Assembly (NCBI GenBank): GCA_035458525.1
Contig: DATHZQ010000014.1
Location: 2,860 to 66,859 of the forward strand
Length of the DNA: 64,000 nt
Reading direction: 5' to 3'
Source of the DNA: Acidimicrobiia bacterium
GTDB taxonomy: Bacteria > Actinomycetota > Acidimicrobiia > Spongiisociales > UBA5794
This document shows, piece after piece, positions 1 to 64,000 of the stretch (position 1 is the stretch's first letter; each line of letters starts with the position of its first letter). A program made the translations under genes and the position numbers. Under the pieces are notes generated by a model. It was given only the letters and a program-made list of their open reading frames with translations, did no database searches and was not told the origin of the DNA.

Positions 1-751
1 GATCGTGGCTATCGAAGATCCACGGACCGGTGCCCGCCTGGCGGGCATCGAGCGTCGTGCCGTCGTCGTAGTCCACAGGCGTGATCAGCGACTGTGGGTT
101 GTAGATCGAGATCAGCACCGGCAGGTTGCCGTTCGCCTTGTCGAGATTGACCACTGCCGTGAGTTCGTCGGGGGTCTCGACGGCGCCTTCGCTCACCACG
201 CCGGCGAGACCGGCGCCGGCCACGACCATTCGGTCGACGGTTGCAGCCACATCAGCCGACGTGAATGGCGTTCCGTCGTGCCACGTCACCCCTTCGCGCA
301 GCTTGAACGTCCAGGCGGTTCCGTCAGCGTTCGGCGACCATTCCGTGGCCAAGCCGGTGCTCCCGATGTTGCCGTCCGGTCCGAGACCGACGAGGTACTC
401 GAAGCTCTGCGACAGCACGCTGTATGTGCCGAGGTCGAGCATGTTCAGCGGGTCGAGGCCGGAGTTGGCGTCGCCCTGCTGGATGCCGATCCGCATGCTT
501 CCACCCTGGGTGGGTGCAGCGCTGGTGCCGCCTGCAGCGGTCGTGTCGGTAGCGGCTTCCGTCGAGGCGGTATCGTCGTCGCCTCCACATGCGGCGATGA
601 CGGTGGCCATGAACGGGGCGGAAAGGCCCAGGATTGCTCCCCGCTTGAGGAAATCTCGACGCGAGATGTTCGACCGGGCGTAGTTCTCTACGAGGTCACG
701 CTCGATCGGTCCCACGTTGCGCCGCAGCGCATCGAATATCTTCCAGTTCAT
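1..751 (-). CDS. ABC transporter substrate-binding lipoprotein, family 5 (peptide/nickel/opine type); N-terminal ~250 codons, gene runs off the left edge
   Basis: Absent from the ORF track because it has no stop inside the window. Manual translation from ATG 751..749 gives MNWKIFDALRRNVGPIERDLVENYARSNISRRDFLKRGAILGLSAPFMATVIAACGGDDD. This contains a Tat-like SRRDFLK motif and a lipobox Cys. It continues GGSMRIGIQQGDANSGLDPLN...WTFKLREGVTWHDGTPFTSADV, typical of SBP family 5. The frame stays open to the window edge. Confidence 0.7.
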   Translation of the reverse strand, partial: MNWKIFDALRRNVGPIERDLVENYARSNISRRDFLKRGAILGLSAPFMATVIAACGGDDDTASTEAATDTTAAGGTSAAPTQGGSMRIGIQQGDANSGLDPLNMLDLGTYSVLSQSFEYLVGLGPDGNIGSTGLATEWSPNADGTAWTFKLREGVTWHDGTPFTSADVAATVDRMVVAGAGLAGVVSEGAVETPDELTAVVNLDKANGNLPVLISIYNPQSLITPVDYDDGTTLDARQAGTGPWIFDSHD

Positions 752-940
752 ATTGTCTCCCTGTGTATGCCTTCGGCCCCTGACCATACGCGCCTGCGGA
801 ACCGATGTGCAGCATGGCGAGCGTACCAGTCGAGCCCGTCGGTTTCCTGTGAGACTGAAAACGCTTGCAGGCGAACGACACCCGGCGGGTGCGGCAGAGC
901 GAAGGTTGCGGCACCATCGTCGGGCGCCGGGGCACTACAA

Positions 941-2125
941 CTAGACCCGGCGCGGGTGTACGTCCAGGTGCAGTGACGATCCCTCATACGGGTGGGCGCG
1001 GGCGACCGATTCGTCGAGCTCGACGCCCAATCCGGGTGTGGTTGGAGGGATCAGATAGCCGTCTTCCCACGTTGGCGGCGAATGGAGCAGCTCGGCGTGG
1101 AAGCCGTCCCATCGCCGGATACCCTCCTGGATCAGGAAATTGGGGCTGCACGTGTCGAGTTGGACACATGCCGCCGCTTCGATCGGGCCGGCGTACATGT
1201 GGGGGGCGACATGGGCGTAATGGGCTTCCGCCATCGCCGCGATCTTCTTCGCTTCGAGGATGCCGCCAACCCGTCCCAGATTCGGCTGGAGGATCTGGGC
1301 TGCTTGCCGGGTGAGGATCTCCCGGAACTCGTACTTGGTCGCCAGCCGCTCACCGGTCGCCACCGGGATGCTCGTTCCGTGCGCCACGGTGGCCATGGCG
1401 TCGACGTTCTCGGGCGGCACCGGCTCCTCGAACCAAAGCGGGTCGTACGGCTCGATGCGCCGGGCCACCCGGAGCGCACCAGACGGACTGAACTGACCAT
1501 GTGTTCCGAAGAGGAGGTCGCAGCGGGTGCCGACTGCCTCCCTGATCTGGCGGACGAACCGTTCGATGCGGTCGAGCGACTCGAGGCTCGGCTGGCTGGG
1601 ATCGAACGCCGTGTAGCGATCTGCCGGGTCGAATTTGATCGCGGTGAAGCCCAGGTCTGCGTACTGGGCGGCTCGCTGTGCAGCCAGGTCGGGGTCTGCG
1701 TACACGTCGGTGCGGTCGCCGTCTTCCGGGTAGAGATACGTGTAGGTGCGGAGGCGATCGTGGACCCGGCCACCCAGCAGCTCGTAGACCGGTCTGCCGG
1801 CTTCCTTTCCGATGATGTCCCAGCACGCCATCTCCAGCCCGCTGAGGATCGCCATCATGCTGAGATCGGACCGCAGCGTATAGCCAGTGGCATACACGGC
1901 TCGCCAAAGACGTTCGATCGCGGTTGGGTCGTGATCGAGCAAGTGGCGTGCGAACACGTCTGCGATCATCGACTCGACGACACCGGGGCTGAAGGGAACG
2001 GAGTAGACCTCGCCGATGCCGGTGACGCCGCCGTCCGTCGTCAGCTTGACGAACACGAAGTACCGGCCCCCGTACGACGGTGGCGGGTTGGCGACGACGA
2101 ACGTTTCGAGGTCGACGATCTTCAT
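941..2125 (-). CDS. Enolase-superfamily enzyme (mandelate racemase / muconate lactonizing / D-galactonate dehydratase-like)
   Basis: Track ORF 941..3070 is 5'-extended across the next gene. The real start is ATG 2125 (MKIVDLETFVVANPPPSYGGRYFVFVKLTTDGGVTGIGEVY...), giving 394 aa. Family-typical segments: AIKFDP, PLWFEEPVPPENVD, IPVATGERL. The start overlaps the upstream stop (ATGA 2122-2125). Confidence 0.85.
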   Translation of the reverse strand: MKIVDLETFVVANPPPSYGGRYFVFVKLTTDGGVTGIGEVYSVPFSPGVVESMIADVFARHLLDHDPTAIERLWRAVYATGYTLRSDLSMMAILSGLEMACWDIIGKEAGRPVYELLGGRVHDRLRTYTYLYPEDGDRTDVYADPDLAAQRAAQYADLGFTAIKFDPADRYTAFDPSQPSLESLDRIERFVRQIREAVGTRCDLLFGTHGQFSPSGALRVARRIEPYDPLWFEEPVPPENVDAMATVAHGTSIPVATGERLATKYEFREILTRQAAQILQPNLGRVGGILEAKKIAAMAEAHYAHVAPHMYAGPIEAAACVQLDTCSPNFLIQEGIRRWDGFHAELLHSPPTWEDGYLIPPTTPGLGVELDESVARAHPYEGSSLHLDVHPRRV

Positions 2126-3213
2126 GAGCTCACTCCTTCGAAAACGATCACGTTGCGCATGGCGTCCCCTTGCCGGGTCGAAGCGATCGCTTCGTTGATG
2201 TTGTCGACGGCGAAGCGCCCGGAGATGAGTTCGTCGAGCAGCAGTTCCCCTCCCATGTAGCGCTCGGCCAGCAGCGGCGTGTCCCTGGCCAGGTTGCTGG
2301 AGCCCATCCGCGAACCCACGACGCGTCGTGCCGTGTAGGCGAAGTAGCCCATATCGAATCCTGCGCGCGCTCCGGTTTCGCTCATGCCGACGACGACCAG
2401 GGTGCCACCCGGTCGCGCCAGCTCGAAGGCTGCTTCGATTGCTTTTGGACTCCCGACCGCGACGAACACGAAGTCGGCGCCCCGCCCAGCCGTCACGGCG
2501 GCGACGTCGCCTGTCAGGCCCGGTCCTGCCGCAATGGTGTGGGTCGCGCCGAAGCGTGGCGCGGCCACGAGCTTCGTCGCATTGGTGTCGATTGCGATGA
2601 CGGGTTTGGCACCGGCAGCTCTTGCCCCTTGGAGGCAGTTCACCCCGACGCCGCCGACCCCGACCACGGCAACAGAAGCTCCCGCCGGGACGCGTGCGGT
2701 GTTGGTCACGGCGCCGTATCCCGTGGGGACTCCGCACGCGAGCAGCGACGCAGCGTCGAAGGGAATCGACCGAGGAATCGGTGCGAGCTGCGACTCGTGC
2801 ACCACGACCTCTTCGGCGAAGGCCCCGACTCCAATGCCTTGCCCAACGGGCCGGCCCTCCGAGTCTCGGAGCCGCGACTCGTTGTCGAGAGGGAAACTCG
2901 TTTCGCAGTGGATCGTCTCGCCGCTCACGCAATAGAAGCAGTGGCCGCAGGTGCGGAGGAGCGAGACGACGACGTGGTCCCCGGCAGCGACGCTTGTAAC
3001 GTTCGATCCGAGCTTCGTCACGATGCCCGCCGCCTCGTGACCGTAGACAACCGGGAGCTCGCCGCCCCACGCACCGTCTGCGGCGTGGATGTCGGATCCG
3101 CAGATCGCCACTGCTGCGATGCGGACCCGCACTTCGTGATCGTCCGGTGCGGCGAGGGTCAGGTCTTCGATGACGAGGGGTTGGCCAAACTGTCTGGTGA
3201 CGGCTGCTCTCAC
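2122..3213 (-). CDS. Zn-dependent alcohol dehydrogenase (MDR family, class III-like)
   Basis: Track ORF runs to a TTG at 3279. The more plausible start is GTG 3213 (VRAAVTRQFGQPLVIEDL...). Motifs: ICGSDIH, GHEAAGIV, the structural-Zn cluster CGHCFYCVSGETIHC, and the Rossmann segment VAVVGVGGVG. Confidence 0.85.
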   Translation of the reverse strand: MRAAVTRQFGQPLVIEDLTLAAPDDHEVRVRIAAVAICGSDIHAADGAWGGELPVVYGHEAAGIVTKLGSNVTSVAAGDHVVVSLLRTCGHCFYCVSGETIHCETSFPLDNESRLRDSEGRPVGQGIGVGAFAEEVVVHESQLAPIPRSIPFDAASLLACGVPTGYGAVTNTARVPAGASVAVVGVGGVGVNCLQGARAAGAKPVIAIDTNATKLVAAPRFGATHTIAAGPGLTGDVAAVTAGRGADFVFVAVGSPKAIEAAFELARPGGTLVVVGMSETGARAGFDMGYFAYTARRVVGSRMGSSNLARDTPLLAERYMGGELLLDELISGRFAVDNINEAIASTRQGDAMRNVIVFEGVSS

Positions 3214-3303
3214 GGGGCGAAACGCTACCAGTGGGCGACCTCGCCGCCCGTCGATTCTCGGTAATCTCGCCAGCGCCAAGATGGCCCTGCTCGGAGGTAC
3301 GGA

Positions 3304-4266
3304 GTGACGAAGATTGGATTCATCGGCCTCGGCAATGTGGGCGGCAAGCTCTCCATGAGTCTCGTTCGCAACGGCTTCGACGTCGTCGTGCTCGACCTGG
3401 ACCCGGCGGCGATGCAGCCGCTGCTCGGTGCCGGAGCTGCGGCGGGAGCCTCACCCGCGGGGATCGCCGCGTCGTGCGACATCGTCATCACGTGCCTGCC
3501 GAGCCCCGAGATCTCGGCGCAGGTGCTCGAAGCTCCGGACGGGGTGTTGGCCGGGCTCGGTCCGGGGAAGATCTGGGCCGAGATGAGCACGACCGACGAA
3601 GACGAGGTACGCCGGCTCGGGGCGCTCGTCGCCGCCACCGGCGCTGCGGCCATCGATTGCCCCGTGTCGGGCGGTTGCCATCGGGCCGCCACCGGCAACA
3701 TCGCCATCTTCGGCGGTGCCGATCGTGAGACGTTCGAGCGCATGCTGCCGGTGCTGACCGCCATGGGGAGAGAGATCCTTCACACCGGGCCGCTCGGCTC
3801 GGCGTCGATCCTCAAGGTCGTGACCAACTACTTGGCGTCGGCGAACCTGGTGTCGCTCGCCGAGGCGCTCGTGGTGTCGAAGCAAGCCGGCATGGACCTC
3901 AACACGACGTACGAGGCGATCCGGATCTCCTCGGGGAACTCCTTCGTGCACGAGACCGAGAGTCAGGTGATCCTCAACGGCAGCCGCAACATCAATTTCA
4001 CGATGGATCTCGTGGTGAAGGACATGTCGCTGTTCTCCCGAGTCGCCGATCGCGCCGGCGTCGAGCTCGAGCTCGCACCGATGCTGCTCGACATCTTCCG
4101 GGACGGACAGTCCCGATACGGAGACCGCGAATGGTCGTCAAACATCATCCGTCGTCTCGAAGACCGCGTGGGCATCGAGGTGCTGGCGCCCGGCTTCCCG
4201 CCGGAGATGATCGACGACGAGCCGGAGCAGCCTGGTTTCGAGGTCGGCGTCGGGTCAGGCACGTGA
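3304..4266 (+). CDS. NAD(P)-dependent 3-hydroxyisobutyrate / 6-phosphogluconate dehydrogenase-like oxidoreductase
   Basis: GTG start preceded by GGAGG. N-terminal dinucleotide fold MTKIGFIGLGNVGGKLS. 320 aa, typical HIBADH-family length and layout. Confidence 0.85.
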   Translation: MTKIGFIGLGNVGGKLSMSLVRNGFDVVVLDLDPAAMQPLLGAGAAAGASPAGIAASCDIVITCLPSPEISAQVLEAPDGVLAGLGPGKIWAEMSTTDEDEVRRLGALVAATGAAAIDCPVSGGCHRAATGNIAIFGGADRETFERMLPVLTAMGREILHTGPLGSASILKVVTNYLASANLVSLAEALVVSKQAGMDLNTTYEAIRISSGNSFVHETESQVILNGSRNINFTMDLVVKDMSLFSRVADRAGVELELAPMLLDIFRDGQSRYGDREWSSNIIRRLEDRVGIEVLAPGFPPEMIDDEPEQPGFEVGVGSGT

Positions 4267-4652
4267 CGGCACGTGGCCGCTGTCTGTGCGGTGCCGTGCG
4301 GTACGAAGTGGAAGGGCCGCTGCGGGACGTGATCGACTGCCACTGTGAGCGCTGCCGGCGGCACACGGGACACTTCATGGCTGCCACGGCGACTGCGGCT
4401 GCGGCCGTTGCAATCAGCGGGAAGGGCCTCCGCTGGTACAACCCGACCGAGCGTGTCCAGTACGGCTTCTGTGGCGAGTGCGGATCGACCCTGTTCTGGC
4501 GGGCCTCCGACAGACCGGACACCATCTCGATCGCGGCCGGTACCCTCGACCCACCAACCGGGCTCACGACCACGACGGCGCTGTTCACGGCCGTTGCGAG
4601 TGACTATCACCGCCTGGACGACTCGATCCACCAGTACGACTACGACCACTGA
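4263..4652 (+). CDS. GFA / CENP-V family zinc-binding protein (glutathione-dependent formaldehyde-activating enzyme-like)
   Basis: In-frame GTG 4263 overlaps the upstream stop (GTGA). Cys pattern CLCGAVRYEV...CHCERCRRHTGH...GFCGECGSTLFW. Track ORF 4131..4652 is 5'-extended into the previous gene. Confidence 0.7.
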   Translation: MTARGRCLCGAVRYEVEGPLRDVIDCHCERCRRHTGHFMAATATAAAAVAISGKGLRWYNPTERVQYGFCGECGSTLFWRASDRPDTISIAAGTLDPPTGLTTTTALFTAVASDYHRLDDSIHQYDYDH

Positions 4653-4663
4653 GAGGTTTCCGA

Positions 4664-6118
4664 ATGCTGGACCTGGGACTGTTCATCGACGGCGAGCGGG
4701 TCGACGCCACTTCCGGCGAGACGTTCGACTCGGTCAACCCGGCGACCGGCGAGGTGCTGGCACGGGTGGGGCAGGCGTCGCAGGAGGACGTCGATCGGGC
4801 GGTGGCGTCTGCGGCTGCCGCATTCGTCCGGTGGTCGGCGATGCCTGCGGCACAACGAGCCCGCATCCTGCATCGAGCTGCAGGGATATTGCGGGAACGC
4901 AACGACGAGATTGCCCGCATGGAGGTGCTCGACACCGGCAAGCCGATCAGCGAGGCGATCGGCTACGACGTCGACAATGCCGCAGACACGCTGGAGTTCC
5001 TCGCAGGAGTGGCGCGGACGATTCACGGCGAGCACATGGACTTCGGCGGCTCGTTCTCGTATACGCGGCGGGAGCCGCTCGGGGTTTGTGCGGGCATCGG
5101 GGCGTGGAACTACCCGTTCCAGATCGCCACGTGGAAGTCGGCCCCTGCGCTGGCGTGTGGCAACACGATGATCTTCAAGCCGGCGGAGCTGACACCGGTC
5201 TCTGCGCTGTTGCTGGCCGATGTCTATGCCGAGGCGGGAGTGCCGCCTGGCGTCTTCAACGTGGTGCAGGGCGATCACCGGGTGGGGGAGATGCTCACCC
5301 GTCATCCCGGCATCGCCAAAGTGTCGCTCACCGGTGAGGTCGGCACCGGCAAGAAGGTGATGGCCGCGGCGGCGACCACGCTGAAGGAGGTCACCCTCGA
5401 GTTGGGCGGAAAATCGCCGCTCATCGTGTTCGCCGATGCCGATCTCGACGATGCCGTGTCGGCAGCGCTGCTCGCCAACTTCTACACCCAGGGCGAGGTG
5501 TGCTCCAACGGCACCCGGGTGTTCGTGGAGCGGGCTATCCACGACGAGTTCATGTCGCAGTTGCGCAGCCGGACCGAGAAGATGGTCATCGGCGATCCGC
5601 TCGACCCGGCGACCCACGTCGGCGCCCTCATCTCGCAGGACCATATGGAGAAGGTGCTCGGCTACGTCCAGCTCGGGGTCGAGAGCGGCGCCAACCTCGT
5701 CATCGGCGGGCGACGCGCGGCCGGGGACGGCCTCGACGACGGCTTCTTCGTGGAGCCAGCAGTGTTCGACGGGTGCACCGACGACATGCGGATCGTGCAA
5801 GAGGAGATCTTCGGCCCCGTGATGGCCGTGCTGACATTCGACACCGAGGACGAAGTGGTCACCCGTGCCAACGACACCCACTACGGGTTGGCGGCTGGGC
5901 TGTTCACGAAGGATCTGGCTCGGGCGCATCGCGTGGCTGCGGCCCTCGAAGCGGGCAACGTGTGGATCAACACGTACAACATCACGCCGCCCGAGGTGCC
6001 CTTCGGCGGGTACAAGCAGTCCGGCATCGGCAGGGAGAACAGCGCCGCCGTTGTCGATCACTACACCCAGCGCAAGACCGTCTACGTGGGCATGGAGGGC
6101 ATCGAAAGCCCGTATTGA
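4664..6118 (+). CDS. betB: Betaine aldehyde dehydrogenase
   Basis: 484-aa ALDH with FKPAELTP, VTLELGGKSP, the catalytic-Cys segment QGEVCSNGTRVFV, EEIFGPV, and the tail GGYKQSGIGRENS...YTQRKTVYV. Strong overall resemblance to BetB. Confidence 0.85.
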   Translation: MLDLGLFIDGERVDATSGETFDSVNPATGEVLARVGQASQEDVDRAVASAAAAFVRWSAMPAAQRARILHRAAGILRERNDEIARMEVLDTGKPISEAIGYDVDNAADTLEFLAGVARTIHGEHMDFGGSFSYTRREPLGVCAGIGAWNYPFQIATWKSAPALACGNTMIFKPAELTPVSALLLADVYAEAGVPPGVFNVVQGDHRVGEMLTRHPGIAKVSLTGEVGTGKKVMAAAATTLKEVTLELGGKSPLIVFADADLDDAVSAALLANFYTQGEVCSNGTRVFVERAIHDEFMSQLRSRTEKMVIGDPLDPATHVGALISQDHMEKVLGYVQLGVESGANLVIGGRRAAGDGLDDGFFVEPAVFDGCTDDMRIVQEEIFGPVMAVLTFDTEDEVVTRANDTHYGLAAGLFTKDLARAHRVAAALEAGNVWINTYNITPPEVPFGGYKQSGIGRENSAAVVDHYTQRKTVYVGMEGIESPY

Positions 6119-6137
6119 GCAGTAGTCGAGAGTCCGG

Positions 6138-6162
6138 CCTCAACCTCGAGTCAAGGTTGAGG
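6138..6162. terminator. Perfect 9-bp stem / 7-nt loop hairpin between convergent betB and the SIR2 gene (possible bidirectional terminator)
   Basis: CCTCAACCT-cgagtca-AGGTTGAGG read directly. It lies 20 nt after the betB stop and overlaps the last codons and stop of the minus-strand SIR2 gene. There is no clear U-tract. Confidence 0.4.
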
Positions 6163-7072
6163 CGTCGGGCATCGGCGCCTGCTGTTCGTCGAGCCGGCTC
6201 TGGATGCCGGTCACGAACTGGTCGAGATCGCCCCAGAAGACTTCGATGCTCTTCTCACACATGTATTCGGCGAGATAGCCCCGCTGGTTCCGGTCGCTCA
6301 CCGGAAGCTGAACCGAGACGCTGCGTCCGCGCAGCGACGCTTCCATGGCGATGACGAGCGCTTGGAAGATGACCTTGAAATCCCAATCCTTCAAGCCGTA
6401 GCCCATGAACATCAACGACGTCCCGGTCAGGGCTTGTTGGATCATGTCGGGAAGCAGCTGTTTGCGATGCCACGACAGCTCGACGATGAAGGTCAGGTAG
6501 TCGTCCTCGGTGATCACGATCGACTCTGGCCGATCCTGGATACCGTGGAGGTGGTAGACCAGCGGCTCTTCCACGGTGGGCTGGTAGTCAGGGTCATCGA
6601 AACACGAAGGCTCGGCCAGCGCTCTCACCTTGGGGTTCCACCGGCAGTACTCACGATGCGGGCGCTTGCCCTTCGCCTCGAGCGCCTTGGTCATGAAGTC
6701 GTCGTAGTTGGTCGTGAGATAGATCGGGAGATCCAAAGTGGCCAGCAATCCATGCGCCTCGTTGGGCGCGTCGAAGTTGGGAGGTGCGACACCGGAGAAT
6801 CCCTTTGCGATCAACTCTTTCGGGCACTCGGGTCCGTGGCGGATCGAGAGGAACTGGGCGACATCGATGAGATCGAGCTGCTCGTCCTCTCTGTGGTCGT
6901 GGGGGAAGTCGTACTCTTGCGCCCAGCTCCTGGCGAGCTGGCCGCCCGAGGGGAGTGCGCTGGCGATCGACGCGGCGGCCGCACCGATGAACGGTGTGAC
7001 CTTGCCGTTGTGGAGACGGTGCATGAGGTAATCCCATGCAACCTCCGCCATGTCCAATTCAGGAGTTGTCAT
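6140..7072 (-). CDS. Stand-alone SIR2-like protein (SIR2_2 / DHS-like NAD-binding family)
   Basis: Probable start ATG 7072 (MTTPELDMAEVAWDYLMHRL...), 310 aa; the track ORF is extended to 7177. SIR2_2 motifs in order: FIGAAAASIASALPSG, LPIYLTTNYDDFMTKAL, VYHLHG (catalytic His context), IVITEDDY, FMGYGLKDWDFKVIF. Confidence 0.75.
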   Translation of the reverse strand: MTTPELDMAEVAWDYLMHRLHNGKVTPFIGAAAASIASALPSGGQLARSWAQEYDFPHDHREDEQLDLIDVAQFLSIRHGPECPKELIAKGFSGVAPPNFDAPNEAHGLLATLDLPIYLTTNYDDFMTKALEAKGKRPHREYCRWNPKVRALAEPSCFDDPDYQPTVEEPLVYHLHGIQDRPESIVITEDDYLTFIVELSWHRKQLLPDMIQQALTGTSLMFMGYGLKDWDFKVIFQALVIAMEASLRGRSVSVQLPVSDRNQRGYLAEYMCEKSIEVFWGDLDQFVTGIQSRLDEQQAPMPDASTLTRG

Positions 7073-7082
7073 CTCGCCGCCT

Positions 7083-7142
7083 ACCCTACGCACTCGGCTG
7101 CATCGGTGTGGCCCTGCAAGCAGCGGTCTGGATGCGTAGGGT
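7083..7142. promoter_or_regulatory. 10-bp perfect inverted repeat (ACCCTACGCA ... TGCGTAGGGT) in the divergent SIR2 / STAND-operon intergenic region
   Basis: Arms at 7083-7092 and 7133-7142, separated by 40 nt, inside the 148-nt divergent promoter region. Function unknown: operator pair or leader RNA stem. Confidence 0.25.
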
Positions 7143-7220
7143 GGGCTGGAAGAATCTCGGATGCCGGCGGGCCCCATTCCTACTCCCGCTCACGACCCTG
7201 AACCAACCCCCGGAGACAGC

Positions 7221-10200
7221 ATGCGCCGGTTGGAGCGAGCGCCCTCGCGGGCGGCCAGGATTGGCCTGGCTGGTCCGCGTCCGTCACGCTCCTCGTCAGC
7301 CCGCAGGTTCCTCGCAGCCTGCGGTGTCGGGGCGCTCCTGGTTGCCACCATGCCCCTCACTCCGGCGCTGGCGGACGAAGACTTGTGCAGCGGCGAGTAC
7401 GTCGCATCCTTCGGGGATCACCTCACTCGGGGGGTCGGCAGAACAGGCGATGTCGTCGAGCTGGCGGTGGCCATCCCCCCGGGCGTCTATGACGTGACGC
7501 TGGTCTCCTCGGACAACAACCATCCGGAGGCGGACCAGCCGAACGAGTCGTGGGGTGCGTTGCTGTATGCCGACGGCGAGCTGATTGCCGCAACAGGTTT
7601 CTCCGATGACTTGGACGCCGATGACGACATCGCCAGCTTCGATCTCGCTGAGGACGTCGAAGTGCTGTCGACTGTCACCGCCGCACAGGCGACGCTTGCG
7701 CTCGGGGGCTACTCGATCACCGCCGAGTGCGCCGTCTTCGAAGTCATCACCCAATACCGACCGCCCATCACGGAGCCGGACGAGGTCACCACCAACGAGG
7801 ACGAGCCGGTCGCCCACGACGTGCTCGCCAACGACAGCGACCCGGATGAGGAGCTACTCACGGCGCAGATCGTCGAGCAACCGGCCAACGGCACGGCGTG
7901 GGTGGATGACGGCACCGGTGAAGTCGTCTACCAGCCGAACGACGACTTCAACGGTGGTGACTCGCTGCTGTACGAGGCGTGCGATCCCATTCCCATCTGC
8001 ACGGGTCCCGAGCGGCTCGACATCACCGTCTTGCCCGTCCCCGATCCACCCGTTGCGTTCGACGACGATGGGGTGACGGCGGAGGACGTCGCCGTGACCA
8101 TCGACGTCGCGGCCAATGACGTAGACGTCGACGGCGACCTGGACCGCACCAGCGTGAGTCCATCCGATGGCGTCAATGGCCAGACGACGGTGGACGGCGA
8201 CGGCATCGTCACCTATGTGCCGGACCCGGGGTTCGTCGGCGACGACGGCTTCGTGTATCAGATCTGCGACCTGGCAGGAGAGTGCGACTCGGCCGACGTC
8301 GCGGTGACTGTCATCAGCAACGCCCCGCCCGTTGCCGGAGACGACTCCGCCACCGTGATCGAAGATGGCTTGGTCGTGATCGACGTCGTGGCCAACGATG
8401 CCGATCCGGACGGGAACCTGGACCCATCGACCGTCACGCTCGTTGCAGGGCCGGCCGCCGGCACGGTGAGCATCGACGCAGTGTCCGGGGCGCTCACCCT
8501 CGAGCCCGAATCCGATTCGGTCGAGACCCAGACCATGCAGTACTCGGTGTGCGACACGTTCGGTGCGTGCAGCGATCCGGCGACCGTTGTGGTGACGGTC
8601 ACCCCCGTCAACGATGCACCCTCGTTCGTTGCAGACGCCCCTCCGTTGGTTGCGATCAACGCCGGGCCGGTTGTCGTCACCGATTGGGCCACGTTCGATC
8701 CAGGTCCTATGGACGAGGACTGGCAGCGCGCCACGTACGTCGTCGACGTCGCCGACCCCGGGTTGTTCGCCGCAAGCCCGACCGTCGACGCCAACGGCAC
8801 CCTGCGTTTCACACCCGGCGGCGTCGAGGGCAGCACCGAGATGACGGTCCTTGTCAGCGACGACGGCGGGACGGATGACAACGGCGTCGATACCTCGCCT
8901 CCGAGCACCTTCACGATCTTCATCGGCAACGGTCTTCCGAATGCCGTCAACGATGCGTTCGTCACCGACGAGGACGTACCGGTGACGATCAATGTCGCCG
9001 CCAATGACGGCGATCCGGACGGGGATGTGTTGCAGTTCTCCCTCGTCAGCGCTCCCAGCCTCGCCAAAGCGTTCGATCTGGCGGCCGACGGCCTACTGGT
9101 CTACGAGCCGCTCGACAACGAGTTCGGCACCGACACGCTGATCTACGAGGCGTGCGACCCGGGTGGCCTCTGCGACGAGGCGGAGGTCACCATCTCGATC
9201 GTCGAGGTGAACGATCGGCCGGTGGCGCAATCCGACAAGCGAGACGACGTGCTCGAAGACGGCGCGGTCGAGATCGCAGTGCTGGACAACGACTCCGATG
9301 TCGATGGTGAGGAGCTCCGGGCGGTGCTCGGGCTGGAGATGGCCAACCTTCCTCAGGGCGAAGACCATGGATTCGATCCCGCCGACCTCGGGTCGGTCCG
9401 TGTCACCGATGCCGGGACCATCGCGTACGTCCCGCCCCCCGACTCGTACGGCACGCAGACCTTCACCTACCACGCATGCGATCCGCGCGGCCTGTGCGAT
9501 CCGGCGACCGTCACGGTTGACGTCGCCCCGGTCAACGATGCCCCCAGCTTCAGCGCCTCGAACCCGCCGGCAATCAGCCCGGATGCAGGTAGGCAGACGA
9601 TCGCCGGTTGGGCGTCGTTCACCCGAGGCCCTTCGAACGAGCAGGACCAGTCGGTGTCGTTCGTCGTGACGAACGTGAGTGATCCACGACTGTTCGACGC
9701 ATTGCCGGCTGTCACCGCCGCCGGCGAACTCAGCTATACGCCTTCGGGAGTTGCCGGGTCCTCCACCTTCACCGTGGTGGCACGAGACGACGGTGGAACG
9801 GCGAACGGCGGTCGGGACCGTAGCTCGCCGGGCACATTCGAGATCAGCGTCCGTGAGCGGCCCGACAATTCGCCGCCGACCGTGCGCAGCGACGTCGCAA
9901 GGACAGAGATCGGTGGGACGGTCGCCGTCGATGTACTGCAGAACGACGACGATCCGGATGGCGACCGCATCTTCGTGGACGCCGCCTTTGCCGCTGAGCA
10001 TGGCTCGGTGGAGGTTCTCGCCAACGGCTTCGTCGGCTATACGCCGGCTGCGGGGTACTACGGCGCAGACTCGTTCTCGTACCGTGTGTGCGACGACGGG
10101 AATCCGGTCCGATGCGCCGTTGGCATCGTCCGCGTGACGGTCGAGGCGGACCCCGCCGACCTCGTCGATGTCGCCCTGAATCTCGCCGGACCGGATCCGC

Positions 10201-13100
10201 AGGCGATCCAGGTCGGCCACTTCGCCCGGCTGGTCCTGGTCGTATCGAACGAAGGTCCCGCCATCGCCTCCGGTGTTGTGGTTGAGATCGGGCTGCCCGA
10301 CGGAGCCGCCGTTCTCGCCGGCAACGCCCAGTGGTCGGTGCCCGCCCTGGAACCGGGCGATGAGGCGACGAAAGTCCTGCTCGTCAGGGGAGAAGTGCCG
10401 GCGCTGGTCGGCGTCGTGGCAGAGGTCGTCGAGTCTGACTTGCCCGATGCCGACTCGTCCCCGGCCGACGGTGGCGGGGACGACTACGCAACTGCTTCCA
10501 TCCTGGTGAACGCAGTTCCGCTGGACGCAGTCGGCGCGGTTTTCGTCGTCGACGAGAACCGGAACTCGATGCCCGATGCCTGGGAGGTCCCACCGGCCGA
10601 CGAGTCAGGCTTCGTCGTGACGGTGACCCGTGACGTCCCCGCCGAGTCCGCCGAACCGTTCGCGGTAGCACGTGGCGCCGGTCCGGGCGGGGGCCAACCG
10701 GGTCTCGGGCTTGGACCGGTGCTCGCGCCCTCGCTGTCTCTGATGTTCCAAGACCGAGATTGCGCTCCCGGCAGCGACGGCGCTTGGGTGTGCCGAGGAG
10801 GAGCCTTTGTGCTCGGCGCCGGCGCCGGCTGGTACACGATGACGGTATCCGACCCTGCGGACCTGGGGTACAGGCTCGTGAGCCCCGCCGGGCCCGGCCA
10901 GCCGTACCGCGTCCGCGCCGGGGGCACGGTGGTCTTCCTGCTAGCGCCGCTGAGCCAAGATCCGGGACCACTCCCGCAAGGCATCGAGGGCACGGTGCGG
11001 CAGCTGACGACCAACGGTGAGTCCGTCGCAGTCGAGGGCCGCCGCGTGATTGCGAGGGAGCAGTCGACCGGCAGGATGGGCGACGATGACGTCACGGATC
11101 GGCAGGGCACATACCGGCTCGACCTTCCGCCCGGGACGTGGGAGGTCTCCATTCCGGGCGAAGACGTGGTCGAACCCGCCGCCGAGGCCTGGGTGGTGGA
11201 GCTGCCCCCCAACGAGACGGCAAAGGGGATCGATTTCGGCTTGGCAGTCGAAAGGGCAACCAACCCAGTTCCCGGTTCGCTCACCGTGATCGTGTGGAAA
11301 CGCAGTGCTGATGACTCGAGTGCGAGTGTGAGCCCCGAGTGCGGCGGAGATTTCGATGTCCTCGAAGGTGTCCAGGTGCAGGTGCTTGCGCCCGACGGCA
11401 CACTCCTGGCAAGGAGGACGGACGGCACTGGTTGCGCCATCTTCTCGAACCTCGGTCCCGGCACCTACACGGTTGCGCTGACTGATGAGGGCGTGGGCGC
11501 AGCGCTGCTGCCGGCCGATCGGGAACCCGAAGAGGTCGAGATCCTGCCGGACTCCAATACGAAACACGACATCCCGCTCCAAGCGGGAGAGACGGGCATC
11601 TTCGATCCAGAACCGCCAATCGAGGAGAACTCACCGTTCCCATGGTGGATCCTGCTCTTGATTGTTGCCGCAGTCGGCCTTCTCTGGTGGTGGGGCTCGC
11701 GCAGTCCGCCAGGGGCGAAGCCCTTCCCGCCCCCGCCGGTCGGACACGAGAAAGCGCCCTATCCCGGCCCGCAGTCGTTCACCACGGCCGACCCGCGGTT
11801 CTTCGGTCGTGACAACGAGGTTCGGCGCCTCGTCGCCATGACCTACGCCAACAGGGTGACCGTGTTGTTCGGCCCGTCCGGGGCGGGCAAGACGTCGCTG
11901 CTCCTCGCCGGCTATTTCCCCGCACTCGACGTCGATGACTTCGACGTGTATGACATCGTCCGCTTCCGCGCCGACGAGCCGCGCCGCGGCGGCGGTGCCG
12001 GCAACCCTTTCATCCGAACGGCGCTGGCCACGTGGGCGGGCGAGGAGGGGGTTCCCGACGGGATGACGTTCCGGGATTGGTTCGCAACTCGGGAGCGCAG
12101 GTACGACGAGCTCGGCGATCCCCTTGCACGGGTCCTCGTCTTCGACCAGTTCGAGCAGATGTTCACGCCCTATCCGGAGCGGTGGGAGCAACGGCAGGAG
12201 TTCTTCCGGGAACTCGAGGCGTACTTGGCGCAGGACGATCTCGACCGGATTGTGATCTCGATCCAGGAAGCGCAGCTCGGCGAGCTGGAACCGCTGCTCG
12301 ATCTCCTCGATCTGCACTCCCGGACGCAATTCCGGCTCAATCCGCTCGAGGCGGATGAGGCGGTTGCGGCGCTCGTGCGTCCGCTCGCCAACACAGGGGT
12401 CCGATTCGCGGAAGGCCTGCCGGAGCGGATTGCGACCGACCTCAGGAGAGTTCCGGTCGAGGACGCCGGTCTCGGACCGCAGCCATTGGGGCAGTTCGTC
12501 GATCCCCTACGACTGCAGTTGGTTGCGCTCGCCGCTTGGCGTCGCCGGGGGCGGGCCCGAATGATCGAGACCCAGGAAGTACGCACCTGGACCGGTACAG
12601 AGCAAGCCCTCACCGACTTCTACGACGAAGCCGTGCTTCGAGCCGCTGGAGAAGGTATCGACGAGGGCGAGCTCCGCCGGTGGATCGAGGTCCATCTGAT
12701 CACGTCGGTGGGTGCTCGGTCGCGGGCGTCGTCAGAAGACCTCGCCGGCCTGCCAGAGGCTGCGATCAGGGAGCTCGAACAGAGCGGTCTGATTGTCAGA
12801 GCGCACGGACCAGGAGGTGAGAGCTTCCTCCTCGCGCACGACAGGTTCATCGCTCCGATTCTCGTGGGTAACGAGGCGCATCGCGACAAGCGGCTGGTGG
12901 ATCTGTCCACGAGCCTCCTCACCAGAGCGGCGGCGACGTGGGTGCGCAGCGGGCGCTCCCACGAGTTCCTGCTCAGTGGCGACGAACTCGAGGATGCGAA
13001 GAGTCTGGCGCGGGACCATCCGGAACTCATCCGCGGCACGCAGCGGGCGTTCCTCGAAGAGAGCGAGGCTGCGGCCGCAGCGGGCTCTACGGCGAGCTGA
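7221..13100 (+). CDS. Giant membrane protein: signal peptide, cadherin-like repeat array, DUF11-like and Cna-B/CarboxypepD_reg-like domains, one TM helix, C-terminal cytoplasmic STAND-type P-loop NTPase
   Basis: - Single open frame of 5.9 kb. Start ATG 7221 after GGAGA; ATG 7161 is an alternative.
- Signal peptide ...FLAACGVGALLVATMPLTPALA.
- Six ~95-aa repeats carrying ANDSDPD / ANDVDVDGD / ANDADPDGN / ANDGDPDGD / DNDSDVDGE / QNDDDPDGD and a CDxxxxC loop.
- TM helix WWILLLIVAAVGLLWWWG (11643-11696).
- Then PYPGPQSFTTADPRFFGRDNEV, Walker A GPSGAGKTS (11871-11897) and Walker B VLVFDQFEQMF (12132-12164).
- Helical / winged-helix-like tail. Confidence 0.8.
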   Translation: MRRLERAPSRAARIGLAGPRPSRSSSARRFLAACGVGALLVATMPLTPALADEDLCSGEYVASFGDHLTRGVGRTGDVVELAVAIPPGVYDVTLVSSDNNHPEADQPNESWGALLYADGELIAATGFSDDLDADDDIASFDLAEDVEVLSTVTAAQATLALGGYSITAECAVFEVITQYRPPITEPDEVTTNEDEPVAHDVLANDSDPDEELLTAQIVEQPANGTAWVDDGTGEVVYQPNDDFNGGDSLLYEACDPIPICTGPERLDITVLPVPDPPVAFDDDGVTAEDVAVTIDVAANDVDVDGDLDRTSVSPSDGVNGQTTVDGDGIVTYVPDPGFVGDDGFVYQICDLAGECDSADVAVTVISNAPPVAGDDSATVIEDGLVVIDVVANDADPDGNLDPSTVTLVAGPAAGTVSIDAVSGALTLEPESDSVETQTMQYSVCDTFGACSDPATVVVTVTPVNDAPSFVADAPPLVAINAGPVVVTDWATFDPGPMDEDWQRATYVVDVADPGLFAASPTVDANGTLRFTPGGVEGSTEMTVLVSDDGGTDDNGVDTSPPSTFTIFIGNGLPNAVNDAFVTDEDVPVTINVAANDGDPDGDVLQFSLVSAPSLAKAFDLAADGLLVYEPLDNEFGTDTLIYEACDPGGLCDEAEVTISIVEVNDRPVAQSDKRDDVLEDGAVEIAVLDNDSDVDGEELRAVLGLEMANLPQGEDHGFDPADLGSVRVTDAGTIAYVPPPDSYGTQTFTYHACDPRGLCDPATVTVDVAPVNDAPSFSASNPPAISPDAGRQTIAGWASFTRGPSNEQDQSVSFVVTNVSDPRLFDALPAVTAAGELSYTPSGVAGSSTFTVVARDDGGTANGGRDRSSPGTFEISVRERPDNSPPTVRSDVARTEIGGTVAVDVLQNDDDPDGDRIFVDAAFAAEHGSVEVLANGFVGYTPAAGYYGADSFSYRVCDDGNPVRCAVGIVRVTVEADPADLVDVALNLAGPDPQAIQVGHFARLVLVVSNEGPAIASGVVVEIGLPDGAAVLAGNAQWSVPALEPGDEATKVLLVRGEVPALVGVVAEVVESDLPDADSSPADGGGDDYATASILVNAVPLDAVGAVFVVDENRNSMPDAWEVPPADESGFVVTVTRDVPAESAEPFAVARGAGPGGGQPGLGLGPVLAPSLSLMFQDRDCAPGSDGAWVCRGGAFVLGAGAGWYTMTVSDPADLGYRLVSPAGPGQPYRVRAGGTVVFLLAPLSQDPGPLPQGIEGTVRQLTTNGESVAVEGRRVIAREQSTGRMGDDDVTDRQGTYRLDLPPGTWEVSIPGEDVVEPAAEAWVVELPPNETAKGIDFGLAVERATNPVPGSLTVIVWKRSADDSSASVSPECGGDFDVLEGVQVQVLAPDGTLLARRTDGTGCAIFSNLGPGTYTVALTDEGVGAALLPADREPEEVEILPDSNTKHDIPLQAGETGIFDPEPPIEENSPFPWWILLLIVAAVGLLWWWGSRSPPGAKPFPPPPVGHEKAPYPGPQSFTTADPRFFGRDNEVRRLVAMTYANRVTVLFGPSGAGKTSLLLAGYFPALDVDDFDVYDIVRFRADEPRRGGGAGNPFIRTALATWAGEEGVPDGMTFRDWFATRERRYDELGDPLARVLVFDQFEQMFTPYPERWEQRQEFFRELEAYLAQDDLDRIVISIQEAQLGELEPLLDLLDLHSRTQFRLNPLEADEAVAALVRPLANTGVRFAEGLPERIATDLRRVPVEDAGLGPQPLGQFVDPLRLQLVALAAWRRRGRARMIETQEVRTWTGTEQALTDFYDEAVLRAAGEGIDEGELRRWIEVHLITSVGARSRASSEDLAGLPEAAIRELEQSGLIVRAHGPGGESFLLAHDRFIAPILVGNEAHRDKRLVDLSTSLLTRAAATWVRSGRSHEFLLSGDELEDAKSLARDHPELIRGTQRAFLEESEAAAAAGSTAS
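8607..8924 (+). repeat. Intragenic protein module copy 1 (VNDAPSF... ~106 aa) inside the giant gene
   Basis: VNDAPSFVADAPPLVAINAGPVVVTDWATFDPGP...LFAASPTVDANGTLRFTPGGVEGSTEMTVLVSDDGGTDDNGVDTSPPSTFTIFI. Clearly paralogous to 9531-9851. Confidence 0.6.
9531..9851 (+). repeat. Intragenic protein module copy 2 (VNDAPSF... ~107 aa) inside the giant gene
   Basis: VNDAPSFSASNPPAISPDAGRQTIAGWASFTRGP...LFDALPAVTAAGELSYTPSGVAGSSTFTVVARDDGGTANGGRDRSSPGTFEISV. Same order of conserved positions as copy 1. Confidence 0.6.
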
Positions 13101-13141
13101 CGGGCCCCGCACTCTTCGGCCCGGCTGCGTCGCTGCGTAGT

Positions 13142-13753
13142 ATGCCGCTCATGGACACCCCAGAGCGTCGGGTCGTCGTCGACAGCAAGAAGCGCATCTT
13201 CAAGGACTTCTTCTGGATCGAAGAGGCGTTCGTCCGCTACGAACGATTCGACGGCCAGATGTCCGAATCCGTGAGGCGGCTCAGCTTCGAGCGGGGCGAC
13301 GCCGCCGCCGCCGTCATCGAGGAGCGGGAGACCGGCGACGTCCTCCTGGTCGAGCAGTTTCGTTACCCGACGTTCGGGAAGGGCCCCGGCTGGCTGGTCG
13401 AGACCGTTGCCGGCATCGTCGAGGACGGCGAGGACCCCGAGGTGACGGTCCGCCGTGAGGTCCTCGAGGAGACAGGATTTCAGGTGCGCGACGTCGAGCT
13501 GATCGCCACCTTCTACCCGTCCCCGGGCGGGTCTTCGGAGCGCATCTTTCTCTATCACGTCGAAGTGAGTGCCTCCGACCGTGTTGCCGAGGGGGGCGGC
13601 GTCGGCGACGAGCACGAGGACATCCGCCTGGTGCGGATAGCCCGGAACGATCTCGCTGAGGCAATCACGTCGCAGCGCTTCTCGGACGCCAAGACGATCA
13701 TCGGCCTGCAGTGGCTGCTGAGCAGGCCGCCGAGCGGCAGCTCGTACTGGTGA
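13142..13753 (+). CDS. NUDIX hydrolase, ADP-ribose / NDP-sugar pyrophosphatase-like
   Basis: Start ATG 13142, 41 nt after the giant gene stop; track ORF 12938.. is 5'-extended. Intact Nudix box GIVEDGEDPEVTVRREVLEETGF (13412-13480). The N-terminal beta region (FKDFFWIEEAFVRYERFDG) is typical of NudF/NudK-type enzymes. Confidence 0.85.
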   Translation: MPLMDTPERRVVVDSKKRIFKDFFWIEEAFVRYERFDGQMSESVRRLSFERGDAAAAVIEERETGDVLLVEQFRYPTFGKGPGWLVETVAGIVEDGEDPEVTVRREVLEETGFQVRDVELIATFYPSPGGSSERIFLYHVEVSASDRVAEGGGVGDEHEDIRLVRIARNDLAEAITSQRFSDAKTIIGLQWLLSRPPSGSSYW

Positions 13754-13789
13754 CTGCCGGGGACCCCCACCGAGCGGAGTGAGAGAACG

Positions 13790-15187
13790 ATGGCGAGCCC
13801 TAAGCAGCGGTCATGTTTCGTCGTGATGCCCTTCGGCACCAAGCGCATCCATGCGGCGGCTTCGACCGGCGGCAAGAAGAGGTCGAGCACGAAGAAAGGC
13901 AAAGGAGCGCAACGCTCGGGCAGGACCGCGGCGGGTCAAGATGCGAGCCCGCTGTGGCGGCTCATCGTGCCCGAAGGCGAGGACCGGGAGCAGTACGAGA
14001 TCGACTTCGACCGCCTGTACGAGGAAGTCATCAAACCGGCGGTCACGAGCGTTCCGGGCTACGAGATCGATTGCCGCCGCTGCGACGAGATCCCGTACAC
14101 CGGTTGGATCCACGAGAAGATGATCGAGGCAATCGCAGGTGACGACATCGCCGTCGTCGAACTGACCACCCTCAACCCCAATGTCTTCTACGAGCTCGGC
14201 GTGCGCCACGCACTCAATCGGGGCGTCACGGTGCTGATCCAGCAGAAAGGCCTCGGCGAGAGCATCCCCTTCAACCTCGGCGGCATGTCGGTCGTCCAGT
14301 ACGACCCCGACGATCCGGCGGCCGCCATGGATGAGATTCGCCAGACGATCAGCTCCAGCCTCGCCAGACGAGGCCACGTCGACAGCCTCGTGTTTCGCAC
14401 ACTGGACGATCTCGAAGTTGCGGTGAACCGACCCAAGCCCCTTCATGAGACCGAGACGTTCCGCTACCGACTCGCCGCGGCGCCGGACCGCACGATCGGT
14501 GTCATGACAGGGGACATCGCCAACGTTCACGGTGTCGACGTGTGGGTGAGCTCCGAGAACACCGAGATGATGATGGCCCGTTACCACGAGCGCGCCATCT
14601 CGGCCACGATCCGATACATGGGAGCCGGCAAGAGTTCTGCGAACGCCATCCTGGAGGACACGATCGCCGACGAACTCCTGGTGGCTCTCGGAAAAGCAAG
14701 CAGCGTCCCGGCCGGCACGGTCGTCGTCACCGGTTCCGGCGAGCTGGCGAACACGAACGGTGTCAAGTGGATCTTCCACGCCGCCTCTGTCGTCGGTCAG
14801 ATCGGCAGCGGCTACTCCTCGATCGCCAACCCTTCGGCGTGTGTGGTGAACGCCCTGAAGATGACCGACACCGCTGCGTTCAAGGAGCGCCACGCCGAGA
14901 AGTATGGCGAGTTGCCGGTCCGCTCGATGATCTTTCCCCTGATCGGAACGGGGCAGGCCGGCGGCGACCCCGAGGATGCGTTTGCCGGGCTGGTTCAGGT
15001 GGCGATGGAGTACCTCAAACGCACACCGGACACGACGATCGAGTGCGTCTACTTCCTGGCGTTCACCGACGCCGACCGCGACGTCTGCAAGCGTGTGCTC
15101 GAGTTCTTTCCGAGCCTCGAGCCAGTCGAGGACGAGGAGCCGGGCGGCGGGACAGAGACGGGAGCTCCGGCGGCACCGATGTCCTAG
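13790..15187 (+). CDS. Fusion protein: N-terminal nucleoside 2-deoxyribosyltransferase-like (TIR-related flavodoxin fold) domain and C-terminal Macro domain
   Basis: The N-terminal part reads CFVVMPFG, then a basic insert, then IDFDRLYEEVIKPAV...IAGDDIAVVELTTLNPNVFYELGVRHALNRGVTVLI. The C-terminal part reads IGVMTGDIANVHGVDVWVSSENTEMMMA...GTVVVTGSGELANTNGVKWIFHAASV...IFPLIGTGQAGG, the Macro-type GDI...N... motif and Gly-rich loops. The gene starts 36 nt after the NUDIX stop. Confidence 0.7.
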   Translation: MASPKQRSCFVVMPFGTKRIHAAASTGGKKRSSTKKGKGAQRSGRTAAGQDASPLWRLIVPEGEDREQYEIDFDRLYEEVIKPAVTSVPGYEIDCRRCDEIPYTGWIHEKMIEAIAGDDIAVVELTTLNPNVFYELGVRHALNRGVTVLIQQKGLGESIPFNLGGMSVVQYDPDDPAAAMDEIRQTISSSLARRGHVDSLVFRTLDDLEVAVNRPKPLHETETFRYRLAAAPDRTIGVMTGDIANVHGVDVWVSSENTEMMMARYHERAISATIRYMGAGKSSANAILEDTIADELLVALGKASSVPAGTVVVTGSGELANTNGVKWIFHAASVVGQIGSGYSSIANPSACVVNALKMTDTAAFKERHAEKYGELPVRSMIFPLIGTGQAGGDPEDAFAGLVQVAMEYLKRTPDTTIECVYFLAFTDADRDVCKRVLEFFPSLEPVEDEEPGGGTETGAPAAPMS

Positions 15188-15218
15188 ACGGCAGAGTCTC
15201 GGCCGGCAGCGGCGTGTC

Positions 15219-15770
15219 CTACTGCGAGTATCTCGACTCCCCGAGCACCCGCCTGACCATCGGTTCGAAGAACTCGAGGGGCTCGCTGTCGTAGTCGGGG
15301 TCGAAGGAGACTTGGTCGTAGTCGGCGCAGAAGCGGGCGGTGTCGTCATACCACTCGTGACCGAGGAAGCGGTCCCGGGCGTTGCGGTCTCCCCCGAGGT
15401 GGTGGCTGTAGTAGTAGCCCTGGAACACACCGTGGTGCTTGATGATCCAGTAGACCCGCTCGCTCACGTAGGGACGGAGCACGGCAGCGGCGACTTCGCT
15501 GTGATTCGCCGGGCCGAGGACGTCGCCGACATCGTGCAGCAGTGCCGCAACCACCATCTCCTCGTCCTCGCCGGCGCGGACCGCACGGGTCGCCGACTGC
15601 AGCGAGTGCTCGTACCGGGTTACGGCATAGGGGCTCGGCGCATCCATCTCGCGCAGCCAGCCGAGGATGCGATCGGGAAAGGCGGCAATCTCCGCCGCCT
15701 CGTCCGCGGCGAGAAGCTCGTAGTCCTCTTTGGTGCCCTCGTCCATCCGGGTGAAGCTCACCTGCTGCAT
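15219..15770 (-). CDS. HD-domain protein, PhnZ/TmpB/MIOX-like subgroup
   Basis: Real start ATG 15770 with GGAGG 6 nt upstream (MQQVSFTRMDEGTKEDYELL...), 183 aa. HD signature AALLHDVGDVL plus downstream His residues (IIKHHGVFQGYYYSHHLG). Confidence 0.7.
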   Translation of the reverse strand: MQQVSFTRMDEGTKEDYELLAADEAAEIAAFPDRILGWLREMDAPSPYAVTRYEHSLQSATRAVRAGEDEEMVVAALLHDVGDVLGPANHSEVAAAVLRPYVSERVYWIIKHHGVFQGYYYSHHLGGDRNARDRFLGHEWYDDTARFCADYDQVSFDPDYDSEPLEFFEPMVRRVLGESRYSQ

Positions 15771-15942
15771 TGCAATCCTCCGGGTTGCTACCTCGCGACG
15801 ATGGTGCCGTTCCCTGTGCACGATCGCAACCGACATACCCCGACGCGGCACGCCCACCGAACGTATACTCCCCTCCGTTCCGCTGAGTGAATCGTTCCAC
15901 TCTGCGGAACGGTCGTCCTGGATCCGTCGGGGAGGAGCGAGC

Positions 15943-18351
15943 GTGCGAGAAGAGGCGCGGTGCGTCATCGTCGGCGGTGGCGCCATGGGGGTGGGGCTGC
16001 TCTACCACCTGGCCCACGAGGGCTGGACCGACACGATCCTGGTCGAGAAGGACGAATTGACCTCAGGGTCCACGTGGCACGCCGCAGGTCTGGTGCCGCA
16101 CTTCATCGGCAGCCTCAACACCGCCAAGGTTCACGCGTACGCGTCGGAGCTCTACGAGAAGCTCGAAGCCGAGACCGGCCTGCACACCGGCTGGCACGGC
16201 TGCGGCGCGGTGCGCCTCGCAAGAACGCCCGACGAAGTCGACTGGTTTCGCTACGTCCACGGCATCCTGCAACTCGTCGGCGTCGAATCGCACCTCGTCG
16301 GTCACGGCGAGATCAACGAGCTGCACCCGTTGCTCGACCTGGACGGCGTCGCCATGGGGCTTCACACCCCCGGTGACGGATGGACCGACCCGACGGCCGC
16401 GACGAACGCGATGGCCGCCGGAGCCCGCCAGCTCGGCGCCGAGGTCTCGCGCCACAATCGCGTGCTCGACATGAACCAGTTGCCGGACAAGCGCTGGGAG
16501 GTCATCACGGAGAAGGGCCGCATCGTCGCCGAGCACGTCGTCAACGCCGCCGGCAGCTACGGCCCGCAGCTCGGCGCCATGGTCGGGCTGGACGTGCCGA
16601 TCGCCAACGTGATCCATCAGTACATCGTCACCGAGGCGATCCCCGAGGTGGCGGCGCTCTCGACCGAGCTTCCCGTCGTGCGGGATCCGCGGGCGTCGTG
16701 TTACTACCGCCAGGAGCACGACGGCCTCATCATCGGGCCGTACGAGACCGAGGGCTCGAAGCCGTACGCTCTCGACGGCATCGACTGGGATCTCACCTTT
16801 CACCTCACCCCGCCCGAGATCGAGCGACTGCTGCCCTGGCTCGAGCTCGCCGGTCAGCGCATACCCGCGTTCCAGGAGGCCGGGATCAAGAAGGTCGTGA
16901 GCGGGCCGATCACCCACACGCCGGACGCCGGCTACCTCATGGGTCCGGCGCCCGGGCTGCAGAACTACTGGATGTGTGTCGGTGCTTCCATCGGCGTCAC
17001 TCAGGGCCCCGGGGCCGGGAAGTACCTCGCTCAGTGGATGGTGCACGGCCAAACCGAGATCAACGTCCACGAGATGGACCCGCGCCGCTTCGGTGACTAC
17101 GCCCCGGGCGACTACACGCTCGCCAAGTCGCTGGACGAATACCACGAGATGTACCAGGTGCGGATGCCGGGGGAGTACCGCGCCGCAGGGCGTCCGCTGC
17201 GGCAGACGCCGCTGTACGACACGCTCGATGCCAAGGGTGCCCAGTGGCAGGAGGTCTACGGCTGGGAGCGGGTGCAGTACTTCTCGCCAGACGGGTCGCC
17301 GGAGGTGTACTCATTCCGCCGCGGTTCGGCCTTCGAGCCAGTCGGCGAGGAAGTACGGGCCGTGCGCGACCGGGTCGGTGTCGCCGACCTGACGGCGTTC
17401 TCCAAGTACCAGGTGACGGGTGCGGGGGCGGCGGCGTTGCTCGACCGGCTCGCCGCCAACCGGCTTCCGGCCCGGGACGGTGGCATCCGGCTCGTGCACA
17501 TGCTGACGGAGAAGGGTGGCATCGAGTCGGAGCTGACCATCACCCGCCTCGGTGCGGACCGGTTCTACTTGAACAGCGCCATCGTGGCCGAGCAGCACGA
17601 TCTCGACTGGATGCAGTTCGCCGGTGGCGCCGACGTGAAGATCGACGACGTCACCAACGAGATGGGCATCCTCGCCGTGACGGGTCCGCGAGCTCGCGAC
17701 GTCCTCGCCGGTCTCGCCGATGCCGACCTGTCCAACGAGGCGTTTCGCTGGCTGACGGGGCAGGAGATCACGGTGGCCGGTGTGCCCTGCATCGCACTGC
17801 GCGTGTCCTACGTGGGGGAGCTGGGGTGGGAGCTCCACCATCCGCTCGACCGCATGCTCGGTCTCTATACCGCGATCCAGGAGGCGGGTGAGCCCCACGG
17901 CCTCGTCGACTTCGGCAGCCGGGCGATGAACGTCATGCGCATCGAGAAGGGGTACAAGGCCTGGGGCAACGAGCTCACCACCGAGATCACCCCGGTCGAG
18001 GCGGGCATCGAGCGCTTCGTCGACTACGGCAAGGACTTCGTGGGCAAGGCAGCAACTCTGGACCGCAAGGGCGAGCCGCTGCAGTGGATGTGCGTCTACG
18101 GCGAGCTCGATGCGGCCGACGCCGACTGCCGTGGCAACGAGCCGGTGTACGCCGGTGACACGCTGATGGGGATCACGACCAGCGGCGCCTACGGCCACTC
18201 CGTCGGCAAGAGCCTCTTCTTCGCATACGTAGCGCCCGAGCACGCCACCCCCGGCTCCACGTTCGCGATCCGCGTGATGGACGAAGCCCGCACCGGCACC
18301 GTCCTCGCCGAAGCGGCATGGGATCCGCGCAACGAGAGGCTCCGGGTCTGA
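15943..18351 (+). CDS. Dimethylglycine/sarcosine oxidase- or dehydrogenase-like FAD enzyme fused to a GcvT-type tetrahydrofolate-binding domain (paralogue 1)
   Basis: GTG 15943 preceded by GGAGGAG (VREEARCVIVGGGAMGVGLLYHLA... DAO fold). C-terminal aminomethyltransferase-like part (FSKYQVTGAGAAALLDRLAANRLP...[13 protein letters not shown]). About 802 aa. Confidence 0.85.
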   Translation: MREEARCVIVGGGAMGVGLLYHLAHEGWTDTILVEKDELTSGSTWHAAGLVPHFIGSLNTAKVHAYASELYEKLEAETGLHTGWHGCGAVRLARTPDEVDWFRYVHGILQLVGVESHLVGHGEINELHPLLDLDGVAMGLHTPGDGWTDPTAATNAMAAGARQLGAEVSRHNRVLDMNQLPDKRWEVITEKGRIVAEHVVNAAGSYGPQLGAMVGLDVPIANVIHQYIVTEAIPEVAALSTELPVVRDPRASCYYRQEHDGLIIGPYETEGSKPYALDGIDWDLTFHLTPPEIERLLPWLELAGQRIPAFQEAGIKKVVSGPITHTPDAGYLMGPAPGLQNYWMCVGASIGVTQGPGAGKYLAQWMVHGQTEINVHEMDPRRFGDYAPGDYTLAKSLDEYHEMYQVRMPGEYRAAGRPLRQTPLYDTLDAKGAQWQEVYGWERVQYFSPDGSPEVYSFRRGSAFEPVGEEVRAVRDRVGVADLTAFSKYQVTGAGAAALLDRLAANRLPARDGGIRLVHMLTEKGGIESELTITRLGADRFYLNSAIVAEQHDLDWMQFAGGADVKIDDVTNEMGILAVTGPRARDVLAGLADADLSNEAFRWLTGQEITVAGVPCIALRVSYVGELGWELHHPLDRMLGLYTAIQEAGEPHGLVDFGSRAMNVMRIEKGYKAWGNELTTEITPVEAGIERFVDYGKDFVGKAATLDRKGEPLQWMCVYGELDAADADCRGNEPVYAGDTLMGITTSGAYGHSVGKSLFFAYVAPEHATPGSTFAIRVMDEARTGTVLAEAAWDPRNERLRV

Positions 18352-19916
18352 TGGCGGCTCCGGAGCGGCGGCGGAGCGGAGGAAGATCCGCTCGGATCGC
18401 AGCTCGCAGCGCAGGGGTGCCCGATGAGGAGCGGGCGGTGCGGCCGGGGCAGCTCGGTGGCGCCTACCAGCCGCTCACCGACGCCGACTGTGTCCGGGTC
18501 TACGAGACGGCGTTGACGCTGCTCGAAGAGCTCGGCATGGGCGACCCGATCCCTGAGTTCATCGAAGCCGTAACGTCCGCCGGCGGCTTCCTCGACGAGA
18601 ACGATCGGCTGCGCTACCCACGCCACGTCGTCGAGCAGGCCATCGAGACCGCGGCGAAGTCGTGGGTGTGGCACGGCATCGACGAGGACCGGAGCATCGA
18701 GCTGTCCGACCGTAAGGTGCATTTCGGCACGGCCGGCGCCGCCGTGCTGATGCTCGACCACGAGACCCAGCGCTTCCGCCGTTCGACCACCGCAGACCTG
18801 TTCGATCTGGCCCGCCTCGCCGATACCCTCGACAACATTCATTTCTTCGCAAGGCCGGTGGTGACCGGCGACGCCGAGACTTCGCGCGAGCTCGACGCCA
18901 ACACGGCCTACGCCACGATGGCGGGCACGACGAAGCCGATCGGCACGTCGTACTTCCGGCCCGAACACGTCTACGAGTCCGTCGAGATGTTCGACCTCGT
19001 GCTCGGTGGCGAAGGCGAATTCAGACGGCGACCGATCGTGTGCGCCAACAACACCTTCGTGGTGCCGCCGCTGCGTTTCTCCATCGACTCGGCGGAATGC
19101 ATGGTCGCCCAGGTGCGGACCGGTATGCCGATCAACCTGCTCTCGGCCGGGCAGGCCGGGGCGACCTCCCCGGCGGCGCTGGCCGGATCGCTGGCGCAAT
19201 CGCTCGCCGAGTGTCTTGCTGCGTTGACTTCGGTGAACTTGCTGTCGCCGGGGCATCCCTGCGTCATGGGTTTGTGGCCGTTCGTGTCCGATCTGCGTAC
19301 CGGGGCGATGAGCGGCGGCAGCGGGGAAGAAGCAGTGCTCGCAGCTGGTGCAGCGCAGGTCGCCAACTGGCTTGGTCTGCCGTCCGGGGTGCCCGCGGGC
19401 ATGGCCGACTCCAAGGTCGCCGATGCCCAGGCGGGTCACGAGAAGGGCCTGACGGTGGCGCTGGCGGCCAACGCCGGCGCCAACCTCGTCTACGAATCCG
19501 CAGGGATGCTGGCGTCGTTGCTTGCCTGTTCGCTCGAGATGATGGTGATCGACAACGACTTGCTCGGTGCGGTGAACCGCACCGTCCGTGGCATCGACGT
19601 CACGGACGACTCGCTCGCTGCCGAAGTGATTGCCGACGTCGTGGCTGGTGCCGGTCACTTCCTCGGGCATGAGCAGACCCTCAATCTGATGCAGCGTGAA
19701 TACCTCTATCCGGAGGTCGGGGATCGCCTCAGCCCTGACGATTGGGTCGATGCGGGAGCGACGACGGTGGCCGAAAGGGCGCGGCATCGCGTCGAGACCA
19801 CGCTCGCCAGTCACTACCCGCGCCACCTCAGCCCTGCGGTCGACGCCAGGATCCGCGAGCGGCTGCCGATACTGCTCGACCCGGAAGCCCTCACGGGAGC
19901 AGACCGACGATGGTGA
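18351..19916 (+). CDS. MttB-superfamily methyltransferase, non-pyrrolysine member (quaternary-amine:corrinoid methyltransferase-like)
   Basis: ATG 18351 overlaps the upstream stop (TGATG). N-terminus [16 protein letters not shown]...[28 protein letters not shown], and the ~520-aa length are typical of MttB/MtgB-family proteins. There is no in-frame TAG. Confidence 0.8.
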
Positions 19917-22351
19917 CGCAGTTGCCGGAGAGGGCAGAAGTGGTCGTCGTCGGCGGCGGCATCGTGGGCTGCAGCATTGCCTACCACCTCGCCAGACGCG
20001 ACGTGACCGACGTGCTGCTCCTCGAACAGGGTCAGCTCACTGGCGGCACCACATGGCATGCCGCCGGACTGGTGAGCCAGCTCAAGTCGTCTCACTCGCT
20101 CACTCGCCTCGCCACCTACTCGGCTCGTCTGTTCGAGTCGCTGGAAGAAGAGACGGGTCAGGCCACCGGCTACCGAACCCCGGGGTCGATCTCCGTTGCC
20201 AGCGATCTGGAGCGGTGGGAAGAGATCATGCGCGGCCTGTCGATGGCTCGCACCGTCGGGGTCGACATGTGGGAGATCTCGCTCGACGAGGCCAAGGAGC
20301 GCTTCCCGCTACTCAACACGGACGATCTCGTCGGAGCCGCCTACATCCCGCGCGACGGCCAGACCAGCCCGGTCGACACCACGATGGCGCTCGCCAAGGG
20401 CGCCAAGGATCGTGGCGTGCGCATCGTCGAAGGCGTGGCGGTCACCGAGCTCCGCACCGTCGACGGCCGCATCGTGGGTGTCGAGACCGAGGCTGGCTAT
20501 GTCGAGGCGGAGACTGTCGTACTCGCCGCCGGGATGTGGACCCGGCAGCTCGCAGCGACGGCCGGTGTCAACGTGCCATTGCAGGCCTGCGAGCACTTCT
20601 ACATCGTCACCGAGCCGATCGACGGCATCGAGCTCGGACTGCCCACGGTCCGCGACCCGACGAACTACACCTACTTCAAGGAGGAGACCGGCAAGGTCAT
20701 GGCCGGGTTCTTCGAACCCCGCGGCAAGGTGTGGAAGCTCGACGGCATCCCCCGCGACTTCACATTCGGGACGCTGCCCGAGGACTGGGATCACGTCGGC
20801 CCGATCTTCGAGCGCGCCATCCATCGGGTGCCGGCGCTGGCGGACGCCGGGATTCAGCTGTTCTTCAACGGGCCGGAGGCCTTTACGCCTGACGGGGTCT
20901 ACTACCTCGGCGAGTCGCCGGAGGTGGATCGTTGCTTCATCGCCGCCGGGTTCAACTCCGTCGGCATCCAGTCGGCAGGGGGAGTCGGCTGGGTTCTCGC
21001 CGACTGGGTCATCGACGGTCATCCGCCCATGGATCTCTGGCCGGTCGACATCCGCCGCACCTTCCCGTTCCAGAGCGATCCGGACTATCTGGAAGCGCGC
21101 ATCTCCGAGAGCCTCGGGCTGCTGTATGCCATGCACTGGCCGTTCCACCAATACGAAACGGCGCGCAATGTGCGCAGGTCACCGCTGCACGATCGACTCG
21201 AGGCGGCTGGTGCGGTCTTCGGTGAGACGGCCGGCTGGGAGCGGCCCAACTGGTTCGCCGAACCCGGCCAGGAGCGCCGCTATGAGTACTCCTATGGGAA
21301 GCAGAACTGGTTCGAAGCGTCCGGCCGTGAGTGCGACGCCGTGCGGCACCACGTCGGGCTCTTCGATCAAGCCAGCTTCGCCAAGTTCGACGTGCGAGGC
21401 CCCGATGCGATGGCGGCGCTCAACCGGATGTGTGGCAACGACATCGACACCGAGATCGGCAAAGTCGTCTACACCCAATGGCTCAACGAGCGGGGCGGCA
21501 TCGAGGCCGACCTGACCGTGACCCGCCGTGCCGAGGACCGCTTCCTCGTCGTCACCAGCGCTGCTACGGCGACGCGCGACTGGGCGTGGTTGCGGCGCCA
21601 TGTGCGCGATCGGAGTGTGGCGATCGAGGACGTCACGGATGCGATGCCGACCATTGGGGTGATGGGGCCGCGATCTCGAGAGTTGCTGGCCGGGCTGACG
21701 GACACCGATCTCAGCAACGAGGCCTTTGCGTTCGGCACTGCCCGGGAGCTCGAGATCGCAGGCAGGCGTGTGCTGGCGCTCCGGGTCAGCTACGTCGGCG
21801 AGCTGGGCTGGGAGCTGAACGTCGCTCCCGAAGATGCGGTCGCGCTCTACGACGCCATCGTTGCGGCCGGCGACGAACATGGGCTGCGCCACGCCGGGTA
21901 TCACGCCATGAACACCCTGCGGCTCGAGTCTGGATATCGGCATTTCGGCCACGACATCACCGATGAGGACACGCCTCTCGAGGGAGGACTGTCGTTTGCG
22001 GTGGCGTGGGCCAAGCCGGGGGGCTTCATCGGGCGGGAGGCATTGCTGGCACAGCGAGACCTGCCACGGACAAAGCGTCTCGTCCAGTTCCGCCTCGACG
22101 ACACGGACCGGCTGCTGTACCACGACGAACCCATCTATGCCGACGGCGAGCTCGTAGGTCGAACGTCTTCGGGTATGTGGAGCTACGTCGAGAGACGCCC
22201 GCTGGCGATGGGATACCTCAGTCGCACCGAGGGTGTCACCAAGGAATGGGTCGCCGACGCGTCCTTCGAAATCGAGGTAGCCGGAGAGCGGATCCCGGCG
22301 GCGGCGCAATTGGGTTCGTTCCACCCTGCGCGTGCCCGAACGCACATGTGA
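19910..22351 (+). CDS. Dimethylglycine/sarcosine oxidase- or dehydrogenase-like FAD enzyme fused to a GcvT-type domain (paralogue 2)
   Basis: ATG 19910 overlaps the mttB-like stop (ATGGTGA). [28 protein letters not shown]...TWHAAGLV. C-terminal GcvT-like part ([24 protein letters not shown]...[13 protein letters not shown]). 813 aa. Confidence 0.85.
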
Positions 22352-22501
22352 CAACGCTTCGAGTGGTGCGCCCGGGTCGGCATCCAGACCGGGCTGCTGA
22401 GGGCGAAGTAGCGGGCGTGAGGCATGCCATGCAGGTCGATCCGGAGCGTCAGGTGTCGAGCCCCGATCTCCTTCCGGTTCGCGTCTTCGCCTGGGATACC
22501 T

Positions 22502-24403
22502 CTACGCGTCGACGAGATCTGCTGGGCTGGGGTTCGATTTGATGCGCTCGATCCGGTAGTGGGAGTCCGGCTGGTCGAGGTAGGAAGGACGAAATGGGGG
22601 CGGCTCGAGCACTTGCCGACGCTGCAGCTCTTCGATCACCGACGTATGCACTGTGGCGATCTTGCCCACGAAGAGGGTGTCGAGACGGCCTCCTCTGGCC
22701 AAATAGTCGATCACCGCCTGGAGGCCCCGAAGGTATACGGCATCCTTTGTCAGACCCCCGCCGCGGAACACTCGCATCGTGATCAAGAAGGCCATTCGCT
22801 CCGAGATGCCAAAACCATCCTTGAGGAGCCGAAACGTTTCGACGAATGTGGCACCGTCGACTAACGCGCCAACAGCCTCGACCCTTGCTGCAAGAGTCCG
22901 CAGTCTGCCCGCCGTGAGCCCTCCAACCAGGTACTCCACGAACACCGCGAGACCTTCTTGCAGCTCATCGTGGCCGGCGAGGCCGGTTGCCAGAAGCTTG
23001 AACGGCTGGGCCCTCCCGTTCCAGTACGTCACCACATGCGTGCCGATCTCGTGCTGAATCAGGGGCTCCACGCGATTGAGCTGGAAAGACATGTTGGCGC
23101 CGATGATCAGATTGCCTGATGAGACCATCAACGACGAGATGTCCTTGTCGACGATGATTCGTCCGTTCATCTCTGCCGATGGGTGACGCAGTCGCTCGAA
23201 CTCCTCCTGTGCACGAGCGATGAATTCTCCGACGCTCACGGTTCGTTGAGTTCTGCCACCGATCCCCGTCGGCACCTTCTCGAGAATGTCGAGCGCCGCC
23301 GCCCTCAGGTCGCCGCTGAGGCGACCGTAGAGCCCCATGCTCGTGTGAAGGAAGCGTTCGCGTTCACGTTCTGCCAGGAGGCTGAGCTTCAAGTCGAGTT
23401 CTCGTCGCTTGTCGCGGAATAGCTGATCGAGGACAGGGTCCTCAACGCGTTCGATCTTGATGTCCCACAGCCTGCGCTTCGCCAGCTCCGGATCGACAAC
23501 CAACGGGCGATAGTGGAATCGGGGTGCTTTTTCGAACTTCGATCGTCGGAACGTCCGGTATGCGGCCTCGGCGTTCACCGGTGTGACCGCCATGAGGAGA
23601 TCGAAGGACTCGGCGACAGCGGTCAGCTGTTGGTCGACTCGCTTTGCGTCCGCTACGAAGGTGCGGCGACCGAGCGCGTGGTAGTGCAGCGAGCGATCGT
23701 TGGTCTTGGTTTGGGCAAATTGAAATGCGCCCCGTTGCATAGAGCGGGCAGTCAGTCGCGCCAGGGTGCGCGCAACCAGGGGCAGCACGTCACCGGTGTC
23801 GGGGTCGATGTAGATCGGATTGACGTCGATTCCGACCACGGTGGTGTCGAGATCCTCTCTCGCCTTTTGGGGAAGCAGCTGAGGGAGGCCTGGTCGGCCG
23901 ATCTTGGTTGCGGGTACCTGCTCGACGACGGCTCGCTGTTTCATGATCGATATACGTTCCAGCGATGATGCGAGCCTTGTGACGGTGGCGGAGTTTCGAT
24001 CCGCCTTTTCGTGGTGCAGCATGAACCTGGGCTTGGCCGCGGCCGCTGCCGAGTTGCCGTCCCTATCGACTTCGGCGCTCGGCCAGAGCTCGATGATGAG
24101 GAACGCACCGAATCCCTTCGACAGCTCCCGTGCGATAGCGGCGACCAGTCGGCTCGTCCATGCTCTCGACGCCTTCGGAGTCGGGGCGATCAGATACGAG
24201 GCCCCCCCGGTGAGGATCGCGGAGAACCGAGAGCTCGCCTCTTCCGGCGAAGGCCGATACACCAGCAGGAACGGAAGTCGCCGATCGATGTTCAACAAGC
24301 CGTCGCCTGGCAACGTGTCACGAATCGGTCGATCGCGACGCAGACGATCGATGACCGAGTTGATGAGTTCCTGGTCCAAGCTCAGAGTCGTTGGACTCGC
24401 CAT
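22502..24403 (-). CDS. DUF1704 / QEGLA-motif protein (MATCAP-type putative metallo-carboxypeptidase family)
   Basis: Start ATG 24403 with GGGAGAG upstream (MASPTTLSLDQELINSVIDRL...). Contains HEIGTH (HExxH) and the family-defining ...HDELQEGLAVFVEYL... motif. 633 aa. Confidence 0.8.
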   Translation of the reverse strand: MASPTTLSLDQELINSVIDRLRRDRPIRDTLPGDGLLNIDRRLPFLLVYRPSPEEASSRFSAILTGGASYLIAPTPKASRAWTSRLVAAIARELSKGFGAFLIIELWPSAEVDRDGNSAAAAAKPRFMLHHEKADRNSATVTRLASSLERISIMKQRAVVEQVPATKIGRPGLPQLLPQKAREDLDTTVVGIDVNPIYIDPDTGDVLPLVARTLARLTARSMQRGAFQFAQTKTNDRSLHYHALGRRTFVADAKRVDQQLTAVAESFDLLMAVTPVNAEAAYRTFRRSKFEKAPRFHYRPLVVDPELAKRRLWDIKIERVEDPVLDQLFRDKRRELDLKLSLLAERERERFLHTSMGLYGRLSGDLRAAALDILEKVPTGIGGRTQRTVSVGEFIARAQEEFERLRHPSAEMNGRIIVDKDISSLMVSSGNLIIGANMSFQLNRVEPLIQHEIGTHVVTYWNGRAQPFKLLATGLAGHDELQEGLAVFVEYLVGGLTAGRLRTLAARVEAVGALVDGATFVETFRLLKDGFGISERMAFLITMRVFRGGGLTKDAVYLRGLQAVIDYLARGGRLDTLFVGKIATVHTSVIEELQRRQVLEPPPFRPSYLDQPDSHYRIERIKSNPSPADLVDA

Positions 24404-24616
24404 GCACTCTCCCGTGGGCCGGTGAATCAGGGGAGGCCGCACAGACTTCTTCGCCCTCGAGGTAAAGGGCGTCCCTCGGCGCCGTCGTGTAGACACTATC
24501 CGACCCGGGGCCAATGTCCGCGTACCTCGCGGGAAAGTAGGCTACTTCGCATGGGCTCGGGCGGGTCTTGGACCGGGGCCCCGGCACCCGCGATCGGCAG
24601 GAAGCAGGGAGAAAGT

Positions 24617-25660
24617 ATGCGTGTCGGCTTCGTTGTCAACGACATCAAGACCGAGGAGACCGGGTACACGACAACCCGCCTCGGCGTCGCCTTGACGAAC
24701 CGCGGCCACGAAGCGTGGGTGATCAGCGTGGGCGATCTCGCCTACGACCCTGATGAACACGTGCGTGCCAACGCCGCGCGGGTACCGAAGCCCCGGTACA
24801 AGGACGGCGTCGGGTACATGCGAGACCTCCTCGGCAAGTCGGCGATCAAGGAGCGAATCACCGTCGACGACTTGGACGTCCTCTTTCTCCGGAACGTACC
24901 GTCTGACGAGAAGGGAAGGCGCGAGTGGGCCAAGACCGCGGCACTGGATTTTGGCCGCGTTGCGATGCGTCATGGGGTCATCGTGCTCAACGATCCCAAT
25001 GGACTGGCGAAGGCCCACGACAAGATGTACTTCCAGCTCTTCCCCGAAGAGGTCCGGCCGACAACCTTGATCAGCAGGGACCATGCACTGATTCGGGAAT
25101 TCGTCAAGGACCAGGGTCGAGCAGTGTTGAAGCCGCTGCACGGATCCGGTGGCGAGAGCGTCTTCCTCGTGCGAGCGGATGATCCAGCCAATCTGAACCA
25201 GATGATCGATGCTGTGGCCCGGGACGGCTACATCATTGCCCAGGAGTACCTGCCGCACGCCGAAGAGGGCGATACTCGACTGTTCTTGATGAATGGCGAG
25301 CCGCTCCGCCACAAGGGACGCTATGCGGCGTTTCGCCGCATCCGCTCCGGCGGCGACATGCGCTCCAACCTCCACGCCGGAGGGAGGCTCGCCAAGGCGA
25401 CATTGACTGACGTCGATTTCACGCTGGCCGAGATCGTTCGACCGAAGTTGGTCCAGGACGGGATGTTTCTCGTGGGCATTGACATCGTTGGCGACAAGCT
25501 GATGGAGATCAACGTGTTCAGCCCGGGAGGGCTGGGCTCGTCGCAGAAGCTCGAAGGTGTCAACTTCAATGACGCCGTCGTCGATAGCTTGGAACGAAAA
25601 GTCGGCTACATGGGGTACTACAAGCGCAACTTCAACAACGTCGAAATGGCCACGCTGTGA
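24617..25660 (+). CDS. ATP-grasp ligase, prokaryotic glutathione-synthetase (GshB)-like
   Basis: ATG 24617 after GGGAGAAAG (MRVGFVVNDIKTEETGYTT...). GshB-like blocks: DKMYFQLFPEEVRPTTLIS, AVLKPLHGSGGESVFLV, IAQEYLP..EGDTRLFLMNGEP, MRSNLHAGG, FLVGIDIVGDKLMEINVFSPGG. Confidence 0.8.
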   Translation: MRVGFVVNDIKTEETGYTTTRLGVALTNRGHEAWVISVGDLAYDPDEHVRANAARVPKPRYKDGVGYMRDLLGKSAIKERITVDDLDVLFLRNVPSDEKGRREWAKTAALDFGRVAMRHGVIVLNDPNGLAKAHDKMYFQLFPEEVRPTTLISRDHALIREFVKDQGRAVLKPLHGSGGESVFLVRADDPANLNQMIDAVARDGYIIAQEYLPHAEEGDTRLFLMNGEPLRHKGRYAAFRRIRSGGDMRSNLHAGGRLAKATLTDVDFTLAEIVRPKLVQDGMFLVGIDIVGDKLMEINVFSPGGLGSSQKLEGVNFNDAVVDSLERKVGYMGYYKRNFNNVEMATL

Positions 25661-26436
25661 CCTCGCAGCCATGGAGCATTGCGATCGGCGATGACCCGAT
25701 CGTCGCAACGGCCATCCATGCCGGCCACGGCTTGAGACCCGAGGTTGCAGCACTCACCAAGTTGTCTGAGGCGCACCGCCTCAGAGAGGAGGATCCGTTC
25801 ACGGATCGATGGATCGGTGTGGCAGGGAACTCGATAGCCGTAACCGTCTCCCGCTTCGAGGTCGATCTCAACCGACCGCGCGAGAAGGCCGTCTATGTCA
25901 GGCCCGAGGATGCTTGGGGGCTCGATCTCTGGAACTCCGAGCCGAGCGCTGACTTCGTGGGGCGTTCACTCGAGATCTACGACAAGTTCTATGCGGAACT
26001 CGGACAGCTCTGCGACCGGGTGGTCGAGGCCCACGGCCATGTCGTGGTGCTCGACCTCCACTCATACAACCACCGACGCAATGGTGCCGATGCACCGGTG
26101 GATGACCCCGACTTGAATCCCGAAATCAATCTCGGTACCGAGTCGATTGCGACGAGTTGGGAACCGGTTGTCTCGGCCTTCGCAAAGACCGTGAGCGAAC
26201 TCCCGTTCTACGACGGCACGCTGGACGTGCGGACGAACGTGAGGTTCAGGGGAGGCAACATGCCCCGGTGGATCAACGCCCGATACAAGGACTCCGGGTG
26301 TTCGATCGCCATCGAGGTGAAGAAGATCTTCATGGACGAGTGGAGCGGCGCCCTCGACGAGGGAATTGCTGCATCGATCGGCAGCATCCTCCAGGCCGCA
26401 GCGGAATCGGTCGGGCAAGAGCTTCGAACCCGCTAG
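25657..26436 (+). CDS. N-formylglutamate amidohydrolase (FGase) family hydrolase
   Basis: GTG overlaps the upstream stop (GTGA). IVATAIHAGHGLRPEV...REEDPFTDRW...VSRFEVDLNRPREKAVY...LDLHSYNHRR is the FGase-fold metal/active-site pattern. Confidence 0.75.
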   Translation: MTSQPWSIAIGDDPIVATAIHAGHGLRPEVAALTKLSEAHRLREEDPFTDRWIGVAGNSIAVTVSRFEVDLNRPREKAVYVRPEDAWGLDLWNSEPSADFVGRSLEIYDKFYAELGQLCDRVVEAHGHVVVLDLHSYNHRRNGADAPVDDPDLNPEINLGTESIATSWEPVVSAFAKTVSELPFYDGTLDVRTNVRFRGGNMPRWINARYKDSGCSIAIEVKKIFMDEWSGALDEGIAASIGSILQAAAESVGQELRTR

Positions 26437-26611
26437 CAGTTGCACCAGGCGTTGGATTGGGAACTGGTCGCGGCGGACGCTCGCCTCGCTACTGCCCAGG
26501 GACCACGATGCAAGATTGGATCGTCCGATCCCGAGCACGCCGATTCGCAATCCTGTCGCGATGACGCACATTCCGTACCGTCCGCGATCGGCACGTCGAG
26601 GATCGGTTCGG

Positions 26612-27007
26612 TCAGCTCGTATCGAGCAGCTCGGCGGCCCGTGATGCGGCTGCGAGGCGTGCATCGGTAGTCACGATGGGGACGCCGAGTCGGTTGGCGA
26701 GCTCGACGTAGAGGGCGTCCACCAGTCTCAGGTTGTGACGGAGCTTCCAAGCGCCGTTGAGCAAGGGGGCGAGAAGGTGACGCTGAAGCGGGGCAGCGGA
26801 TAGACGTTGGACTCGGGGGGTCGCCTGGCGGACAGTCAGCTCTCCGGCGCGCTGCAGGCGGCCTAGGGCGGCCAGGACTTCCGCATCGAAGTGTGCGGGA
26901 ACGTGAAGCTCGTGACCGCGGAGTCGACGCCGCACTGCGGCCGCCACCGGTGACCCGACGAGCAGATCGACCATTGCGGAGGCGTCGATGATCGCCGACT
27001 CAGGCAC
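26612..27007 (-). CDS. vapC: PIN-domain toxin VapC
   Basis: GTG 27007 overlaps the antitoxin stop by 8 nt. The 131-aa sequence runs VPESAIIDASAMVDLLVG...HVPAHFDAEVL...LVDALYVELANRLGVPIVTTDARL, carrying the PIN acidic residues. Confidence 0.8.
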   Translation of the reverse strand: MPESAIIDASAMVDLLVGSPVAAAVRRRLRGHELHVPAHFDAEVLAALGRLQRAGELTVRQATPRVQRLSAAPLQRHLLAPLLNGAWKLRHNLRLVDALYVELANRLGVPIVTTDARLAAASRAAELLDTS

Positions 27008-27224
27008 GTTCGAAGTCGTCCTTTGCGGCGGCCACGGCGTCGACGACGGAGCGGTGGCCAATACCGAGTGGGCGTATGGCCGCCACGTCGTCGAGCCACT
27101 CATCGACTCGACTGGCAGCGAGCGCGCTCCGCAACGCTTCTTGGGTCAGGTTGGAAACATTCAACCCTGCGGCCTTGGCTTCGGCAGCAAGATCGTCGGG
27201 AAGGTAGACGTTCACTCGTGCCAT
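27000..27224 (-). CDS. vapB: Type II antitoxin VapB (ribbon-helix-helix-like)
   Basis: MARVNVYLPDDLAAEAKAAGLNVSNLTQEALRSAL..., ~74 aa, immediately upstream of and overlapping vapC. ATG 27230 is an alternative start. Confidence 0.7.
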   Translation of the reverse strand: MARVNVYLPDDLAAEAKAAGLNVSNLTQEALRSALAASRVDEWLDDVAAIRPLGIGHRSVVDAVAAAKDDFERA

Positions 27225-27230
27225 GCGCAT

Positions 27231-27236
27231 AGGATA
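27231..27236 (-). promoter_or_regulatory. Candidate -10 hexamer TATCCT (TANNNT) for a leaderless vapBC transcript
   Basis: On the minus strand, TATCCT is followed by 6 nt (atgcgc) and then ATG 27224. This is the spacing expected for actinobacterial leaderless mRNAs. The call rests on sequence pattern only. Confidence 0.3.
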
Positions 27237-27460
27237 CACACACAAGCCCAGATCAATGGGTACGCATGCATCCATCGCTCACAGGCCCACACAGCCGAGC
27301 GGCATCACGTGTCCGACGGCGGCGGCCTTCGGTGAAGACGGTCCGTGGCGACATCGCCTTCGCAGCGCTCAGTCGGCGCGAGGAGCGTCGTAGGCGCTCC
27401 CGCGTCCGCCCGGCTCTCCGCGGATCGTCGGGCACGAACGCCACGCCGCGGGAGGTGCGG

Positions 27461-28240
27461 CTAGCGGCCCTGCCAGTTGGGCTTGCGGCCTTCGGCGAAG
27501 GCCTTGGGCCCCTCGAGGGCGTCCTCGCTGGCGAGCATTTCGTCGTAGGCCGCGACGTAGCCGCCCCGGAGCGCGACGAAGGCCTCCGGGATGGCCATGT
27601 CCGCCGTCCTCCGCATGGCCTGCAGTGCCGCGGCGACGGCGAGCGGTGCCGCGGCCGCGATCTCGTGCGCCAGCCCACGCGCCGTCGCCATCAGGTCATC
27701 CGCCGCAACCACCCGGTTGACGAGCCCGAGCTGCGCCGCTTCCGCTGCGCCCACTCTCCGACCCGTCAGGATCAGCTCCTTGGCGACGGCAGGCGGGACG
27801 ATCCGGGGCAACCGGATGACGCCGGCGTCCGGGATCACGCCCACGAAGACCTCGCCGAAGAACATCTCAGCGTGGTCGGCTGCGACCACGAGGTCGGCGG
27901 CGAGGACGAGCTCGAAACCACCGCCCACGGCCATGCCGTTGACAGCAGCGATCACCGGCTTGTCGAGGTGGGGCAACTCGGGGAAGCCGCCGAACCCGCC
28001 GACGCCGTAGTCCGACTCGTAGTCTTCGCCCTCGGCGGCTGCCTTGAGGTCCCAGCCGGCGCTGAAGAAGCGCTCGCCGGCACCCGTCACAATGGCGACC
28101 CGGAGTGCGGCGTCGTCGCGGAACTCGGCGAACACCTCGCCCATCGCCCGGCTCGTTGCGGCGTTGATGGCGTTGGCTTTCGGAACGTCGAGCACCACCT
28201 CCAGCAACGGCGGCTGCTTCGTCACGTGGAGCGGGCTCAT
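27461..28240 (-). CDS. caiD: Crotonase-family carnitinyl-CoA dehydratase-like enzyme
   Basis: ATG 28240 (MSPLHVTKQPPLLEVVLDVPKANAINAATSRAMGEVFAEFRDD..LRVAIVTGAGERFFSAGWDLKAAAEGE...DKPVIAAVNGMAVGGGFEL...SEDALEGPKAFAEGRKPNWQGR). Collinear with E. coli CaiD as I recall it. 259 aa. Confidence 0.8.
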   Translation of the reverse strand: MSPLHVTKQPPLLEVVLDVPKANAINAATSRAMGEVFAEFRDDAALRVAIVTGAGERFFSAGWDLKAAAEGEDYESDYGVGGFGGFPELPHLDKPVIAAVNGMAVGGGFELVLAADLVVAADHAEMFFGEVFVGVIPDAGVIRLPRIVPPAVAKELILTGRRVGAAEAAQLGLVNRVVAADDLMATARGLAHEIAAAAPLAVAAALQAMRRTADMAIPEAFVALRGGYVAAYDEMLASEDALEGPKAFAEGRKPNWQGR

Positions 28241-30201
28241 GCGAGGGTCACCATGGCGTCGACGGCTACTGCCCGGCTGGGTGTCACGATCAGCGGATTG
28301 ATCTCGGCCTCGAGCACGGGTCCATCGTCGCACATCGCCTGCAGCTCGAACACTGCATCGACGGCCGCTTCCAGATCGGGTGGCTCGGGAGCGCGGCAGC
28401 GGGCCACAACGCGCAGCTGCCGCAGAGCGACGTCGATGGCGCTGCGGCCCGCCGGTGCCAGCAAGTGGGTTCGGTCCTCCATGACCTCGACGAGCCGTCC
28501 GCCGGCTCCGAGGGTGATCAGCCAGCCCATGTGATCGACAGCACGCACGCTCACGAGCAGTTCGAGCACGCCATCCTCGATCGTCTCCTCAACCAGGTAG
28601 CGCTCGCCCACCGGCATGGCGGCAATCGTCCGCACGAGTTGCTCGGCATCGTGAATCCCAACCGCCACGGCACCGACGTCCGTCTTGTGATCGATGCCGA
28701 GCACCTTGACCGTGAGCGGAAACGGCAGTGCGGTGGCCGTGGGATCCGACAGCGTCTCGCTGCGGGGAACCGGAATCCCCGCCGATGCGAGGAGCCGCTT
28801 GCTGGCAGCCTCGTCGAGCGTGGCCGCCTCTCTGCCCCGTGTTGCTGGTACCCCGTGGACGCCAACGTCAGCGTTCTCGACGGCGCCGAGTGCTGCGAGA
28901 GCCTCGATCGCCTCTCCGATACCCAGCATCGGCACCAACCCGAAGTCCCGCAGCCGTTCCTGTGCGGCGACCGGCATCGTCTCCGGTAGCGAAGCGACCA
29001 CGAGCCCTGGAATCAACTCGCCGCAGGCGGCGGCGAACGCCCGGCAGGCCGCCCACCATGCATCCGGCACCTCGGTCGCCGGGAAGTCGAGTACCAGCAT
29101 GGATACATCGAACCGACCATTCACGACTGCAGTGAACGTCTGCCGCATGCGATCCTCGTCACCCCACGAGAACGTGTGATAGTCCATCGGATTCGACACG
29201 GCGACGAGCGGCCCGACCGTCTCGGCAATCGCCGCTGCGTGACTCGGCTCGAGCGCGGGCAGGTCGATCCCGGCGTCGTGGCCGAGGTCGGCCACGTGTG
29301 CCGCTTCACCACCCGAGGCGCTGAGCGAGACAATCCGGGGCCGATGGGGAATGCGGCCGGCGAGCTTCAGTGTCTCCAGGAACGCCGGCATCGTGCGAAC
29401 TCGCGCCACTCCGTAGCGGGCGAAGAGTGCCCCGTAGGCCGCGTCGTCGCCCACCAGTGCTCCGGTATGCGAGGCCGTCGCGAGGCTGCCCTTCTCGGAG
29501 GTGCCCATTCGCAAGGCAACGACGGGGATTCCCATCTCCCTCGCACGCAACACCGCATGGCCGAAAGCTCGCGAGTCGGTGATCGACTCGAGTTGCACGC
29601 CAATGGCGGTGATGCGCGGATCGTCGAGCATCGCCTCCATGAGGGCCGGGAGATCGATCTTGGCTTGATTACCCGCCGTGATCAGGAGGCCGATGTCGAG
29701 GCTGCGCCGAGCCATCGTGAGGTTGATGCCGATATTGCCGCTCTGGGTGATGATCGCAACGCCCCGGTCGACCGGCCGCAGGCCGTGGACGTCGGGCCAG
29801 ATCGCCGTCCGGTCGAGAGCGTTGACGTAGCCGTAGCAATTCGGCCCGAGCAGCGGCATGGCACCTGCCGCCACGACCAGCTGATCTTGCAACTCGCGGG
29901 CGCCCGACTCGGCGAATCCCGATGTGTAGACCACGGCGCTGCCGGTGCCGCGGTCCGCCAGGGCGGTGACGACGTCCGGCGTCGCATCACGAGGGACGGC
30001 CACGAAGGCAACGTCGGGCGCCGCAGGCAAGTCATCGGTTGATGCCACGCACCTACGTCCCAGCATCTCGGGCCGGGTTGGATGCACGGGCCACACCTCG
30101 CCGGTGTAGCCGAGGAGGTCGAGCTGTTCGATCACTCGCCCGGCCTCGGTGCCGCCGACGACGGCGACGGACTTCGGCCTGAGGAGCCGATCCAGATTCA
30201 C
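28237..30201 (-). CDS. NDP-forming acyl-CoA synthetase (CoA-binding, succinyl-CoA-synthetase-like flavodoxin and ATP-grasp domains)
   Basis: GTG 30201, 1 nt after the upstream stop (VNLDRLLRPKSVAVVGGTEAGRVIEQL...). Domain order is typical of acetate--CoA ligase (ADP-forming) family proteins. 654 aa. The stop overlaps the caiD-like start (ATGA). Confidence 0.8.
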   Translation of the reverse strand: MNLDRLLRPKSVAVVGGTEAGRVIEQLDLLGYTGEVWPVHPTRPEMLGRRCVASTDDLPAAPDVAFVAVPRDATPDVVTALADRGTGSAVVYTSGFAESGARELQDQLVVAAGAMPLLGPNCYGYVNALDRTAIWPDVHGLRPVDRGVAIITQSGNIGINLTMARRSLDIGLLITAGNQAKIDLPALMEAMLDDPRITAIGVQLESITDSRAFGHAVLRAREMGIPVVALRMGTSEKGSLATASHTGALVGDDAAYGALFARYGVARVRTMPAFLETLKLAGRIPHRPRIVSLSASGGEAAHVADLGHDAGIDLPALEPSHAAAIAETVGPLVAVSNPMDYHTFSWGDEDRMRQTFTAVVNGRFDVSMLVLDFPATEVPDAWWAACRAFAAACGELIPGLVVASLPETMPVAAQERLRDFGLVPMLGIGEAIEALAALGAVENADVGVHGVPATRGREAATLDEAASKRLLASAGIPVPRSETLSDPTATALPFPLTVKVLGIDHKTDVGAVAVGIHDAEQLVRTIAAMPVGERYLVEETIEDGVLELLVSVRAVDHMGWLITLGAGGRLVEVMEDRTHLLAPAGRSAIDVALRQLRVVARCRAPEPPDLEAAVDAVFELQAMCDDGPVLEAEINPLIVTPSRAVAVDAMVTLA

Positions 30202-30202
30202 G

Positions 30203-31363
30203 TCAGCCGCCGCGGGGCCGCAGCATGGCGCGCGAGATGATGTGACGCTGGATCTCGCTCGTGCCGTCCCAGATGCGGTCGACACGGGTGTCACGCCACA
30301 TGCGTTCCAGCGGCAGCTCGGTCATCAGACCCATGCCCCCGAAGATCTGAACCGCCTCGTCGGTCACGAACGTGCACATCTCGGTGGCGAACACCTTGGC
30401 CATGGCGGCGTCGCTGTCGGTCATGGTGCCCTGGTCGTCCTTCCACGCCGCCCGCAGCGTCAGCAGTTCCGCAGCGTCGTACTGGGTTTGCATATCGGCG
30501 AGCTTGAACGACACACCTTGGAACTTGCCGATCTGTTGTCCGAACTGCTCCCGGTTGGCTGCCCAGTCGGTGGCGAGATCGATGGCGCGACGGGCCCGTC
30601 CGAGGCAGATCGCGGCTACCTGGAGTCTGGTGGATCCCAGCCATTCGTTGGCGACATCGAAGCCGCGGTGCACCTCGCCGAGCACGGCGGACTCCGCCAC
30701 GCGGCAGTTCTCGAACGTGAGAATGGCGTTGTGGTAGCCGCGGTTGCTCACGGCGTCGTAGCCTTTCGTCACGGTGAGTCCTGGCGTGTCGAAGTCGACG
30801 AGAAATGCAGTGATCCGCTTCCGCATCCCGCGGCTGGTCTCCTCTTCCCCGGTTGCCGCGAACACGATGACGTAGTCGGCGAGGTCGGCGTGGCTGATGA
30901 AGTGTTTGGTCCCGTTGATGACGAAGTTGCGGCCGTCGGCGTCGGCGCGGCACTTCATCCCCCGGACGTCCGATCCTGCATCCGGTTCGCTCATCGCCAG
31001 GCAGTCGACCCGCTCGCCGCGAATCGTCGGCAGCAGGTAGCGCTCTACCTGTTCCCCGGTACAGGCGTTAAGAATGTTCGACGGTCGGGCCACGATGTAG
31101 TGCAAGGCATAGGACGTGGCGCCGAACTCGCGGTCCACCAGAGTCATGGTCAGCGAATCGAGACCGCCGCCGCCCAGCTCTGCGGGCATGTTGGCGGCGT
31201 AGATGCCGGCCTGCAGCGCCCGGGTGCGGATCTGCTCTACGAGCTCTGGCCGTACCTCGTCGGTGCGCTCGACCTCTTCCTCGTACGGCATCAGCTCCTG
31301 CTCGGTGAAACGCCGCGCCGTGTCGACGATGAGCTTCTGTTCATCGGTCAGGGCAAAGTCCAT
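30203..31363 (-). CDS. Acyl-CoA dehydrogenase (CaiA / gamma-butyrobetainyl-CoA dehydrogenase-like by context)
   Basis: 386-aa ACAD: MDFALTDEQKLIVDTARRF...CLAMSEPDAGSDV...FGQQIGKFQGVSFKLADM...IWDGTSEIQRHIISRAML. The start overlaps the upstream stop by 1 nt (TGATG). Confidence 0.85.
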   Translation of the reverse strand: MDFALTDEQKLIVDTARRFTEQELMPYEEEVERTDEVRPELVEQIRTRALQAGIYAANMPAELGGGGLDSLTMTLVDREFGATSYALHYIVARPSNILNACTGEQVERYLLPTIRGERVDCLAMSEPDAGSDVRGMKCRADADGRNFVINGTKHFISHADLADYVIVFAATGEEETSRGMRKRITAFLVDFDTPGLTVTKGYDAVSNRGYHNAILTFENCRVAESAVLGEVHRGFDVANEWLGSTRLQVAAICLGRARRAIDLATDWAANREQFGQQIGKFQGVSFKLADMQTQYDAAELLTLRAAWKDDQGTMTDSDAAMAKVFATEMCTFVTDEAVQIFGGMGLMTELPLERMWRDTRVDRIWDGTSEIQRHIISRAMLRPRGG

Positions 31364-32823
31364 CAGCGAAATCCCATCGTTGGCGTGGCGGGCGATTCGA
31401 GTCGGGCGTGGGCGGCAACGACCGCCTGCACGGCCTGGCGGACGGCCGGCGGCACCGGCGCCGACCTGCCGGCGGTGGTGTCGACATGAAGGAGCATCTG
31501 CTCGACCGTCGCAAGCCGGCGTTGATCGGCGGCGTGGGTGATCTCGTGGACGAAATGCAGCCGCTTGGCGTCGGCCCCGAGGACGGTCGTGACGAGGTCG
31601 AGCGGGTCATCGACCGAGGCTTCTCCGAGGAACCCGATGTGGGTCTCGACGGTGTAGTACGAGTGCCCGGCGGCCCGGTAGTCCTCGTCGATGCCGAGGT
31701 AGCGGAACAGCTTGTCCGAGGCCCAGCCCGCCGCGAGCAGGTAGGCGCTCTCGGTCATGTGGCCGTTGTAGTCGACCCATTCGGGCTCGACGACGCAGGA
31801 ATAGAGCCGCAACGGAGCTGCGACGCTCGCACCCTCGGCCCACACCGCCGGATCGGCGCCGTGCACTCGGGCTTCGTGGCGGGCCATGACGCGGCCGGCG
31901 CCGATGTCGTGGGCACGTAGCGCCCGCATCACCGAAACGAGGTAGTCGTCGCGGAGGCGCTCCAGCTCCACGATGGAGCGGCCCGCAGCCTGGGTCTCCG
32001 CCCCGGTCGCCATCCGATCGATGAGCTCGGGGGTCAATGGCGGGGCCTCGAGCTTGGTCCACGGCAGCTCCAGCGCCGGCCCGAAGTGCTCGAGCATGTA
32101 GCGCATGCCGCCGTCCCCGCCGGCCAGGTGGAAGGTGAGGTTGGTGCCCATGCCGGCCCAACGCAGCCCCGGTCCATAGGTGACGGCGGCGTCCAGCTCC
32201 TCGGTGGTGGCGATGCCGTCGTTGACGAGATGGAGGATCTCCCGCCACATCGCTTCTTGGAGCCGGTCCGACAGATAGCCCTCGATCTCGTTGCGGACGA
32301 CGAGGGGTTCCATGCCGAGGTCGGCGTAGAAGTCCCGAGCTCGCTGGACGGTGCCGGCCGAGGTGTCCCCGCCGGGCACCACTTCGACGAGGGGCAAGAG
32401 GTATACCGGGTTGAACGGATGGCCGACGACGAATCGCTCCGGGCGCTGCAGAGCCGCTTGCATGTCGGACGGGAGTAAACCGGACGAGCTCGAGGCGATG
32501 ATGACCTCTGGTCGGGCGGCCGCATCGAGCTGGCGGTGCACCGGCGCCTTGATGTCCGGGTTCTCCGGCACGTTCTCCTGGATGAAGTCGCTGGCGGCGG
32601 CGACCGCTGCGGGGGATTCGGCCCACCCGACACGGGTCGGGTCGGCTCCGGGCAACAGGCCGAGCTTGCGTGCAGCCGGCCAGGCCCGTGCGATGCCGGC
32701 CCGGAACCGTGCCTCGGCTCCTTCGGCGACGTCGCTGGCGATGACGGTATGTCCGCGGGCCAGCGCCCGCACCGCCCAGCCGGTGCCGATGACCCCGGTG
32801 CCGATCAGCCCGACGGTCGTCAT
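31363..32823 (-). CDS. lcdH: L-carnitine dehydrogenase (3-hydroxyacyl-CoA dehydrogenase fold) fused to a C-terminal hotdog thioesterase domain
   Basis: ATG 32823 (MTTVGLIGTGVIGTGWAVRALARGH...FVVGHPFNPVYLLPLVEVV...). The C-terminal ~150 aa (LYSCVVEPEWVDYNGHMTESAYLLAAGWASD...YTVETHIGFLGEA) is 4HBT-like. Track ORF 31363..33315 is 5'-extended. Confidence 0.8.
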   Translation of the reverse strand: MTTVGLIGTGVIGTGWAVRALARGHTVIASDVAEGAEARFRAGIARAWPAARKLGLLPGADPTRVGWAESPAAVAAASDFIQENVPENPDIKAPVHRQLDAAARPEVIIASSSSGLLPSDMQAALQRPERFVVGHPFNPVYLLPLVEVVPGGDTSAGTVQRARDFYADLGMEPLVVRNEIEGYLSDRLQEAMWREILHLVNDGIATTEELDAAVTYGPGLRWAGMGTNLTFHLAGGDGGMRYMLEHFGPALELPWTKLEAPPLTPELIDRMATGAETQAAGRSIVELERLRDDYLVSVMRALRAHDIGAGRVMARHEARVHGADPAVWAEGASVAAPLRLYSCVVEPEWVDYNGHMTESAYLLAAGWASDKLFRYLGIDEDYRAAGHSYYTVETHIGFLGEASVDDPLDLVTTVLGADAKRLHFVHEITHAADQRRLATVEQMLLHVDTTAGRSAPVPPAVRQAVQAVVAAHARLESPATPTMGFR

Positions 32824-33428
32824 GCAGGCACCAGCGGCACGTCGAAGAGCAGTCCCCACTCCTGGCGGGCCCACAACCCCACGGTGGCGTGGATCGAGCC
32901 CTGCTTGTTCTCGAACGTGGCTCGGTCGGCGAGGGGTAGCGGCGCCGTGTGCCACACGCCGGGATGCATGTTCACGCCGAACGCACCGTCGGAGTACAAG
33001 GCCACGAAGTCTTCGGGGGCGACGTCGTCGCCGGGCGGGGCGAGCAGGAACACGGTGGGTACTCCGGGGGCGAAGAAGGCCTGGCCGCCGTCGTCGTGGT
33101 AGTTGACCTCGTCCACGAGGAGCCGGCTGTGGTCGATCGCGGTCCGTGTTTCGCTTGCCTCGGTTGGATCGACCCGCCAGCCGAGTAGGTCGCTGCGCCC
33201 CACGGCGTTGTTCCGGGAGAACATCATCTCGCCGCGCCAGAAGATGTCGAACGGCCCTTCGACCGTGTGCCCGTAGCCGCCGCTCGTGACGGGCCGCCGC
33301 CCTGACGGCCGCCACTGCACCTGCTCGATCTCGACCTCGTCGATCGAGCGGAACAGTGTGCCGAGGCCGACCGCCGTCTCCTCGTTCAGCGGTAGCAGCG
33401 GGACCGGGTGGAGGTCAGAAGGCGACAT
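32820..33428 (-). CDS. Ureidoglycolate-lyase-like (cupin-related) family protein, function in this operon unknown
   Basis: ATG 33428 (MSPSDLHPVPLLPLNEETAVGLGTLF...). The segment ...FVALYSDGAFGVNMHPGVWHTAPLPL... resembles the ureidoglycolate lyase family core. The assignment is tentative. Confidence 0.45.
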   Translation of the reverse strand: MSPSDLHPVPLLPLNEETAVGLGTLFRSIDEVEIEQVQWRPSGRRPVTSGGYGHTVEGPFDIFWRGEMMFSRNNAVGRSDLLGWRVDPTEASETRTAIDHSRLLVDEVNYHDDGGQAFFAPGVPTVFLLAPPGDDVAPEDFVALYSDGAFGVNMHPGVWHTAPLPLADRATFENKQGSIHATVGLWARQEWGLLFDVPLVPA

Positions 33429-34344
33429 TCTCGAGGCCCTTGAGGTCGAGGATCTCGCGGGCCTCCTCGGACGTTGCGACTTCGCGCGACAGTTCGTCGA
33501 GGATGCGGACCATCTTCGCCACCTGCTCCTCGTTGGAGTCGGCGAGCCGGCCCTTGCGCAGGTAGATGCCGTCCTCGAGGCCGACCCTGACGTGGCCGCC
33601 GAGCACCGCACCCGCCGTGACCAGATCGAACTGATGGCGGCCGCTGCCGAGGATGGACCACTGGATGTCGTCGCCGAAGAGGCGGTCGGCCACCGTCTTC
33701 ATCGCCACGACGTTTTCGACGTCCGGTCCGATGCCGCCGAGCGTCCCCATGACGAACTGCATGAAGATCGGCGGCTTGACCAGGCCTTGGTCTGCGTAGA
33801 ACGCAAGGGTGTAGAGATGCCCGATGTCGTATGCCTCGAACTCGAATCGGCATCCCGTTTCCTCGGTCAGCTCGGTCAGCATGTACTCGATGTCGGAGAA
33901 GCGGTTGACGAACGGTTCGGTGCGGGTGCTCTCGAGGAACGGCTCCTCCCAGTCGTACTTCCAGCGGCCTTCGTACTTGGGGATCATCTGGAACAGTCCG
34001 TAGTTCATCGTGCCGAGGTTGCAGGTGGCAAGCTCGGGCTTGAGCTGCCTGATGACGTTGAGCCGTTCCTCGATCGTCTGGCCGGTGGCGCCACCGGTCG
34101 TGATCGAGATGACGGCGTCGCACTGATCTTTGATGCCTGCGCAGTACTCGCGGAACAGTCCGACATCTGCGGTGGGGCGGCCGTCGAGCGGATCCCTGGC
34201 GTGGATGTGGATGATGGCGGCGCCCGCCGTGTGAGCCGCCACCGACTGCTCGACGTGATCCTCGACCGTCATCGGGATCTGGTTGTTCATGGTGGGGGTG
34301 TGCGACGCCCCGGTTACCGCGCAGGTGAGGATGACGTTGCTCAT
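33415..34344 (-). CDS. BKACE-family enzyme (beta-keto acid cleavage; dehydrocarnitine cleavage enzyme by context)
   Basis: ATG 34344 (MSNVILTCAVTGASHTPTMNNQIPMTVEDHVEQSVAAHTAGAAIIHIHARD...ITTGGA...LGSGRHQF...GGHVRVGLEDGIY). Classic DUF849/BKACE TIM-barrel motifs. 309 aa. Confidence 0.85.
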   Translation of the reverse strand: MSNVILTCAVTGASHTPTMNNQIPMTVEDHVEQSVAAHTAGAAIIHIHARDPLDGRPTADVGLFREYCAGIKDQCDAVISITTGGATGQTIEERLNVIRQLKPELATCNLGTMNYGLFQMIPKYEGRWKYDWEEPFLESTRTEPFVNRFSDIEYMLTELTEETGCRFEFEAYDIGHLYTLAFYADQGLVKPPIFMQFVMGTLGGIGPDVENVVAMKTVADRLFGDDIQWSILGSGRHQFDLVTAGAVLGGHVRVGLEDGIYLRKGRLADSNEEQVAKMVRILDELSREVATSEEAREILDLKGLENVAF

Positions 34345-35468
34345 GAGAGGCGGAACTCCCCGCCCTTGCGCTCGAGCACGCGCAGCCGGCTCATGAAGTC
34401 GTCTCGCTCCACGTAGGTTCCCTGGAGGTGGCGAGGGCCGGTGTTGGGGTCGAACTCGTTGCGAGCGTGGAGCACGCGACGGTTGTCGAACACCTGGCAA
34501 TCGCCCGGCTCCATCTTGAAGACGTACTCGAGCTCCGGGTCACGCAGGATCATCCCCAACGTGCGCCAAGCCGCATAGAAGGGCTCGATGAGCTCCGGGT
34601 CGAGGTCGATCGCACCCAGCAGGGCACTGTGGAAGCGCACCTCGACGTGCTCGCCGTCGCCGTCGACGACGATCACTCGCTGATGGTTGCGGACGTCGTG
34701 CCCGTCGTCCACGAAAACGTACGGCACTTCGACCGTGGCCAGCAGCTCATGCATCTCGGGATGCTGCGTGCGCAAGCGGCGGGCGGCTTCGAAACCGTCG
34801 ACGAGGATGCTCTCGCCGCCCTCGGCCTCGAACTCGATGCAGTGCAGGAACTGCAGACCGGGCAGGTTGCGCCGGTTGGGGACGTCGGTGTGCGCGTTGA
34901 GCTTCACCGACGTGTAGGCCAGGTTCTCCGGGTCTGGCTTCGAGATGACCTGGAACTCACGCCCGAAGTGGGTTTCCTGGATGAAGGCAATGCGGTTGGC
35001 CAGCTCGACGACGGCACCGACACGAGTCGGCACGTCTTTCACGATGGCGAAGCCGTAGTCGCGAATCATGGTCAACCACCGGCGCAGCCCGTCGTCGCCG
35101 CTATCGATCTCGTCGAGCGAGATCGTCGGCGGCGAGTTGGCGATGTCGGCGATCCACAGGTTGGGGGACTCTCGCCGCTCCGCCCGCCCCACGGGGCCGT
35201 AGCGGTTGGCGCGCAGCCAGCCGGTGCTGAGCGAGGTGCGGTGGCCATCCGGCCAGGTCGCCTCGAGGCGCTCGCCGAGCGTGATCTCCGCGGGCCGCAC
35301 GTCCGGGTCGAGCCGGACGTTGTCGAGCAGCCGTTCCCAGGCGTCGGGATGCTTGCAGTCGGCGCATGCACAGTTGTCGCGCAGCCAGACGTAGTGGAAA
35401 TCGTCGGCAGCTCCGTCTTCCCACGCAACGGTCACCGTCCGCTCGCCTACGTTGGTGATCCTCGCCAC
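34341..35468 (-). CDS. Gamma-butyrobetaine dioxygenase (BBOX; TauD/TfdA Fe(II)/2-oxoglutarate oxygenase with N-terminal Zn/DUF971 domain)
   Basis: GTG 35468. N-terminal part: VTVAWEDGAADDFHYVWLRDNCACADCKHP. Catalytic part includes LNAHTDVPN (HxD) and ...FDNRRVLHARNEF. 375 aa. The stop overlaps the BKACE start (ATGA). Confidence 0.85.
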   Translation of the reverse strand: MARITNVGERTVTVAWEDGAADDFHYVWLRDNCACADCKHPDAWERLLDNVRLDPDVRPAEITLGERLEATWPDGHRTSLSTGWLRANRYGPVGRAERRESPNLWIADIANSPPTISLDEIDSGDDGLRRWLTMIRDYGFAIVKDVPTRVGAVVELANRIAFIQETHFGREFQVISKPDPENLAYTSVKLNAHTDVPNRRNLPGLQFLHCIEFEAEGGESILVDGFEAARRLRTQHPEMHELLATVEVPYVFVDDGHDVRNHQRVIVVDGDGEHVEVRFHSALLGAIDLDPELIEPFYAAWRTLGMILRDPELEYVFKMEPGDCQVFDNRRVLHARNEFDPNTGPRHLQGTYVERDDFMSRLRVLERKGGEFRLS

Positions 35469-35479
35469 GCGTCCTCCCT

Positions 35480-35513
35480 GTTCTGCTGTGCGGAACGTGC
35501 TGTTCTACGGAAC
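35480..35513. promoter_or_regulatory. Two GTTC-N-GAAC type palindromic sites in the BBOX/IclR divergent region (candidate IclR operator)
   Basis: GTTCTGCTGTGCGGAAC (35480-35496) and GTTCTACGGAAC (35502-35513) lie in the 66-nt gap between the divergent starts at 35468 and 35535. Confidence 0.3.
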
Positions 35514-35534
35514 GCGGGCTACCGTACACATCGC

Positions 35535-36317
35535 ATGACGAGCCAGTCAATCAATTCTGGGCCTCAGACCGTTGTCGCCGTCGAGCGAGCGTTCTCGATC
35601 CTGCAGACGATCGCTGCGGAGCAGCAGAGCATGGGCATCAGTGCCATTGCCCGCTCTACAGGACTGGCCAAGAGCACGGTGTCGCGCCTGCTGACCACGC
35701 TCGACCAGCTGGGCATGGTCGAGCGGATCGGCGTTGACGGTCGCTACCAGCTGGGACCCGGTCTGACCGTGCTGACGCCACGCTCGACGTCATCCCTCGT
35801 TGATCTCGCACGGCCTCACCTGCGGGCGCTCGTGGACGAAGTGGGTGAAGACGCCGGTCTCGCCGTGAGCGACGGCGTCGACGTGCTGTACGTCGACCAA
35901 GTGCAAGGTCCGGGTGCCGTGCAGGTACAGGATTGGACCGGGCACCGGCTGCCGGCCCATGCCGTTGCCGCCGGGTACGTGCTGATGCGCAGCTGGTCGG
36001 TGGAGAAGCTGGATGTCTTCCTGGCGGGCACGCTCGAGCCGCTGGCGCTGCGCACGGTGGTCGACCCGGACGAGATCCGCCGGCGGGTGGCCACGTGGTC
36101 CGGCTACGTGTGGACCCGTCTCGAGTACGCCGACGATGTCAACGGTGCAGCAGCGCCGATCTACGGGGCCGACGGGAGCATCTTGGCTGCGGTCAACCTG
36201 TACGGTCCCTCGTACCGCTTCCCTGGTGAGCGGTCCGAGACTGCGATCGGTGCCCTCCTCGCAGAAGCCGGCCGCAAGATCTCCCAGCATCTGGTGACAC
36301 TCTCGACGGAGGGTTGA
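35535..36317 (+). CDS. IclR-family transcriptional regulator
   Basis: ATG 35535 (MTSQSINSGPQTVVAVERAFSILQTIAAEQQSMGISAIARSTGLAKSTVSRLLTTLDQLGMVER...). wHTH plus IclR effector domain, 260 aa. Track ORF 34428..36317 is a 5'-extended artefact. Confidence 0.85.
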   Translation: MTSQSINSGPQTVVAVERAFSILQTIAAEQQSMGISAIARSTGLAKSTVSRLLTTLDQLGMVERIGVDGRYQLGPGLTVLTPRSTSSLVDLARPHLRALVDEVGEDAGLAVSDGVDVLYVDQVQGPGAVQVQDWTGHRLPAHAVAAGYVLMRSWSVEKLDVFLAGTLEPLALRTVVDPDEIRRRVATWSGYVWTRLEYADDVNGAAAPIYGADGSILAAVNLYGPSYRFPGERSETAIGALLAEAGRKISQHLVTLSTEG

Positions 36318-36440
36318 GCCGACGATCCGCGGCCTTCGACGCGGAGCCGTGTAGGCGTCGACCCTTGTGCGAGTGATTCGTGTATCAGACGCGCGGTTCG
36401 GTCGTCCCTTTCACGACCGCCCGCCGCGAAGGGATCTGTC

Positions 36441-37620
36441 ATGACGATCCGGTACCGACGCAACATCGACTGTCTTTCTCAGAATCAGCTACACGATCTA
36501 CGCGAGGCGTATCAGGGGCTCTACGACATGCCGGAGGTGGCAGCCGACAGCTTCGCCACGTTGGGCGGTATCCATGGACTTCCGAGCCCGACTTGGTGCG
36601 ACCACGGGGATCCGGGATTCCTGACGTGGCATCGGGCGTACATGCGTGCGTTCGAGAAGGCGCTGCAGTGCGTCGACTCAGATGTGATGTTGCCGTTCTG
36701 GGATTGGTCGAGCGGGCCTTCCACAGGGTTCCGGTGGCGTGCTCCGCCCTACCTATGTCAATCGGAACGGCAACGAAGTGCCCAAACCGCTCCATAGCGG
36801 CCCGATCGCTGCTGGAGCCGGAGGGGGAGCGACGGCTCGGCGGCCCGACATCGCGACGACTTCGTTCGCGGGCCTGGCGGCCTCGGCCCAGTCTGCACTG
36901 GCGGCCTCTGACCTTGCGACCTTCCAGACAGACATCAACGGACCGCATGGTTGGGTGCATGGCCTCGTTGGAGGGCAAATGGGGTCTGTTGCGTATGCGG
37001 GGTTCGATCCGATCTTCTTCCTTCACCATTGCAACGTCGACCGTCTCTGGTGGAATTGGCAGCGCGCAAATCCCGGCGCATCGCTTCCGGCCAACGAGGC
37101 GGTCCACCAGCTGGCTCCGTTCAATCGACCATTCAGCACCGACTGGTACGTCGGAGCCGACGTGGAATCCACCGATGACCTCGGCTACCGCTATCTCAAC
37201 TGGTGCCTCTTCATCCCGCCCATCCTGATCTGGGAAGTTCTCGTGGTGAAGCTTCCCCCCGTGATGCGCCACAGTCTGCGCAGTGCCCGGCTCGTGCCGC
37301 ATTCCCCGCACATGCCGAGAGACTCGGTTGAGTTCCGCGTCTTCGCCAACCAACCTCGGGCCTCACATCGTTCGAAGATCGAGGGCAATCCCTCCTTCGT
37401 CGGTTCGATCGGCACCTTCGGCATGGATCCGGTCAAGATGGAGTCCCGCTCGACGAGTACGACGTTCGACCTCGGCATCAATCTCACCGAGCATGTGATG
37501 GCAGCGCTCGCCGATGAGGCCGACGAGCTGAAGCTGAAGATCGTGGCGGTCAATCCCGACGGTGAACCAATCGACGCCGAGCGGCTTGACGTCGACGAGA
37601 TCGAGCTGATCTTCGAGTAG
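36441..37620 (+). pseudogene. Tyrosinase / polyphenol oxidase (type-3 copper) interrupted by a frameshift near 36720-36790
   Basis: The CuA half is in frame 3 (36441-36797: ...HGLPSPTWCDHGDPGFLTWHRAYMRAFE...LPFWDW). The CuB half and C-terminal domain are in frame 1 (36739-37620: ...GPHGWVHGLVGG...DPIFFLHHCNVDRLWWNWQ). The two ORFs overlap and need a net +1 shift to join. Confidence 0.7.
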
Positions 37621-38094
37621 GGGAGGCGAGGCTCCGCAGTTCGCCGGGCGACCGGCGATCGGCTCCGGGTAGCCGCCTGCTCACACCACGATCGGACATG
37701 CGCCACACTCGACGTCGGATCGGAGCCCAGGAAGAGATGTCGCGTGAGGCGCTCGTTCCGGATCGCGGCGCCTGATCCGATCTCGCTGTGCTGAACTTGG
37801 GGTTCGGCGGCGGCGCACAGGTGAAGCTGATGAGGAGAGATGTGAAGTGGGCGAGCTGAATATCCCCCTCGACGGTGAGGTTTGGACGGTCCGCCTGCTC
37901 CGAACAGCAGGGGCCGAGAAGCGGCGATCGGGGAAGGTACGCGGCGTGCCTGCGTGGGAAAGGGGAGAGGGAGACCATTCGGTGTGGTGGCGGAGCGTCT
38001 GGCGGACGTTGTTCGAGGGTCAGCGGCTTGCGAGCAACGGCGCGGCGTTGTTGGTGTCGGCACGCTCCGAGCGGGTTGGGCCAGAGGCCGGACA

Positions 38095-39426
38095 GTGAGT
38101 GGCCCCTTCGGCGACTCGCTGATCACTGGGAGACACCGCGCCAAGATCGGAGCGCATCAGCGGGCGTCCGAGGAGACTCTGGCGGCGGCTCGGCTCAACC
38201 TCCACATGCTCGGACCCGGCGAGCCGGCGCTCTCGGAGTGGGCGGCGGCCGGTTTGTCGACGCCTGATCTCGATGCGATCCGCTCATACCGGTTGGAGCG
38301 AGTCCGCCGCCAACTCGTCGGGATGGACTACGCCGGCGTGCTGCTCTACGACCCCGTCAACATTCGCTACGCAACCGACAGCACGAACATGCAGTTGTGG
38401 GTGGCGCACAACCCGACTCGGTACGCCCTGGTGCTCGCAGATGGACCGGTGATCGTTTGGGATTACATGACCTCGGAGCACCTGTCGGCGCACCTCGACC
38501 TGGTCGACGAGATGCGGACCGCTGTCCAGTGGATGTATCAGTTTGCCGGTGCCGAGACCGAGCGCAATCTTGCCCGCTGGGCGGCGGAGATCGCCGACAT
38601 CGTCGACACCTACGGCGGCGGCAACCGCCGGCTGGCCATCGACCGGGCCAACCCCGTTGCGATCCTCGCGCTCGATCGGCTCGGCATCGACGTACGCAAC
38701 GGTGAGGAGGTGATGGAGCTGGCCCGTGCCGTGAAGTCAGCGGACGAGATCGTGGCGATGCGCTGCGCCATCCACGCCTGCGAGACTGCGATGGACAAGA
38801 TGTACGAGGCCCTGGCCCCGGGGATGACCGAGAACGAGGTGTGGGCGGTCCTCCATGCCGAGAACATCATCCGTTTCGGAGAGTGGATCGAGACCCGGCT
38901 GCTGTCCAGCGGACCGCGAACCAATCCCTGGTTCCAGGAGAGCTCGAGCCGCGTGATCGAGGCGGGCGACATCGTCGCCTTCGACACGGATCTCATCGGT
39001 GCGTACGGCTATTGCGTCGACATCTCCCGGACGTGGATCGCCGGCAGAATGGCGCCCACGCCGCACCAGCGAGACGCTTGGGAGCGAGCCGCAGAGCAGA
39101 TCCGGCACAACACGGACCTTCTCGGGCCCGGCGTGACGTTGAAGGAGCTCACGTTCGGAGCGATGGAGCAGGATACGGACCAGTTTCGCCGCTACTCGGT
39201 GCAGTACCACGGCGTCGGCTTGGCGGACGAGTGGCCGAGCGTGTACTTCCGTGACTCATGGGACGAGGTCGGCGTCGACGGCGTCTTGCAGCCCGGCCAG
39301 GTGATCTGCGTCGAGGCCTACGTCGGCCGTCGCGACAGGCCCGAGGGTGCCAAACTCGAGGAGCAGGTGCTCATCACCGAGACCGGCCGGCAGGTGCTCT
39401 CGACGTATCCGCTGGAGCTTGGCTAG
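38095..39426 (+). CDS. M24-family metallopeptidase-fold enzyme, DddP-like (DMSP lyase-like) / creatinase-like
   Basis: Candidate start GTG 38095; ATG 38206 is an alternative. LLYDPVNIRYATDSTNMQLWVAHNP...VWDY, ...SADEIVAMRCAIHACE..., ...FDTDLIGAYGYCVDISRTW..., ...YHGVGLADEWP..., ...KLEEQVLITETG. This is the pita-bread fold with metal ligands and resembles DddP as I recall it. Confidence 0.7.
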   Translation: MSGPFGDSLITGRHRAKIGAHQRASEETLAAARLNLHMLGPGEPALSEWAAAGLSTPDLDAIRSYRLERVRRQLVGMDYAGVLLYDPVNIRYATDSTNMQLWVAHNPTRYALVLADGPVIVWDYMTSEHLSAHLDLVDEMRTAVQWMYQFAGAETERNLARWAAEIADIVDTYGGGNRRLAIDRANPVAILALDRLGIDVRNGEEVMELARAVKSADEIVAMRCAIHACETAMDKMYEALAPGMTENEVWAVLHAENIIRFGEWIETRLLSSGPRTNPWFQESSSRVIEAGDIVAFDTDLIGAYGYCVDISRTWIAGRMAPTPHQRDAWERAAEQIRHNTDLLGPGVTLKELTFGAMEQDTDQFRRYSVQYHGVGLADEWPSVYFRDSWDEVGVDGVLQPGQVICVEAYVGRRDRPEGAKLEEQVLITETGRQVLSTYPLELG

Positions 39427-40223
39427 CGCAACGTTGGTCCCTCGGTCGCGTTCGCACGCTCGAGACCAGCGATGCGTCCCCTGAGACCGAGCCTCTCGAA
39501 GTGAATCCCCTTCTCGGTGCAGTCAGCGCTGCGCCAGGAGGCCGTTGCGCCCGTGAGAAGTTCATACGCAGCAAGGAGCTGGTCGCAGCTGGTATCTGAG
39601 ACACGGGGCGTGACGAGCTGATCCATGAGCGCCCAAGCTATGATTTCGGCGGCGTACTCGCTTCCATTCTCATGGCGCAGTTCCGCACTGCTCCACCGTT
39701 CGAGCTGGAACTCGGCGATGAAGGCTCGTTCGGCCGAGTCGGTGACGTGCTCCAACATCCAGGCGTGGGCGAGTTCATGAAGAATCACGTTCCGCACTGT
39801 TGCGGGACGTTCCTCCGTTTGCTCGGCGGTGAAGCAGATTTCGATGTCGACAACACCCTGGCGACTGAGAGTCTTGCCCGCAAAGGCATGTTGGCACGAG
39901 GTCGGAGAGGGGAAGGTGATGCTCGAGAAATCTGGTCGTTCCAGTCCCGACTCCTCGAACCGGCCGATCGACCACGCAACCATGGCTTGTTGTGTGGGAT
40001 CGGCGTGATGAATCACCGCCGTGCCGTCCGCAATACTCGCAAAGGGGCTGTCACGCGAGCGTCGATGGCCCCGAATGCCTTCATGGGGCTGTGCGTCTTC
40101 GCGGGCCTCGAATACGGAAGGGGGGCGCTCGGCCGTGGCCGACCGCTCGGTGGATTCGGTGCCGCACGAAGAAACCAAGAGCAGGCAACCCATCGAAATG
40201 GAGAGCGCCCGTCGAGCGTGCAC
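39423..40223 (-). CDS. Putative secreted lipoprotein with HExxH zinc-metalloprotease motif
   Basis: Signal/lipobox MHARRALSISMGCLLLVSSCG. HELAHAW motif (VILHELAHAWMLEH). 266 aa, no closer family recognised. Its stop overlaps the convergent M24 gene stop (CTAG). Confidence 0.55.
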   Translation of the reverse strand: MHARRALSISMGCLLLVSSCGTESTERSATAERPPSVFEAREDAQPHEGIRGHRRSRDSPFASIADGTAVIHHADPTQQAMVAWSIGRFEESGLERPDFSSITFPSPTSCQHAFAGKTLSRQGVVDIEICFTAEQTEERPATVRNVILHELAHAWMLEHVTDSAERAFIAEFQLERWSSAELRHENGSEYAAEIIAWALMDQLVTPRVSDTSCDQLLAAYELLTGATASWRSADCTEKGIHFERLGLRGRIAGLERANATEGPTLR

Positions 40224-40346
40224 AAGAGCACCTCTTCACCTCCGTTCTGGGAGCGACCGCGCCGTCCTCGCCCGGCGCGATCGTCCCCTGCGTCGGCCTA
40301 CGAGAGCGTTGATTCTGCGTTTCGTCCGACCAGGTAGCGTTGCCGA

Positions 40347-40685
40347 ATGTCTGACAAACCTTCGGCAACCGTGATGTTGGATGTCGAGAGCGAGGTCGAG
40401 GTCCCGGCCGACGGCACGCTCAGCCGGGTGCTGTACCGGGACGAGACCATTCGTGTTGTGGCGTTCGCCTTCGACGAGGGTCAAGAGCTCACCGACCATA
40501 CGGCGGCGAGGCCCGCCATCGTGCAGGTCGTGTCAGGTCGGATCCGGCTCGACCTCGACGGCGACCCGGTCGAGCTCGAGCCCGGATCGTGGGTTCGGAT
40601 GGCTGCCGGTCTGACCCACGCGGTCCTGGCTCTTGAACCGAGCGTGATGCTCCTCACGTTGGTAGGAACCCCAGTGGCGAGCTGA
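40347..40685 (+). CDS. Cupin-domain protein
   Basis: 112 aa. ...VVAFAFDEGQELTDHTAARPAIVQVVSGRIRLDLDG...PGSWVRMAAGLTHAVLA is a cupin_2-type two-motif pattern. Confidence 0.65.
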   Translation: MSDKPSATVMLDVESEVEVPADGTLSRVLYRDETIRVVAFAFDEGQELTDHTAARPAIVQVVSGRIRLDLDGDPVELEPGSWVRMAAGLTHAVLALEPSVMLLTLVGTPVAS

Positions 40686-40739
40686 GCGCTGACCCCATCG
40701 ATCCCCAGAGGTGTCGCGCCCGTCCCCACGCATCTTGGA

Positions 40740-42506
40740 TCAGGGTCGAGATGTCAGGTCGATCGTGAGCGACGACTGCCCCGGATCTCGCCATCGCGCC
40801 TGCATACCTTGCTCCTCTGCTGCGGCGATCGCGGCGTCCCGCTGCAGGCGGTAGCGCTCGTTCCGATGCTCCCGCCGAGTGAAGTACGCCTCGTACCCGT
40901 CGTCATCACGGGCCTCGGCTAGCTGCTCGATGACGTTGGGTGACGGCAGCATGTGGCGGTCGTTGCACTGGAAGAGGTAGCGGTTCGCCTTCATCGCCTC
41001 GAAGAAGCTGGTGTCGACGTTGTGCTTGCTGCCGTAATGCGGCACCGTGAGCAGATCGAGTGGTGATCCATCGAGACGATCCAACAAGCCGGCCTGGGCG
41101 GCGGCAGGGATGAGATCTTCGCCGGCGGCGTCGGACGTCAGCAGCGCCTTCCGGCTCGAATATTCCAGGAGCACCACGATGCTTGCCCGGTTTCGGTGGC
41201 TTGCTTCGATGCTCGCGCCGGGATCGAGGTCCGGGACTCGGACAGGTTGGGGGAGGAGGTAGATCTCGCGGCTCGACACGGTCTCGATGGCGTCTGCGGC
41301 AATGGGGACGTCGGGCAGCTCCCGCCCGTTGCGCTCCATGGCCTTGGCCACCTCACGGATCCAGTAATCGGCGAATGCACCTCGCGGCCCGAGGACAGTG
41401 AGAACGAGGCCTCCCTCGAGTTCAACCTGAGGAGCGCCGACTCGAGGCTGGCTCACAAAGCGATCGAATGGCTCGTTGACCGGGAGACCCAGCCGGCGGG
41501 CGAGGTGGGGGACCTGCAATGCGCTCATCACCGGTTGGGCGTCGGGATCGTAGGTATCGAAAGGGTCGAAGGTGTTGGTCCAGAAGCGGCGGATGTCAAT
41601 ATGGGGGCCGTCACCCTCGAGCATCTCGCCCAGCAGCCGCTGGATCCCCCCGGATTCTCCTTCGTCGGCTTGAGTAGAGATGATCGCCGCCAGTTCGAGG
41701 CGTCCGTCGGAGCCGTGCTCGGCTGCCAGCTCAGTCAGCCGCGGCCGCAGGCGCCTGGCGTACGTCGCCCGCGGTCCACCATCGATCAGGATGAATCGGC
41801 GTTCGGCCGCCGTGCCGTAATGCACCAGCAAGGAGCTCCCGTACGGCAGGTCCAGCGCTTCGATCGCAAAGACTGGCTGCCGAGTGCGTGCTCCGGCAAC
41901 TGCCGGTTCCGGCCGCTGAGGACCGCGATTCCGCAGTGCGGTGGTGCGATCCGCCAAGTCGGTCATCTGGGCGCGATACTTGCGCACCAGCATCGCGATC
42001 TCCGGGTCGTCACCGCGTTCCACTTCCAGCCGCAACGCCTCGGCTTTGTTGAGCGCAGCGAGCGCGTCGAGCCGGGCTACCTCCGCATCGTGCAGCAGCG
42101 CCATGGTGCGCTCGAGCTCCAGATACCGCACGCTGGTTTCTGCCAGTGCGACCCCTGCGGTGATTCGGGCGATGGCGCGCTCGCGCTCGACGGGGTCTTG
42201 AGACCAGTTGACCCACTGTGCATTGGGCCAGCGATCACCGACCGGCTCCGGCAGCGGCGCCTTGGCAGGGTCGCCGGCGTTGATGATGATCGGTGCGATG
42301 TCCGGCCGGTAGGAGAGCCACCACTCGATCTCGTCGAAGAGAAAGTCGACTCCATCTCGTCGTGATGCTGTGCCCGGCGAGCACACCAGGATGAAAGCGC
42401 GTGCCGTCCTCAGCTCGCCATCCCAAATCTGTTGCCAATCTCCGACTGCCGCTGCCGCTTGATCCCAGTATGTGGTGAGCGTGGCTTCCTGTCCGTCCAG
42501 TGCCAT
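40740..42506 (-). CDS. TIR-like / coiled-coil / metallo-beta-lactamase-fold (ComEC-type, eroded HxHxDH) protein; coordinates are from the first canonical ATG, and the TIR-like sequence continues upstream (see finding)
   Basis: The N-terminal part (ARAFILVCSPG...DFLFDEIEWWL) matches the distal half of a TIR domain. The middle is Ala/Arg/Glu-rich helical. The C-terminus reads FAIEALDLPYGSSLLVHYG...RFILIDGGP...IISTQADEGESGG...LLTSDA...LLTVPHYGSKHN, an MBL-fold order. Confidence 0.6.
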   Translation of the reverse strand: MALDGQEATLTTYWDQAAAAVGDWQQIWDGELRTARAFILVCSPGTASRRDGVDFLFDEIEWWLSYRPDIAPIIINAGDPAKAPLPEPVGDRWPNAQWVNWSQDPVERERAIARITAGVALAETSVRYLELERTMALLHDAEVARLDALAALNKAEALRLEVERGDDPEIAMLVRKYRAQMTDLADRTTALRNRGPQRPEPAVAGARTRQPVFAIEALDLPYGSSLLVHYGTAAERRFILIDGGPRATYARRLRPRLTELAAEHGSDGRLELAAIISTQADEGESGGIQRLLGEMLEGDGPHIDIRRFWTNTFDPFDTYDPDAQPVMSALQVPHLARRLGLPVNEPFDRFVSQPRVGAPQVELEGGLVLTVLGPRGAFADYWIREVAKAMERNGRELPDVPIAADAIETVSSREIYLLPQPVRVPDLDPGASIEASHRNRASIVVLLEYSSRKALLTSDAAGEDLIPAAAQAGLLDRLDGSPLDLLTVPHYGSKHNVDTSFFEAMKANRYLFQCNDRHMLPSPNVIEQLAEARDDDGYEAYFTRREHRNERYRLQRDAAIAAAEEQGMQARWRDPGQSSLTIDLTSRP

Positions 42507-42965
42507 TGGTCGGCCGTCGAGGTTCTCGAAGAGCCACTCTGCGCACTCGCTACCTTCGGGGCCTTTGTCGTTCCCCTGGCGATAGGCGATGAAGATTGCG
42601 ACCTCTTGATCGTCGGTTTGTGTCGAATCAGCCGTCGCAGACTCCTCCGTACTTGGTGTCAGGCTAGGTCGAGGAGAACGCCGCAGGGCCGGTGACGCGC
42701 CGGCCCTGGCCTGCCACCGGCAGGCAACTGGCGCTCAGGTGTCCGCACACCCCGGCACGCCCAGCAATAGTGGGTCGTCGAGGGGCTCGCACGCCAGGCT
42801 TCATCCACACCGCCAGCCTCTGGTCCCGGACCTCAGCGGTCTGCGGTTCGAGCTCGCAGATCGTGGGCGTCGTTCGTCCAGCATCTCGATGCTCGGCGTC
42901 GCGCGGAACGATCATCCGCAGCTCGCTCAACCAACCCAGAGAGGACTCGATACGATGACACGGGT

Positions 42966-45818
42966 ATGGAGTGCAGGATCCTGGGCGAGCTCGAAATCCT
43001 CCTCGACGGCGATCGAGTCGAACTCGGTTCCCCCCGTCAGAGGGCTCTCGTCGCCCGCCTCCTGGTCAACGCATCTGAACCCGTATCGACCGACCGACTC
43101 ATCGAAGACCTGTGGCGAGGCGAGCCGACCGATACGGCACGGCACGCGCTCCACGTGTATGTGTCGCGCCTGCGGAAGGCACTGGGGCCTTGCCGGGACC
43201 GGCTCCTGCGAAATCGATCCGGCTATCGGCTCGTAGTGGAAGGCGACGAGCTCGATGCCGCGAAGTTCGAGCGCCTGGCGCGCGAGGGCCGGGCTGCTCG
43301 CAGCCGCCATGACGCCGCGATGGCGAGCTCGAAGTTGGAGGAAGCGCTGCGTATGTGGCGTGGAGCGCCGTTTGCGGAATTCGCCGGGGAGGCGTTCGTC
43401 CGGGACGAAGCGGTGAGACTCGAGGAGCTGAGGCTGGCGTCGTTGGAGCAGCGAATCTGGGCGGACCTCGAGCTTGGTCGGCATGAAGACATTGTCGAGG
43501 AGCTCCAGGAACTTACCGCCCAGCACCCGTTCCGGGAATGCTTCTGGGAGCAGCTCATGCTCACCCTCTATCGCGGAGGGAGGCAGGCAGAGGCCCTGCG
43601 TACCTACCAGAAGGTGCGACTGTTTCTCGCCGACGAGCTCGGTATCGACCCGGGACCCGCCCTCGCTCGCATGGAACAGCGCGTTCTGGCCCAAGACCCG
43701 GAGCTCGAGCGGCGGCCGGGGTCAACGGCACGCGCCTCACCGGGTGCGCTGCCGCCGCAGCGCACCAGCTTCGTGGGGAGAAGACGCGAACTCGAGAAGG
43801 TGGCGAGGTTGCTTTCCGCGTCCCGATTGTTGACCCTCACCGGACCTCCCGGCTCAGGCAAGACTCGCCTTGCGCTCGAACTGGCGGCAGAACAGATGAG
43901 CCGCTTTGCGCACGGCGCATTCTTCGTCGCGCTTGCCGCGGTCAGCGACCCCCGCCTGATGAGCAACACGATCGCCGGCGTTCTCGACCTGCACGACCGT
44001 CCCGGTGAGACGGCCTTGGAAGGTATTACGTCGTTCCTGCGCGACCGCCAGGCGCTGCTCGTGCTCGACAATTTCGAACAGATCCTCCCTGCAGCACCGC
44101 AGGTGGGAGAGCTACTCGATGCTGCGCCGAGTCTCACGATCATGGTCACCAGTCGAGCATCGCTCGGTATTGCAGGGGAGCAAGAATATGCGGTGCCACC
44201 TCTGCAGCTACCGGTCGACGATGGATTCGCGGATCCGGAGGCAATCGCCGACTATGACGCCGTTGCGCTCTTCGTCACCCGGGTGTGCGCCGTCGACCCT
44301 GACTTCAAGCTCGACGCTGGGAACGCCTCGGACGTTGCTCAGCTCACCGCTCGGCTGGATGGGCTGCCGCTTGCGATCGAGCTTGCCGCCGCTCGGATCA
44401 AGATGTTGACCCCCGGGGCGATGCTCGGCCGGCTCGAGCAGCGTCTCACCCTCCTCACGGCGGCGCCTGCAGACTCGACCGACCGCCATCGCACGATGCG
44501 AGATGCCATTGGGTGGAGCTACGACCTGCTCGAACCTTCGGAACGGGCGCTGTTCAGGCGTCTCGGGGTCTTTCGGGGAGGCTTCACGCTGGAGGCGGCG
44601 ACGGCAGTGGCTGATCCTTCGGGCTCGGACATCTTCGGCAGTGTCGAGGCGCTGCTCACCCGGAGTCTCCTCTACCGCCCGGCTGCGACCGGCCCGGCTC
44701 GCTATGCGATGCTCGAGACGATCAGGGAATTCGCTCAGGATCAGCTGGCTGCGGCCGGTGAGCAACAGGAGGTCGGAAGCCGGCACGCCAACTACTTCCG
44801 CCGACTGGCAGAGGACACCGAGCCGCACCTCACGTTGGAGCCAGCAGGAGGCGGATCGCAGCAACTGAGCGCAGAAGTGGACAACATCCGTGGTGCCCTC
44901 CGGTACGCCCTCGATGCCGGCCAACCTGACCTCGGCCTGAGGCTGGCGAGCTGCATCTGGAGGCATTGGCAGAGTTCCGAACAACTGGCCGAGGGGAGGG
45001 ATTGGCTCGAGGAGCTGCTCGCCCACCCCAGAGCGTCGGCTGCGGCACGGGCTGCCGGCCTGACTGCGCTGGCAGGCCTGGCTTATTGGCAAGCCGACTA
45101 CGACGAATCCTGGGTCAGATATGAGGAGGCGCTCGACGTGTTCCGCTTCCTCGGCGATCGGCTCAACGAAGCAGACACCCTCTTCTCCATGAGCGTGACG
45201 GCGAACTGGCGTGGCGAGGTCGAGGTCGGGGAGCGCCTTGCCGAGACAGCACGATCGCAGTTCGAGGAGCTGGGATCTCGCGAAGGCGTCGGCAGGGCTC
45301 TGATGGCTCAGGGCTTCTCCCGGTTCAGGCGCAAGGAGTTCGCATCGGCCCAGGAGCTGTATGAGGAGTCTCTGGTCATCGCCCGCACCTCTGGCGATCA
45401 ACCGCTTGCCGCAACGCTTCTGCTCGGCATCGCCGCCTTCGTGTTCCACCAAGGCGACCTGAAGCGTGCGTTGTCGATGCTCCTCGAAGCAGTTGGGGAG
45501 GCAACCGAGCTGCACAACGCCCACCTGACCGTGTGGATGCTCGACTTCGTCGCAGCGTTCGCCGCGTCCACCGCTCCCGAGGAGGCGGTGCGTCTTGCCG
45601 GTGCGGTGCACTCGCTCCGTGAAGCCGCAGGCGGGGGGATGCGGCCCGAGGCGCTCGACGTCGAGAATGCCCGGTCGGCCGCGGCGCGGGTGCTTGCGCC
45701 GGCGCAACTGAACCAGGCCTGGGCACAGGGGCGTGAGCTGAGCCTGGCAGAAGCGGTGAGCCAGGCCCACCTCCTCAACGACCTTGTCACGGGTATGGCA
45801 TGCCGAGGAGATGCATGA
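42966..45818 (+). CDS. SARP/AfsR-type regulator: OmpR-like winged helix, BTAD, NB-ARC-like STAND ATPase and TPR
   Basis: MECRILGELEILLDGDRVELGSPRQRALVARLLV...YVSRLRKAL (wHTH). BTAD region ...ALRMWRGAPFAEF...LYRGGRQAEALRTYQ. P-loop LTLTGPPGSGKTRLALELA and LLVLDNFEQ. C-terminal TPR-like repeats. 950 aa. Confidence 0.85.
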   Translation: MECRILGELEILLDGDRVELGSPRQRALVARLLVNASEPVSTDRLIEDLWRGEPTDTARHALHVYVSRLRKALGPCRDRLLRNRSGYRLVVEGDELDAAKFERLAREGRAARSRHDAAMASSKLEEALRMWRGAPFAEFAGEAFVRDEAVRLEELRLASLEQRIWADLELGRHEDIVEELQELTAQHPFRECFWEQLMLTLYRGGRQAEALRTYQKVRLFLADELGIDPGPALARMEQRVLAQDPELERRPGSTARASPGALPPQRTSFVGRRRELEKVARLLSASRLLTLTGPPGSGKTRLALELAAEQMSRFAHGAFFVALAAVSDPRLMSNTIAGVLDLHDRPGETALEGITSFLRDRQALLVLDNFEQILPAAPQVGELLDAAPSLTIMVTSRASLGIAGEQEYAVPPLQLPVDDGFADPEAIADYDAVALFVTRVCAVDPDFKLDAGNASDVAQLTARLDGLPLAIELAAARIKMLTPGAMLGRLEQRLTLLTAAPADSTDRHRTMRDAIGWSYDLLEPSERALFRRLGVFRGGFTLEAATAVADPSGSDIFGSVEALLTRSLLYRPAATGPARYAMLETIREFAQDQLAAAGEQQEVGSRHANYFRRLAEDTEPHLTLEPAGGGSQQLSAEVDNIRGALRYALDAGQPDLGLRLASCIWRHWQSSEQLAEGRDWLEELLAHPRASAAARAAGLTALAGLAYWQADYDESWVRYEEALDVFRFLGDRLNEADTLFSMSVTANWRGEVEVGERLAETARSQFEELGSREGVGRALMAQGFSRFRRKEFASAQELYEESLVIARTSGDQPLAATLLLGIAAFVFHQGDLKRALSMLLEAVGEATELHNAHLTVWMLDFVAAFAASTAPEEAVRLAGAVHSLREAAGGGMRPEALDVENARSAAARVLAPAQLNQAWAQGRELSLAEAVSQAHLLNDLVTGMACRGDA

Positions 45819-45907
45819 CGAGGCGGATGGCACCTAGCGATGGCGCTCGTTCTGGCGGAAGCTAGAGGCTGATGCGTCTCGACGAGCGCCACCAGGGAGG
45901 CCCGGTC

Positions 45908-46339
45908 ATGTCGTGTGATTCCTCGTCCGAGCATTCGAACACCGAGGTGCTGCGAACCCTGCTTGCACAGCTGGGAACGGCTCTCGATCCCTACTACGGC
46001 AAGAGCGATCCGTCGACCTATGTGGCGATGTACGCCGACGCGGTGACCGCCTTCGATCCGTGGTCCAACGGCAAGCTGGAGGACGCGGCGGTCGAGGATC
46101 ACGTGATGGGATTCGCCGGGCGAATCCCATCTGTTGCCTACGAGATCGTCGATCCACGGGTCGACCTCTACGGCGATACCGCAGTCTTCGCCTTCAACGT
46201 CGATCTGACCGACCCGACGGGAGCCACTGTCGCCGTTTGGAACACCACCCAGGTCCACCATCGCATGGGCGATGTCTGGGAGCTGGTCCATTCCCACTGG
46301 TCGTTCGCAACGCCGCCGGCGGAAGAGCTGGGTGTCTGA
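45908..46339 (+). CDS. SnoaL/NTF2-like (DUF4440-like) small protein
   Basis: ATG 45908 (MSCDSSSEHSNTEVLRTLLAQLGTALDPYY...AVFAFNVDL...VWNTTQVHHRMGDVWELVHSHWSF). Cone-like alpha+beta pattern. The start choice is uncertain. Confidence 0.55.
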   Translation: MSCDSSSEHSNTEVLRTLLAQLGTALDPYYGKSDPSTYVAMYADAVTAFDPWSNGKLEDAAVEDHVMGFAGRIPSVAYEIVDPRVDLYGDTAVFAFNVDLTDPTGATVAVWNTTQVHHRMGDVWELVHSHWSFATPPAEELGV

Positions 46340-46518
46340 ACCGGATGAGATCGTCACGAGCGGCGGCCGCCGTCGGTACCGAACGACTTTGCACCCCGGC
46401 GATGGTCTTCGAAGCCTTGGCTGTGAGCGGTCGTTGAGCGCAGATTGACCCGCTCGGCGCACAGTGAGTCAAGGCGCCGGCCAGGCGTCTCCGGCAAACA
46501 CCCGAGGAGGTGGATGGA

Positions 46519-47022
46519 ATGAAGAGATTGATGGTCATGCTGCTGGCACTCACGGTTGCGCTGACGCTGGGGGCATTCCCCGTCCTCGCTTCAGCAGAAC
46601 CAAATGCGTCCGGGACGTGGGATTACACACTCACGGCGCCCCCGGAGATCGAAGTCGCCGGCCCCAATGTGTTCTTCTACGGACAAGATCGTGGCGAATG
46701 GGGAGGCACGTTCGAGGGATACTCGCAAGAAGAGTTCGTTCTGGTTTGCCATCCCACCGCAGGCTTCAGCTTCTACAAGGGTGAGATGACCTTCTACGGC
46801 ACGGTGTTCGACGAAGCAGGCGCTCCGCATGAAGGCACCATGGTCCTCAAGACCAACGGCAAGCAATACTCGGACGCCTGCGAGCCGAGTTCTGCCTTGT
46901 GGGAAGGCCACTGGGTGATCATCAGTGGCACCGAGGGCCTTGCGAACGTCCACGGGCATGGAACGTTCGACGGTCCGAGCTTCCATCTCCGCTACGCGGG
47001 GTACATCGACTTCAGCTCGTGA
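46519..47022 (+). CDS. Secreted hypothetical protein
   Basis: ATG 46519, 8 nt after GAGGAGG. Signal peptide MKRLMVMLLALTVALTLGAFPVLASA. No family recognised. Visibly lower G+C at third positions than neighbouring genes. Confidence 0.6.
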   Translation: MKRLMVMLLALTVALTLGAFPVLASAEPNASGTWDYTLTAPPEIEVAGPNVFFYGQDRGEWGGTFEGYSQEEFVLVCHPTAGFSFYKGEMTFYGTVFDEAGAPHEGTMVLKTNGKQYSDACEPSSALWEGHWVIISGTEGLANVHGHGTFDGPSFHLRYAGYIDFSS

Positions 47023-47163
47023 GAGGAATCGAGCCGGCTCGGCGTGGTCGGCGGGGTCTCGAGACGGACCCCGTCGACCCTTCGCGCGACCTGCGGTACT
47101 GATTCGCCCAACACGGCCGGTGTGACGAGTGCGGTGTGCGCAGTGCGGGCACGTGCGCTTCGG

Positions 47164-48183
47164 TCAGTACGCCGCCAGTTCCCGGGCTGCTTTGGCGATC
47201 TTGGCGGCCGTCGGCCGGTGCGCCTGCTCGAGGGGCGGGCTGAACGGAACGGGCGTGTCGAGGGCGCCGAGCCTCACCGGTGGTGCATCCAGGAGATCAA
47301 ATGCCTGCTCCGAGATCTCGGCGGCGATCTCCGCTCCGACACCCAGGAGACGATTGGCCGAGTGGACGATGAGTGCCTTCCCGGTGCGTTCGACGGCGCT
47401 GAAGATGCTGTCCCAGTCGAGCGGCTTGAGCGTGCGCAGGTCGAGAACCTCGATATCGATCCCGTCCGCGGCCAGCAACTCGGCGGCACGCAGCGACTCG
47501 ACGACCTGCGCACCGTACGTGAAGACGGTCAGGTCGCTTCCCTTGCGGGCGACGGCAGCCGAACCGATCGGAACCGTGTGATCACCCATCGGCACGGGAC
47601 CCTTCAGCGAGCGGTACAGCGGCTTGGGCTCGAAGTAGATGACCGGGTTGTCGTCACGGATCGCCGCAATCAGCAGACCCTTGGCGTCGGCCGGATTCGA
47701 TGGACTCACCACCTTGAGTCCGGGCGCGTGGACGAACCACGCTTCCGGGTTCTGACTGTGAAACGGACCCGACGAGATGCCGCCGTCACTCGGGGCCCGA
47801 ATCACCCACGGCACTGGAGCGCCCCACCGGTAGAAGTTCGTGGCGGCGAACTGCACGATGCTGTCGAACGCCGAGCTGATGAAGTCGGCGAATTGCATCT
47901 CGATGACCGGGCGCAGGCCCATCAGCGCCATGCCGGTGCCCATCCCCACGAAGCTGAGCTCGCTGAGCGGGGTGTTGCGGACCCGGGCGTCGCCGAACTC
48001 GGCGGCGAGGCCTTGCGTCACCTTGAAAGCGCCCCCGAACTCACCACCGACGTCCTCGCCGAGGATGCACACGTTCTCGTCCCGGGCGAGCTCGAATCTC
48101 AGCGCGTCGCGGATGGCCTCGATGAACGACATCTCGATGGTCTGGTGCTGTGTCTCCGGTGCAACGGTGGACTGGTCGGTCAC
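47164..48183 (-). CDS. 2-oxoacid dehydrogenase E1 component, beta subunit
   Basis: GTG 48183 overlaps the alpha-subunit stop (GTGA). ...MSFIEAIRDALRFELARDENVCILGEDVG..GGAFKVTQGL...RVRNTPLSE... Transketolase-like pyrimidine and C-terminal domains. 339 aa. Confidence 0.85.
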   Translation of the reverse strand: MTDQSTVAPETQHQTIEMSFIEAIRDALRFELARDENVCILGEDVGGEFGGAFKVTQGLAAEFGDARVRNTPLSELSFVGMGTGMALMGLRPVIEMQFADFISSAFDSIVQFAATNFYRWGAPVPWVIRAPSDGGISSGPFHSQNPEAWFVHAPGLKVVSPSNPADAKGLLIAAIRDDNPVIYFEPKPLYRSLKGPVPMGDHTVPIGSAAVARKGSDLTVFTYGAQVVESLRAAELLAADGIDIEVLDLRTLKPLDWDSIFSAVERTGKALIVHSANRLLGVGAEIAAEISEQAFDLLDAPPVRLGALDTPVPFSPPLEQAHRPTAAKIAKAARELAAY

Positions 48184-49169
48184 GGTGCATACACCCCGGC
48201 GGCGACGGTATTCGGATCCGGGGTCGGGGCCGCTTCGGCTTCGGCAACCGCGGCGCTGATCTCGTCCTCCGTGGTGCGGTCGATGGATTCGAGAACGGCC
48301 GCATCGATGCCATCCGCCAGTAGTCGCGCTTTGTAGCGCCGTACCGGATCGCGCGCATGCCACTCTTCGAGCAGGGTGTCCGGCACGTACTCGGCCCCAT
48401 CGTGGATGGCATGTCCGAGCATTCGCATCGTCTTTGCCTCGACGAGGGTGGGTCCGCCCCCGTTGCGCGCCCGCTCGAGCGCCTTGGCGACCACGCGGGA
48501 CACCTCGTCGACGTCGTTCCCGTCGACGATCTTGCCCTTCATGCCGTAACCGGCGGCGCGGTCGGCGATGTCGCTCACCACCATCTGCTCATCGAGCGGC
48601 GTCGAGTACGCGTATTGGTTGTTCTCCACGATCAGCACGAACGGGGCGCGATACACCGCCGCCATGTTGAGCGTCTCGTGCCACCCGCCTGTGCTGCTGC
48701 CGCCATCTCCGATGAAGGTCAGGGCCGCCCGCTCCTCGCCACGCATCTGGAACGCCATCGCCGCTCCGAGAGCCACGGGCATCGACATCGGCAGGTGTGA
48801 GACGTAGCCGATGATCCCGAGGGACAGGTCGCCCATGCCATGCAGGTTGGCGTCGCGGCCGCCGGAGGGCCCCGTCGTCCTGCCCAGGAGGTTTCCGAAG
48901 ACACGGGCCGGCGTCATGCCGCGCACCAGGTAACACCCGAGATCGCGATGCATCGGGGCAACCACATCGTGCCTTCCGAGGGCGAGGCCCGCACCGACGC
49001 CGATCGCTTCGTGCCCGCGCTGCGAGAACGTGCCGCCGAGCCCGCGTCCCTGCTTCCACATCGACACCATCCGATCGTCGAACGTCCGGGTCAGTCGCAT
49101 CCAGTAGTAGGTGCGGAGCCGGTCGTCCTCGAACGAATCCGGGCCGTCTGACGTTTGGCGCAGGGTCAC
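48180..49169 (-). CDS. 2-oxoacid dehydrogenase E1 component, alpha subunit (TPP-binding)
   Basis: ...RGHEAIGVGAGLAL...GRDANLHGMGD...TFIGDGGSSTGGWHETLNMAAVYRAPFVLIVENNQYA... carries the TPP motif GDG-X-NN. 329 aa. Confidence 0.85.
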   Translation of the reverse strand: MTLRQTSDGPDSFEDDRLRTYYWMRLTRTFDDRMVSMWKQGRGLGGTFSQRGHEAIGVGAGLALGRHDVVAPMHRDLGCYLVRGMTPARVFGNLLGRTTGPSGGRDANLHGMGDLSLGIIGYVSHLPMSMPVALGAAMAFQMRGEERAALTFIGDGGSSTGGWHETLNMAAVYRAPFVLIVENNQYAYSTPLDEQMVVSDIADRAAGYGMKGKIVDGNDVDEVSRVVAKALERARNGGGPTLVEAKTMRMLGHAIHDGAEYVPDTLLEEWHARDPVRRYKARLLADGIDAAVLESIDRTTEDEISAAVAEAEAAPTPDPNTVAAGVYAP

Positions 49170-49179
49170 CCCCGAGACA

Positions 49180-49800
49180 CTACCGGCGCGATGACTGTGG
49201 CTGCTGCGGCTCGGCTCGGTAGTGCGCCGTGCCTCCGCCCGGGGCTTCGTCCCGGATCTCCTCCAGCGCGTGGACGATGAAGTGCCCAGCCAATGCCACC
49301 ATCGCGAGCCACTCGGCCCAGAACAGGGAGATAACGCCGAGCGGTTTCCACATCAACAACACCAACACGGCAAGCGCCAGCAACGGTCGCTTGATCTTGC
49401 TCGCCCAAGGGCCTTCCGAGTACTTCACGATCGCGAGGACTCCACCACCAAAGAAGACAGCGGCGAGTATGCCGTGCCACGGTTGCCAGTCCTGTTCGTT
49501 GAACAGGACGACACCGCTGAGTGCAAGCCCCAGAACTGCGCTGTACCAGTGCCGCTCGGCTCGGGCGCCTCGGACGATGAACATCATGGCGGCCACGGTA
49601 AGGGAGTAGTAGAAGACTTGGTTCTGCGACATGTCCCAGTAGGCGCTGATGCTGCCCCGGACGTTCCACGTATCGAACGCGATCAAGAACGCTGGCACAG
49701 TCAGGCAAACCGTGGCCAACGCCACCTCGAATCGTGCAAGCCTCCGTGGCTGCTGCCGGACAATGCCCCACAGCTGCTGGGTGGTGGAGTCACTCGTCAT
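49180..49800 (-). CDS. Integral membrane protein of unknown function (about 6 TM helices)
   Basis: ATG 49800 preceded by AAGGAGGA (MTSDSTTQQLWGIVRQQPRRLARFEVALATVCLTVPAFLIAF...). Hydrophobic segments throughout. Ends 10 nt before the E1 alpha start. Confidence 0.55.
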   Translation of the reverse strand: MTSDSTTQQLWGIVRQQPRRLARFEVALATVCLTVPAFLIAFDTWNVRGSISAYWDMSQNQVFYYSLTVAAMMFIVRGARAERHWYSAVLGLALSGVVLFNEQDWQPWHGILAAVFFGGGVLAIVKYSEGPWASKIKRPLLALAVLVLLMWKPLGVISLFWAEWLAMVALAGHFIVHALEEIRDEAPGGGTAHYRAEPQQPQSSRR

Positions 49801-49948
49801 CAGGTCCTCCTTGGATCCTGTGAATAGGAGGCGCGAGCGCACGTCCTGATACAGGGCGTCCGCCAGTCTGCTGGCCGATGTTCGGCGCGCCGCCGCACGG
49901 TCTGCAGAAACCGCTGGCGCCAGTGCTGGTGCGCCAGTACACTCGTTT

Positions 49949-49979
49949 GCAGAGAGTGCATCGCAATTGCACTCTGTGC
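49949..49979. promoter_or_regulatory. Imperfect 12-bp inverted repeat (GCAGAGAGTGCA-N7-TGCACTCTGTGC), candidate IclR operator
   Basis: Read directly. One mismatch between the arms. Located 22 nt upstream of the IclR gene start (50001), in the divergent region shared with the membrane-protein/E1 operon. Confidence 0.35.
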
Positions 49980-50000
49980 AACAGGTAGAGGAGGGGGAAC

Positions 50001-50771
50001 GTGGCCACGCACCAGTCGCTGCATCGGGCGGTGGCCATCCTGCGCGAGTTTTCCGAGATGGAGCCGGCGCTGACCGTCGGGGAGCTCAGCGAACGGGTCG
50101 GCCTGCACAAGAGCACGGTCTCGCGCATCTTGAGTGCGCTGCTCGAGGACGGGATGGTGTGGCACAACACCGAGACCGGCCGCTACTCGCTGGGTATGGC
50201 CGTCGTCGAGATGGCAGGTGTCGCCCTCGGCCAGATCGACGTGCGCGCTGCCGCATTGCCGCACATCGAGTCGCTGGCCGCTGACTCCAACGAAACGGTC
50301 TCGGTATTGGTTCCGCGGGGCCGCGAAGTGATGACCGTCGCCCACCGGCCGAGCAGCCAGCCGATTCGTCACGTGGTCTGGATCGGACGCCGCATCCCGC
50401 TCAGAACGACCGCGTCCGGAAAGGTCATCCTCGCCTCGATGCATGCGGCGGGGGACGACTGGCGAAGCACGCTCGGCGTGCTTCCCGAGGACCGGACCGC
50501 AAGCTGGGAAGCTCGGCTGCGGAAGGACCTCGAGGCAATCACACGCCTCGGATTCGCCGAAGAGGTCGACGAGTTCGAGCAGGGCACGTCTGCGGTCGCG
50601 GTGCCCGTGCTGGACGGCGACGGTCGGGCGCTTGCCGCCATCTCCGTCAGTGGCCCCAGCGATCGGTTCAACGGTGCGAAGCGCAAGCAGATTCGGCCCA
50701 GGCTCCTCGAAGCGGCGGGACGCGTCGCAACGACGCTCGGGGCGCAACGGCCTGTGGGGACGAGCACATGA
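50001..50771 (+). CDS. IclR-family transcriptional regulator
   Basis: GTG start after GGAGGGGG. MATHQSLHRAVAILREFSEMEPALTVGELSERVGLHKSTVSRILSALLEDGMV... plus the IclR effector domain. 256 aa. Confidence 0.85.
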   Translation: MATHQSLHRAVAILREFSEMEPALTVGELSERVGLHKSTVSRILSALLEDGMVWHNTETGRYSLGMAVVEMAGVALGQIDVRAAALPHIESLAADSNETVSVLVPRGREVMTVAHRPSSQPIRHVVWIGRRIPLRTTASGKVILASMHAAGDDWRSTLGVLPEDRTASWEARLRKDLEAITRLGFAEEVDEFEQGTSAVAVPVLDGDGRALAAISVSGPSDRFNGAKRKQIRPRLLEAAGRVATTLGAQRPVGTST

Positions 50772-51406
50772 TCCCGACTGTTGCGCCCGCCGACCTCCTC
50801 GGTCCCGACGATGTTGTGGACCAGAGATCATTCACGCATCCCGATCACGTTGCGGCCGATCGCGCCGTGCTGTGCATGCTGATTCGAGACTTCAGTCGTC
50901 ATCTCGCCTCGGCACCGCGTGGGCAGGAGACCGTTCGCTTCCTTCCGGATCCCGTTCAGTGGCATCGCCGCGTCGTGATCCCGGCACCCGAGCGGCTCGA
51001 TGCCCATCAGGTCATCTCGGTCGTGGGCTTCTTTGGCAGGGTTGCCGATACCGTCGAACCCGAGGTCGCTGCACGCATCAAGACGCTCGGTGAGCGTCTC
51101 GTCGATGCGGTGCTGTCCACCCCGGGGGTGCTCGGCTACACAACGCACCTGCTGGCGGACGAGCGCAACTACGCCAATCTCGTGCTGGTCAGCTCTCCGG
51201 ACGTCATCGAGCGCTGGCGACTGACCGCCCCGCATCCGAAAGCCGCCGAGGAATGGTCGCCGCGCTACTACCAGCACGTCCGTATCTACCGAGGTGCGGT
51301 CGATCGGGCGGAGATGGATTGCGAGCAAGCCCTGCGGTTGGACTCGGTCAAGTATTGGGACTACCGCTGTGACCCCGTGTGGCACGCGATCCGCACGCTG
51401 CATTGA
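50768..51406 (+). CDS. Hypothetical protein, translationally coupled to the IclR gene
   Basis: ATGA overlap with the IclR stop. 212 aa, codon usage like its neighbours. No family recognised. Confidence 0.5.
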   Translation: MIPTVAPADLLGPDDVVDQRSFTHPDHVAADRAVLCMLIRDFSRHLASAPRGQETVRFLPDPVQWHRRVVIPAPERLDAHQVISVVGFFGRVADTVEPEVAARIKTLGERLVDAVLSTPGVLGYTTHLLADERNYANLVLVSSPDVIERWRLTAPHPKAAEEWSPRYYQHVRIYRGAVDRAEMDCEQALRLDSVKYWDYRCDPVWHAIRTLH

Positions 51407-51588
51407 ATCTCGCGGTGTCATTGCCGGGGGTCTCCACGAAGTGGGGGAATGGCTCCCTTGTCGGCCGCGCCGGGGGTGCCGGCTCGATCCGATGCCCCAT
51501 GAGCCACCTGTCGCTGGCCGCAGCCGCCCCCTTCGAGCCGAGCCTCCGGCTGGCTCGCGTGCCCCGGCTCCGCTGAGCGACAACCAGC

Positions 51589-52332
51589 ATGACGCATTCC
51601 CTGATTGACACGGGCACCTTCACGTCGCACATGGCGGAGGCTGCCGATCCATTGGTTGCCGCCGTTGCGGCTCGGCTCGGGATGGGCTGGGTCGGTGGTA
51701 CGTGGCACGACCGGCTGACCCGCTTGCGAAATGGCTCGATCGACGCCGGGTGGATCTGCGGGCTTCTCTATGCCGAGCTCCACCGCCGCGACGAGTTGGA
51801 CCTCGTGCCGGTCGCCGCACCCGTGATGGCGGCGCCCCGCTACGGCGATCGGCCGATCTATTTCGGCGACCTCATCGTCCACGTCGACTCCGATATCGCC
51901 ACCATCGACGACGTCGGCGGGCGGCGCCTTGCGTTCAACGAGCCGTCCTCGCTGTCCGGCTACCGGATGTTGCTCGATCGGTTCGACTCGCTCAACACGT
52001 TCTCGGAAACCGTCGCATCCGGCTCGCACGGTGCCTCGATGAGAATGGTGATCGAAGGCGCCGCCGACGTTGCGTGCATCGACTCGACCCTGCTCGACAT
52101 GCTGGCGGTGCGAGATCCGGCAGCGCTGGAACCGTTGCGTGTGGTCGCCGGCCTGGGGCCCTACCCGGCGCCGCCCATCGTGGCGCTGGTGCGCGTCGCC
52201 GGCGAACTGCAGGAGCGATTGACGGCGATGCACAATGCACCCGGCGGGCGGAGTCTGCTCGCCTCCTGGGGAGTCCACCGCTTCGCGACCGTAGAGAGCG
52301 ACGACTACGCAACGCTGGCCGCCCAAAGATGA
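51589..52332 (+). CDS. PhnD/SsuA-like periplasmic-binding-fold protein lacking a signal peptide
   Basis: ...RLRNGSIDAGWICGLLY...PIYFGDLIVHVDSDIATIDDVGGRRLAFNEPSSLSGYRML... resembles phosphate/phosphonate-type substrate-binding proteins. There is no N-terminal hydrophobic segment. Confidence 0.5.
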   Translation: MTHSLIDTGTFTSHMAEAADPLVAAVAARLGMGWVGGTWHDRLTRLRNGSIDAGWICGLLYAELHRRDELDLVPVAAPVMAAPRYGDRPIYFGDLIVHVDSDIATIDDVGGRRLAFNEPSSLSGYRMLLDRFDSLNTFSETVASGSHGASMRMVIEGAADVACIDSTLLDMLAVRDPAALEPLRVVAGLGPYPAPPIVALVRVAGELQERLTAMHNAPGGRSLLASWGVHRFATVESDDYATLAAQR

Positions 52333-52333
52333 C

Positions 52334-52361
52334 GAGAGCCCCCGATCCCTCGGGGGCTCTC
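52334..52361 (+). terminator. Strong hairpin (12-bp perfect stem, 4-nt loop) immediately after the PhnD-like gene
   Basis: GAGAGCCCCCGA-tccc-TCGGGGGCTCTC, followed by gttgtggttgg (T-containing tail). It starts 2 nt after the stop at 52332. Confidence 0.6.
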
Positions 52362-52437
52362 GTTGTGGTTGGGGCAGATTCACGTGTGAAAGGCGCCGGG
52401 CTCCGCGAGGGTCCGGCGCTTTCTATGCTCCCGGCCC

Positions 52438-53544
52438 ATGAATCTGACCATGAGCCCTCGGATCCGCCACTCGCCGTTCTACGACGCAACGGTGCGGGAC
52501 GGGGTCACCCATTTCACCGTCTACAACAAGATGCTGCTCCCGCTGTCGTTCGGCGATCTCGAAGCCGAATACGACATGCTCATGAACGGTGTGGCCCTGT
52601 GGGACGTGGCCGCCGAGCGGCAGGTGCAAGTCAGTGGCCCGGATGCGCATTCGCTGGCGCAATACCTCTCCGCTCGGGATCTCACCAAGATGAAGGAAGG
52701 TCAGGGCAAGTACGTTGCGATGTGCGATCACGACGGTCGCCTGCTCAACGATCCCGTGCTCCTGAAGCTCAGCGGCGATCGCTATTGGTTCTCCCTGGCC
52801 GATCACGACATGCTCCTGTGGTGCAAGGCCGTGGCCGCCGAGGGCGGGTTCGATGTCGAAGTCGTCGAGCCGGACGTCTCGCCCCTCGGTGTGCAAGGTC
52901 CGCTCGCTGAGGACGTCGTGGCCGATCTCTTTGGCGACTGGGTCCGGGACGTCAAGTTCTTCTGGTTCCGCGAGACCCACCTGGACGATATCCCGCTCGT
53001 GCTGTGCCGCTCGGGCTGGTCGAAGCAGGGCGGGTTCGAGCTGTTCCTCCAGGATGGCAGCCGCGGCATCGAGCTGTACGACAGGGTGATGGAGGCGGGC
53101 GCACCGTACGGGATCGGGCCTGGAGCGCCGAACCACGTCGAACGGGTCGAAGGCGGACTGCTCTCGTTCGGTGGTGACAACACGCCTGACAGCAATCCGT
53201 TCGAAGCCGGGATGGGTCGCTACGTCGACGTGGATCTCGAGCCCGAGTACATCGGCAAGGCGGCGTTGCAGCGAGTGGCCGCCGAGGGGCCGGAGCGGCT
53301 GTTCACAGGTTTGATGCTCGAGGGTGCGGCGCCGTCGGCCTGGCCCCTCGAGGCGACCGTGCCTGTGACCTTCGGTGGCGACCAGGTCGGCACCATGTCG
53401 GCCATCGTGCATTCGCCCCGTCTCGGCCGGACGATCGCGCTTGCGCAGATCCGTCGGGACCTCGTCGAAACAGGCGCAACCGTCGAGGTCATGTCACCCA
53501 ACGGCGTGTTGCACGCTGAGGTGCGTTCGCTCCCGTTCATCTAG
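52438..53544 (+). CDS. GcvT-family aminomethyltransferase, DmdA-like (DMSP demethylase-like)
   Basis: 368 aa. MNLTMSPRIRHSPFYDATVRDGVTHFTVYNKMLLPLSF...ALWDVAAERQVQVSGPDA...NDPVLLKL...GGFELFL. The size and N-terminal pattern are those of stand-alone GcvT/DmdA enzymes. Confidence 0.75.
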   Translation: MNLTMSPRIRHSPFYDATVRDGVTHFTVYNKMLLPLSFGDLEAEYDMLMNGVALWDVAAERQVQVSGPDAHSLAQYLSARDLTKMKEGQGKYVAMCDHDGRLLNDPVLLKLSGDRYWFSLADHDMLLWCKAVAAEGGFDVEVVEPDVSPLGVQGPLAEDVVADLFGDWVRDVKFFWFRETHLDDIPLVLCRSGWSKQGGFELFLQDGSRGIELYDRVMEAGAPYGIGPGAPNHVERVEGGLLSFGGDNTPDSNPFEAGMGRYVDVDLEPEYIGKAALQRVAAEGPERLFTGLMLEGAAPSAWPLEATVPVTFGGDQVGTMSAIVHSPRLGRTIALAQIRRDLVETGATVEVMSPNGVLHAEVRSLPFI

Positions 53545-53552
53545 TTCCGGTT

Positions 53553-54554
53553 CTACGCACACACCGGGTGGTCGCGATTGGCGAGCCAGCGGTTCTGCTC
53601 GTAGAGCGATCCCTCGTGAGCGCCGGAGAGGACCCGCTGCCTGGTCTCCTCCCATCGTCGGGCGTAGACCGCCGGGTCGTGCACCTCGTGCGACGGATCG
53701 CTGCGGCTGCGGAGGACGAAGGAGGGGAACGCCGGGCGACCCGTGGGTTGCCCGCTGGGCTGATAGCGGAGATCGAAGCTCCATCGCAGCCGATCCGAGG
53801 TGTTGAGGAGCGCCCCATGTTCGGTGAAGCGTGTCAGGAGGATCAGGGAACCCTGCGTGCAGGGCAAGGTCACCGGCTCGGTCCCGTGGCGATCGAGCAG
53901 CGCCTGCGGGATGTAGTTCTCCGCGGTGTTGAGCCGGCCCGGACAATGCAACGTCAACCCCCGTGAGCGGTGAGAGCCCGGTATCGCAACCAGGCAACCC
54001 ATCTCCTCGGTGACGTCGGTCATGGCCACCCAGATGGTGAGCAGCTCGGTGTCGGCGGCTTCGTCCATCACGGCACCGAAGTCCTGATGCCATGTGGTGG
54101 CGCCGACATTGGAGTACTCCGCCATGGCTCCGCTCAGCAAGCGCTGCGGAGGCTTGAGGCGCACCTGCTGCACCGGGTTGAGGGTGATCTCCCCGCCGAG
54201 TATCGACTCGGCGACGTCGAGCACCTTTGGGTTCGACAACAGCCCGAACAGGGCCGGTCCGGTGTGTGCTCGTACCAGGTCCGGATCCAGTCCCTCGTAG
54301 TCGAGGGGGAGCGATATGCCGAGGTAGTAGAAGAGGTCGGGGTTCTCGGTGAGGATCGCCGTGTAGCGCTCGGCGAAAGGCAGTTCCTCGTGCACGTCCG
54401 AGATCGCACCACGGGCGAAGAGGTCCGCTACAGCTGCGTCCAGGGCGGTGGCGTACTCGTCTGCGACCGGGTCGAGGTCACCGGATTCGAGCACGTCGGG
54501 GACAACGAGGAAGCCCTGCTCGTGAAACAGTTCCACCTGCTCCTGCGTCAGCAT
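53553..54554 (-). CDS. Phytanoyl-CoA dioxygenase (PhyH) family Fe(II)/2-oxoglutarate oxygenase
   Basis: MLTQEQVELFHEQGFLVVPDVL...TTWHQDFG (HxD)...IPGSHRS...RLRWSFDLRY. 333 aa. Confidence 0.8.
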   Translation of the reverse strand: MLTQEQVELFHEQGFLVVPDVLESGDLDPVADEYATALDAAVADLFARGAISDVHEELPFAERYTAILTENPDLFYYLGISLPLDYEGLDPDLVRAHTGPALFGLLSNPKVLDVAESILGGEITLNPVQQVRLKPPQRLLSGAMAEYSNVGATTWHQDFGAVMDEAADTELLTIWVAMTDVTEEMGCLVAIPGSHRSRGLTLHCPGRLNTAENYIPQALLDRHGTEPVTLPCTQGSLILLTRFTEHGALLNTSDRLRWSFDLRYQPSGQPTGRPAFPSFVLRSRSDPSHEVHDPAVYARRWEETRQRVLSGAHEGSLYEQNRWLANRDHPVCA

Positions 54555-54570
54555 GGCCAGATGGTACGCG

Positions 54571-56007
54571 CTACGGACGCCGGATCGCCACGTTCTTCCA
54601 TTGATGGTACGAACCCATTGCCGCTCGGCCCTTCTCCCGGCCGAATCCGGACTTCTTGAACCCGCCGAACGGTGCTTCGATGCTCGGCTGGAACCACTCG
54701 TTGACGAACACCTGCCCTGCCTCGAGGCGATCCGCCAGATAGGTGGCCTGCTCCAGATCGTTGCCGAACACGCCGGCTACCAGCCCGTATTCGGAGTCGT
54801 TGGCGATGGCGAGCGCATCCTCCGTGTCCGAGTAGCGGATGATGGAGAGCACCGGACCGAAGACCTCCTCGCGGGCGATCGTCATGTCGTTGGTGACGTT
54901 CACGAACACGGTGGGCTCGTAGAAATGGCCGGGCGTGTCCGGCACCGGGCTCCCCCCGGCCGCAGCGACCGCTCCGTCCTCACCGGCGATCTTCACGTAG
55001 CGGTCCACCCGCTCCAGTTGGGGCCGTGAGATGAGCGGACCCATGTCACTCTCCGACGCGCCCGGGCCGACGTCGAGCGCCTCGGCGACCGCTATCACCC
55101 GATCGACGATCTCGTCGTGCAGCCCATCGGGAACCACCAAGCGGGACAGCGCCGAGCACACCTGGCCCGAGTTGGAGAAGATGCCCCAGCGGGTCTGCTC
55201 CGTCACGTTGTCGAGGTCGGCGTCGGGCAGCACGATGCCCGCCGACTTGCCTCCCAGCTCGACGACCGCCGGTATGACCGACTCGGCTGCCGCGTGCAGC
55301 ACCTTCTGCCCCGTGGCGACGGAGCCCGTGAAGGTGATCTGGTTGACGCCGGCATGCTGGGCCAGGGCGTCACCGGCGTCGTGGCCGTATCCGCAGACGA
55401 CGTTGACTGCCCCCGGCGGCATGCCAACGGCTTCTGCGGCATGAGCGATGTAGGTGACGGTCGCCGGATCGAGCTCAGGCGATTTCACGACGACGGCGTT
55501 GCCGGCGGCGAGGGCGGGGGCGATGCCGCGACCCGTGATCTCCAGGGGATAGTTCCACGGGATGATGTGCGCCGATACCCCGTATGGCACGGGCATCACG
55601 TAGTCGGTGTACCCGGCGCCGAGCGGGATGTAGCTCCCCTCGAGCTTGTCGGTGAGGCCCCCGTAGTACTCGAGGAAATTGGCCGTCCCGGCGAGCTCCC
55701 ACCCTGACTCCTGCAGCGTCTTGCCCGAGTCCCGAGTGAGGAGTGCCGTGATCTCGTCCTCCCGCTCCCGGAGCCAGCGAGCCATGTCGACCAGCATCCG
55801 GCCGCGCTGTGACGGGCGCATGTCGGTGAGGCTCCGCTCGGCGACGCAGGCGCGGGCGGCGGCCACCGCTGCGTCCACGTCCTCTGGTGTCGCACGGGCT
55901 GCCTCGGCAAACGGTTCGGCGGTCGCCGGGTCCTCGAGCACGATCCGCTCGCCGTTGCTGCCGTCGACCCATTGGCCGTTGATGTAGTTGCGGAAGTAGT
56001 CGCTCAT
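54571..56007 (-). CDS. NAD(P)-dependent aldehyde dehydrogenase
   Basis: ATG 56007 (MSDYFRNYINGQWVDGSNGERIVLEDPAT...). ...VVELGGKSA..., ...SGQVCSALSRLVV..., ...EEVFGPV..., ...GGFKKSGFGREKG. 478 aa. Confidence 0.85.
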   Translation of the reverse strand: MSDYFRNYINGQWVDGSNGERIVLEDPATAEPFAEAARATPEDVDAAVAAARACVAERSLTDMRPSQRGRMLVDMARWLREREDEITALLTRDSGKTLQESGWELAGTANFLEYYGGLTDKLEGSYIPLGAGYTDYVMPVPYGVSAHIIPWNYPLEITGRGIAPALAAGNAVVVKSPELDPATVTYIAHAAEAVGMPPGAVNVVCGYGHDAGDALAQHAGVNQITFTGSVATGQKVLHAAAESVIPAVVELGGKSAGIVLPDADLDNVTEQTRWGIFSNSGQVCSALSRLVVPDGLHDEIVDRVIAVAEALDVGPGASESDMGPLISRPQLERVDRYVKIAGEDGAVAAAGGSPVPDTPGHFYEPTVFVNVTNDMTIAREEVFGPVLSIIRYSDTEDALAIANDSEYGLVAGVFGNDLEQATYLADRLEAGQVFVNEWFQPSIEAPFGGFKKSGFGREKGRAAMGSYHQWKNVAIRRP

Positions 56008-56051
56008 GGTCGCCCGCAGCGTACCGACACGGCTGGTATGCCGTCGGTACG

Positions 56052-57350
56052 ATGCCCCCGATGCGAGTGCCCACACCTGCGGACCGACTCAACCTCATCT
56101 CGCAGCAGGGTCTCTGCATCGGGTGCGGGCTGTGCGAGGCGATCGCCGGCCCGGAGCGGATCCGGTGCACCATCGCCCCCAACGGATACGAGCGGCCCGT
56201 CATCGTGGGCGATCTCGATCACGCCACCGTCGATGCGGTTTGTCGCGCCTGCCCGGGGGTGGTAGTCACCGGGCTCCCCGAGGACGCTGCGGCGGGAGCG
56301 ACGCTCGACTCGGTGTGGGGCCCGTGGCGGCGGATCGTGATGGCGTGGGCGGGCGATCCTGCTGTCCGCTACGCCGGATCGACCGGCGGGGTGCTGACTG
56401 CGCTCGGTATGTACCTGCTGGACTCCGGCGAGGTCGATGCGGTGCTCCACGCGGGTCCATCGATCGAGCACCCGAGCTTCGGCGAGTCGCGTATCTCCCG
56501 GACATCTGCAGAGGTGCTGGAGGCGGTCGGCTCCCGCTACGGACCGACAGCGGTGCTGACCCGGCTGGAGGAGGCGCTGGGCTCAGCCGACCGCATCGCC
56601 GTCATCGCCAAGCCCTGCGATCTGTCGGCGCTGCGGTTGCGGGCTCGCGACGAAGCCCGCATCGAAGCGCAGGTGCAGTATTTGCTCGCCATGGTGTGCG
56701 GAGGGTTCATGGCGCCCGAGGGCATGGCGGAGCGTATGACATGGTTCGGCGTCGCCGAGGAGGAGGTGACCGGGGTGCGGTATCGCGGCAACGGCTGCCC
56801 GGGGCCGACGGTGTTCGAGCGCGGCGACCGGGAGCCGGTGTCGGTCAGCTATCTCGACTTCTGGGGAGACGACGAGAGCAGGTGGACCCTGCCGTATCGC
56901 TGCAAGATCTGTCCCGACGGCACCGGCGAGGCGGCCGACCTCGTCGCCGCCGACACGTGGCCGGGGGCGGCGCCCACTGCGGAGTGGGTCGAGAGCGATC
57001 CCGGGAGCAACGCCGTCATTGCTCGAACTGCATCGGGGGAGCAACTGCTCGCTCGCGCAGCCGCTGCCGGCCATATCGCCCTGGGTGAGCTCGTCACCGT
57101 CGCCGACCTCGACCTGTGGCAGCCCCATCAAGTGCGCAAGAAGGAGGTGAGCTGGGCCCGGCAGGCGGGACGGCGCGTCGCCGGCGCCGTACCGATCGAG
57201 ATCGAGGGCCTGCGGAGCGATCAGCTGGCGCGAACTCAGCCGGTCGGGACGCTCCTCGAGGAGGGGCGGGGGAGCATCGCTCGAGTGCGGGACGGCCGGG
57301 CCGATGAGCCGGTGCCGGTCGCTGCAAGCGACCTGGGGGCCGCGACCTGA
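56052..57350 (+). CDS. Coenzyme F420 hydrogenase/dehydrogenase beta-subunit (FrhB)-family protein with N-terminal 4Fe-4S motif
   Basis: ...QQGLCIGCGLCEAI..., ...YAGSTGGVLTALGMYLL..., ...VIAKPCDLSALR..., ...MVCGGF..., ...YRCKICPDGTGEAADLVAADTW. ATG 56061 is an alternative start. Confidence 0.7.
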   Translation: MPPMRVPTPADRLNLISQQGLCIGCGLCEAIAGPERIRCTIAPNGYERPVIVGDLDHATVDAVCRACPGVVVTGLPEDAAAGATLDSVWGPWRRIVMAWAGDPAVRYAGSTGGVLTALGMYLLDSGEVDAVLHAGPSIEHPSFGESRISRTSAEVLEAVGSRYGPTAVLTRLEEALGSADRIAVIAKPCDLSALRLRARDEARIEAQVQYLLAMVCGGFMAPEGMAERMTWFGVAEEEVTGVRYRGNGCPGPTVFERGDREPVSVSYLDFWGDDESRWTLPYRCKICPDGTGEAADLVAADTWPGAAPTAEWVESDPGSNAVIARTASGEQLLARAAAAGHIALGELVTVADLDLWQPHQVRKKEVSWARQAGRRVAGAVPIEIEGLRSDQLARTQPVGTLLEEGRGSIARVRDGRADEPVPVAASDLGAAT

Positions 57351-57357
57351 TCCGGAG

Positions 57358-58080
57358 TCAGGATGTGCTGGCCACGGAGATGATCCGCCGGTACTGCGCC
57401 GGCACCTGGAACGGCTCCCACGTGGCTTCGGGCAGCGCCAGACGATCCGCCACGATGTAGGCAACGGCCGGGTTGTAGCCGAGACCGGTGTGGCTGCCCC
57501 GCACTCGCAGGTTCTCGGTCCGCGGCGCCTCCTGCACGAGGCACGTCTCCCAATGAACGATGCCGTCGCTGCGGGTGTGGACCGCGGTGACGGGGACGTC
57601 GAGGGGCTCGCCGTCATCCAACAGTGGTCGCGCCGGGACGTGGAACGCTTGGAGGGCGTTGTAGAGAGGGGCGGCGTTGCTGGCCGTCTGTACCTCCGAG
57701 CGCACCGGCGTGCCCAGCGTGACCAGCGACCGCACCGACTCCGGGTCCCTTGCAGCGAGCTGCCGTGCGTAGATCCCGCCGAGGGACCAGCCGATCAGCG
57801 ACACGGTGCGGCCGGTCTCTCCGGCGATCCGGTCCAACAGCGACGGCAGTTCGTTGATCACCCTTTGGGTGGGCCCCATGTTGCGGCCGAGGCCCCAAGG
57901 GTGCGATTGGTAGCCCAGAGAGTCGAGCAGCCGTCGAATCGTGCCGCTGGACCGATCCGAGGCACCGAACCCTGGCAGCACCAGGACGGGCTGACCGTCA
58001 CCGTGCGGGAGAAGCCGCCGGAATGGCAGCAAGCCGATCGAGGTGGCGTACTCGCCCGACGCTCGCACCGGTTCGGCCAT
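57358..58080 (-). CDS. Alpha/beta-fold hydrolase
   Basis: ATG 58080 (MAEPVRASGEYATSIGLLPF...PVLVLPGFGASDRS...). Nucleophile elbow GWSLGG. 240 aa. The track ORF is 5'-extended to 58662. Confidence 0.75.
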   Translation of the reverse strand: MAEPVRASGEYATSIGLLPFRRLLPHGDGQPVLVLPGFGASDRSSGTIRRLLDSLGYQSHPWGLGRNMGPTQRVINELPSLLDRIAGETGRTVSLIGWSLGGIYARQLAARDPESVRSLVTLGTPVRSEVQTASNAAPLYNALQAFHVPARPLLDDGEPLDVPVTAVHTRSDGIVHWETCLVQEAPRTENLRVRGSHTGLGYNPAVAYIVADRLALPEATWEPFQVPAQYRRIISVASTS

Positions 58081-58103
58081 GGCTCGCAGAATCGAGGGCC
58101 GCT

Positions 58104-59522
58104 TCACGTGAGCGCCTTCTCCAGCTCGGCCACCTCGTCCTGGATCATGTCGATCAGATCCCACAAGTCGGGCAGGAGTTCGCGGTCGCCAACCAGGCCG
58201 AAGCACAGCCGGTCGAGGTACCGGTAGAGCGTGATGTTGAGTGCGGCCCCGTCCGTGATCGTCGACACGGGATAGTGGCCCTCCAGCGGTGCCCCCGCCA
58301 GATAGAGCGGGAAATGCGGCCCGGGCACGTTGGAGATCACGAGGTTGAATGGTGTCCAGCGCCCGCCCCGCCCGTTCCGGTACGCGACCTGCGCAGCCCG
58401 CGCCGCAAGCACGGGAGGTGCGAACTGGGCGAAGTCCTGGAGCAGGGTTGCCGGCGTGGCGCGGTGCGTCTCCTTGGCGATGCCCATCGTGCGATGCACG
58501 AACTCGAGGCGTTGCACCGGGTCCTCCAGGTGCGTGCCGATGGGGGCGATCATGGCCGACACTTGATTGCCGATCTCGCCGGTCTCCTCGCCGGTGCGGA
58601 TCGAGATCGGGATGAGGGCCTGGAGCGAGCGTTTCGGCACGCCCTCGTGGCGCGAAAGCCACCGGCGCACTGCTCCGGCAGATGCGGCGATCACGACGTC
58701 GTTCACCGTGGTGCCGGCGGCGTCCTTGATGCGCTTGACCGCGCTGAGGGACACGTCGCCGAAGGCCCAGCGCCGGTGCGGGGATATCTGCCGGTTGAGC
58801 CGCGACTGCGGTGCCACCAAGGCCGGGCGCGAGAGGATCTCGTCATCCGTGTGCATTCCGACGAGGGCCGGCAAGGCCTTCAACGGGTGCAGTCCGGGCA
58901 GACCTCGGACGAGCTCGTACCCCACCCGAGAGGCCCGGACCGGGCTGAGAGCGAGGCGCCGCAAGCTGCGCGCCAGCAGCGAGACTGGAGAAGGGATTTC
59001 GCCGGACTTCCACGGCGTTGCCGGGGCCGGGACAGTGCGTCCCTCTGGTTCGGTGTCGAGCAGGCTGGTGAGGATGTCGGCGCCGCCCATACCGTCGACG
59101 GCGGCATGGTGGAGCTTGGTGTACGTGGCGACGCGCCCATCGGCGAGCCCTTCGATCAGGTACATCTCCCAGAGCGGCCGGGTGCGGTCGAGGGGTCGCT
59201 GGTGGATCCGGGCGACCAACTCCGACAACTCGAGTGCGCCGCCCGGCGGCGGAACTGCAACATGGCGCAGATGGAAGCTGAGGTCGAAGTGGGGATCGTT
59301 GATCCAGTACGGGTTGTCGACGCCCAGCGGCACGGTGAGCAGCCGCTTGCGGAACGGTGGCAGCAAATGGATGCGCTCCTCGATGAGGTCGCGCAGGCCG
59401 TCGAATCCCCACTCTTCGGGCGCATGGGAGCGATCGAGCACGACGACACCACCGACATGCCCTTGCTGGAACGGGGTCTCGAGGTTGAGAAACCCCGTAT
59501 CGACGCCACTCAGTTGCTCCAC
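58104..59522 (-). CDS. Wax ester synthase / diacylglycerol acyltransferase (WS/DGAT)
   Basis: MEQLSGVDTGFLNLETP...HVGGVVVL... Catalytic HHxxxDG motif (LHHAAVDGMGG). 472 aa. Confidence 0.85.
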   Translation of the reverse strand: MEQLSGVDTGFLNLETPFQQGHVGGVVVLDRSHAPEEWGFDGLRDLIEERIHLLPPFRKRLLTVPLGVDNPYWINDPHFDLSFHLRHVAVPPPGGALELSELVARIHQRPLDRTRPLWEMYLIEGLADGRVATYTKLHHAAVDGMGGADILTSLLDTEPEGRTVPAPATPWKSGEIPSPVSLLARSLRRLALSPVRASRVGYELVRGLPGLHPLKALPALVGMHTDDEILSRPALVAPQSRLNRQISPHRRWAFGDVSLSAVKRIKDAAGTTVNDVVIAASAGAVRRWLSRHEGVPKRSLQALIPISIRTGEETGEIGNQVSAMIAPIGTHLEDPVQRLEFVHRTMGIAKETHRATPATLLQDFAQFAPPVLAARAAQVAYRNGRGGRWTPFNLVISNVPGPHFPLYLAGAPLEGHYPVSTITDGAALNITLYRYLDRLCFGLVGDRELLPDLWDLIDMIQDEVAELEKALT

Positions 59523-59720
59523 CTGCCAAGCCTAACCCTACCGGAGCGGTCACCGATGCTCGCAGCGACCAGACTGCACTCCGCACGAACCGAACCAGCT
59601 CTCGAGGCCGATGCGCGATCATTTCGTCGTTGACGGATGGCTCATGTTGAGCGGCTTCAGGTTCGGCGCTTCGCACGTCCGGACGACGGGATGCTGCCGC
59701 ATCCTCACTGGGTCTTGCTT

Positions 59721-60520
59721 CTACGCGAAGTGTTCCTCCATCCAGGCGACGCCGTACGCGATCAGATCGGAGGCGTCGATCAGCTCGCTCTCTGCGCTTC
59801 CGACGAGGCCGGTCCGGGCTCGACCTTCGGCCAGGTAGGACTTCGTGATGACGGCGAAGTGGTCTGCGCCGTGCCAGTCGACGATGCCGTTCGAGTCGTC
59901 GAGGCATTCGATCGCGACGATCGTCGGCCGCGCCGATGCGACGGTGACGCCGCACACGGCGCTTGTTCGGGATCTTGGCCAAATACTCGGCATGGTGACG
60001 TCACCGTGTCGAGGTCGGCACCGAGTCTGAGCACCTTCCCCCGTGCGTCGAGCATGCGCGCCAAGGGTGAACCCGAGCCGTAGTAGTCGTTCCACGGGAC
60101 GTTCGAGGTCAGATCGGCGGTGAGCTCGCCCCGCGCCGCAAACCGTCCCTCGGGGTGATCTGAGACGACCGTTCCCGGGTGTGTACGGAACACCTCGGCG
60201 AGGGCGCCGACGTCGGGGTCGGCCGGGGTCGTTACCGCGTCGAACGGCTCGGCCTCTGCGAGGGCGGCGGGCCGCTCCGCCTCCGGCAGGTCGTGGACCC
60301 AGGCCCATCCGTCGTCGGCGCCGAGCACCATCAAGAGGGTGTCGCCGGGCTCCACCGCGTGGTCGAGGGCTGCGATGACGCCCGCTGCGCCGTGCTCGTG
60401 GGCCCGACTGCCCTCAGGGAGGCGTGAACCATCAGCACGTCACCGGGTACGACCCCCAGGGTACGAAGGGTCTGTTTGCAGCCGATCGATGCCGTGGGGC
60501 GGAAGCATGAATGCAGTCTG
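59721..60520 (-). pseudogene. Aminoglycoside 3-N-acetyltransferase (AAC(3)) family gene degraded by at least three frameshifts (upper boundary approximate)
   Basis: Family-typical segments are spread over different minus-strand frames.
- LRTLGVVPGDVLMVHASLRAVGP in ORF 60331-60600.
- EPGDTLLMVLGADDGWAWV...PWNDYYGSGSPLARMLDARGKVLRLGADLDTVT in ORF 59780-60355.
- AKIPNKRRVRRH at the start of ORF 58843-59982.
- ...IVDWHGADHFAVITKSYLAEGRARTGLVGSAESELIDASDLIAYGVAWMEEHFA in ORF 59721-60308. Confidence 0.7.
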
Positions 60521-60616
60521 CCAGCCACGATCGGCGGCGGGCCAGCATCAAGGCATCCCATGGGCCGACCGGTGGTGACGGTCGGCCTCCCAGCGGCCAT
60601 CTCGGGAAACGGAGCG

Positions 60617-61300
60617 TTAGCCGCCGGCGACGTAGCGCATCTCGCGGCGGTACTTCTTCCAGTCGGACGCCTTCGTCGACCATGCCACGTCGGTGACGAT
60701 CTGGCCGACTCCGATGACGATCAGCAGCGCTGTCGTCCACCAAGGAACTTCCATGACGAGCGCTGGTCCCAGGGCGAAGAACGGGATGAGTTTGGTGGCA
60801 ACGGCGCCCGAGGCATGCATCCACGCTCGGTGCTTCGGGACGGTTCGTAGGTACGTCGCGTAGTCGGTCTTCACCCCGGGCTGGGGCCGCTGCACCGTGC
60901 CGATGAACCAGTGACTGAATCGAATGCCGAAGACGCGACCGACGACGAGATGTGCGAGCCCGTGGGTCGTGACGAGGGTGATACCGGTGCCGATGAGCAA
61001 CGCAATGCCGTTGGCGGGCCGATCGAGTGAGTACGCCCACCACACGATGCCGAGTCCAACCAGCGTGCCGATGACCATGAGCGCAGTTCCGACGGGAGCG
61101 GGAACGGTGAGCAGCGCCCACGATTCGAATGCCCGCCGGTCGATCGCCGCGATGCGGTCGGCGAATTCATCGGTGAGGGCCGGGTCTCGCTTCACTGCAC
61201 CGACAGCCTTCCAGAACCCCGTTGTTCCCAACGCGGTCTGCCCTCCGTCGACGGCTTGCTCGGCCTTCGTCAAGGCTTCTTCTATTGCGGTGCGATCCAC
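60617..61300 (-). CDS. Integral membrane protein of unknown function
   Basis: Likely GTG 61300, 6 nt after GGAGA (VDRTAIEEALTKAEQAV...). Several hydrophobic helices (TALMVIGTLVGLGIVWWAY, IALLIGTGITLVTTHGLAHLVVG, ALLIVIGVGQIV). Track ORF extends to 61354. Confidence 0.5.
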   Translation of the reverse strand: MDRTAIEEALTKAEQAVDGGQTALGTTGFWKAVGAVKRDPALTDEFADRIAAIDRRAFESWALLTVPAPVGTALMVIGTLVGLGIVWWAYSLDRPANGIALLIGTGITLVTTHGLAHLVVGRVFGIRFSHWFIGTVQRPQPGVKTDYATYLRTVPKHRAWMHASGAVATKLIPFFALGPALVMEVPWWTTALLIVIGVGQIVTDVAWSTKASDWKKYRREMRYVAGG

Positions 61301-61372
61301 GTTGGTCTCCTCGATCGAGGTCGAAGCGTAGGGCCGGCAGGAATCGGCAACCAATGCGGCAACCGTCAGAAT

Positions 61373-62164
61373 TCACACACAGCGCCCCTCGCTGACTCCT
61401 CGTTGACACATCCGCGTCGCCTCCACCGCCATGAGCGAGAAGGCCTCGCCCGAGTCGGTGGGTTGGCCGAAGACGTGGAGCCGGATTCCGCCCTCGCTGT
61501 CGTCACCGAGCCCGGTGACGTCGTAGGTGACCTCGCCGAGATCGCCGACGGTCGGCGCAACGGACACGACGACCTCGGAGCCGACGTCCACGTCGGCGAA
61601 TACTTCCGCAACCTGCAACCCGAGCTCGAGCATGGTCTCGGCCGTCGGAATCTGCCCCATCTGCGCAACCACGAAACTCGTGATGTCGTCGACGTCGCTG
61701 AGCCGCGACATGAACTGCTGGTTGATCCAGCCTTCGACACCACCGGCATCGATTTGCCACCACACAGCACCAGACGGAAGCTGCCAGCCCTCGCCGGTTC
61801 CGGAGATGCCGGTCTGCGTCGGGTCCAAGGTCGTCACTACATCGAAGGAGACATTGGGACCCGAGCGCACGTTCAACACATCGTCGAACTGGACGCCGAC
61901 GACACCGAGGATCGGACCTTCTTCGGGAACGGGGACCCAGAAGTCGTACGGTTCGCCTTCGACCCCCGCCCACGTGGTGGTGGTCGCCTCGGTCGTCGTG
62001 GTCGTAGCTGCCGTGGTTGTCGGCGCAGCAGTCGATGTCGTCGTGGCAGAGCTCGTCGAGGTCGCTGCGGGGGGCTCGGACTCGGTCGTCGATGACGCAT
62101 CGTCGCCACCGCACCCCGCGAGCACGAGCACGACCAGCAGCAGGGCTGCAAGTGAGTATCGCAT
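61373..62164 (-). CDS. Lipoprotein with Thr/Ala-rich linker and SH3b-like domain
   Basis: ATG 62164 (MRYSLAALLLVVLVLAGCGGDD, lipobox). TTESEPPAATSTSSATTTSTAAPTTTAATTTTTEATTT linker. ...LNVRSGPNVSFDVV...GWQLPSGAVWWQIDAGGVEGWINQQFM resembles bacterial SH3. Confidence 0.55.
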   Translation of the reverse strand: MRYSLAALLLVVLVLAGCGGDDASSTTESEPPAATSTSSATTTSTAAPTTTAATTTTTEATTTTWAGVEGEPYDFWVPVPEEGPILGVVGVQFDDVLNVRSGPNVSFDVVTTLDPTQTGISGTGEGWQLPSGAVWWQIDAGGVEGWINQQFMSRLSDVDDITSFVVAQMGQIPTAETMLELGLQVAEVFADVDVGSEVVVSVAPTVGDLGEVTYDVTGLGDDSEGGIRLHVFGQPTDSGEAFSLMAVEATRMCQRGVSEGRCV

Positions 62165-62249
62165 GTGGTCTCCTGACGTCCTTGAAGTCATCGTCGAACG
62201 TACGTACCGACCGGGCCAGGGCCTTCCGGCACCGCAACCGAGGAGATCT

Positions 62250-63311
62250 TCACGCACCGACCCCGATGACGAAGGCGCCGACATGTCGTTTCTCGACGAA
62301 CGCCTCCTGGGCGGCCGGAAGCTCGGACAGCGGGAACGTGCGAGCCACCACGGGTCTTATCTCGCTTCGTTCGATGTAGCCGACCAAATTGGCGAACACC
62401 TCGGGAGGGAGCACGGTGCATCCGTGCATGGTCAAGTCGTGGAGGTAGAGCGTCCGCAGGTCGAGCCGGACGATGGGCCCGGCTATCGCCCCCGCCGCGG
62501 TGTAATGCCCGCCCCGACGCACCGTCTCGAGGAGCGAGGCGAAACCGTTCCCGCCCACGACGTCGGCGAAGACGTCGACGCCGCCGGTGGCGTCGAGCAC
62601 GGCGGCAGCCACGTCGGGCCGCGAGCGATCGAGAACCACTTCGGCGCCGATCGCGCTGACCTCACCGATCTTTGCGGCGCTCGTCAGCGCCACGACCCGG
62701 GCGCCACGGCGTCTCGCCAGCTGGATCAGCCCGCCTCCGACGCCACCCGATGCGCCGGTCACGAGTACCCACTGTCCCTCGCGCACGCCGGCCCGGTGCA
62801 GCATGTGTTCGGCTGTCGCATACGAGCAGGGGAAGCTGGCGAGTTCCACGTCGGACAAGTCCGTGGTGATCGGGTGCGCGTTCGCTGCCGGGACCACGAC
62901 GAACTCGGCGTAGCCGCCGTCGATCTCCGAGCCGAGGTAGCGGGCGTTCTCGAGGATGCCGCTGGGGTCACGGAGCCAGGCGTCGACGAGAACCCGCTGC
63001 CCGAGGCGCGCGGGGTCGACGTTGGTGCCGACGGCGGCGATCCGGCCGGCGGGGTCTGCCCCCTGGATCCGCGGGAAGGTCAATCCTCCTCCCCACGATC
63101 CGTCGACGTCGCCGTCGGTTGCCTCCGCACCGGTGGCGGTCGTGACCGTCTTGGCGTACCAGCCGGTGCGGGTGTTGATGTCGGTGTTGTTCATCCCGCA
63201 GGCGGCCACCTCGATGACGACCTCGTCAGGACCCGGTGATCGCACCGGCACGTCGTCCCGATACTGCAGCTTGTCCAGTCCGCCGTGACCAGTCAGCAGC
63301 ACCGCTCGCAT
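62250..63311 (-). CDS. MDR-family NAD(P)H quinone oxidoreductase / Zn-independent alcohol dehydrogenase-like
   Basis: ATG 63311 (MRAVLLTGHGGLDKLQYRDDVPVRSPGPDEVVIEVAACGMNNTDIN...). Rossmann segment VLVTGASGGVGGGLIQLA. 353 aa. Confidence 0.8.
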   Translation of the reverse strand: MRAVLLTGHGGLDKLQYRDDVPVRSPGPDEVVIEVAACGMNNTDINTRTGWYAKTVTTATGAEATDGDVDGSWGGGLTFPRIQGADPAGRIAAVGTNVDPARLGQRVLVDAWLRDPSGILENARYLGSEIDGGYAEFVVVPAANAHPITTDLSDVELASFPCSYATAEHMLHRAGVREGQWVLVTGASGGVGGGLIQLARRRGARVVALTSAAKIGEVSAIGAEVVLDRSRPDVAAAVLDATGGVDVFADVVGGNGFASLLETVRRGGHYTAAGAIAGPIVRLDLRTLYLHDLTMHGCTVLPPEVFANLVGYIERSEIRPVVARTFPLSELPAAQEAFVEKRHVGAFVIGVGA

Positions 63312-63473
63312 TGTTCGGGGAAGCCCTTCTGGCATCAGACCGACTCTAGGTCGTTGTTTCGTGGCTGCCGCATCACGTCTGATGTGATGTATCGCGGCGG
63401 CTTCGCTCCGGAGTCGCAAACAGATGTCTGGTAGATGCGAATGATCCGAACGTCCGTACCGGCCGATTCGAAG

Positions 63474-64000
63474 CTACAGGATCACCTGGCCGAACCATCC
63501 CATCGCCAGGGCTCCAGCGAACAGCAACGCGACCACCAATCCGACGACGCGGACACGGGCGATCACGAACAATCCCGAGATCGAGCCGATGCTGGCGCCG
63601 GCGCCGGTGACGAGGAACGCCAAGGCCGGTCCAGGCCCCATCCCGCCATCCATGAGTGTTGCCACGAGCGGCAGCGACGCTTCCGTGTTGATGTAGGCGG
63701 GTATTCCGAGGAGGGCCGCAAGCGGCACGGCGAGCATCGAGTCGCCGCCGAGATAGTCCGTGAGCCAAGCCGTCGGAATGGCGTCGATGGCGAGGTAGCC
63801 AACTGCAGTGAACCCGAAGAAGAACACGAGCAGTTTGCGGCCCACGGAGAGGAGTTCAGTACCGAACTCGTCGAGCTTCCAGCGCCTGCGCAGGGTGGGC
63901 AGCTCGGCGATCGAGGCGGTGCCGGGGCCGATGCCGACGGCGGCGGGCTCGGGGAGTGAGCACGTTCCGGTGGCGCATCCTTGCTCCTCGGGCCGCATCC
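63474..64000 (-). CDS. Permease (UPF0718/ArsP-like) C-terminal half; gene probably continues beyond the right edge
   Basis: ...LLVFFFGFTAVGYLAIDAIP...LGIPAYINTEASLPLVATLMDGGMGPGPALAFLVTGAGASIGSISGLFVIA... is typical of the second repeat of these two-repeat permeases. The first Met is only 2 nt from the window end, so the true start is likely outside. Confidence 0.55.
   Translation of the reverse strand, partial: MRPEEQGCATGTCSLPEPAAVGIGPGTASIAELPTLRRRWKLDEFGTELLSVGRKLLVFFFGFTAVGYLAIDAIPTAWLTDYLGGDSMLAVPLAALLGIPAYINTEASLPLVATLMDGGMGPGPALAFLVTGAGASIGSISGLFVIARVRVVGLVVALLFAGALAMGWFGQVIL

Follow-up and report, generated by a model that had tools for sequence, protein, structure and literature searches.

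A probable, so far unnamed NAD+/ADP-ribose conflict locus in which a SIR2 and membrane nSTAND1 pair adjoins a NUDIX and Macro module

Do a SIR2 protein, a receptor-like STAND NTPase, a NUDIX hydrolase and a Macro protein that are encoded side by side belong to one system, and what might such a system do? Four adjacent genes of this kind occupy positions 6140–15187 of the window, by which we mean the whole 64,000-nucleotide stretch of Acidimicrobiia DNA that was analysed. An earlier note had delimited these genes and assigned their domains; the ORF coordinates and all four assignments were reproduced using Pfam, PADLOC and AF2/Foldseek. The note had also claimed that no named system matches, and this holds: PADLOC returned single-domain matches only for three of the genes and none for the STAND gene, and a system of this make-up is named neither in PADLOC nor in the literature searched. 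The locus probably encodes a conflict system, as yet unnamed, that centres on NAD+ and ADP-ribose. Its genes fall into two modules that are mostly met with separately, module A (SIR2 and a membrane-anchored nSTAND1 protein) and module B (NUDIX and X-Macro, X denoting the N-terminal domain of gene 4). The genes are:

6140–7072, minus strand: gene 1, stand-alone SIR2_2 protein, 310 aa (Pfam PF13289)
7221–13100, plus strand: gene 2, receptor-like membrane STAND protein, 1959 aa (Pfam, hydropathy)
13142–13753, plus strand: gene 3, NUDIX hydrolase, ADP-ribose / NDP-sugar pyrophosphatase (YffH/AdpP) subfamily
13790–15187, plus strand: gene 4, X-Macro protein, 465 aa

Genes 2–4 share one orientation and are separated by gaps of 41 and 36 nt; the SIR2 gene diverges from the STAND gene across 148 nt. 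A fifth gene, encoding an HD protein (15219–15770, minus strand), abuts gene 4 convergently. It is not recurrent among related loci, looks like part of the ordinary metabolism genes that flank the locus, and lies outside the system. The features of module A are as follows:

6701–6715, minus strand: SIR2 catalytic motif TTNYD
6542–6556, minus strand: SIR2 catalytic motif YHLHG
7221–7373, plus strand: signal peptide, aa 1–51, RRFLAACGVGALLVATMPLTPALA followed by DE (hydropathy, ALA-DE motif)
7374–11636, plus strand: extracytoplasmic region, presumed sensor (Pfam)
11637–11693, plus strand: single TM helix, aa 1473–1491, FPWWILLLIVAAVGLLWWW (hydropathy)
11757–12962, plus strand: nSTAND1 NTPase domain (PF20703)
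11871–11897, plus strand: Walker A GPSGAGKTS, intact
12138–12158, plus strand: Walker B VFDQFEQ, intact

The SIR2 protein matches Pfam SIR2_2 (E = 2.5e-25) and the SIR2 region of ThsA in PADLOC (5.5e-19), placing it with the SIR2_2 defence NADases and not with SirTM. Residues N122 and D124 of TTNYD and H176 of YHLHG are kept in at least 93% of 115 homologues, and the protein is predicted to be the NAD+-consuming enzyme of module A. The start of gene 2 is preceded by the Shine-Dalgarno sequence GGAGA, and its product runs from a signal peptide through an ectodomain and one TM helix to the nSTAND1 NTPase. The signal peptide has a hydrophobic segment at aa 30–48 and an ALA-DE motif, at which cleavage is predicted; a homologous signal peptide and N-domain occur in locus L087, beside a SIR2 that is 60% identical. 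A conserved N-terminal domain opens the ectodomain and is followed by six Big_9/cadherin-like units with DxDxDG-type motifs (Big_9 at 5.9e-104 over 6 stretches; Cadherin_4/5 also matched). CarboxypepD_reg exceeds its Pfam gathering cut-off there, and DUF11/CARDB-like and SdrD_B-like domains are indicated by weak DUF11 and SdrD_B matches below cut-off. At the DNA level, the ectodomain contains internal repeats, D1/D2, which have diverged. Acidic residues precede the TM helix and SR..K follows it; by the positive-inside rule, this arrangement argues for a cytoplasmic C-terminus, so that the ectodomain would lie outside and the NTPase inside the cell. The nSTAND1 match is well above threshold (E = 8e-34, 118 bits against a cut-off of 27.1), and G74, G76, K77, T78, D162 and E165 of this domain are kept in at least 90% of 119 homologues.

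Module A is widespread. In L090, L092–94, L095 and L096–98, a SIR2 homologue immediately precedes the nSTAND1 gene, in many cases with an overlap, and SIR2 homologues likewise border on nSTAND1 genes in L004, L011 and L180; most SIR2–nSTAND1 pairs are without NUDIX or Macro. The usual order is SIR2, then nSTAND1, a TM helix and WD40, TPR or Ig repeats. Of the 120 nearest nSTAND1 homologues, some 100 have a TM helix placed immediately behind the NTPase, as do all five of the SIR2-linked homologues tested, which argues that the STAND–SIR2 pair is a membrane device as a rule. The topology of relatives with WD40 or TPR repeats after the TM helix is not certain, such repeats being unusual extracytoplasmically. 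The earlier note had contrasted this protein with the soluble sensors of named systems; membrane anchoring proves to be the norm in this nSTAND1 clade, and only the ectodomain–TM–NTPase order is rare. The window gene is thus a rare permuted form, and the nearest relatives that share its domain order are P0364 (50% identity), P0369, P0373 and P0422. In L180, the same receptor type occurs together with CHAT and trypsin peptidases.

Module B carries the following features:

13412–13480, plus strand: Nudix box, intact, aa 91–113
13802–14404, plus strand: X domain, NDT/DrHyd fold by Foldseek match (DNPH1/MilB-like, TIR-related)
14192–14194, plus strand: invariant Glu135 of the X domain, motif NPNVFYELGVRHAL
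14456–15124, plus strand: Macro domain, macroH2A/Af1521-like (PF01661, Foldseek)

Gene 3 matches NUDIX PF00293 (4.7e-18), TIGR00052 YffH/AdpP (125.9 bits, cut-off 79.55) and, over its full length, E. coli ADP-ribose pyrophosphatase 1g0s (1.6e-30), in keeping with the earlier description of an intact box in an ADPR pyrophosphatase-like enzyme. It resembles E. coli NudF in these respects, yet falls short of the NudF equivalog cut-off (124 against 248 bits) and, unlike NudF, is genetically tied to a Macro protein.

Gene 4 belongs to a family of more than 1000 homologues (~390 aa), and its AF2 model has a pLDDT of 82. The N-terminal half has no Pfam match; modelled separately (pLDDT 80), it is matched by Foldseek to DNPH1/Rcl and the MilB/BcmB CMP N-glycosidases and then to TIR domains, with E values of 5e-4 to 1e-2 and target-normalised TM scores of 0.6–0.65. 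This moderate fold match suggests an NDT/DrHyd-type fold and upholds what had been the hardest call, an NDT-like, TIR-related domain; against the PADLOC ‘Effector TIR’ profile, X scores 6e-6. An insert at aa 20–64 is lineage-specific, disordered and rich in K, R, S and G. Another 51 proteins carry the X domain joined to TPR-S; their genes adjoin TIR genes, for instance on Pseudomonas plasmid pA7J1, and X-Macro and X-TPR-S proteins have a common core (F10, P14, G16, G105, N129, N131, VFYELGxRH, P160-F161, Y171, D198-S199). The C-terminal half passes the Macro threshold (26.2 bits, cut-off 22), its AF2 model resembles macroH2A, Af1521 and MacroD-type folds (E = 2e-10, Foldseek), and PDB profile matches also support it. 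Its predicted role is the binding or processing of a ligand that contains ADP-ribose; many invariant polar residues are retained across the family, so the domain could be an enzyme.

How module B is distributed was read from 160 loci, collected irrespective of SIR2 by two unbiased scans, 29 of which are X-Macro loci. In 12 of these 29, the gene immediately upstream of X-Macro encodes NUDIX, a NUDIX domain is present in 14 of 17 Macro-only loci (mostly fused to Macro), and P0072 is a triple NUDIX–X–Macro fusion, which suggests that NUDIX and Macro share one ligand. NUDIX–Macro fusions lacking an X or TIR head exist as well. The module is patchily spread across phyla at 40–45% identity and sits mostly among housekeeping genes, with recR, terC, ppk and msrA as neighbours of many X-Macro loci. 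No SIR2 or TIR lies near 26 of the 29 X-Macro loci; together with the housekeeping settings, this argues that module B works without module A. The single four-gene unit of the earlier note is therefore better described as two modules, although their parts do recur together. Loci that show this are:

L004: NUDIX, X-Macro, SIR2, nSTAND1
L011 (Variovorax): nSTAND1-TM-TPR and SIR2, divergent from NUDIX and X-Macro
L179: ecto-TM-nSTAND1 (50% identical), TIR-Macro, NUDIX, SIR2
L013: NUDIX, X-Macro, then a SIR2-CHAT fusion gene
L104: NUDIX, X-Macro, followed by a SIR2 gene that the contig end truncates

All four parts thus recur in unrelated bacteria, with their order shuffled, and module A directly abuts module B in the window, in L004, which sits within a defence island, and in L011. 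Whether homologues of these genes lie together in other genomes had been put forward as a test, and these five loci answer it in the affirmative, L179 above all. That locus was found by a search from the STAND gene, of which it holds the closest homologue; NUDIX, Macro fusion and SIR2 came along. A true TIR with the catalytic Glu motif takes the place of X there, fused to a Macro domain homologous to that of the window (1.9e-23), which suggests that X and TIR are interchangeable effector heads. The 160 loci contain three SIR2 matches, which without exception belong to X-Macro loci (29 of the 160; hypergeometric p = 0.005); none was found in the other 131 loci (1.57 Mb). The SIR2 genes that adjoin module B come from different subclades, SIR2-CHAT included.

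A model for the locus can be proposed, tentatively, in which both modules form a composite NAD+/ADP-ribose conflict (defence-type) system. Module A would provide the sensor and the first enzyme, with the 1959-aa protein acting as a single-pass membrane receptor: an extracytoplasmic cue would switch or oligomerise the nSTAND1 NTPase, which would then activate the separately encoded SIR2 to cleave NAD+. X-Macro would be a sensor–effector fusion whose Macro domain binds an ADP-ribose-type product and thereby gates X, and gated X, an N-glycosidase of the DrHyd/TIR class, would destroy NAD+ or nucleotides, amplifying the response towards growth arrest or cell death. By hydrolysing the same ligand, NUDIX would set the activation threshold and reset the system. 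We infer the activation of SIR2 by STAND, the identity of the ligand as a SIR2 product and a sensory rather than enzymatic Macro; NAD+ or nucleotides as substrate of X and phage or another invader as trigger are likewise presumed. The earlier scheme, with STAND licensing NAD+ cleavage, Macro reading and NUDIX resetting, is plausible in these terms. The sensor–effector reading of X-Macro draws on the X core motif common to X-TPR-S proteins, which adjoin TIR genes and fit the Thoeris effector ThsI, on type II Thoeris, whose effector senses its ligand through a Macro domain, and on the TIR head that stands in for X in L179. The headless NUDIX–Macro fusions count against a gated effector and would better fit a purely catabolic role.

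Such a role is central to an alternative that we consider rather unlikely, in which SIR2 is the sole effector and NUDIX and X-Macro are a catabolic line that destroys what SIR2 makes. Macro would convert ADPR derivatives to ADPR itself, which NUDIX would then hydrolyse to AMP and ribose-5-phosphate, with X serving as an N-glycosidase for nucleotides or NAD+. The loss of NAD+ could then not be undone, for instance because phage pathways that rebuild NAD+ would find no ADPR; according to PMC13464706, ADP-ribose is recycled by phage NARP1. Fusions commonly join enzymes that serve one pathway, and NUDIX–Macro and NUDIX–X–Macro fusions do exist; the ADP-ribose pyrophosphatase subfamily of NUDIX, the nucleotide N-glycosidases DNPH1, MilB and BcmB as nearest folds of X and the occurrence of module B alone among metabolic genes all agree with clearance. 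The TIR in place of X in L179 and the X head of TIR-linked X-TPR-S proteins instead indicate a regulated effector and not housekeeping, and the patchy cross-phylum spread is atypical for core catabolism. That the modules have no functional link, being a SIR2 and membrane nSTAND1 system and a NUDIX and X-Macro NAD/ADPR housekeeping pair set side by side by defence-island clustering or chance, appears improbable. Either module is far commoner alone, the window SIR2 gene runs counter to genes 2–4 amid metabolic flanks, and L004 lies where unrelated defence systems cluster; but the parts are again immediate neighbours in no fewer than five additional loci of different lineages, gene orders and SIR2 subclades, SIR2 is absent from the other 131 scanned loci, the STAND-seeded search alone led to L179, and window genes 2–4 are closely spaced and co-oriented.

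SIR2 might also be an ADP-ribosyltransferase or a leaky NADase, with Macro as an ADP-ribosyl hydrolase and NUDIX serving as antidote or immunity in uninduced cells, a pairing for which SirTM–Macro and DarT–DarG are models. We judge this very unlikely: it leaves no role for a conserved X or TIR head with intact catalytic residues, most SIR2–nSTAND1 pairs do without Macro or NUDIX, SIR2 is missing beside most X-Macro genes, and the window SIR2 is of the SIR2_2 type. Several SIR2 subclades have nonetheless acquired module B separately, and PMC9503650 (section 3.3.2) treats the sirtuin–Macro pairing as a type II TA-like system. Equally improbable, in our estimate, is a function other than phage defence, with the receptor sensing cell–cell contact, surface attachment or envelope damage and the output tuning NAD+/ADPR metabolism or causing kin-selective death in a multicellular or aggregating bacterium. 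The adhesin-like ectodomain (Big_9, cadherin-like, DUF11, SdrD_B), the peptidase partners in L180 and the definition of nSTAND1 from conflict systems that are overrepresented among multicellular prokaryotes (PMC8195603 and PMC10907252) suit it; anti-phage systems are documented with SIR2_2, TIR and X-type domains, and the data do not separate contact sensing from phage sensing at the envelope.

Returning to the composite conflict system, its parts can be compared with those of known systems. Avs5 (AVAST type 5, SIR2-STAND), Avs and bNACHT likewise couple a STAND NTPase to a SIR2_2-type NADase, with intact NTPase motifs and, in the window's relatives, a variable sensor (WD40, TPR, Ig). In Avs5, however, SIR2 is N-terminally fused, whereas the window encodes it separately, has an nSTAND1 NTPase that PADLOC does not match, anchors it in the membrane with the presumed sensor outside the cell, and adds NUDIX and X-Macro genes. 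In the described nSTAND1 conflict systems (Kaur et al. 2021, eLife, PMC8195603), the NTPase family is the same, above the Pfam threshold, and the logic of variable effector and variable sensor is common; the portion consulted describes EADs or fused effectors with FGS/lectin sensors, and SIR2 in trans with a TM anchor and the permuted order do not figure in it.

Thoeris had been set apart from this locus in the earlier note; no Thoeris system matches, but kinship is closer than claimed, through X in TIR-linked X-TPR-S proteins and TIR in L179. ThsI of type VIII Thoeris is a ‘CMP hydrolase’ fused to TPR and activated by cADPR (bioRxiv 10.64898/2025.12.03.692087), and gene 4 has the X core motif of ThsI-like X-TPR-S proteins, which are equated with ThsI by published description, not by sequence comparison. 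Gene 4 differs in having Macro instead of TPR-S as its sensor part, and the window has no TIR gene. The type II Thoeris effector (Macro with TM, the Macro sensing His-ADPR), SIR2-SLOG ThsA and TIR-STING all fuse a domain for an ADPR-derived ligand to an effector head, as do X-Macro and the TIR-Macro of L179. In contrast to type II Thoeris, the head in the window is an NDT/DrHyd-type glycosidase and not a membrane pore, the Macro is macroH2A/Af1521-like by fold, ThsB is absent and a dedicated NUDIX is present. SirTM–Macro operons and DarT–DarG, like the window, pair an NAD+-using enzyme genetically with Macro; the window sirtuin is SIR2_2 and not class M, GcvH-L and LplA2 genes are absent from the locus, and an X head, NUDIX and STAND are added.

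GC3-guided gene calling combined with Pfam searches placed the locus between two stretches of ordinary metabolism; between the flanks lie its four genes and, in addition, a convergent HD-domain gene.

Genes of the locus and its flanks (window coordinates).
Upstream flank: enolase-superfamily gene, 3-hydroxyisobutyrate-dehydrogenase-like gene and aldehyde dehydrogenase gene ending at 6118 (Pfam)
6140-7072, minus strand: gene 1, SIR2, 310 aa; SIR2_2 (PF13289) at 2.5e-25, 89.7 bits against a cut-off of 24.5
7221-13100, plus strand: gene 2, ectodomain-TM-nSTAND1 receptor, 1959 aa; best start 7221, GGAGA Shine-Dalgarno
Gene 3: NUDIX, YffH/AdpP subfamily; TIGR00052 at 125.9 bits against a cut-off of 79.55
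Gene 4: X-Macro, where X is the N-terminal domain; Macro (PF01661) at 26.2 bits, just above the cut-off of 22
15219-15770, minus strand: HD-domain protein, 183 aa, convergent on gene 4 across a 31-nt gap
Downstream flank, from ~15.9 kb: two DAO-GCV_T (dimethylglycine-dehydrogenase-like) genes and an MttB-family gene (Pfam)

Near-identical copies of the flanking aldehyde dehydrogenase and dimethylglycine-dehydrogenase genes (P0362, P0506) also occur on a 4.16-Mb contig. The window DNA is ~66% GC, slightly lower at both ends. No tRNA, flanking direct or inverted repeats, or tandem repeats marked mobile-element borders at the locus, and a promoter and terminator scan, uninformative in 66% GC DNA, returned 0 promoters and terminator-like sites at background level. 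An antisense ORF of high GC3 (13555-13902, minus strand) was taken as a shadow of the sense genes. The HD gene was rejected as a fifth member, homologues in related loci being confined to same-contig copies. Its best matches, all weak, are PhnZ/TmpB-type HD oxygenases of phosphonate breakdown, and dimethylglycine dehydrogenase (DMGDH)/MttB metabolism adjoins it; its likely place is among the adjacent betaine/methylamine genes and outside the conflict locus.

The first module of the locus, module A, pairs the SIR2 protein with a membrane-anchored nSTAND1 NTPase. Gene 1 matched SIR2_2 alone in Pfam, and it matched the SIR2 part of the PADLOC ThsA models at 5.5e-19. Asn122 and Asp124 (TTNYD) and His176 (HLHG) recur in 93% or more of 115 homologues; we take N122 and H176 to be the equivalents of ThsA N112 and H152. 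The family consists of ~290-aa stand-alone proteins, with about 900 matches. The gene 2 product runs from a signal peptide through a 1420-aa ectodomain of six Big_9/cadherin-like units followed by DUF11, CarboxypepD_reg and SdrD_B-like domains, to a single strongly hydrophobic helix (aa 1473-1491) and an nSTAND1 NTPase (PF20703, 8e-34, 118.3 bits against 27.1), after which ~45 aa remain. The Walker A (GAGKT) and Walker B (DQFE) motifs are conserved among homologues, and hydropathy alone predicts an outward-facing ectodomain and a cytoplasmic NTPase. Neither gene 1 nor gene 2 had a match in NCBIfam, and the gene 2 protein had no exact sequence match in the protein clusters searched.

Searched exhaustively with phmmer, 1.84 billion representatives yielded 19,471 nSTAND1 relatives. 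Of the 120 homologues nearest to the window NTPase, ~100 have a strong TM helix directly after the NTPase; each of the five SIR2-linked nSTAND1 proteins checked has one in this position too, ahead of its WD40, TPR or Ig repeats. The permuted order of gene 2, with a long ectodomain, TM helix and C-terminal NTPase in place of nSTAND1, TM helix and then repeats, was found in only four proteins among the top 150 of the 19,471 relatives (P0364, at 50% identity, P0369, P0373 and P0422), the ectodomains of which all carry DUF11, SdrD_B or CarboxypepD_reg. A large nSTAND1 clade is membrane-anchored, with a sub-clade bearing a huge adhesin-like ectodomain. To our knowledge, every bacterial STAND/NLR-like defence protein characterised so far is soluble and detects phage proteins inside the cytoplasm; with a membrane anchor and an ectodomain in hand, NLR-like sensing at or outside the envelope becomes directly testable.

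Judged by gene neighbourhoods, a SIR2_2 enzyme is the constant partner of the membrane receptor-like STAND. Among five SIR2 homologues with enough flanking DNA, a sample and not a census, nSTAND1 lies directly downstream of SIR2, overlapping it or nearly so, in four (L090, L092-94, L095 and L096-98), and no NUDIX or Macro was found in these four SIR2-nSTAND1 loci. At locus L087, the SIR2 is 60% identical to that of the window and its divergent neighbour begins with a signal peptide and an N-terminal domain homologous to gene 2 before the contig breaks; in this second MAG the gene 2 homologue (2-601, minus strand) enters a long (PD)n repeat at the contig end. The ectodomain repeats seem to break assemblies, and the receptor class is therefore probably under-represented in protein catalogues. 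Locus L180, a peptidase-rich variant of module A, combines a permuted receptor with SIR2, CHAT and trypsin genes and is devoid of NUDIX and X-Macro; there (11-10664), the neighbours of the 1695-aa ecto-TM-nSTAND1 receptor are CHAT, DUF7379, a 468-aa SIR2_2 protein and Trypsin_2.

Module B comprises the NUDIX and X-Macro genes. Gene 3 matched the E. coli ADP-ribose pyrophosphatase 1g0s over its full length at 1.6e-30 and carries an intact Nudix box (GX5EX7REVXEEXGF, aa 91-113); against the NudF equivalog NF008003 it reached 124.3 bits, below the cut-off of 248. An AlphaFold2 model of gene 4, built with 30 homologues, has a pLDDT of 82, and Foldseek placed its C-terminal half with the macroH2A, Af1521 and MacroD folds (2e-10, TMt ~0.8). 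The GTG phosphate loop of the Macro family is retained, with the consensus VNSENTxMxMAR at the position of the MacroD NAAN...GGGVD, the catalytic loop (GGG-V-D) that we take as the mark of hydrolase activity. The gene 4 family numbers more than 1000 proteins of ~390 aa, with members at 40–56% identity dispersed among Chloroflexota, Acidobacteriota, Cyanobacteria, Proteobacteria, Bacteroidota, Nitrospirota and other groups.

Two unbiased scans yielded 29 X-Macro loci, 12 of them with a homologous NUDIX directly upstream. In 17 further loci the Macro occurs without X, and a NUDIX domain is present in 14 of the 17, mostly fused to the Macro; P0072 is NUDIX-X-Macro in one protein. Most NUDIX/X-Macro cassettes lie amid housekeeping genes, among them recR (four Anaerolineales loci), terC, ppk, msrA and transporters. 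This arrangement argues that NUDIX and Macro form a tight functional pair for which SIR2 and STAND are dispensable; an ADP-ribose pyrophosphatase is tied to the Macro protein. Another NUDIX and X-Macro pair, in L085 (8248-14791), stands beside a TPR-S protein, a patatin phospholipase and a DUF4062 protein.

What, then, is the X domain? Residues 1-215 of gene 4 had no Pfam match even at E <= 10, bar an irrelevant DUF5319 at 0.15, and X matched neither Nuc_deoxyrib_tr (PF05014), the profile that the earlier note had named for it, nor related models; DNPH1/Rcl profiles matched the segment weakly (E 0.5-1). Modelled alone (pLDDT 80), X was closest in Foldseek to DNPH1/Rcl and the CMP N-glycosidases MilB and BcmB, and then to the TIR domains of MyD88, TIR-STING and SARM1 (E 5e-4 to 1e-2, probability 1.0, target-normalised TM up to 0.65; best folds DNPH1 8rpt at 5.4e-4 and MilB 4ohr at 8.5e-4). 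A weak PADLOC match to 'Effector TIR' (6e-6) resolves to the NDT/DrHyd fold in the model. All 30 X-Macro and 51 X-TPR-S sequences compared have Glu135, which lies in YELG within the motif NPNVFYELGVRHAL and may correspond to the DNPH1 nucleophile (GVGYELG), the catalytic Glu that follows strand 4 in this superfamily. Given these neighbours in fold space, the earlier note was right, on moderate fold evidence, to call the domain NDT-like and TIR-related; its other domain calls also held, namely SIR2_2 for gene 1, ectodomain, TM helix and STAND NTPase for gene 2, an ADPR pyrophosphatase-like NUDIX with an intact box for gene 3, and a C-terminal Macro for gene 4.

Without the Macro, X occupies the N-terminus of many proteins that otherwise consist of TPR-S/MAP3K_TRAF_bd (PF20308/PF13281). 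A core motif is common to 51 of these X-TPR-S proteins (F10, P14, G16, G105, N129, N131, VFYELGxRH, P160-F161, Y171 and D198-S199). Burroughs et al. 2015 (NAR) probably defines both TPR-S and DrHyd. Among 122 ORFs flanking X-TPR-S genes, the commonest were patatin (12), TIR_2 (8, plus 2 ThsB_TIR), TPR-S, pYEATS and DUF4231, and on the Pseudomonas plasmid pA7J1 an annotated 'TRAFs-binding domain-containing protein' is followed by a 'TIR domain-containing protein'. ThsI, the effector of type VIII Thoeris, is switched on by canonical cADPR and has a 'CMP hydrolase' domain and TPR predicted by Aravind and colleagues (bioRxiv 10.64898/2025.12.03.692087). We infer that X-TPR-S is ThsI, the two being equated through that description and not by sequence. 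Since X-TPR-S proteins occur beside TIR genes and fit the description of ThsI, X is an effector head in ADPR-signal-controlled defence. More than 1000 uncharacterised 'macro domain-containing proteins' thereby gain a context, with their N-terminal domain linked to a type VIII Thoeris-like effector head.

A phage origin or counter-defence role of X-Macro was unsupported, as IMG/VR matches were to the X domain only and plasmids carried X-TPR-S only. Residues 20-64 of gene 4 (window 13847-13981) form a K/R/S/G-rich insert of ~45 aa with pLDDT <50 in the first beta-alpha unit of X; among the 30 aligned sequences, an insertion at this site, shorter than that of the window, is confined to the two closest relatives, P0002 and P0004. 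In 5 of 114 loci, an X-only gene, mostly X-TPR-S, has an nSTAND1-like gene no more than a few kb away, which hints at further X-STAND links.

nSTAND1-like genes near X-only genes (locus coordinates).
L078: 13789-15705
L081: 9933-12698
L173: 3014-5794
L164: 14639-17167
L065: 2-3472

Turning to the association of the two modules, 160 loci were gathered regardless of SIR2. Three SIR2 matches were found in this set, all directly adjacent to X-Macro in the 29 X-Macro loci (p = 0.005), and none in the 1.57 Mb that the other loci cover. Counting the window, six composite loci emerged from contexts that were sampled, not censused. The soil metagenome contig L004 carries FRG-TPR, NUDIX, X-Macro, SIR2 and then an nSTAND1 fragment interrupted by a transposase. 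FRG is an NAD+-related domain of the ART superfamily. The FRG-TPR gene preceding the composite locus, together with a TIR-STING gene, an S1/P1 nuclease and a ThsB-like TIR gene nearby (7179-9089, 14362-17833), identifies L004 as a defence island. In L011 (Variovorax), NUDIX and X-Macro diverge from nSTAND1-TM-TPR and SIR2; in L013 (Accumulibacter), they are followed by a SIR2-CHAT fusion, and in L104 by a SIR2 gene running off the contig end.

In L179, the decisive case for module linkage, a 434-aa TIR-Macro protein (4111-5415, minus strand), NUDIX (5e-61) and SIR2 (3.5e-69) come in that order after the nearest homologue of gene 2. The Macro of the fusion protein and that of gene 4 are homologues (1.9e-23), and its N-terminal domain is a true TIR with an SxWVxxE motif, the only TIR among the relatives; the Thoeris literature examined makes no mention of a TIR-Macro fusion. 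With all four components present in L179, the four parts recur with order and strand shuffled and TIR displacing X. DrHyd and TIR domains are thus interchangeable as the head of the Macro protein, each keeping its presumed catalytic Glu, and the link between modules A and B is real but facultative.

The earlier note had asked whether SIR2, NUDIX and Macro neighbours recur in unrelated genomes, as they do, facultatively, in L004, L011, L013, L104 and L179, and had matched the locus to no named system. The latter stood: PADLOC gave no system-level match, and no named NUDIX, Macro, SIR2 and STAND system was found in the literature searched, the coverage of which excluded Burroughs et al. 2015. 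One close comparison is Avs5 (AVAST type 5), a soluble cytoplasmic protein with SIR2 fused to STAND and a C-terminal sensor. In the window, SIR2 is a separate, divergently transcribed gene, the NTPase belongs to a different family, nSTAND1, and the ectodomain and TM helix are N-terminal to it; Avs models are in PADLOC-DB, yet gene 2 matched no PADLOC family at E <= 0.01. The locus is therefore not Avs5. Nor is it Thoeris, as there is no ThsB TIR in the window, TIR Pfam models having no match in any gene from 6140 to 15986. It nonetheless reuses an effector head and a putative sensor domain of the Thoeris kind: Thoeris effectors join a ligand-sensing to an effector domain, and X-Macro has such an architecture, with the Macro a putative sensor. 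A SirTM-Macro operon, which has a class M sirtuin with GcvH-L/LplA2, was rejected because the sirtuin here is SIR2_2 only and the neighbours (aldehyde dehydrogenase, DMGDH/MttB-type) are unlike. The nSTAND1 family has been described previously, and the part of that description available to us mentions no SIR2 in trans, TM anchor or NUDIX/Macro partners (PMC8195603). Its building blocks and their logic are familiar, unlike their combination, the STAND that faces outside and the add-on that handles ADPR.

How might these parts work together? By analogy to the SIR2-SLOG ThsA, the Macro-TM type II Thoeris effector, TIR-STING and ThsI, activation of the STAND would switch on SIR2, the Macro would read an ADPR-type product, the X head would be released to degrade NAD+ or nucleotides, and NUDIX would remove the ligand and set the threshold. 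This relay gives every part a role, and we offer it tentatively. Its main rival holds that Macro, NUDIX and X all degrade SIR2 products and so make depletion irreversible, which would better accommodate the NUDIX-Macro fusions and the housekeeping contexts, but sits less well with the exchange of X for TIR. An antidote reading is less likely, as is the lack of any functional link between the modules.

A bolder reading, in which a sirtuin and not a TIR or cyclase makes the second messenger, strikes us as unlikely: an outside event would act through the ectodomain STAND on SIR2, the ADP-ribose-type product of SIR2 on the Macro of a DrHyd- or TIR-headed effector, and NUDIX would clear the messenger. 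If true, the locus would encode a transmembrane NLR-like bacterial immune receptor feeding an ADPR relay, and the stand-alone NUDIX and X-Macro cassettes would be general 'ADPR surge' detectors. The recurrent recruitment of an ADP-ribose pyrophosphatase and a putatively Macro-gated glycosidase or TIR head beside SIR2 suggests one of two uses. ADP-ribose or a near derivative may serve as a relay signal whose threshold enzyme is built in, or defence NADases may carry a product-destroying add-on that would counter phage NAD+ reconstitution; either would be a new layer in NAD+-centred immunity.

Two observations concern the window outside the locus. The sole Rfam match over the window was PYLIS_3, a pyrrolysine insertion sequence, at 19401-19500 on the plus strand (62 bits, above the gathering score). 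It falls within the MttB-family gene at 18438-19916, the frame of which is uninterrupted by any in-frame TAG; its coding sequence seems to resemble the element, in what looks to be an MttB homologue of the non-Pyl type. Further downstream, a 633-aa protein (22502-24403, minus strand) adjoined by a glutathione-synthetase/RimK-like gene matched MATCAP, the microtubule-associated tyrosine carboxypeptidase family formerly known as DUF1704, at 1.3e-88, and is a bacterial homologue of this eukaryotic tubulin-processing enzyme family.

Follow-up and report, generated by a model that had tools for sequence, protein, structure and literature searches.

A five-gene cluster of Sinorhizobium meliloti reportedly converts gamma-butyrobetaine (GBB) via carnitine to glycine betaine and is said to have been characterised by Bazire in 2019 (J Bacteriol 201:e00772-18). 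A bifunctional dehydrogenase-thioesterase of S. meliloti is cited in PMC12482172. The rhizobial bco-lcdH comparator used here is the cluster on Rhizobium phaseoli plasmid pRphaR744b, whose genes, under their PGAP names, follow the order BKACE, carnitine 3-dehydrogenase, acyl-CoA dehydrogenase (ACAD), acetate-CoA-ligase-family protein and carnitinyl-CoA dehydratase. Escherichia coli caiTABCDE also acts on betainyl-CoA esters, in the direction of respiratory reduction. Among the dioxygenases, BBOX (represented by human BBOX1, 3O2G/3MS5, the Pseudomonas sp. AK1 enzyme and the model TIGR02409) and TmpA with its partner TmpB of Leisingera caerulea, which turn 2-trimethylaminoethylphosphonate (TMAEP) into glycine betaine (PDB 6NPB-D, 6NPA), are the relevant references.

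The window, meaning the whole 64,000-nucleotide stretch of DNA analysed, belongs to a marine-type Acidimicrobiia genome. Its minus strand carries an operon of seven genes, all with open reading frames (ORFs), that reads from 35468 to 27461 (Table 1). Domain searches agreed with the families that the initial annotation had given to g1 through g7, and every junction it described was exact when the ORFs were read again: ATGA overlaps join g1/g2, g3/g4 and g6/g7, 14 nt are shared by g2 and g3 and 1 nt by g4 and g5 (TGATG), and a gap of 1 nt separates g5 from g6. The start codon of g1 is GTG, with a Shine-Dalgarno sequence (GGGAGG) 5 nt upstream. Two further Acidimicrobiia MAGs (L003, L004) and a metagenome contig (L067) have the same seven-gene order with protein identities of 72-93%, and in the related loci that have them g1 (n=5) and g3 (n=3) are kept at 75-87% identity under purifying selection (dN/dS 0.08-0.19). 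Thus, the arrangement is real and conserved, and chance ORFs of high-GC sequence are excluded.

Table 1. Coordinates of the operon and associated features in the window.
Feature	Position	Strand	Description
g1	34341-35468	-	BBOX/TmpA-family Fe(II)/2-oxoglutarate (2OG) dioxygenase, 375 aa; leading gene of the operon
g2	33415-34344	-	BKACE; presumed dehydrocarnitine cleavage
g3	32820-33428	-	AllA-fold (PF04115-family) protein, 202 aa
g4	31363-32823	-	L-carnitine dehydrogenase (LcdH) fused to 4HBT-type thioesterase, 486 aa
g5	30203-31363	-	BcoC-type ACAD, 386 aa; presumed gamma-butyrobetainyl-CoA dehydrogenase
g6	28237-30201	-	NDP-forming acyl-CoA synthetase, BcoA/B-type, 654 aa
g7	27461-28240	-	CaiD/BcoD-like crotonobetainyl-CoA hydratase, 259 aa
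IclR-family regulator	35535-36317	+	260 aa; HTH_IclR and IclR_C domains; divergent from operon
Divergent promoter/operator region	35469-35534		66 nt; two tandem CGTTCC-N7-GGAACG-like sites, spacing 17 nt
HD-domain oxygenase	15222-15770	-	PhnZ/TmpB fold, 183 aa; possible g1 partner
Intergenic region, HD gene to dimethylglycine-dehydrogenase-like gene	15771-15942		perfect CGTTCC-N7-GGAACG site
Glycine betaine demethylation genes	15943-22351	+	DAO-GcvT, non-Pyl MttB-family methyltransferase, second DAO-GcvT (Pfam matches)

Without g1 and g3, the operon has the same five enzyme types as the R. phaseoli cluster in the same order, and four of the five proteins are 44-63% identical to their rhizobial counterparts. 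g5 (63%) has four ACAD domains and is 71-83% identical to full-length orthologues in the class sample, where 15 of 300 other genomes contain one. g4 (46%) combines 3HCDH_N, 3HCDH and 4HBT_2 thioesterase domains, g6 (44%, across 99% of its length) has CoA_binding_2, Succ_CoA_lig and ATP-grasp_5 domains, and g7 (49%) is an ECH_1 protein whose top NCBIfam match is crotonobetainyl-CoA hydratase. The fifth protein, g2, matches PF05853 (334.6 bits) but belongs to another BKACE subfamily: it is only 28% identical to the BKACE of the rhizobial cluster and not orthologous to the characterised type, which counts against the carnitine reading. The operon further differs from the rhizobial cluster in its IclR regulator (GlxA/LysR in rhizobia), in the lack of an adjacent ABC transporter, and in the two extra genes. 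A comparison of related genomes found all seven genes in the three loci named above, whereas 11 Acidimicrobiia loci in the fetched contexts have the five-gene core only; in seven five-gene clusters lacking g1, the g2-type BKACE is a regular member. Because the rhizobial cluster has the same gene order and the cluster without g1 and g3 recurs in this class, the CoA-dependent route and the dehydrocarnitine route are a single known pathway. The initial annotation had read the operon as three combined routes of GBB/carnitine metabolism; the metabolic reading holds, given the colinear rhizobial cluster and the family matches, but the count of three does not, and the core is very probably the known five-gene GBB/carnitine pathway.

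It is very improbable that the operon is unrelated to carnitine-type compounds, its names being a product of annotation drift, with a BKACE of the 3,5-dioxohexanoate type and with ordinary short acyl-CoAs or acetoacetate as substrates of the ACAD, ligase and crotonase. In favour of this possibility, g2 exceeds the cut-off of NF053538, the 3,5-dioxohexanoate type (438 versus 430), and g4, g5 and g7 all remain under the carnitine-specific equivalog cut-offs (513 versus 592 bits on NF005716, carnitine 3-dehydrogenase; 195 versus 540 for CaiA; 338.8 versus 500 on NF002936). A carnitine transporter, too, is absent from the operon, and a genome search found no BCCT. However, g4 spans the entire fused dehydrogenase/thioesterase profile (positions 5-485 of 495), and for g7 the CaiD model gives 339 bits as opposed to 209 for the next crotonase family. 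The colinear rhizobial cluster carries carnitine names in PGAP, g2-type and rhizobial-type BKACE alternate among clusters that are otherwise alike and have ACADs with 71-83% identity to g5, g1 retains an aromatic cage of the trimethylammonium type, and the cluster adjoins glycine betaine demethylation genes in several genomes. With E. coli caiTABCDE the operon has in common a CaiD-like hydratase and an ACAD for betainyl-CoA esters, whereas the CaiB transferase, the AMP-ligase CaiC and the antiporter CaiT are all missing and its direction would be catabolic and aerobic.

On balance, the seven genes probably form one IclR-controlled catabolic operon that would lead from GBB and L-carnitine to glycine betaine and that has recruited g1 and g3. 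The stepwise chemistry of the core, for which we infer all substrate assignments, is based on the work reportedly done in S. meliloti by Bazire et al. in 2019. g6 would convert GBB to its CoA ester, which g5 would oxidise to crotonobetainyl-CoA, and g7 would add water to yield L-carnitinyl-CoA. The thioesterase half of g4 may then release L-carnitine and the dehydrogenase half oxidise it to 3-dehydrocarnitine, from which g2 and acetyl-CoA would form acetoacetate and betainyl-CoA. Hydrolysis of the latter by the thioesterase would give glycine betaine, to be demethylated by the neighbouring MttB and DAO-GcvT proteins. g1 most likely would provide an O2- and 2-oxoglutarate-dependent, ATP-independent shortcut from GBB directly to L-carnitine. 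Both g1 and g3 joined a pre-existing operon by insertion in this lineage.

The surroundings of g1 illuminate this history. In L003 and L004 an orthologue of the divergent IclR regulator (76-83% identity) adjoins the operon, and homologues with 33-48% identity flank g1-less clusters. The two operator sites (35479-35497 and 35496-35514) have two mismatches each, and the block upstream of g1 aligns to the one that precedes BKACE in operons lacking g1. g1 entered behind the conserved IclR operator and ahead of the BKACE gene, and g3 on the far side of that gene; the novelty of the locus is this lineage-specific addition to a known core. Where the initial annotation saw redundancy of an oxygenase and a CoA-dependent route, the BBOX-family gene is the sole extra entry point and a derived insertion. 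The apparent redundancy would be physiologically meaningless if g1 and g3 were passengers, either recent inserts that contribute nothing to the pathway or, in the case of g1, a gene on its own transcript. Most five-gene clusters do lack both genes, the g1-containing operon of genome G082 lacks g3, and a scan for consensus promoters and terminators was uninformative. Passengers are nevertheless extremely improbable, as translational coupling ties both genes to their neighbours, both are conserved under the purifying selection described above, and the conserved operator immediately precedes g1. The initial annotation made no mention of the divergent regulator, of the shared operator and the HD gene, or of the fact that g2 is not an orthologue of the rhizobial BKACE.

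The match of g3 to PF04115 (Ureidogly_lyase) is weak (24.5 bits, cut-off 23), but its AlphaFold2 model (pLDDT 90.5) predicts the fold of AllA ureidoglycolate lyase, with the ureidoglycolate hydrolases 2BDR, 1XSQ and 1YQC as top Foldseek matches. g3 differs from AllA in sequence (16-18% identity), scores 21-29 on NCBIfam equivalog models that have cut-offs of 212-260, falls into a separate subfamily of proteins of about 200-230 aa with members also in cyanobacteria and Paraburkholderia, and has no purine-catabolism context. It was seen exclusively in operons with g1.

The initial assignment of g1 to the BBOX family stood, whereas its role as a true GBB hydroxylase is not secure. The protein contains TauD and GBBH-like_N domains and shares with BBOX the fold, the N-terminal Zn domain (cysteines 33/35/38), the HxD...H triad (H193/D195/H334), the 2OG arginine (R346), an aromatic cage (F168/F172/Y185/Y352) and N191 (as N182). 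However, it reaches neither the cut-off of TIGR02409 (336.7 versus 414.75) nor that of the TmpA model (327.4 versus 400), and its best solved relative is TmpA (243 bits; human BBOX 209 bits), which counts against GBB hydroxylation. The cage residues Y177 and W181 of BBOX are both Phe in g1. The acid group of the substrate is bound by Asn in human BBOX (N293) and TmpA (N287) (PMC9296572). g1 has H280/S281/A282 in place of NNA in BBOX (N292/N293 replaced by His/Ser) and NNR in TmpA; of the two Asn residues that bind the acid, one is lost (Ser/Thr in g1), which together with the new, invariant His280 also disfavours GBB as the substrate.

Alternatively, g1 might be the hydroxylase half of a two-step oxidative cleavage of the TmpA/TmpB or PhnY*/PhnZ type, with the HD oxygenase of the window as second half. 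g1 would hydroxylate the carbon beside the acid group of a trimethylammonium compound, either a TMAEP-like phosphonate or a carboxylate (for instance beta-alanine betaine), and removal of that acid group by the HD enzyme would leave glycine betaine. The sole reason for g1 to reside in the carnitine operon would be that the two modules supply the same glycine betaine regulon. Such a pair may exist, since in G246 the orthologues of g1 (75%, outside the five-gene operon) and of the HD protein (81%) are adjacent and overlap (TGATG), and the HD gene of the window lies behind the same operator motif. In G000 the HD gene is preceded by a perfect site (15893-15911), the sole perfect one in the window, along with copies at 15876 and 15808 that have two mismatches each. 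The HD orthologues of G301 and G302 also have perfect sites upstream, and the G246 pair has one with a single mismatch. Full-length structural matches of the HD model (pLDDT 92) are limited to PhnZ and TmpB, which make up the entire Foldseek top 10 (TM 0.63-0.70); behind them the E-value worsens a thousand-fold. The pattern of diiron ligands (H55, H79-D80, H90, H113, D152) is invariant. G000 has no BBOX-family dioxygenase gene besides g1 and no match to the phosphonate-HD (PhnZ-type) model besides the HD gene. Since a BBOX-like and HD gene pair sits inside the carnitine cluster of G156, mixing of such pairs with carnitine genes does occur, and SmaO/SmaX provide a precedent for an Fe/2OG hydroxylase together with an HD enzyme that cleaves an alpha-hydroxycarboxylate (PMC12186529). 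Glycine betaine as product would suit the neighbouring demethylation genes; L003, L152 and L158 have orthologues of these genes beside their five-gene clusters.

Despite these parallels, a cleavage pair is unlikely. g1 lacks the phosphonate ligands N287 and R288 of TmpA, the Arg being kept by every HD-adjacent paralogue of the TmpA-side clades, and the score of the HD protein on the TmpB model is 29 bits, far under the cut-off of 300. In this genome, 18.6 kb separate g1 from the HD gene. In G082, g1 is retained within the operon under purifying selection, and a search of that genome found no HD gene. HD homologues (53-65% identity) of g1-less genomes have unrelated neighbours, and the operator is absent there. 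The BBOX-family tree places g1 outside the TmpA clade and separate from the Arg282-bearing clades whose members adjoin HD genes. The clade that does contain g1 (support 0.976) includes two members that adjoin LcdH genes, one of which (L073) also adjoins a canonical BKACE; their flanks have no HD gene. Because these relatives adjoin LcdH and BKACE genes, GBB hydroxylase is the reading of g1 with a marginally better than even chance, judged from sequence and context. The LcdH-adjacent clades likewise have no Asn at positions 280-281. The combination of BBOX, carnitine dehydrogenase and BKACE is known from SAR11 islands (PMC12421898), and BBOX-type genes in the context of carnitine dehydrogenase and BKACE occur in many metagenome loci.

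Pfam and NCBIfam analyses bore out the gene families named in the initial annotation, and its seven minus-strand open reading frames and six junctions were recovered exactly. The operon is thus real. It comprises genes for a dioxygenase of the BBOX/TmpA family (g1), a BKACE (g2), an AllA-fold protein (g3), an LcdH-thioesterase fusion (g4), an acyl-CoA dehydrogenase (ACAD, g5), an NDP-forming CoA ligase (g6), and a CaiD-like hydratase (g7). Its assignment to carnitine and gamma-butyrobetaine (GBB) metabolism is well supported by synteny. The divergent IclR-family regulator upstream of g1 had been overlooked. The source genome, an Acidimicrobiia MAG, amounts to 3.8 Mb in 165 contigs. Matches in a promoter and terminator scan of positions 26900-36400 were no commoner than in shuffled sequence. 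The gene g7 is followed immediately, in the same orientation, by a vapBC-like pair (26612-27340, minus strand) that consists of a VapB-like antitoxin ORF and a PIN-domain VapC and contains no pathway gene. Elsewhere in the window, a Phosphonate-bd family binding protein, a GcvT/DmdA-like protein, and a PhyH-family dioxygenase are grouped at 51589-54554, with a second IclR regulator nearby (50001-50771).

Genes of the operon and of the loci linked to it, with their positions in the window
Feature	Position	Strand	Remarks
Opp-type substrate-binding protein, cut by window edge	2-751	-	orthologue beside g1-HD pair in genome G246
MR/MLE enolase-family gene	950-1969	-	orthologue beside g1-HD pair in G246
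Betaine-aldehyde-dehydrogenase-like gene	4664-6118	+	orthologue beside g1-HD pair in G246
HD-domain gene, 183 aa	15222-15770	-	orthologue overlaps g1 orthologue in G246
g7	27461-28240	-	ATGA overlap with g6
g6	28237-30201	-	1-nt gap to g5
g5	30203-31363	-	TGATG overlap with g4
g4	31363-32823	-	ATGA overlap with g3
g3	32820-33428	-	14-nt overlap with g2
g2	33415-34344	-	ATGA overlap with g1
g1	34341-35468	-	GTG start; GGGAGG 5 nt upstream
IclR-family regulator	35535-36317		divergent; 66 nt upstream of g1

Five of the seven genes have a colinear counterpart in rhizobia. A tblastn search with the ligase (g6) as query retrieved a plasmid cluster of Rhizobium phaseoli that is annotated, in order, as 3-keto-5-aminohexanoate cleavage protein, carnitine 3-dehydrogenase, acyl-CoA dehydrogenase, acetate-CoA ligase family protein, and carnitinyl-CoA dehydratase, which is the order g2, g4, g5, g6, g7. 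The carnitine 3-dehydrogenase represents the fused form, because it consists of 496 aa. Identities between the window and R. phaseoli proteins are 28% for the BKACE, 46% for the LcdH-thioesterase, 63% for the ACAD, 44% for the ligase, and 49% for the hydratase. Both Pfam architectures and gene order agree with the rhizobial five-gene arrangement of BKACE, fused LcdH and 4HBT thioesterase, ACAD, NDP-forming ligase, and crotonase. This core is the cluster type that Bazire et al. 2019 characterised in S. meliloti, where GBB is reportedly converted to glycine betaine in seven steps by five enzymes. A dual dehydrogenase/thioesterase role of SM2011_c01638 is confirmed (PMC12482172). By likeness to the rhizobial cluster, the predicted substrates of the core enzymes are GBB, GBB-CoA, crotonobetainyl-CoA, carnitinyl-CoA, carnitine, dehydrocarnitine, and betainyl-CoA. 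The resemblance to the cai system of E. coli, in contrast, is slight. Among CaiA, CaiB, CaiC, CaiD, and CaiT, the window has just a CaiD-like protein (model score 339 versus a cut-off of 500) and a distant ACAD (195 versus 540 on the CaiA model), it has an NDP-forming ligase instead, and no BCCT turned up in the source genome.

The same core recurs within the class. A search of 300 other class genomes detected g5 orthologues in 15, the full-length ones being 72-83% identical to g5. A comparison of operon composition in related genomes, as the initial annotation had proposed, found the core again, but g1 and g3 are missing from the five-gene clusters in 11 fetched contexts (two of these clusters are truncated at contig ends). 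MttB/DAO-GcvT genes adjoin several of these g1-less clusters, as they do in the window. Because the same five-gene cluster occurs in rhizobia and elsewhere in the class, the LcdH-BKACE-thioesterase set and the ACAD-ligase-hydratase set constitute one already known pathway and not two routes. The "three routes" originally read from the operon collapse to this pathway plus one recruited oxygenase with a putative substrate. One tally took in two unpublished genomes (G275 and G212), and no specific claim depends on either.

The new element is the two genes inserted into the known core, g1 and g3. Operons headed by a close g1 orthologue occur only in the window, in two MAG loci (L003 and L004), on a metagenome contig (L067), and in genome G082; four of these five contain g3, which is absent from all 11 g1-less clusters. 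In g1-less operons, the sequence that precedes the BKACE gene can be aligned with the 66 nt 5' of g1, the common core being ...CGTTCC...ACAGCACGTTCCG...GAAC, and g1 was therefore inserted between a pre-existing operator/promoter and the BKACE gene. Purifying selection acts on both g1 and g3 (dN/dS 0.08-0.19). The g3 product has the AllA fold with three invariant histidines and is a distant member of a separate subfamily that also occurs in cyanobacteria and Paraburkholderia. However, it shares just this fold and the Pfam family with AllA ureidoglycolate lyase, and its scores on the AllA equivalog models (21-29 bits versus cut-offs of 160-260) do not reach an equivalog-level match. In the class sample g3 was present in the source genome only, and the context of its relative on a Paraburkholderia replicon was uninformative.

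The oxygenase g1 resembles both BBOX and TmpA. It combines a TauD fold with an N-terminal DUF971/Zn domain and stays below the equivalog cut-offs of BBOX (TIGR02409; 336.7 versus 414.75 bits) and TmpA (NF049936; 327.4 versus 400 bits), its closest solved relative being TmpA (243 bits; human BBOX, 209 bits). According to HMMER alignments and a 140-sequence alignment, g1 keeps the Fe triad H193/D195/H334, the 2OG arginine R346, the Zn cysteines C33/C35/C38, and the trimethylammonium aromatic cage F168/F172/Y185/Y352. In human BBOX, N191 and N293 bind the substrate carboxylate, and the N293 position corresponds to N287 in TmpA (PMC9296572). The first acid-binding Asn is kept in g1 (N182), the second is replaced by Ser/Thr, and a new His280, invariant across the g1 clade, flanks this position. 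Of the TmpA phosphonate ligands N187, N287, and R288, however, g1 has an equivalent of N187 only; its positions 281-282 are Ser-Ala. In a tree of 135 BBOX-family members, each labelled by its neighbour genes, the g1 clade (support 0.976) includes two LcdH-adjacent members, one of them also beside a canonical BKACE. All Arg282 paralogues adjoin HD genes and fall in separate clades with true TmpA-like genes. Since several large LcdH-adjacent bacterial clades also lack Asn at 280-281, the substitution need not speak against BBOX function. This pattern favours GBB hydroxylation as the putative function of g1.

Carnitine, butyrobetaine, and glycine betaine are quaternary amines that are major marine osmolytes and supply nitrogen and carbon. 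The rhizobial-type CoA-dependent route for these compounds is present in uncultured Acidimicrobiia, and one lineage added an oxygenase. If g1 is a true BBOX, two co-expressed ways would lead to carnitine, at differing costs (ATP and electron-transfer flavoprotein versus O2, iron, and 2-oxoglutarate), and this would be a testable case of pathway redundancy. The redundancy noted in the initial annotation stands only in this case; alternatively, g1 would be part of a TmpAB-like module with the same end product, glycine betaine. Labelling TmpA-like genes as 'gamma-butyrobetaine dioxygenase' is an annotation trap. A gene so annotated on Phyllobacterium sp. 628 plasmid p_1 (7962-9706) is a mislabelled TmpA, because its TmpA model score (596 bits) exceeds that of the BBOX model (417 bits; cut-off 414.75) and a true TmpB follows. 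At another locus (G156:C39, 609-7181), a carnitine cluster encloses an HD gene and a BBOX-family paralogue that differs from g1 and has Arg282, the order being hydroxylase, HD, rhizobial-type BKACE, LcdH-thioesterase, one further gene, and ACAD (76% identical to g5).

The TmpAB-like alternative draws on genome G246, where a g1 orthologue (75% identity) is located outside the five-gene cluster and shares a TGATG overlap with a 183-aa HD-domain gene, the pair being flanked by an Opp-type ABC transporter and a betaine-aldehyde dehydrogenase. The window retains three of the flanking genes (69-74% identity) and the HD gene, but a defence island (6140-15187) interrupts the G246-like synteny and parts the aldehyde dehydrogenase from the HD gene, which lies 18.6 kb from g1 and hence is not adjacent to it as in G246. 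The predicted structure of the HD protein (pLDDT 92) matches over its full length only PhnZ and TmpB. These account for all top 10 Foldseek matches (TM 0.63-0.70), followed by a thousand-fold E-value gap, and the diiron-type ligand set H...HD...H...H...D is invariant; the sequence scores far below the PhnZ and TmpB equivalog cut-offs.

A link between g1 and the HD gene is further suggested by an operator-like motif, CGTTCC-N7-GGAACG, which occurs as tandem copies 17 nt apart in both 15771-15942 and 35469-35534. The only perfect site in the window (15893-15911) lies between the HD gene and the first of the divergent DAO-GcvT/MttB genes (15943-22351, plus strand), presumably for glycine betaine demethylation; a second copy is offset by 17 nt, just as in the degenerate pair ahead of g1. 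Six other loci also have the motif ahead of either the operon or the HD gene. The sites are perfect in front of the HD orthologues of genomes G301 and G302 and have one mismatch in front of g1 in G082 and L004 and of the g1-HD pair in G246. The background rate is 0.13 matches per 10 kb. Because this motif occupies matching positions, a single regulon seems to include the five-gene core, g1, the HD gene, and the genes for demethylation.

Thus, g1 may be a present or former partner of a PhnZ/TmpB-like oxygenase, given its overlap with the HD gene in G246 and the seemingly common operator. Evidence against an obligatory partnership comes, however, from G082 (96% complete), which has g1 in the operon and where no HD gene was found. 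Furthermore, the HD homologues of six g1-less genomes have heterogeneous neighbours (S9 peptidase, AMP-ligase, IclR, dehydrogenases) and no operator motif beside them, and therefore no general role can be derived from them. Next to the loci of G246 and G082 lies an ABC transporter that is just a distant relative of the rhizobial cluster's transporter (substrate-binding protein, 24%). It seems rather unlikely that g1 and the HD protein constitute an undescribed two-enzyme oxidative route, which would shorten a trimethylammonium acid other than 2-trimethylaminoethylphosphonate to glycine betaine by TmpA/TmpB-type chemistry. One candidate substrate would be beta-alanine betaine, hydroxylated beside the carboxylate and then subjected to SmaX-like C-C cleavage; another would be a carnitine-derived intermediate. 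Under this reading, the window's lineage would have separated the two genes, the hydroxylase joining the carnitine operon and both genes keeping one IclR operator. If g1 does partner a PhnZ-like HD enzyme, new C-P or C-C cleaving chemistry would feed glycine betaine.

The identity of g2 bears on the core pathway itself. With its low similarity to the rhizobial BKACE, orthology to the characterised dehydrocarnitine-cleaving type was not borne out, and g2, which belongs to a different BKACE subfamily, exceeds the NCBIfam threshold for 3,5-dioxohexanoate:acetyl-CoA acetone transferase (438 versus 430). Among the matches listed, its homologues are just close uncharacterised relatives. However, g2-type and rhizobial-type BKACEs (7 and 4 of the 11 g1-less clusters, respectively) alternate in otherwise equivalent clusters, and we therefore infer that g2 is a dehydrocarnitine-cleaving enzyme. 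The 3,5-dioxohexanoate label that automatic annotation would assign to it is, in the context of carnitine catabolism, probably a second annotation trap. A variant pathway was also considered, in which this other BKACE would degrade a longer betaine, delta-valerobetaine, with g1 and the HD enzyme completing the degradation. It was rejected as the main reading because the ACADs from clusters with either BKACE type are equally close to g5 (71-83%), and because the g1-less clusters would then stop at a dead-end product. On a plasmid of Jannaschia sp. M317 (L061, 1049-9074), one cluster contains a g2-type BKACE (50%), an SDR, a sugar-type ABC transporter, a small cupin, and a BBOX-family dioxygenase (40%), a composition that loosely parallels g1, g2, and g3.

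Follow-up and report, generated by a model that had tools for sequence, protein, structure and literature searches.

A probable GTG-to-GCG start-codon loss in a gene for a SARM1-like TIR / coiled-coil / pseudo-MBL protein of an Acidimicrobiia bacterium

The window, a 64,000-nucleotide stretch of DNA from an Acidimicrobiia bacterium, carries at 40740-42737 of its minus strand a gene (here the TIR-MBL gene) whose first canonical start codon falls inside a TIR domain, and the question is where translation of this gene starts, or once started. The frame was open from 42734 to 40743 and its first ATG, GTG or TTG was the ATG at 42506. When the codons were read in sequence, the TGA at 42737-42735 was followed by 76 sense codons and then by ATG 42506-42504, and a codon-by-codon reading of 42734-42507 found no ATG, GTG or TTG. 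The near-cognate codons in this stretch were CTG at 42686 and 42662, ACG at 42650 and 42635, and ATC at 42596 and 42590. The coordinates and codons given in the first-pass annotation, including the frame that stays open to the TGA at 40742-40740, were thus reproduced. The features at the 5' end and the stop codon were as follows.

42735-42737, minus strand: in-frame TGA that closes the frame upstream
42642-42648, minus strand: Shine-Dalgarno (SD)-like GGAGGAG, ending 3 nt before GCG 42638 and 6 nt before ACG 42635
42636-42638, minus strand: GCG (Ala), putative former start; its orthologue in the sister lineage is an in-frame GTG (L001:2295-2297)
42633-42635, minus strand: ACG, near-cognate candidate weak start, 6 nt after the SD-like heptamer
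42594-42596, minus strand: ATC in betaA, second candidate weak start, from which the product would begin (M)FIAYRQG...; AAGAGG stands 5 nt before it
42507-42638, minus strand: 44 conserved codons without a canonical start, covering TIR betaA (VAIFIAY) and alphaA (ECAEWLFENL)
42504-42506, minus strand: ATG, first canonical start, inside the TIR domain, with no SD; 588-aa product P0001
40740-40742, minus strand: TGA stop codon of the TIR-MBL gene

The 76 open codons had been read as supplying the missing betaA and alphaA of the TIR fold, and this held for the last 44 (42638-42507). They matched the N-termini of the orthologues P0003-P0009 residue for residue ('S[VIA]FIAYRQG...AEWLYENLQGR') and also aligned with betaA and alphaA of the SARM1 TIR domain. 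It did not hold for the first 32 (42734-42639), for which no homologue was found, similarity ending at 42638. The GC content of these 32 codons by codon position was 0.69/0.81/0.62, which is not coding-like, the value at position 2 (0.81) standing against 0.45-0.48 in the gene; they are open by chance. Homology began at 42638, 3 nt after the perfect GGAGGAG, and codon-position GC turned coding-like at about 42640. There were 13 copies of this heptamer in 128 kb (both strands), so that the chance of one within about 10 nt of a given point was about 1e-3. In the window, 5 of the 13 preceded a long ORF start; since such heptamers also occurred inside genes, GGAGGAG was taken as supporting evidence only. 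A promoter and terminator scan of 40500-43100 gave nothing on the strand of the TIR-MBL gene, and Rfam gave no leader or riboswitch near it.

The nearest relative was P0002 (locus L001), a sister lineage 72% identical to the window protein. Its GTG at L001:2295 aligned with GCG 42638 and no gaps occurred from that codon onward, while 5' of the two codons no similarity was left between the loci. The simplest reading of this alignment is a start-codon loss from GTG to GCG by one base change (T to C) in the window lineage. That the start was lost had been one option of the first-pass annotation, and the mutation can now be named. The same annotation had pointed to ACG 42635 behind GGAGGAG; the spacing was confirmed, but the lost start would be the neighbouring GCG codon. 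In P0002, GTG 2295 had a weak SD only, a second GTG lay five codons upstream and the gene caller took an internal ATG. The native start of the P0002 lineage is itself a candidate from sequence, which we count as a caveat on the start-loss reading.

Ordinary starts were found in the other relatives. P0003-P0009 (n=7, 57-60% identical) began with Met about 10 residues before 'FIAYRQG', and the start codon was ATG or GTG in L013-L015, the three orthologue loci read as DNA. Six more distant TIR-domain homologues (L016-L022) had a canonical start before betaA, and betaA was covered by 144 of the best 150 hits among 350 clusters in an exhaustive phmmer search. P0065 and P0171, which begin with 'VFICYRQ', were left out as evidence for a short N-terminus as they are possible contig-edge fragments. 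The segment before ATG 42506 is thus present in orthologues behind an ordinary ATG or GTG. P0002, P0003-P0009 and L014-L022 all had ATG or GTG, and the absence of a canonical start did not extend to diverged relatives: it was limited to the near-clonal window population (P0001).

A sequence error, which had been offered as another explanation, was refuted by comparison of five assemblies made independently from different runs. Over the 460 nt that precede ATG 42506, four of them were identical, and the fifth had a single difference at 42844, well upstream of and outside the coding part. Across the five assemblies the gene carried 2 SNPs.

Constraint was even along the gene. Against L001, the N-terminal 44 codons had a dN/dS of 0.16 and the gene as a whole one of 0.18. 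Among the columns that do not vary in P0003-P0009, the window sequence had 1 change and P0002 1 in the N-terminal segment, and 8 and 11, respectively, in the rest of the gene. As dN/dS was even and the window lineage was not accelerated, decay has not been long-standing; either the loss is recent or low-level protein is still made from a near-cognate codon. Even constraint and a strong SD are as compatible with continued translation as with a very recent loss.

The identity of the domain cut by ATG 42506 was examined by profile and structure comparison.

42195-42608, minus strand: SARM1-like TIR domain, residues 11-148 counted from GCG 42638
42330-42332, minus strand: GAG, invariant Glu of 'FDEIEWW', aligned with the Glu of SARM1 'DWVHKEI' (hmmsearch)

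The family profile (alignment A3) matched the SARM1 TIR domain with an E-value of 6e-8, profile positions 7-148 corresponding to chain residues 7-140, which is the whole domain. Of 10 family members, 8 matched Pfam TIR_2 (PF13676), the best at E 6.5e-8, and the proposed TIR identity was borne out by these two results. The window sequence alone (E 1.6e-3, 19.4 bits) stayed under the 28-bit gathering threshold of TIR_2. The AF2 model (pLDDT 81.7) had a flavodoxin-like alpha/beta fold with betaA first (E11-20, H30-40, E81-86, H99-110, E117-120, E141-144). Foldseek with this model retrieved SARM1 (21-25% identity) and SPARTA TIRs, and small GTPases at a similar score, so that the fold evidence alone is moderate. 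The Glu of 'FDEIEWW' was invariant in alignments A1 and A3. Its SARM1 counterpart is, going by the construct numbering, the catalytic E642, and the Glu noted earlier at the NADase catalytic position does align with it. With this residue kept, the TIR domain is predicted to have NADase activity.

The orthologue and SARM1 alignments agreed that a product begun at ATG 42506, a codon within the TIR domain, loses betaA and alphaA, as had been proposed. In the TIR fold, betaA forms the middle strand of the sheet. Judged by the model, a product from ATG 42506 that lacks betaA and alphaA should not fold as a TIR domain.

The remainder of the protein consists of a linker and a metallo-beta-lactamase (MBL)-like domain.

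41925-42194, minus strand: two long helices, a coiled-coil-type linker, residues 149-207 and 212-238 (AF2, pLDDT 86-95)
40743-41876, minus strand: degenerate MBL-fold domain of the Avs1a/HamM/LmuA (ComEC-related) family
41646-41678, minus strand: 'STQADEGESGG' in the place of MBL motif 2, for which standalone relatives have 'THIDDDHVAG' (A2 alignment)
41037-41039, minus strand: CAT, retained His of 'PHYGS' (relatives 'PHHGS')

The linker was homologous to that of TIR-STAND-MBL proteins; AEVARLDALAALNKAE aligned with AEVARLYALSAQNFAE of P0010. For the MBL domain, PADLOC gave LmuA (5e-21), RTasMBL (1e-12) and Avs1a (6e-11), covering the C-terminal third of each model only. The NCBIfam Avs1a model matched residues 510-619 only, at 8e-15 and 54.5 bits against a cutoff of 420, so that the domain falls below the curated threshold for Avs1a/HamM membership. 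Foldseek with the MBL domain matched Pce and RNase J. A ComEC-type MBL with a degenerate motif 2 had been suspected, and the ComEC-related fold was confirmed. Intact metal-binding motifs (HxDxDH, WHN, D, HH) were absent from the window MBL domain: HxDxDH, WHN and HH read QxDxGE, WTN and HYGS, and only D357, D535 and H566 (664-residue numbering) were kept. In motif 2, three of the four ligand positions were replaced (H to Q, D to G, H to E). The residues S, T, Q, D, E, S, G and G of this motif were invariant in A1, in which nine orthologue sequences were aligned with the window protein. The domain had been called eroded. Its ligands are indeed degenerate, but a motif invariant across all nine aligned orthologues is not freely eroding; since the replacement pattern is common to all orthologues, it points to a conserved pseudo-enzyme module and not to random erosion. 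By analogy with TIR-STAND proteins, which bear the same coiled-coil/MBL module at their sensor end, the MBL-like domain would most likely serve in regulation, sensing or oligomerisation, the TIR domain being the effector.

Proteins with TIR, coiled coil and pseudo-MBL formed 9 clusters (90% identity) among 5.8 billion proteins, and no family member had a precomputed Pfam domain. The architecture is rare, and a description of it was not found. A word-index homology search with the 165-aa N-terminal domain gave no match although orthologues exist, which we read as limited sensitivity of the tool; it was replaced by the exhaustive phmmer search and a metagenome scan. A scan of reference-genome contigs yielded one locus only, an Acidobacteriota MAG with a partial gene, indicating that the family is very rare there. 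TIR-STAND proteins P0010-P0013 (about 1100 aa) were 31-35% identical over 57-64% of the query. The pairing of TIR with MBL had been thought to lie outside the named defence systems. Rare as it is, the pairing falls within a domain repertoire that is already known, because the MBL belongs to the defence-associated Avs1a/HamM/LmuA family and the TIR-STAND proteins share the module.

The neighbours of the TIR-MBL gene were a SARP regulator and catabolic genes, and there was no defence island at the locus. The divergent neighbour (42966-45818) is a SARP/BTAD-type STAND transcription regulator; a functional link to it was considered and rejected, as the SARP gene was not conserved beside any orthologue. 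No STAND NTPase was found in the same protein or operon, the window protein having no NTPase domain, and no trypsin-like or caspase-like protease was encoded nearby in the window. At the P0002 locus a CHAT-MBL gene lies immediately upstream. A tblastn search with the CHAT-MBL protein found only the TIR-MBL gene itself. A defence function of the TIR-MBL protein is putative, and a locus outside any defence island counts against it.

The reading we prefer, with a probability of roughly 0.6, is that the GTG start was lost to GCG 42638-42636 and that a SARM1-like TIR / coiled-coil / pseudo-MBL gene was recently silenced or strongly down-tuned. The gene product would have about 632 residues, with a SARM1-like TIR at the N-terminus and an MBL-fold domain at the C-terminus, joined by a long coiled-coil linker. 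The TIR would be a predicted NAD+-cleaving effector with its catalytic Glu kept, and the MBL domain would derive from the Avs1a/HamM pro-nuclease family, its metal ligands swapped in a family-conserved manner. The native GTG, 15 codons before the betaA Phe, would have become GCG, and no canonical start would now stand between the ribosome-binding site and the end of the 44 conserved codons. The ATG at 42506, chosen by gene callers, would not be the native start, and any full-length protein would now arise by inefficient near-cognate initiation at ACG 42635 or ATC 42596.

It is also conceivable, if somewhat unlikely, that initiation at ACG 42635 or ATC 42596 is the normal, selected mode of expression, by which a potentially toxic TIR NADase would be kept very low. 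The perfect GGAGGAG stands at ideal spacing, the 44 codons are constrained like the rest of the gene in a lineage that is not accelerated, and the stronger SD here could be compensatory, the sister GTG having a weak one only. In E. coli, near-cognate codons initiated at 0.01-3% of the AUG level, AUC at 1-2% in a first assay and 0.02-3% in a second, and an ACG-started GFP was full-length with an N-terminal Met (bioRxiv 10.1101/063800). But the condition is confined to one near-clonal population, canonical starts were found in all the other family members examined, one T-to-C change from GTG gives the most economical history, chance copies of GGAGGAG are also found inside genes, and ACG is outside the accepted bacterial starts of translation table 11. 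A more elaborate and rather improbable form would have the full-length TIR protein, a self-toxic NADase effector, made at trace level from ACG 42635 or AUC 42596 behind the strong SD, and the conserved, ligand-swapped MBL domain, derived from the protease-gated pro-nuclease and put to a new use, sensing or gating the TIR and not cutting DNA.

We consider it doubtful that the 588-aa product of ATG 42506 is the functional protein, consisting of coiled coil and MBL-like domain behind a mere vestige of the N-terminal domain. This ATG was used by gene callers in the window and in P0002, which share the Met, and the coiled coil and MBL-like domain would stay intact. But P0003-P0009 carry Ile, Leu or Val at this position, so that the Met is a conservative substitution; moreover, the ATG has no SD, the 44 codons upstream of it are conserved (dN/dS 0.16), P0002 has canonical GTGs upstream, and without the central betaA about 120 residues of unfoldable TIR remnant would be left.

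That a canonical start is masked by a frameshift or by an error in sequencing or assembly, for example through fusion with the 88-codon TTG ORF at 42930-42664, which is open in another phase and overlaps the upstream region, is scarcely credible, as the 5' regions of the five assemblies differ at 42844 alone, outside the coding part, orthologues start about 10-15 residues before betaA with nothing homologous further upstream, no canonical start in any frame lies within 12 nt after the SD, and the first codon of the 88-codon ORF would stand 36 nt from the start of the divergent SARP gene. The fusion was rejected because homology stops at 42638.

A loss of the GTG start makes this mainly a case of annotation and gene decay, and current understanding is not overturned. 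The database entries P0001 (588 aa) and P0002 (590 aa) would be N-terminally truncated calls that hide the TIR domain. The allele would be a clean natural start-codon loss with an intact ribosome-binding site, on which near-cognate initiation in Actinomycetota-like bacteria could be tested. The family links SARM1-like TIRs with the recently characterised gated pro-nuclease MBL family, and a pseudo-MBL in a TIR protein suggests that a non-catalytic module can be made from the nuclease fold.

Compared with known systems, the family shares with SARM1 and bacterial TIR NADases the betaA motif 'VFIxYR' and the Glu of 'DW[LV]xxEI', but differs from SARM1 and TIR_2 by a beta-hairpin insertion specific to the family (model E44-58) and by the family motifs 'AVGDW' and 'EIEWWL'. 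With the TIR-STAND proteins P0010-P0013 it shares an N-terminal TIR, a homologous coiled-coil and MBL-like module and the His-to-Gln change in motif 2. In those proteins, in contrast, TIR and coiled coil are separated by a STAND NTPase (nSTAND1/AAA_16) together with a hydrophobic helix, their TIR is a canonical TIR_2 of another subfamily, and the last His of motif 2 is kept.

Start-loss and non-canonical initiation cases have in common with this locus that one base removes the start, that SD and ORF are intact and that near-cognates stand at the right spacing. The AUU start of the infC type is a known non-canonical initiation; unlike in such cases, regulation or selection of a weak start is here a candidate idea only.

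The gated pro-nuclease MBL family Avs1a/HamM/CanC occurs in AVAST type 1, Hachiman-MAB, Lamassu, DRT and canu systems (PMC12799240). The window MBL domain shares its fold with the Avs1a/HamM family, whose models match the C-terminal half of the domain, and has 'LIDGGP', 'LLT.D' and 'PH.GS' in common with the standalone relatives, but lacks their first insertion. Whereas the Avs1a/HamM MBL is a separate gene upstream of a protease fusion, the window MBL is fused to a TIR domain.

The minus-strand frame of the gene follows a TGA at 42737-42735 and runs for 664 sense codons until it is closed by a TGA at 40742-40740. A codon-by-codon listing placed the earliest ATG, GTG or TTG at codon 77 (ATG 42506-42504), confirming the coordinates and codon inventory of the first-pass annotation, which had found no canonical start before 42506. 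The near-cognate codons upstream of this ATG were limited to the first three lines below; an SD-like sequence is also listed.

42686 and 42662, minus strand: CTG
42650 and 42635, minus strand: ACG
42596 and 42590, minus strand: ATC
42648-42642, minus strand: GGAGGAG, perfect SD-like heptamer, 3 nt before GCG 42638-42636 and 6 nt before ACG 42635

A search of 5.8 billion proteins returned nine clusters of full-length relatives: the window protein as called (P0001, 588 aa), a 72%-identical sister whose 590-aa call starts at the corresponding internal Met (P0002), and seven orthologues of 626-630 aa with 57-60% identity (P0003-P0009). The seven orthologues did not begin at the Met equivalent to 42506 without upstream similarity; their Met lay about 10 residues ahead of an invariant 'FIAYRQG', followed by '...AEWLYENLQGR', and the upstream translation of the window, VAIFIAYRQGNDKGPEGSECAEWLFENLDGRP, matched these N-termini residue for residue. 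GC by codon position was 0.66/0.45/0.68 from GCG 42638 on and 0.72/0.48/0.76 in the remainder of the gene. The 32 codons at 42734-42639 gave 0.69/0.81/0.62, and no homologue of them was found. Of the upstream frame that had been read as coding, homology and codon-position GC thus support the last 44 codons and not the first 32, and the coding part is those 44 only.

A profile of ten N-terminal domains (A3) matched the SARM1 TIR in PDB with an E value of 6e-8 across the whole domain, with betaA and alphaA paired. The invariant Glu of 'FDEIEWW' (GAG 42332-42330), proposed earlier to occupy the NADase catalytic position, aligned with the Glu of SARM1 'DWVHKEI', which we take to be the catalytic E642 by construct numbering. 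Pfam TIR_2 (PF13676) matched 8 of 10 family members, at best with E 6.5e-8; on its own, the window protein was sub-threshold. In an AlphaFold2 model (mean pLDDT 81.7), counted from GCG 42638, a strand occupied residues 11-20 and a helix residues 30-40, while the internal Met was residue 45. Foldseek related the N-terminal part to SARM1 TIR (25% identity, E 4e-4) and the C-terminal part to the MBL-fold enzymes Pce and RNase J. Exhaustive phmmer found 350 clusters (50% identity) with this TIR-like domain; betaA was covered in 144 of the best 150, in most cases among the 30 N-terminal residues, and six more distant homologues at JGI metagenome loci had a canonical ATG or GTG a few residues ahead of betaA. 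These results confirmed the N-terminal domain as a TIR domain, including the betaA (VAIFIAY) and alphaA that had been located upstream of ATG 42506.

The same subfamily was also joined to other C-terminal modules (L016, L018, L019 and L022), including transmembrane helices and a PAS-like region with a conserved 'GKTDxEMxW'; with at least 350 clusters at 50% identity, it resembles a modular family of N-terminal effectors. Three entries of the representative library (P0068, P0126 and P0170) began inside the domain, without betaA, and could be contig-edge fragments, start miscalls or start losses.

Six contigs of the P0002 lineage shared the upstream frame, with in-frame GTGs at L001:2295 and 2280. 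From L001:2295 on, there were no gaps relative to the window (VTSDSTRSGGQEVAVFIAY against ATADSTQTDDQEVAIFIAY), so this GTG corresponds to the window GCG 42638-42636, one T-to-C transition apart. The option of a lost start thereby acquired a specific mutation. The next five codons differed mainly synonymously (ACG/ACA, GAT/GAC, ACA/ACT) and look to be under selection; upstream of the GCG/GTG codon the two loci shared no similarity. P0003-P0009 start five codons further in, where both the window and P0002 carry ACN (Thr), so the ancestral start would have moved upstream: the common ancestor of both had probably already adopted the upstream GTG, which the window lineage later lost. Most simply, the start codon was lost recently in one population.

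Comparison of the window gene with P0002 gave the following dN/dS values.

44 N-terminal codons: 0.16 (dN 0.19, dS 1.21)
Remaining TIR: 0.09
Coiled coil: 0.07
MBL-like domain: 0.27
Whole gene: 0.18

A several-fold higher N-terminal dN would be expected if translation of this segment had been absent along much of the branch leading to the window. At columns invariant in P0003-P0009, the window and P0002 showed 1 vs 1 changes in the N-terminal segment and 8 vs 11 elsewhere, that is, no acceleration of the window lineage. Hence either the loss is recent or translation of the segment continues. The window population was nearly clonal, with 2 SNPs in the gene. We favour a recent start loss that silenced or strongly down-tuned the gene (probability about 0.6). 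Maintained near-cognate initiation is rather unlikely, although GGAGGAG precedes ACG 42635 and AAGAGG lies 5 nt ahead of ATC 42596. In E. coli, AUC, AUA, AUU and CUG initiate at 1-2% of AUG in one assay and 0.02-3% in a second, the remaining codons at 0.1-1% and 0.01-0.2%, respectively, and the protein obtained with ACG is full-length and carries an N-terminal Met (bioRxiv 10.1101/063800); given these rates and the motif placement, the complete window protein could be expressed at trace level. A functional truncated product is improbable: begun at ATG 42506, the protein would be missing betaA and alphaA, the central strand and first helix of the fold. Sequence error or frameshift is very improbable, error being excluded by five assemblies (L007-L011) that derive independently from separate sequencing runs: in four, the 460 nt ahead of ATG 42506 are identical, and the fifth differs only at 42844.

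The gene was an orphan, flanked by a divergent SARP/BTAD-NB-ARC-TPR regulator (42966-45818) on one side and a convergent cupin gene on the other. The surrounding region carries genes for the catabolism of quaternary amines and carnitine; no orthologue had the SARP regulator beside it. The catabolism cluster (15730-19916 and 31363-39400) encoded DAO plus GCV_T (dimethylglycine-oxidase-like, 873 aa), MttB-like, 3HCDH plus thioesterase, TauD/GBBH-like and BKACE proteins and IclR regulators. An Rfam PYLIS_3 match (mttB pyrrolysine insertion element, 19401-19500, plus strand, 62 bits) was rejected: the surrounding 532-aa MttB-family ORF (18318-19916) was uninterrupted, with no in-frame TAG, and the match reflects coding-sequence similarity in a non-pyrrolysine MttB-superfamily gene. 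A 670-aa ORF (22502-24514, minus strand) matched Pfam MATCAP (microtubule-associated tyrosine carboxypeptidase, E 1e-88), a family unusual for a bacterial genome. Macro domains bind or hydrolyse ADP-ribose; a 465-aa ORF about 27 kb from the TIR gene (13790-15187, plus strand) had a weak Macro match (E 8e-6). The nearest named homologues of a neighbouring aldehyde dehydrogenase were in Acidimicrobiia MAGs (71-74% identical), which suggests an uncultured actinobacterium as the source.

In the P0002 lineage, the gene was flanked by two conflict-type genes, encoding a CHAT (caspase-like) protease-MBL fusion with intact motifs ('THVDADH' and 'HHGS'; LmuA model 1e-61) and a 326-aa TIR_2 protein that also had a Nuc_deoxyrib_tr-like domain. 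All three were co-directional (L001:2-5368, L003:1-5613). This arrangement resembles components of canu and type IV Thoeris, and possibly represents an undescribed caspase-nuclease/TIR system. The orthologue was convergent with an MBL gene in the L012 lineage and lay amid housekeeping genes in the L013 and L015 lineages; given such differing neighbourhoods, the gene behaves as mobile and mostly self-contained.

In the C-terminal domain, residues 508-625 matched PADLOC LmuA (5e-21), RTasMBL and Avs1a as well as NCBIfam Avs1a (8e-15), the last far below that model's cutoff. The domain thereby belongs to the ComEC-related MBL family, which was recently shown in Hachiman, AVAST and canu systems to be a pro-DNase gated by a protease (PMC12799240). 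In standalone relatives of about 380 aa (P0014-P0021) the motifs are 'THIDDDHVAG', 'WHN', 'LLTGD' and 'PHHGS', whereas the window family reads 'TQADEGESGG', 'WTN', 'LLTSD' and 'PHYGS', replacements that do not vary among the nine orthologue sequences in the alignment with the window protein. Of the 'eroded MBL' first described, the degenerate motif stands and the erosion does not: fixed and conserved, the motif probably marks a pseudo-enzyme or remodelled site.

By analogy, the TIR domain would be an NAD+-consuming effector requiring oligomerisation, the coiled coil would mediate assembly, and the MBL-like domain may act as regulator or sensor. In STAND defence proteins (Avs-type), the C-terminal position is normally that of the sensor. 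In four single-chain metagenomic proteins (P0010-P0013, about 1100 aa), a canonical TIR_2 is followed by a STAND NTPase, by a hydrophobic helix predicted to be transmembrane, and then by a coiled coil and degenerate MBL-like domain homologous to those of the window protein, likewise with His replaced by Gln; their MBL-like module would lie beyond the membrane-spanning segment. The TIR / coiled coil / MBL-like architecture is a rare new variant assembled from known defence domains.
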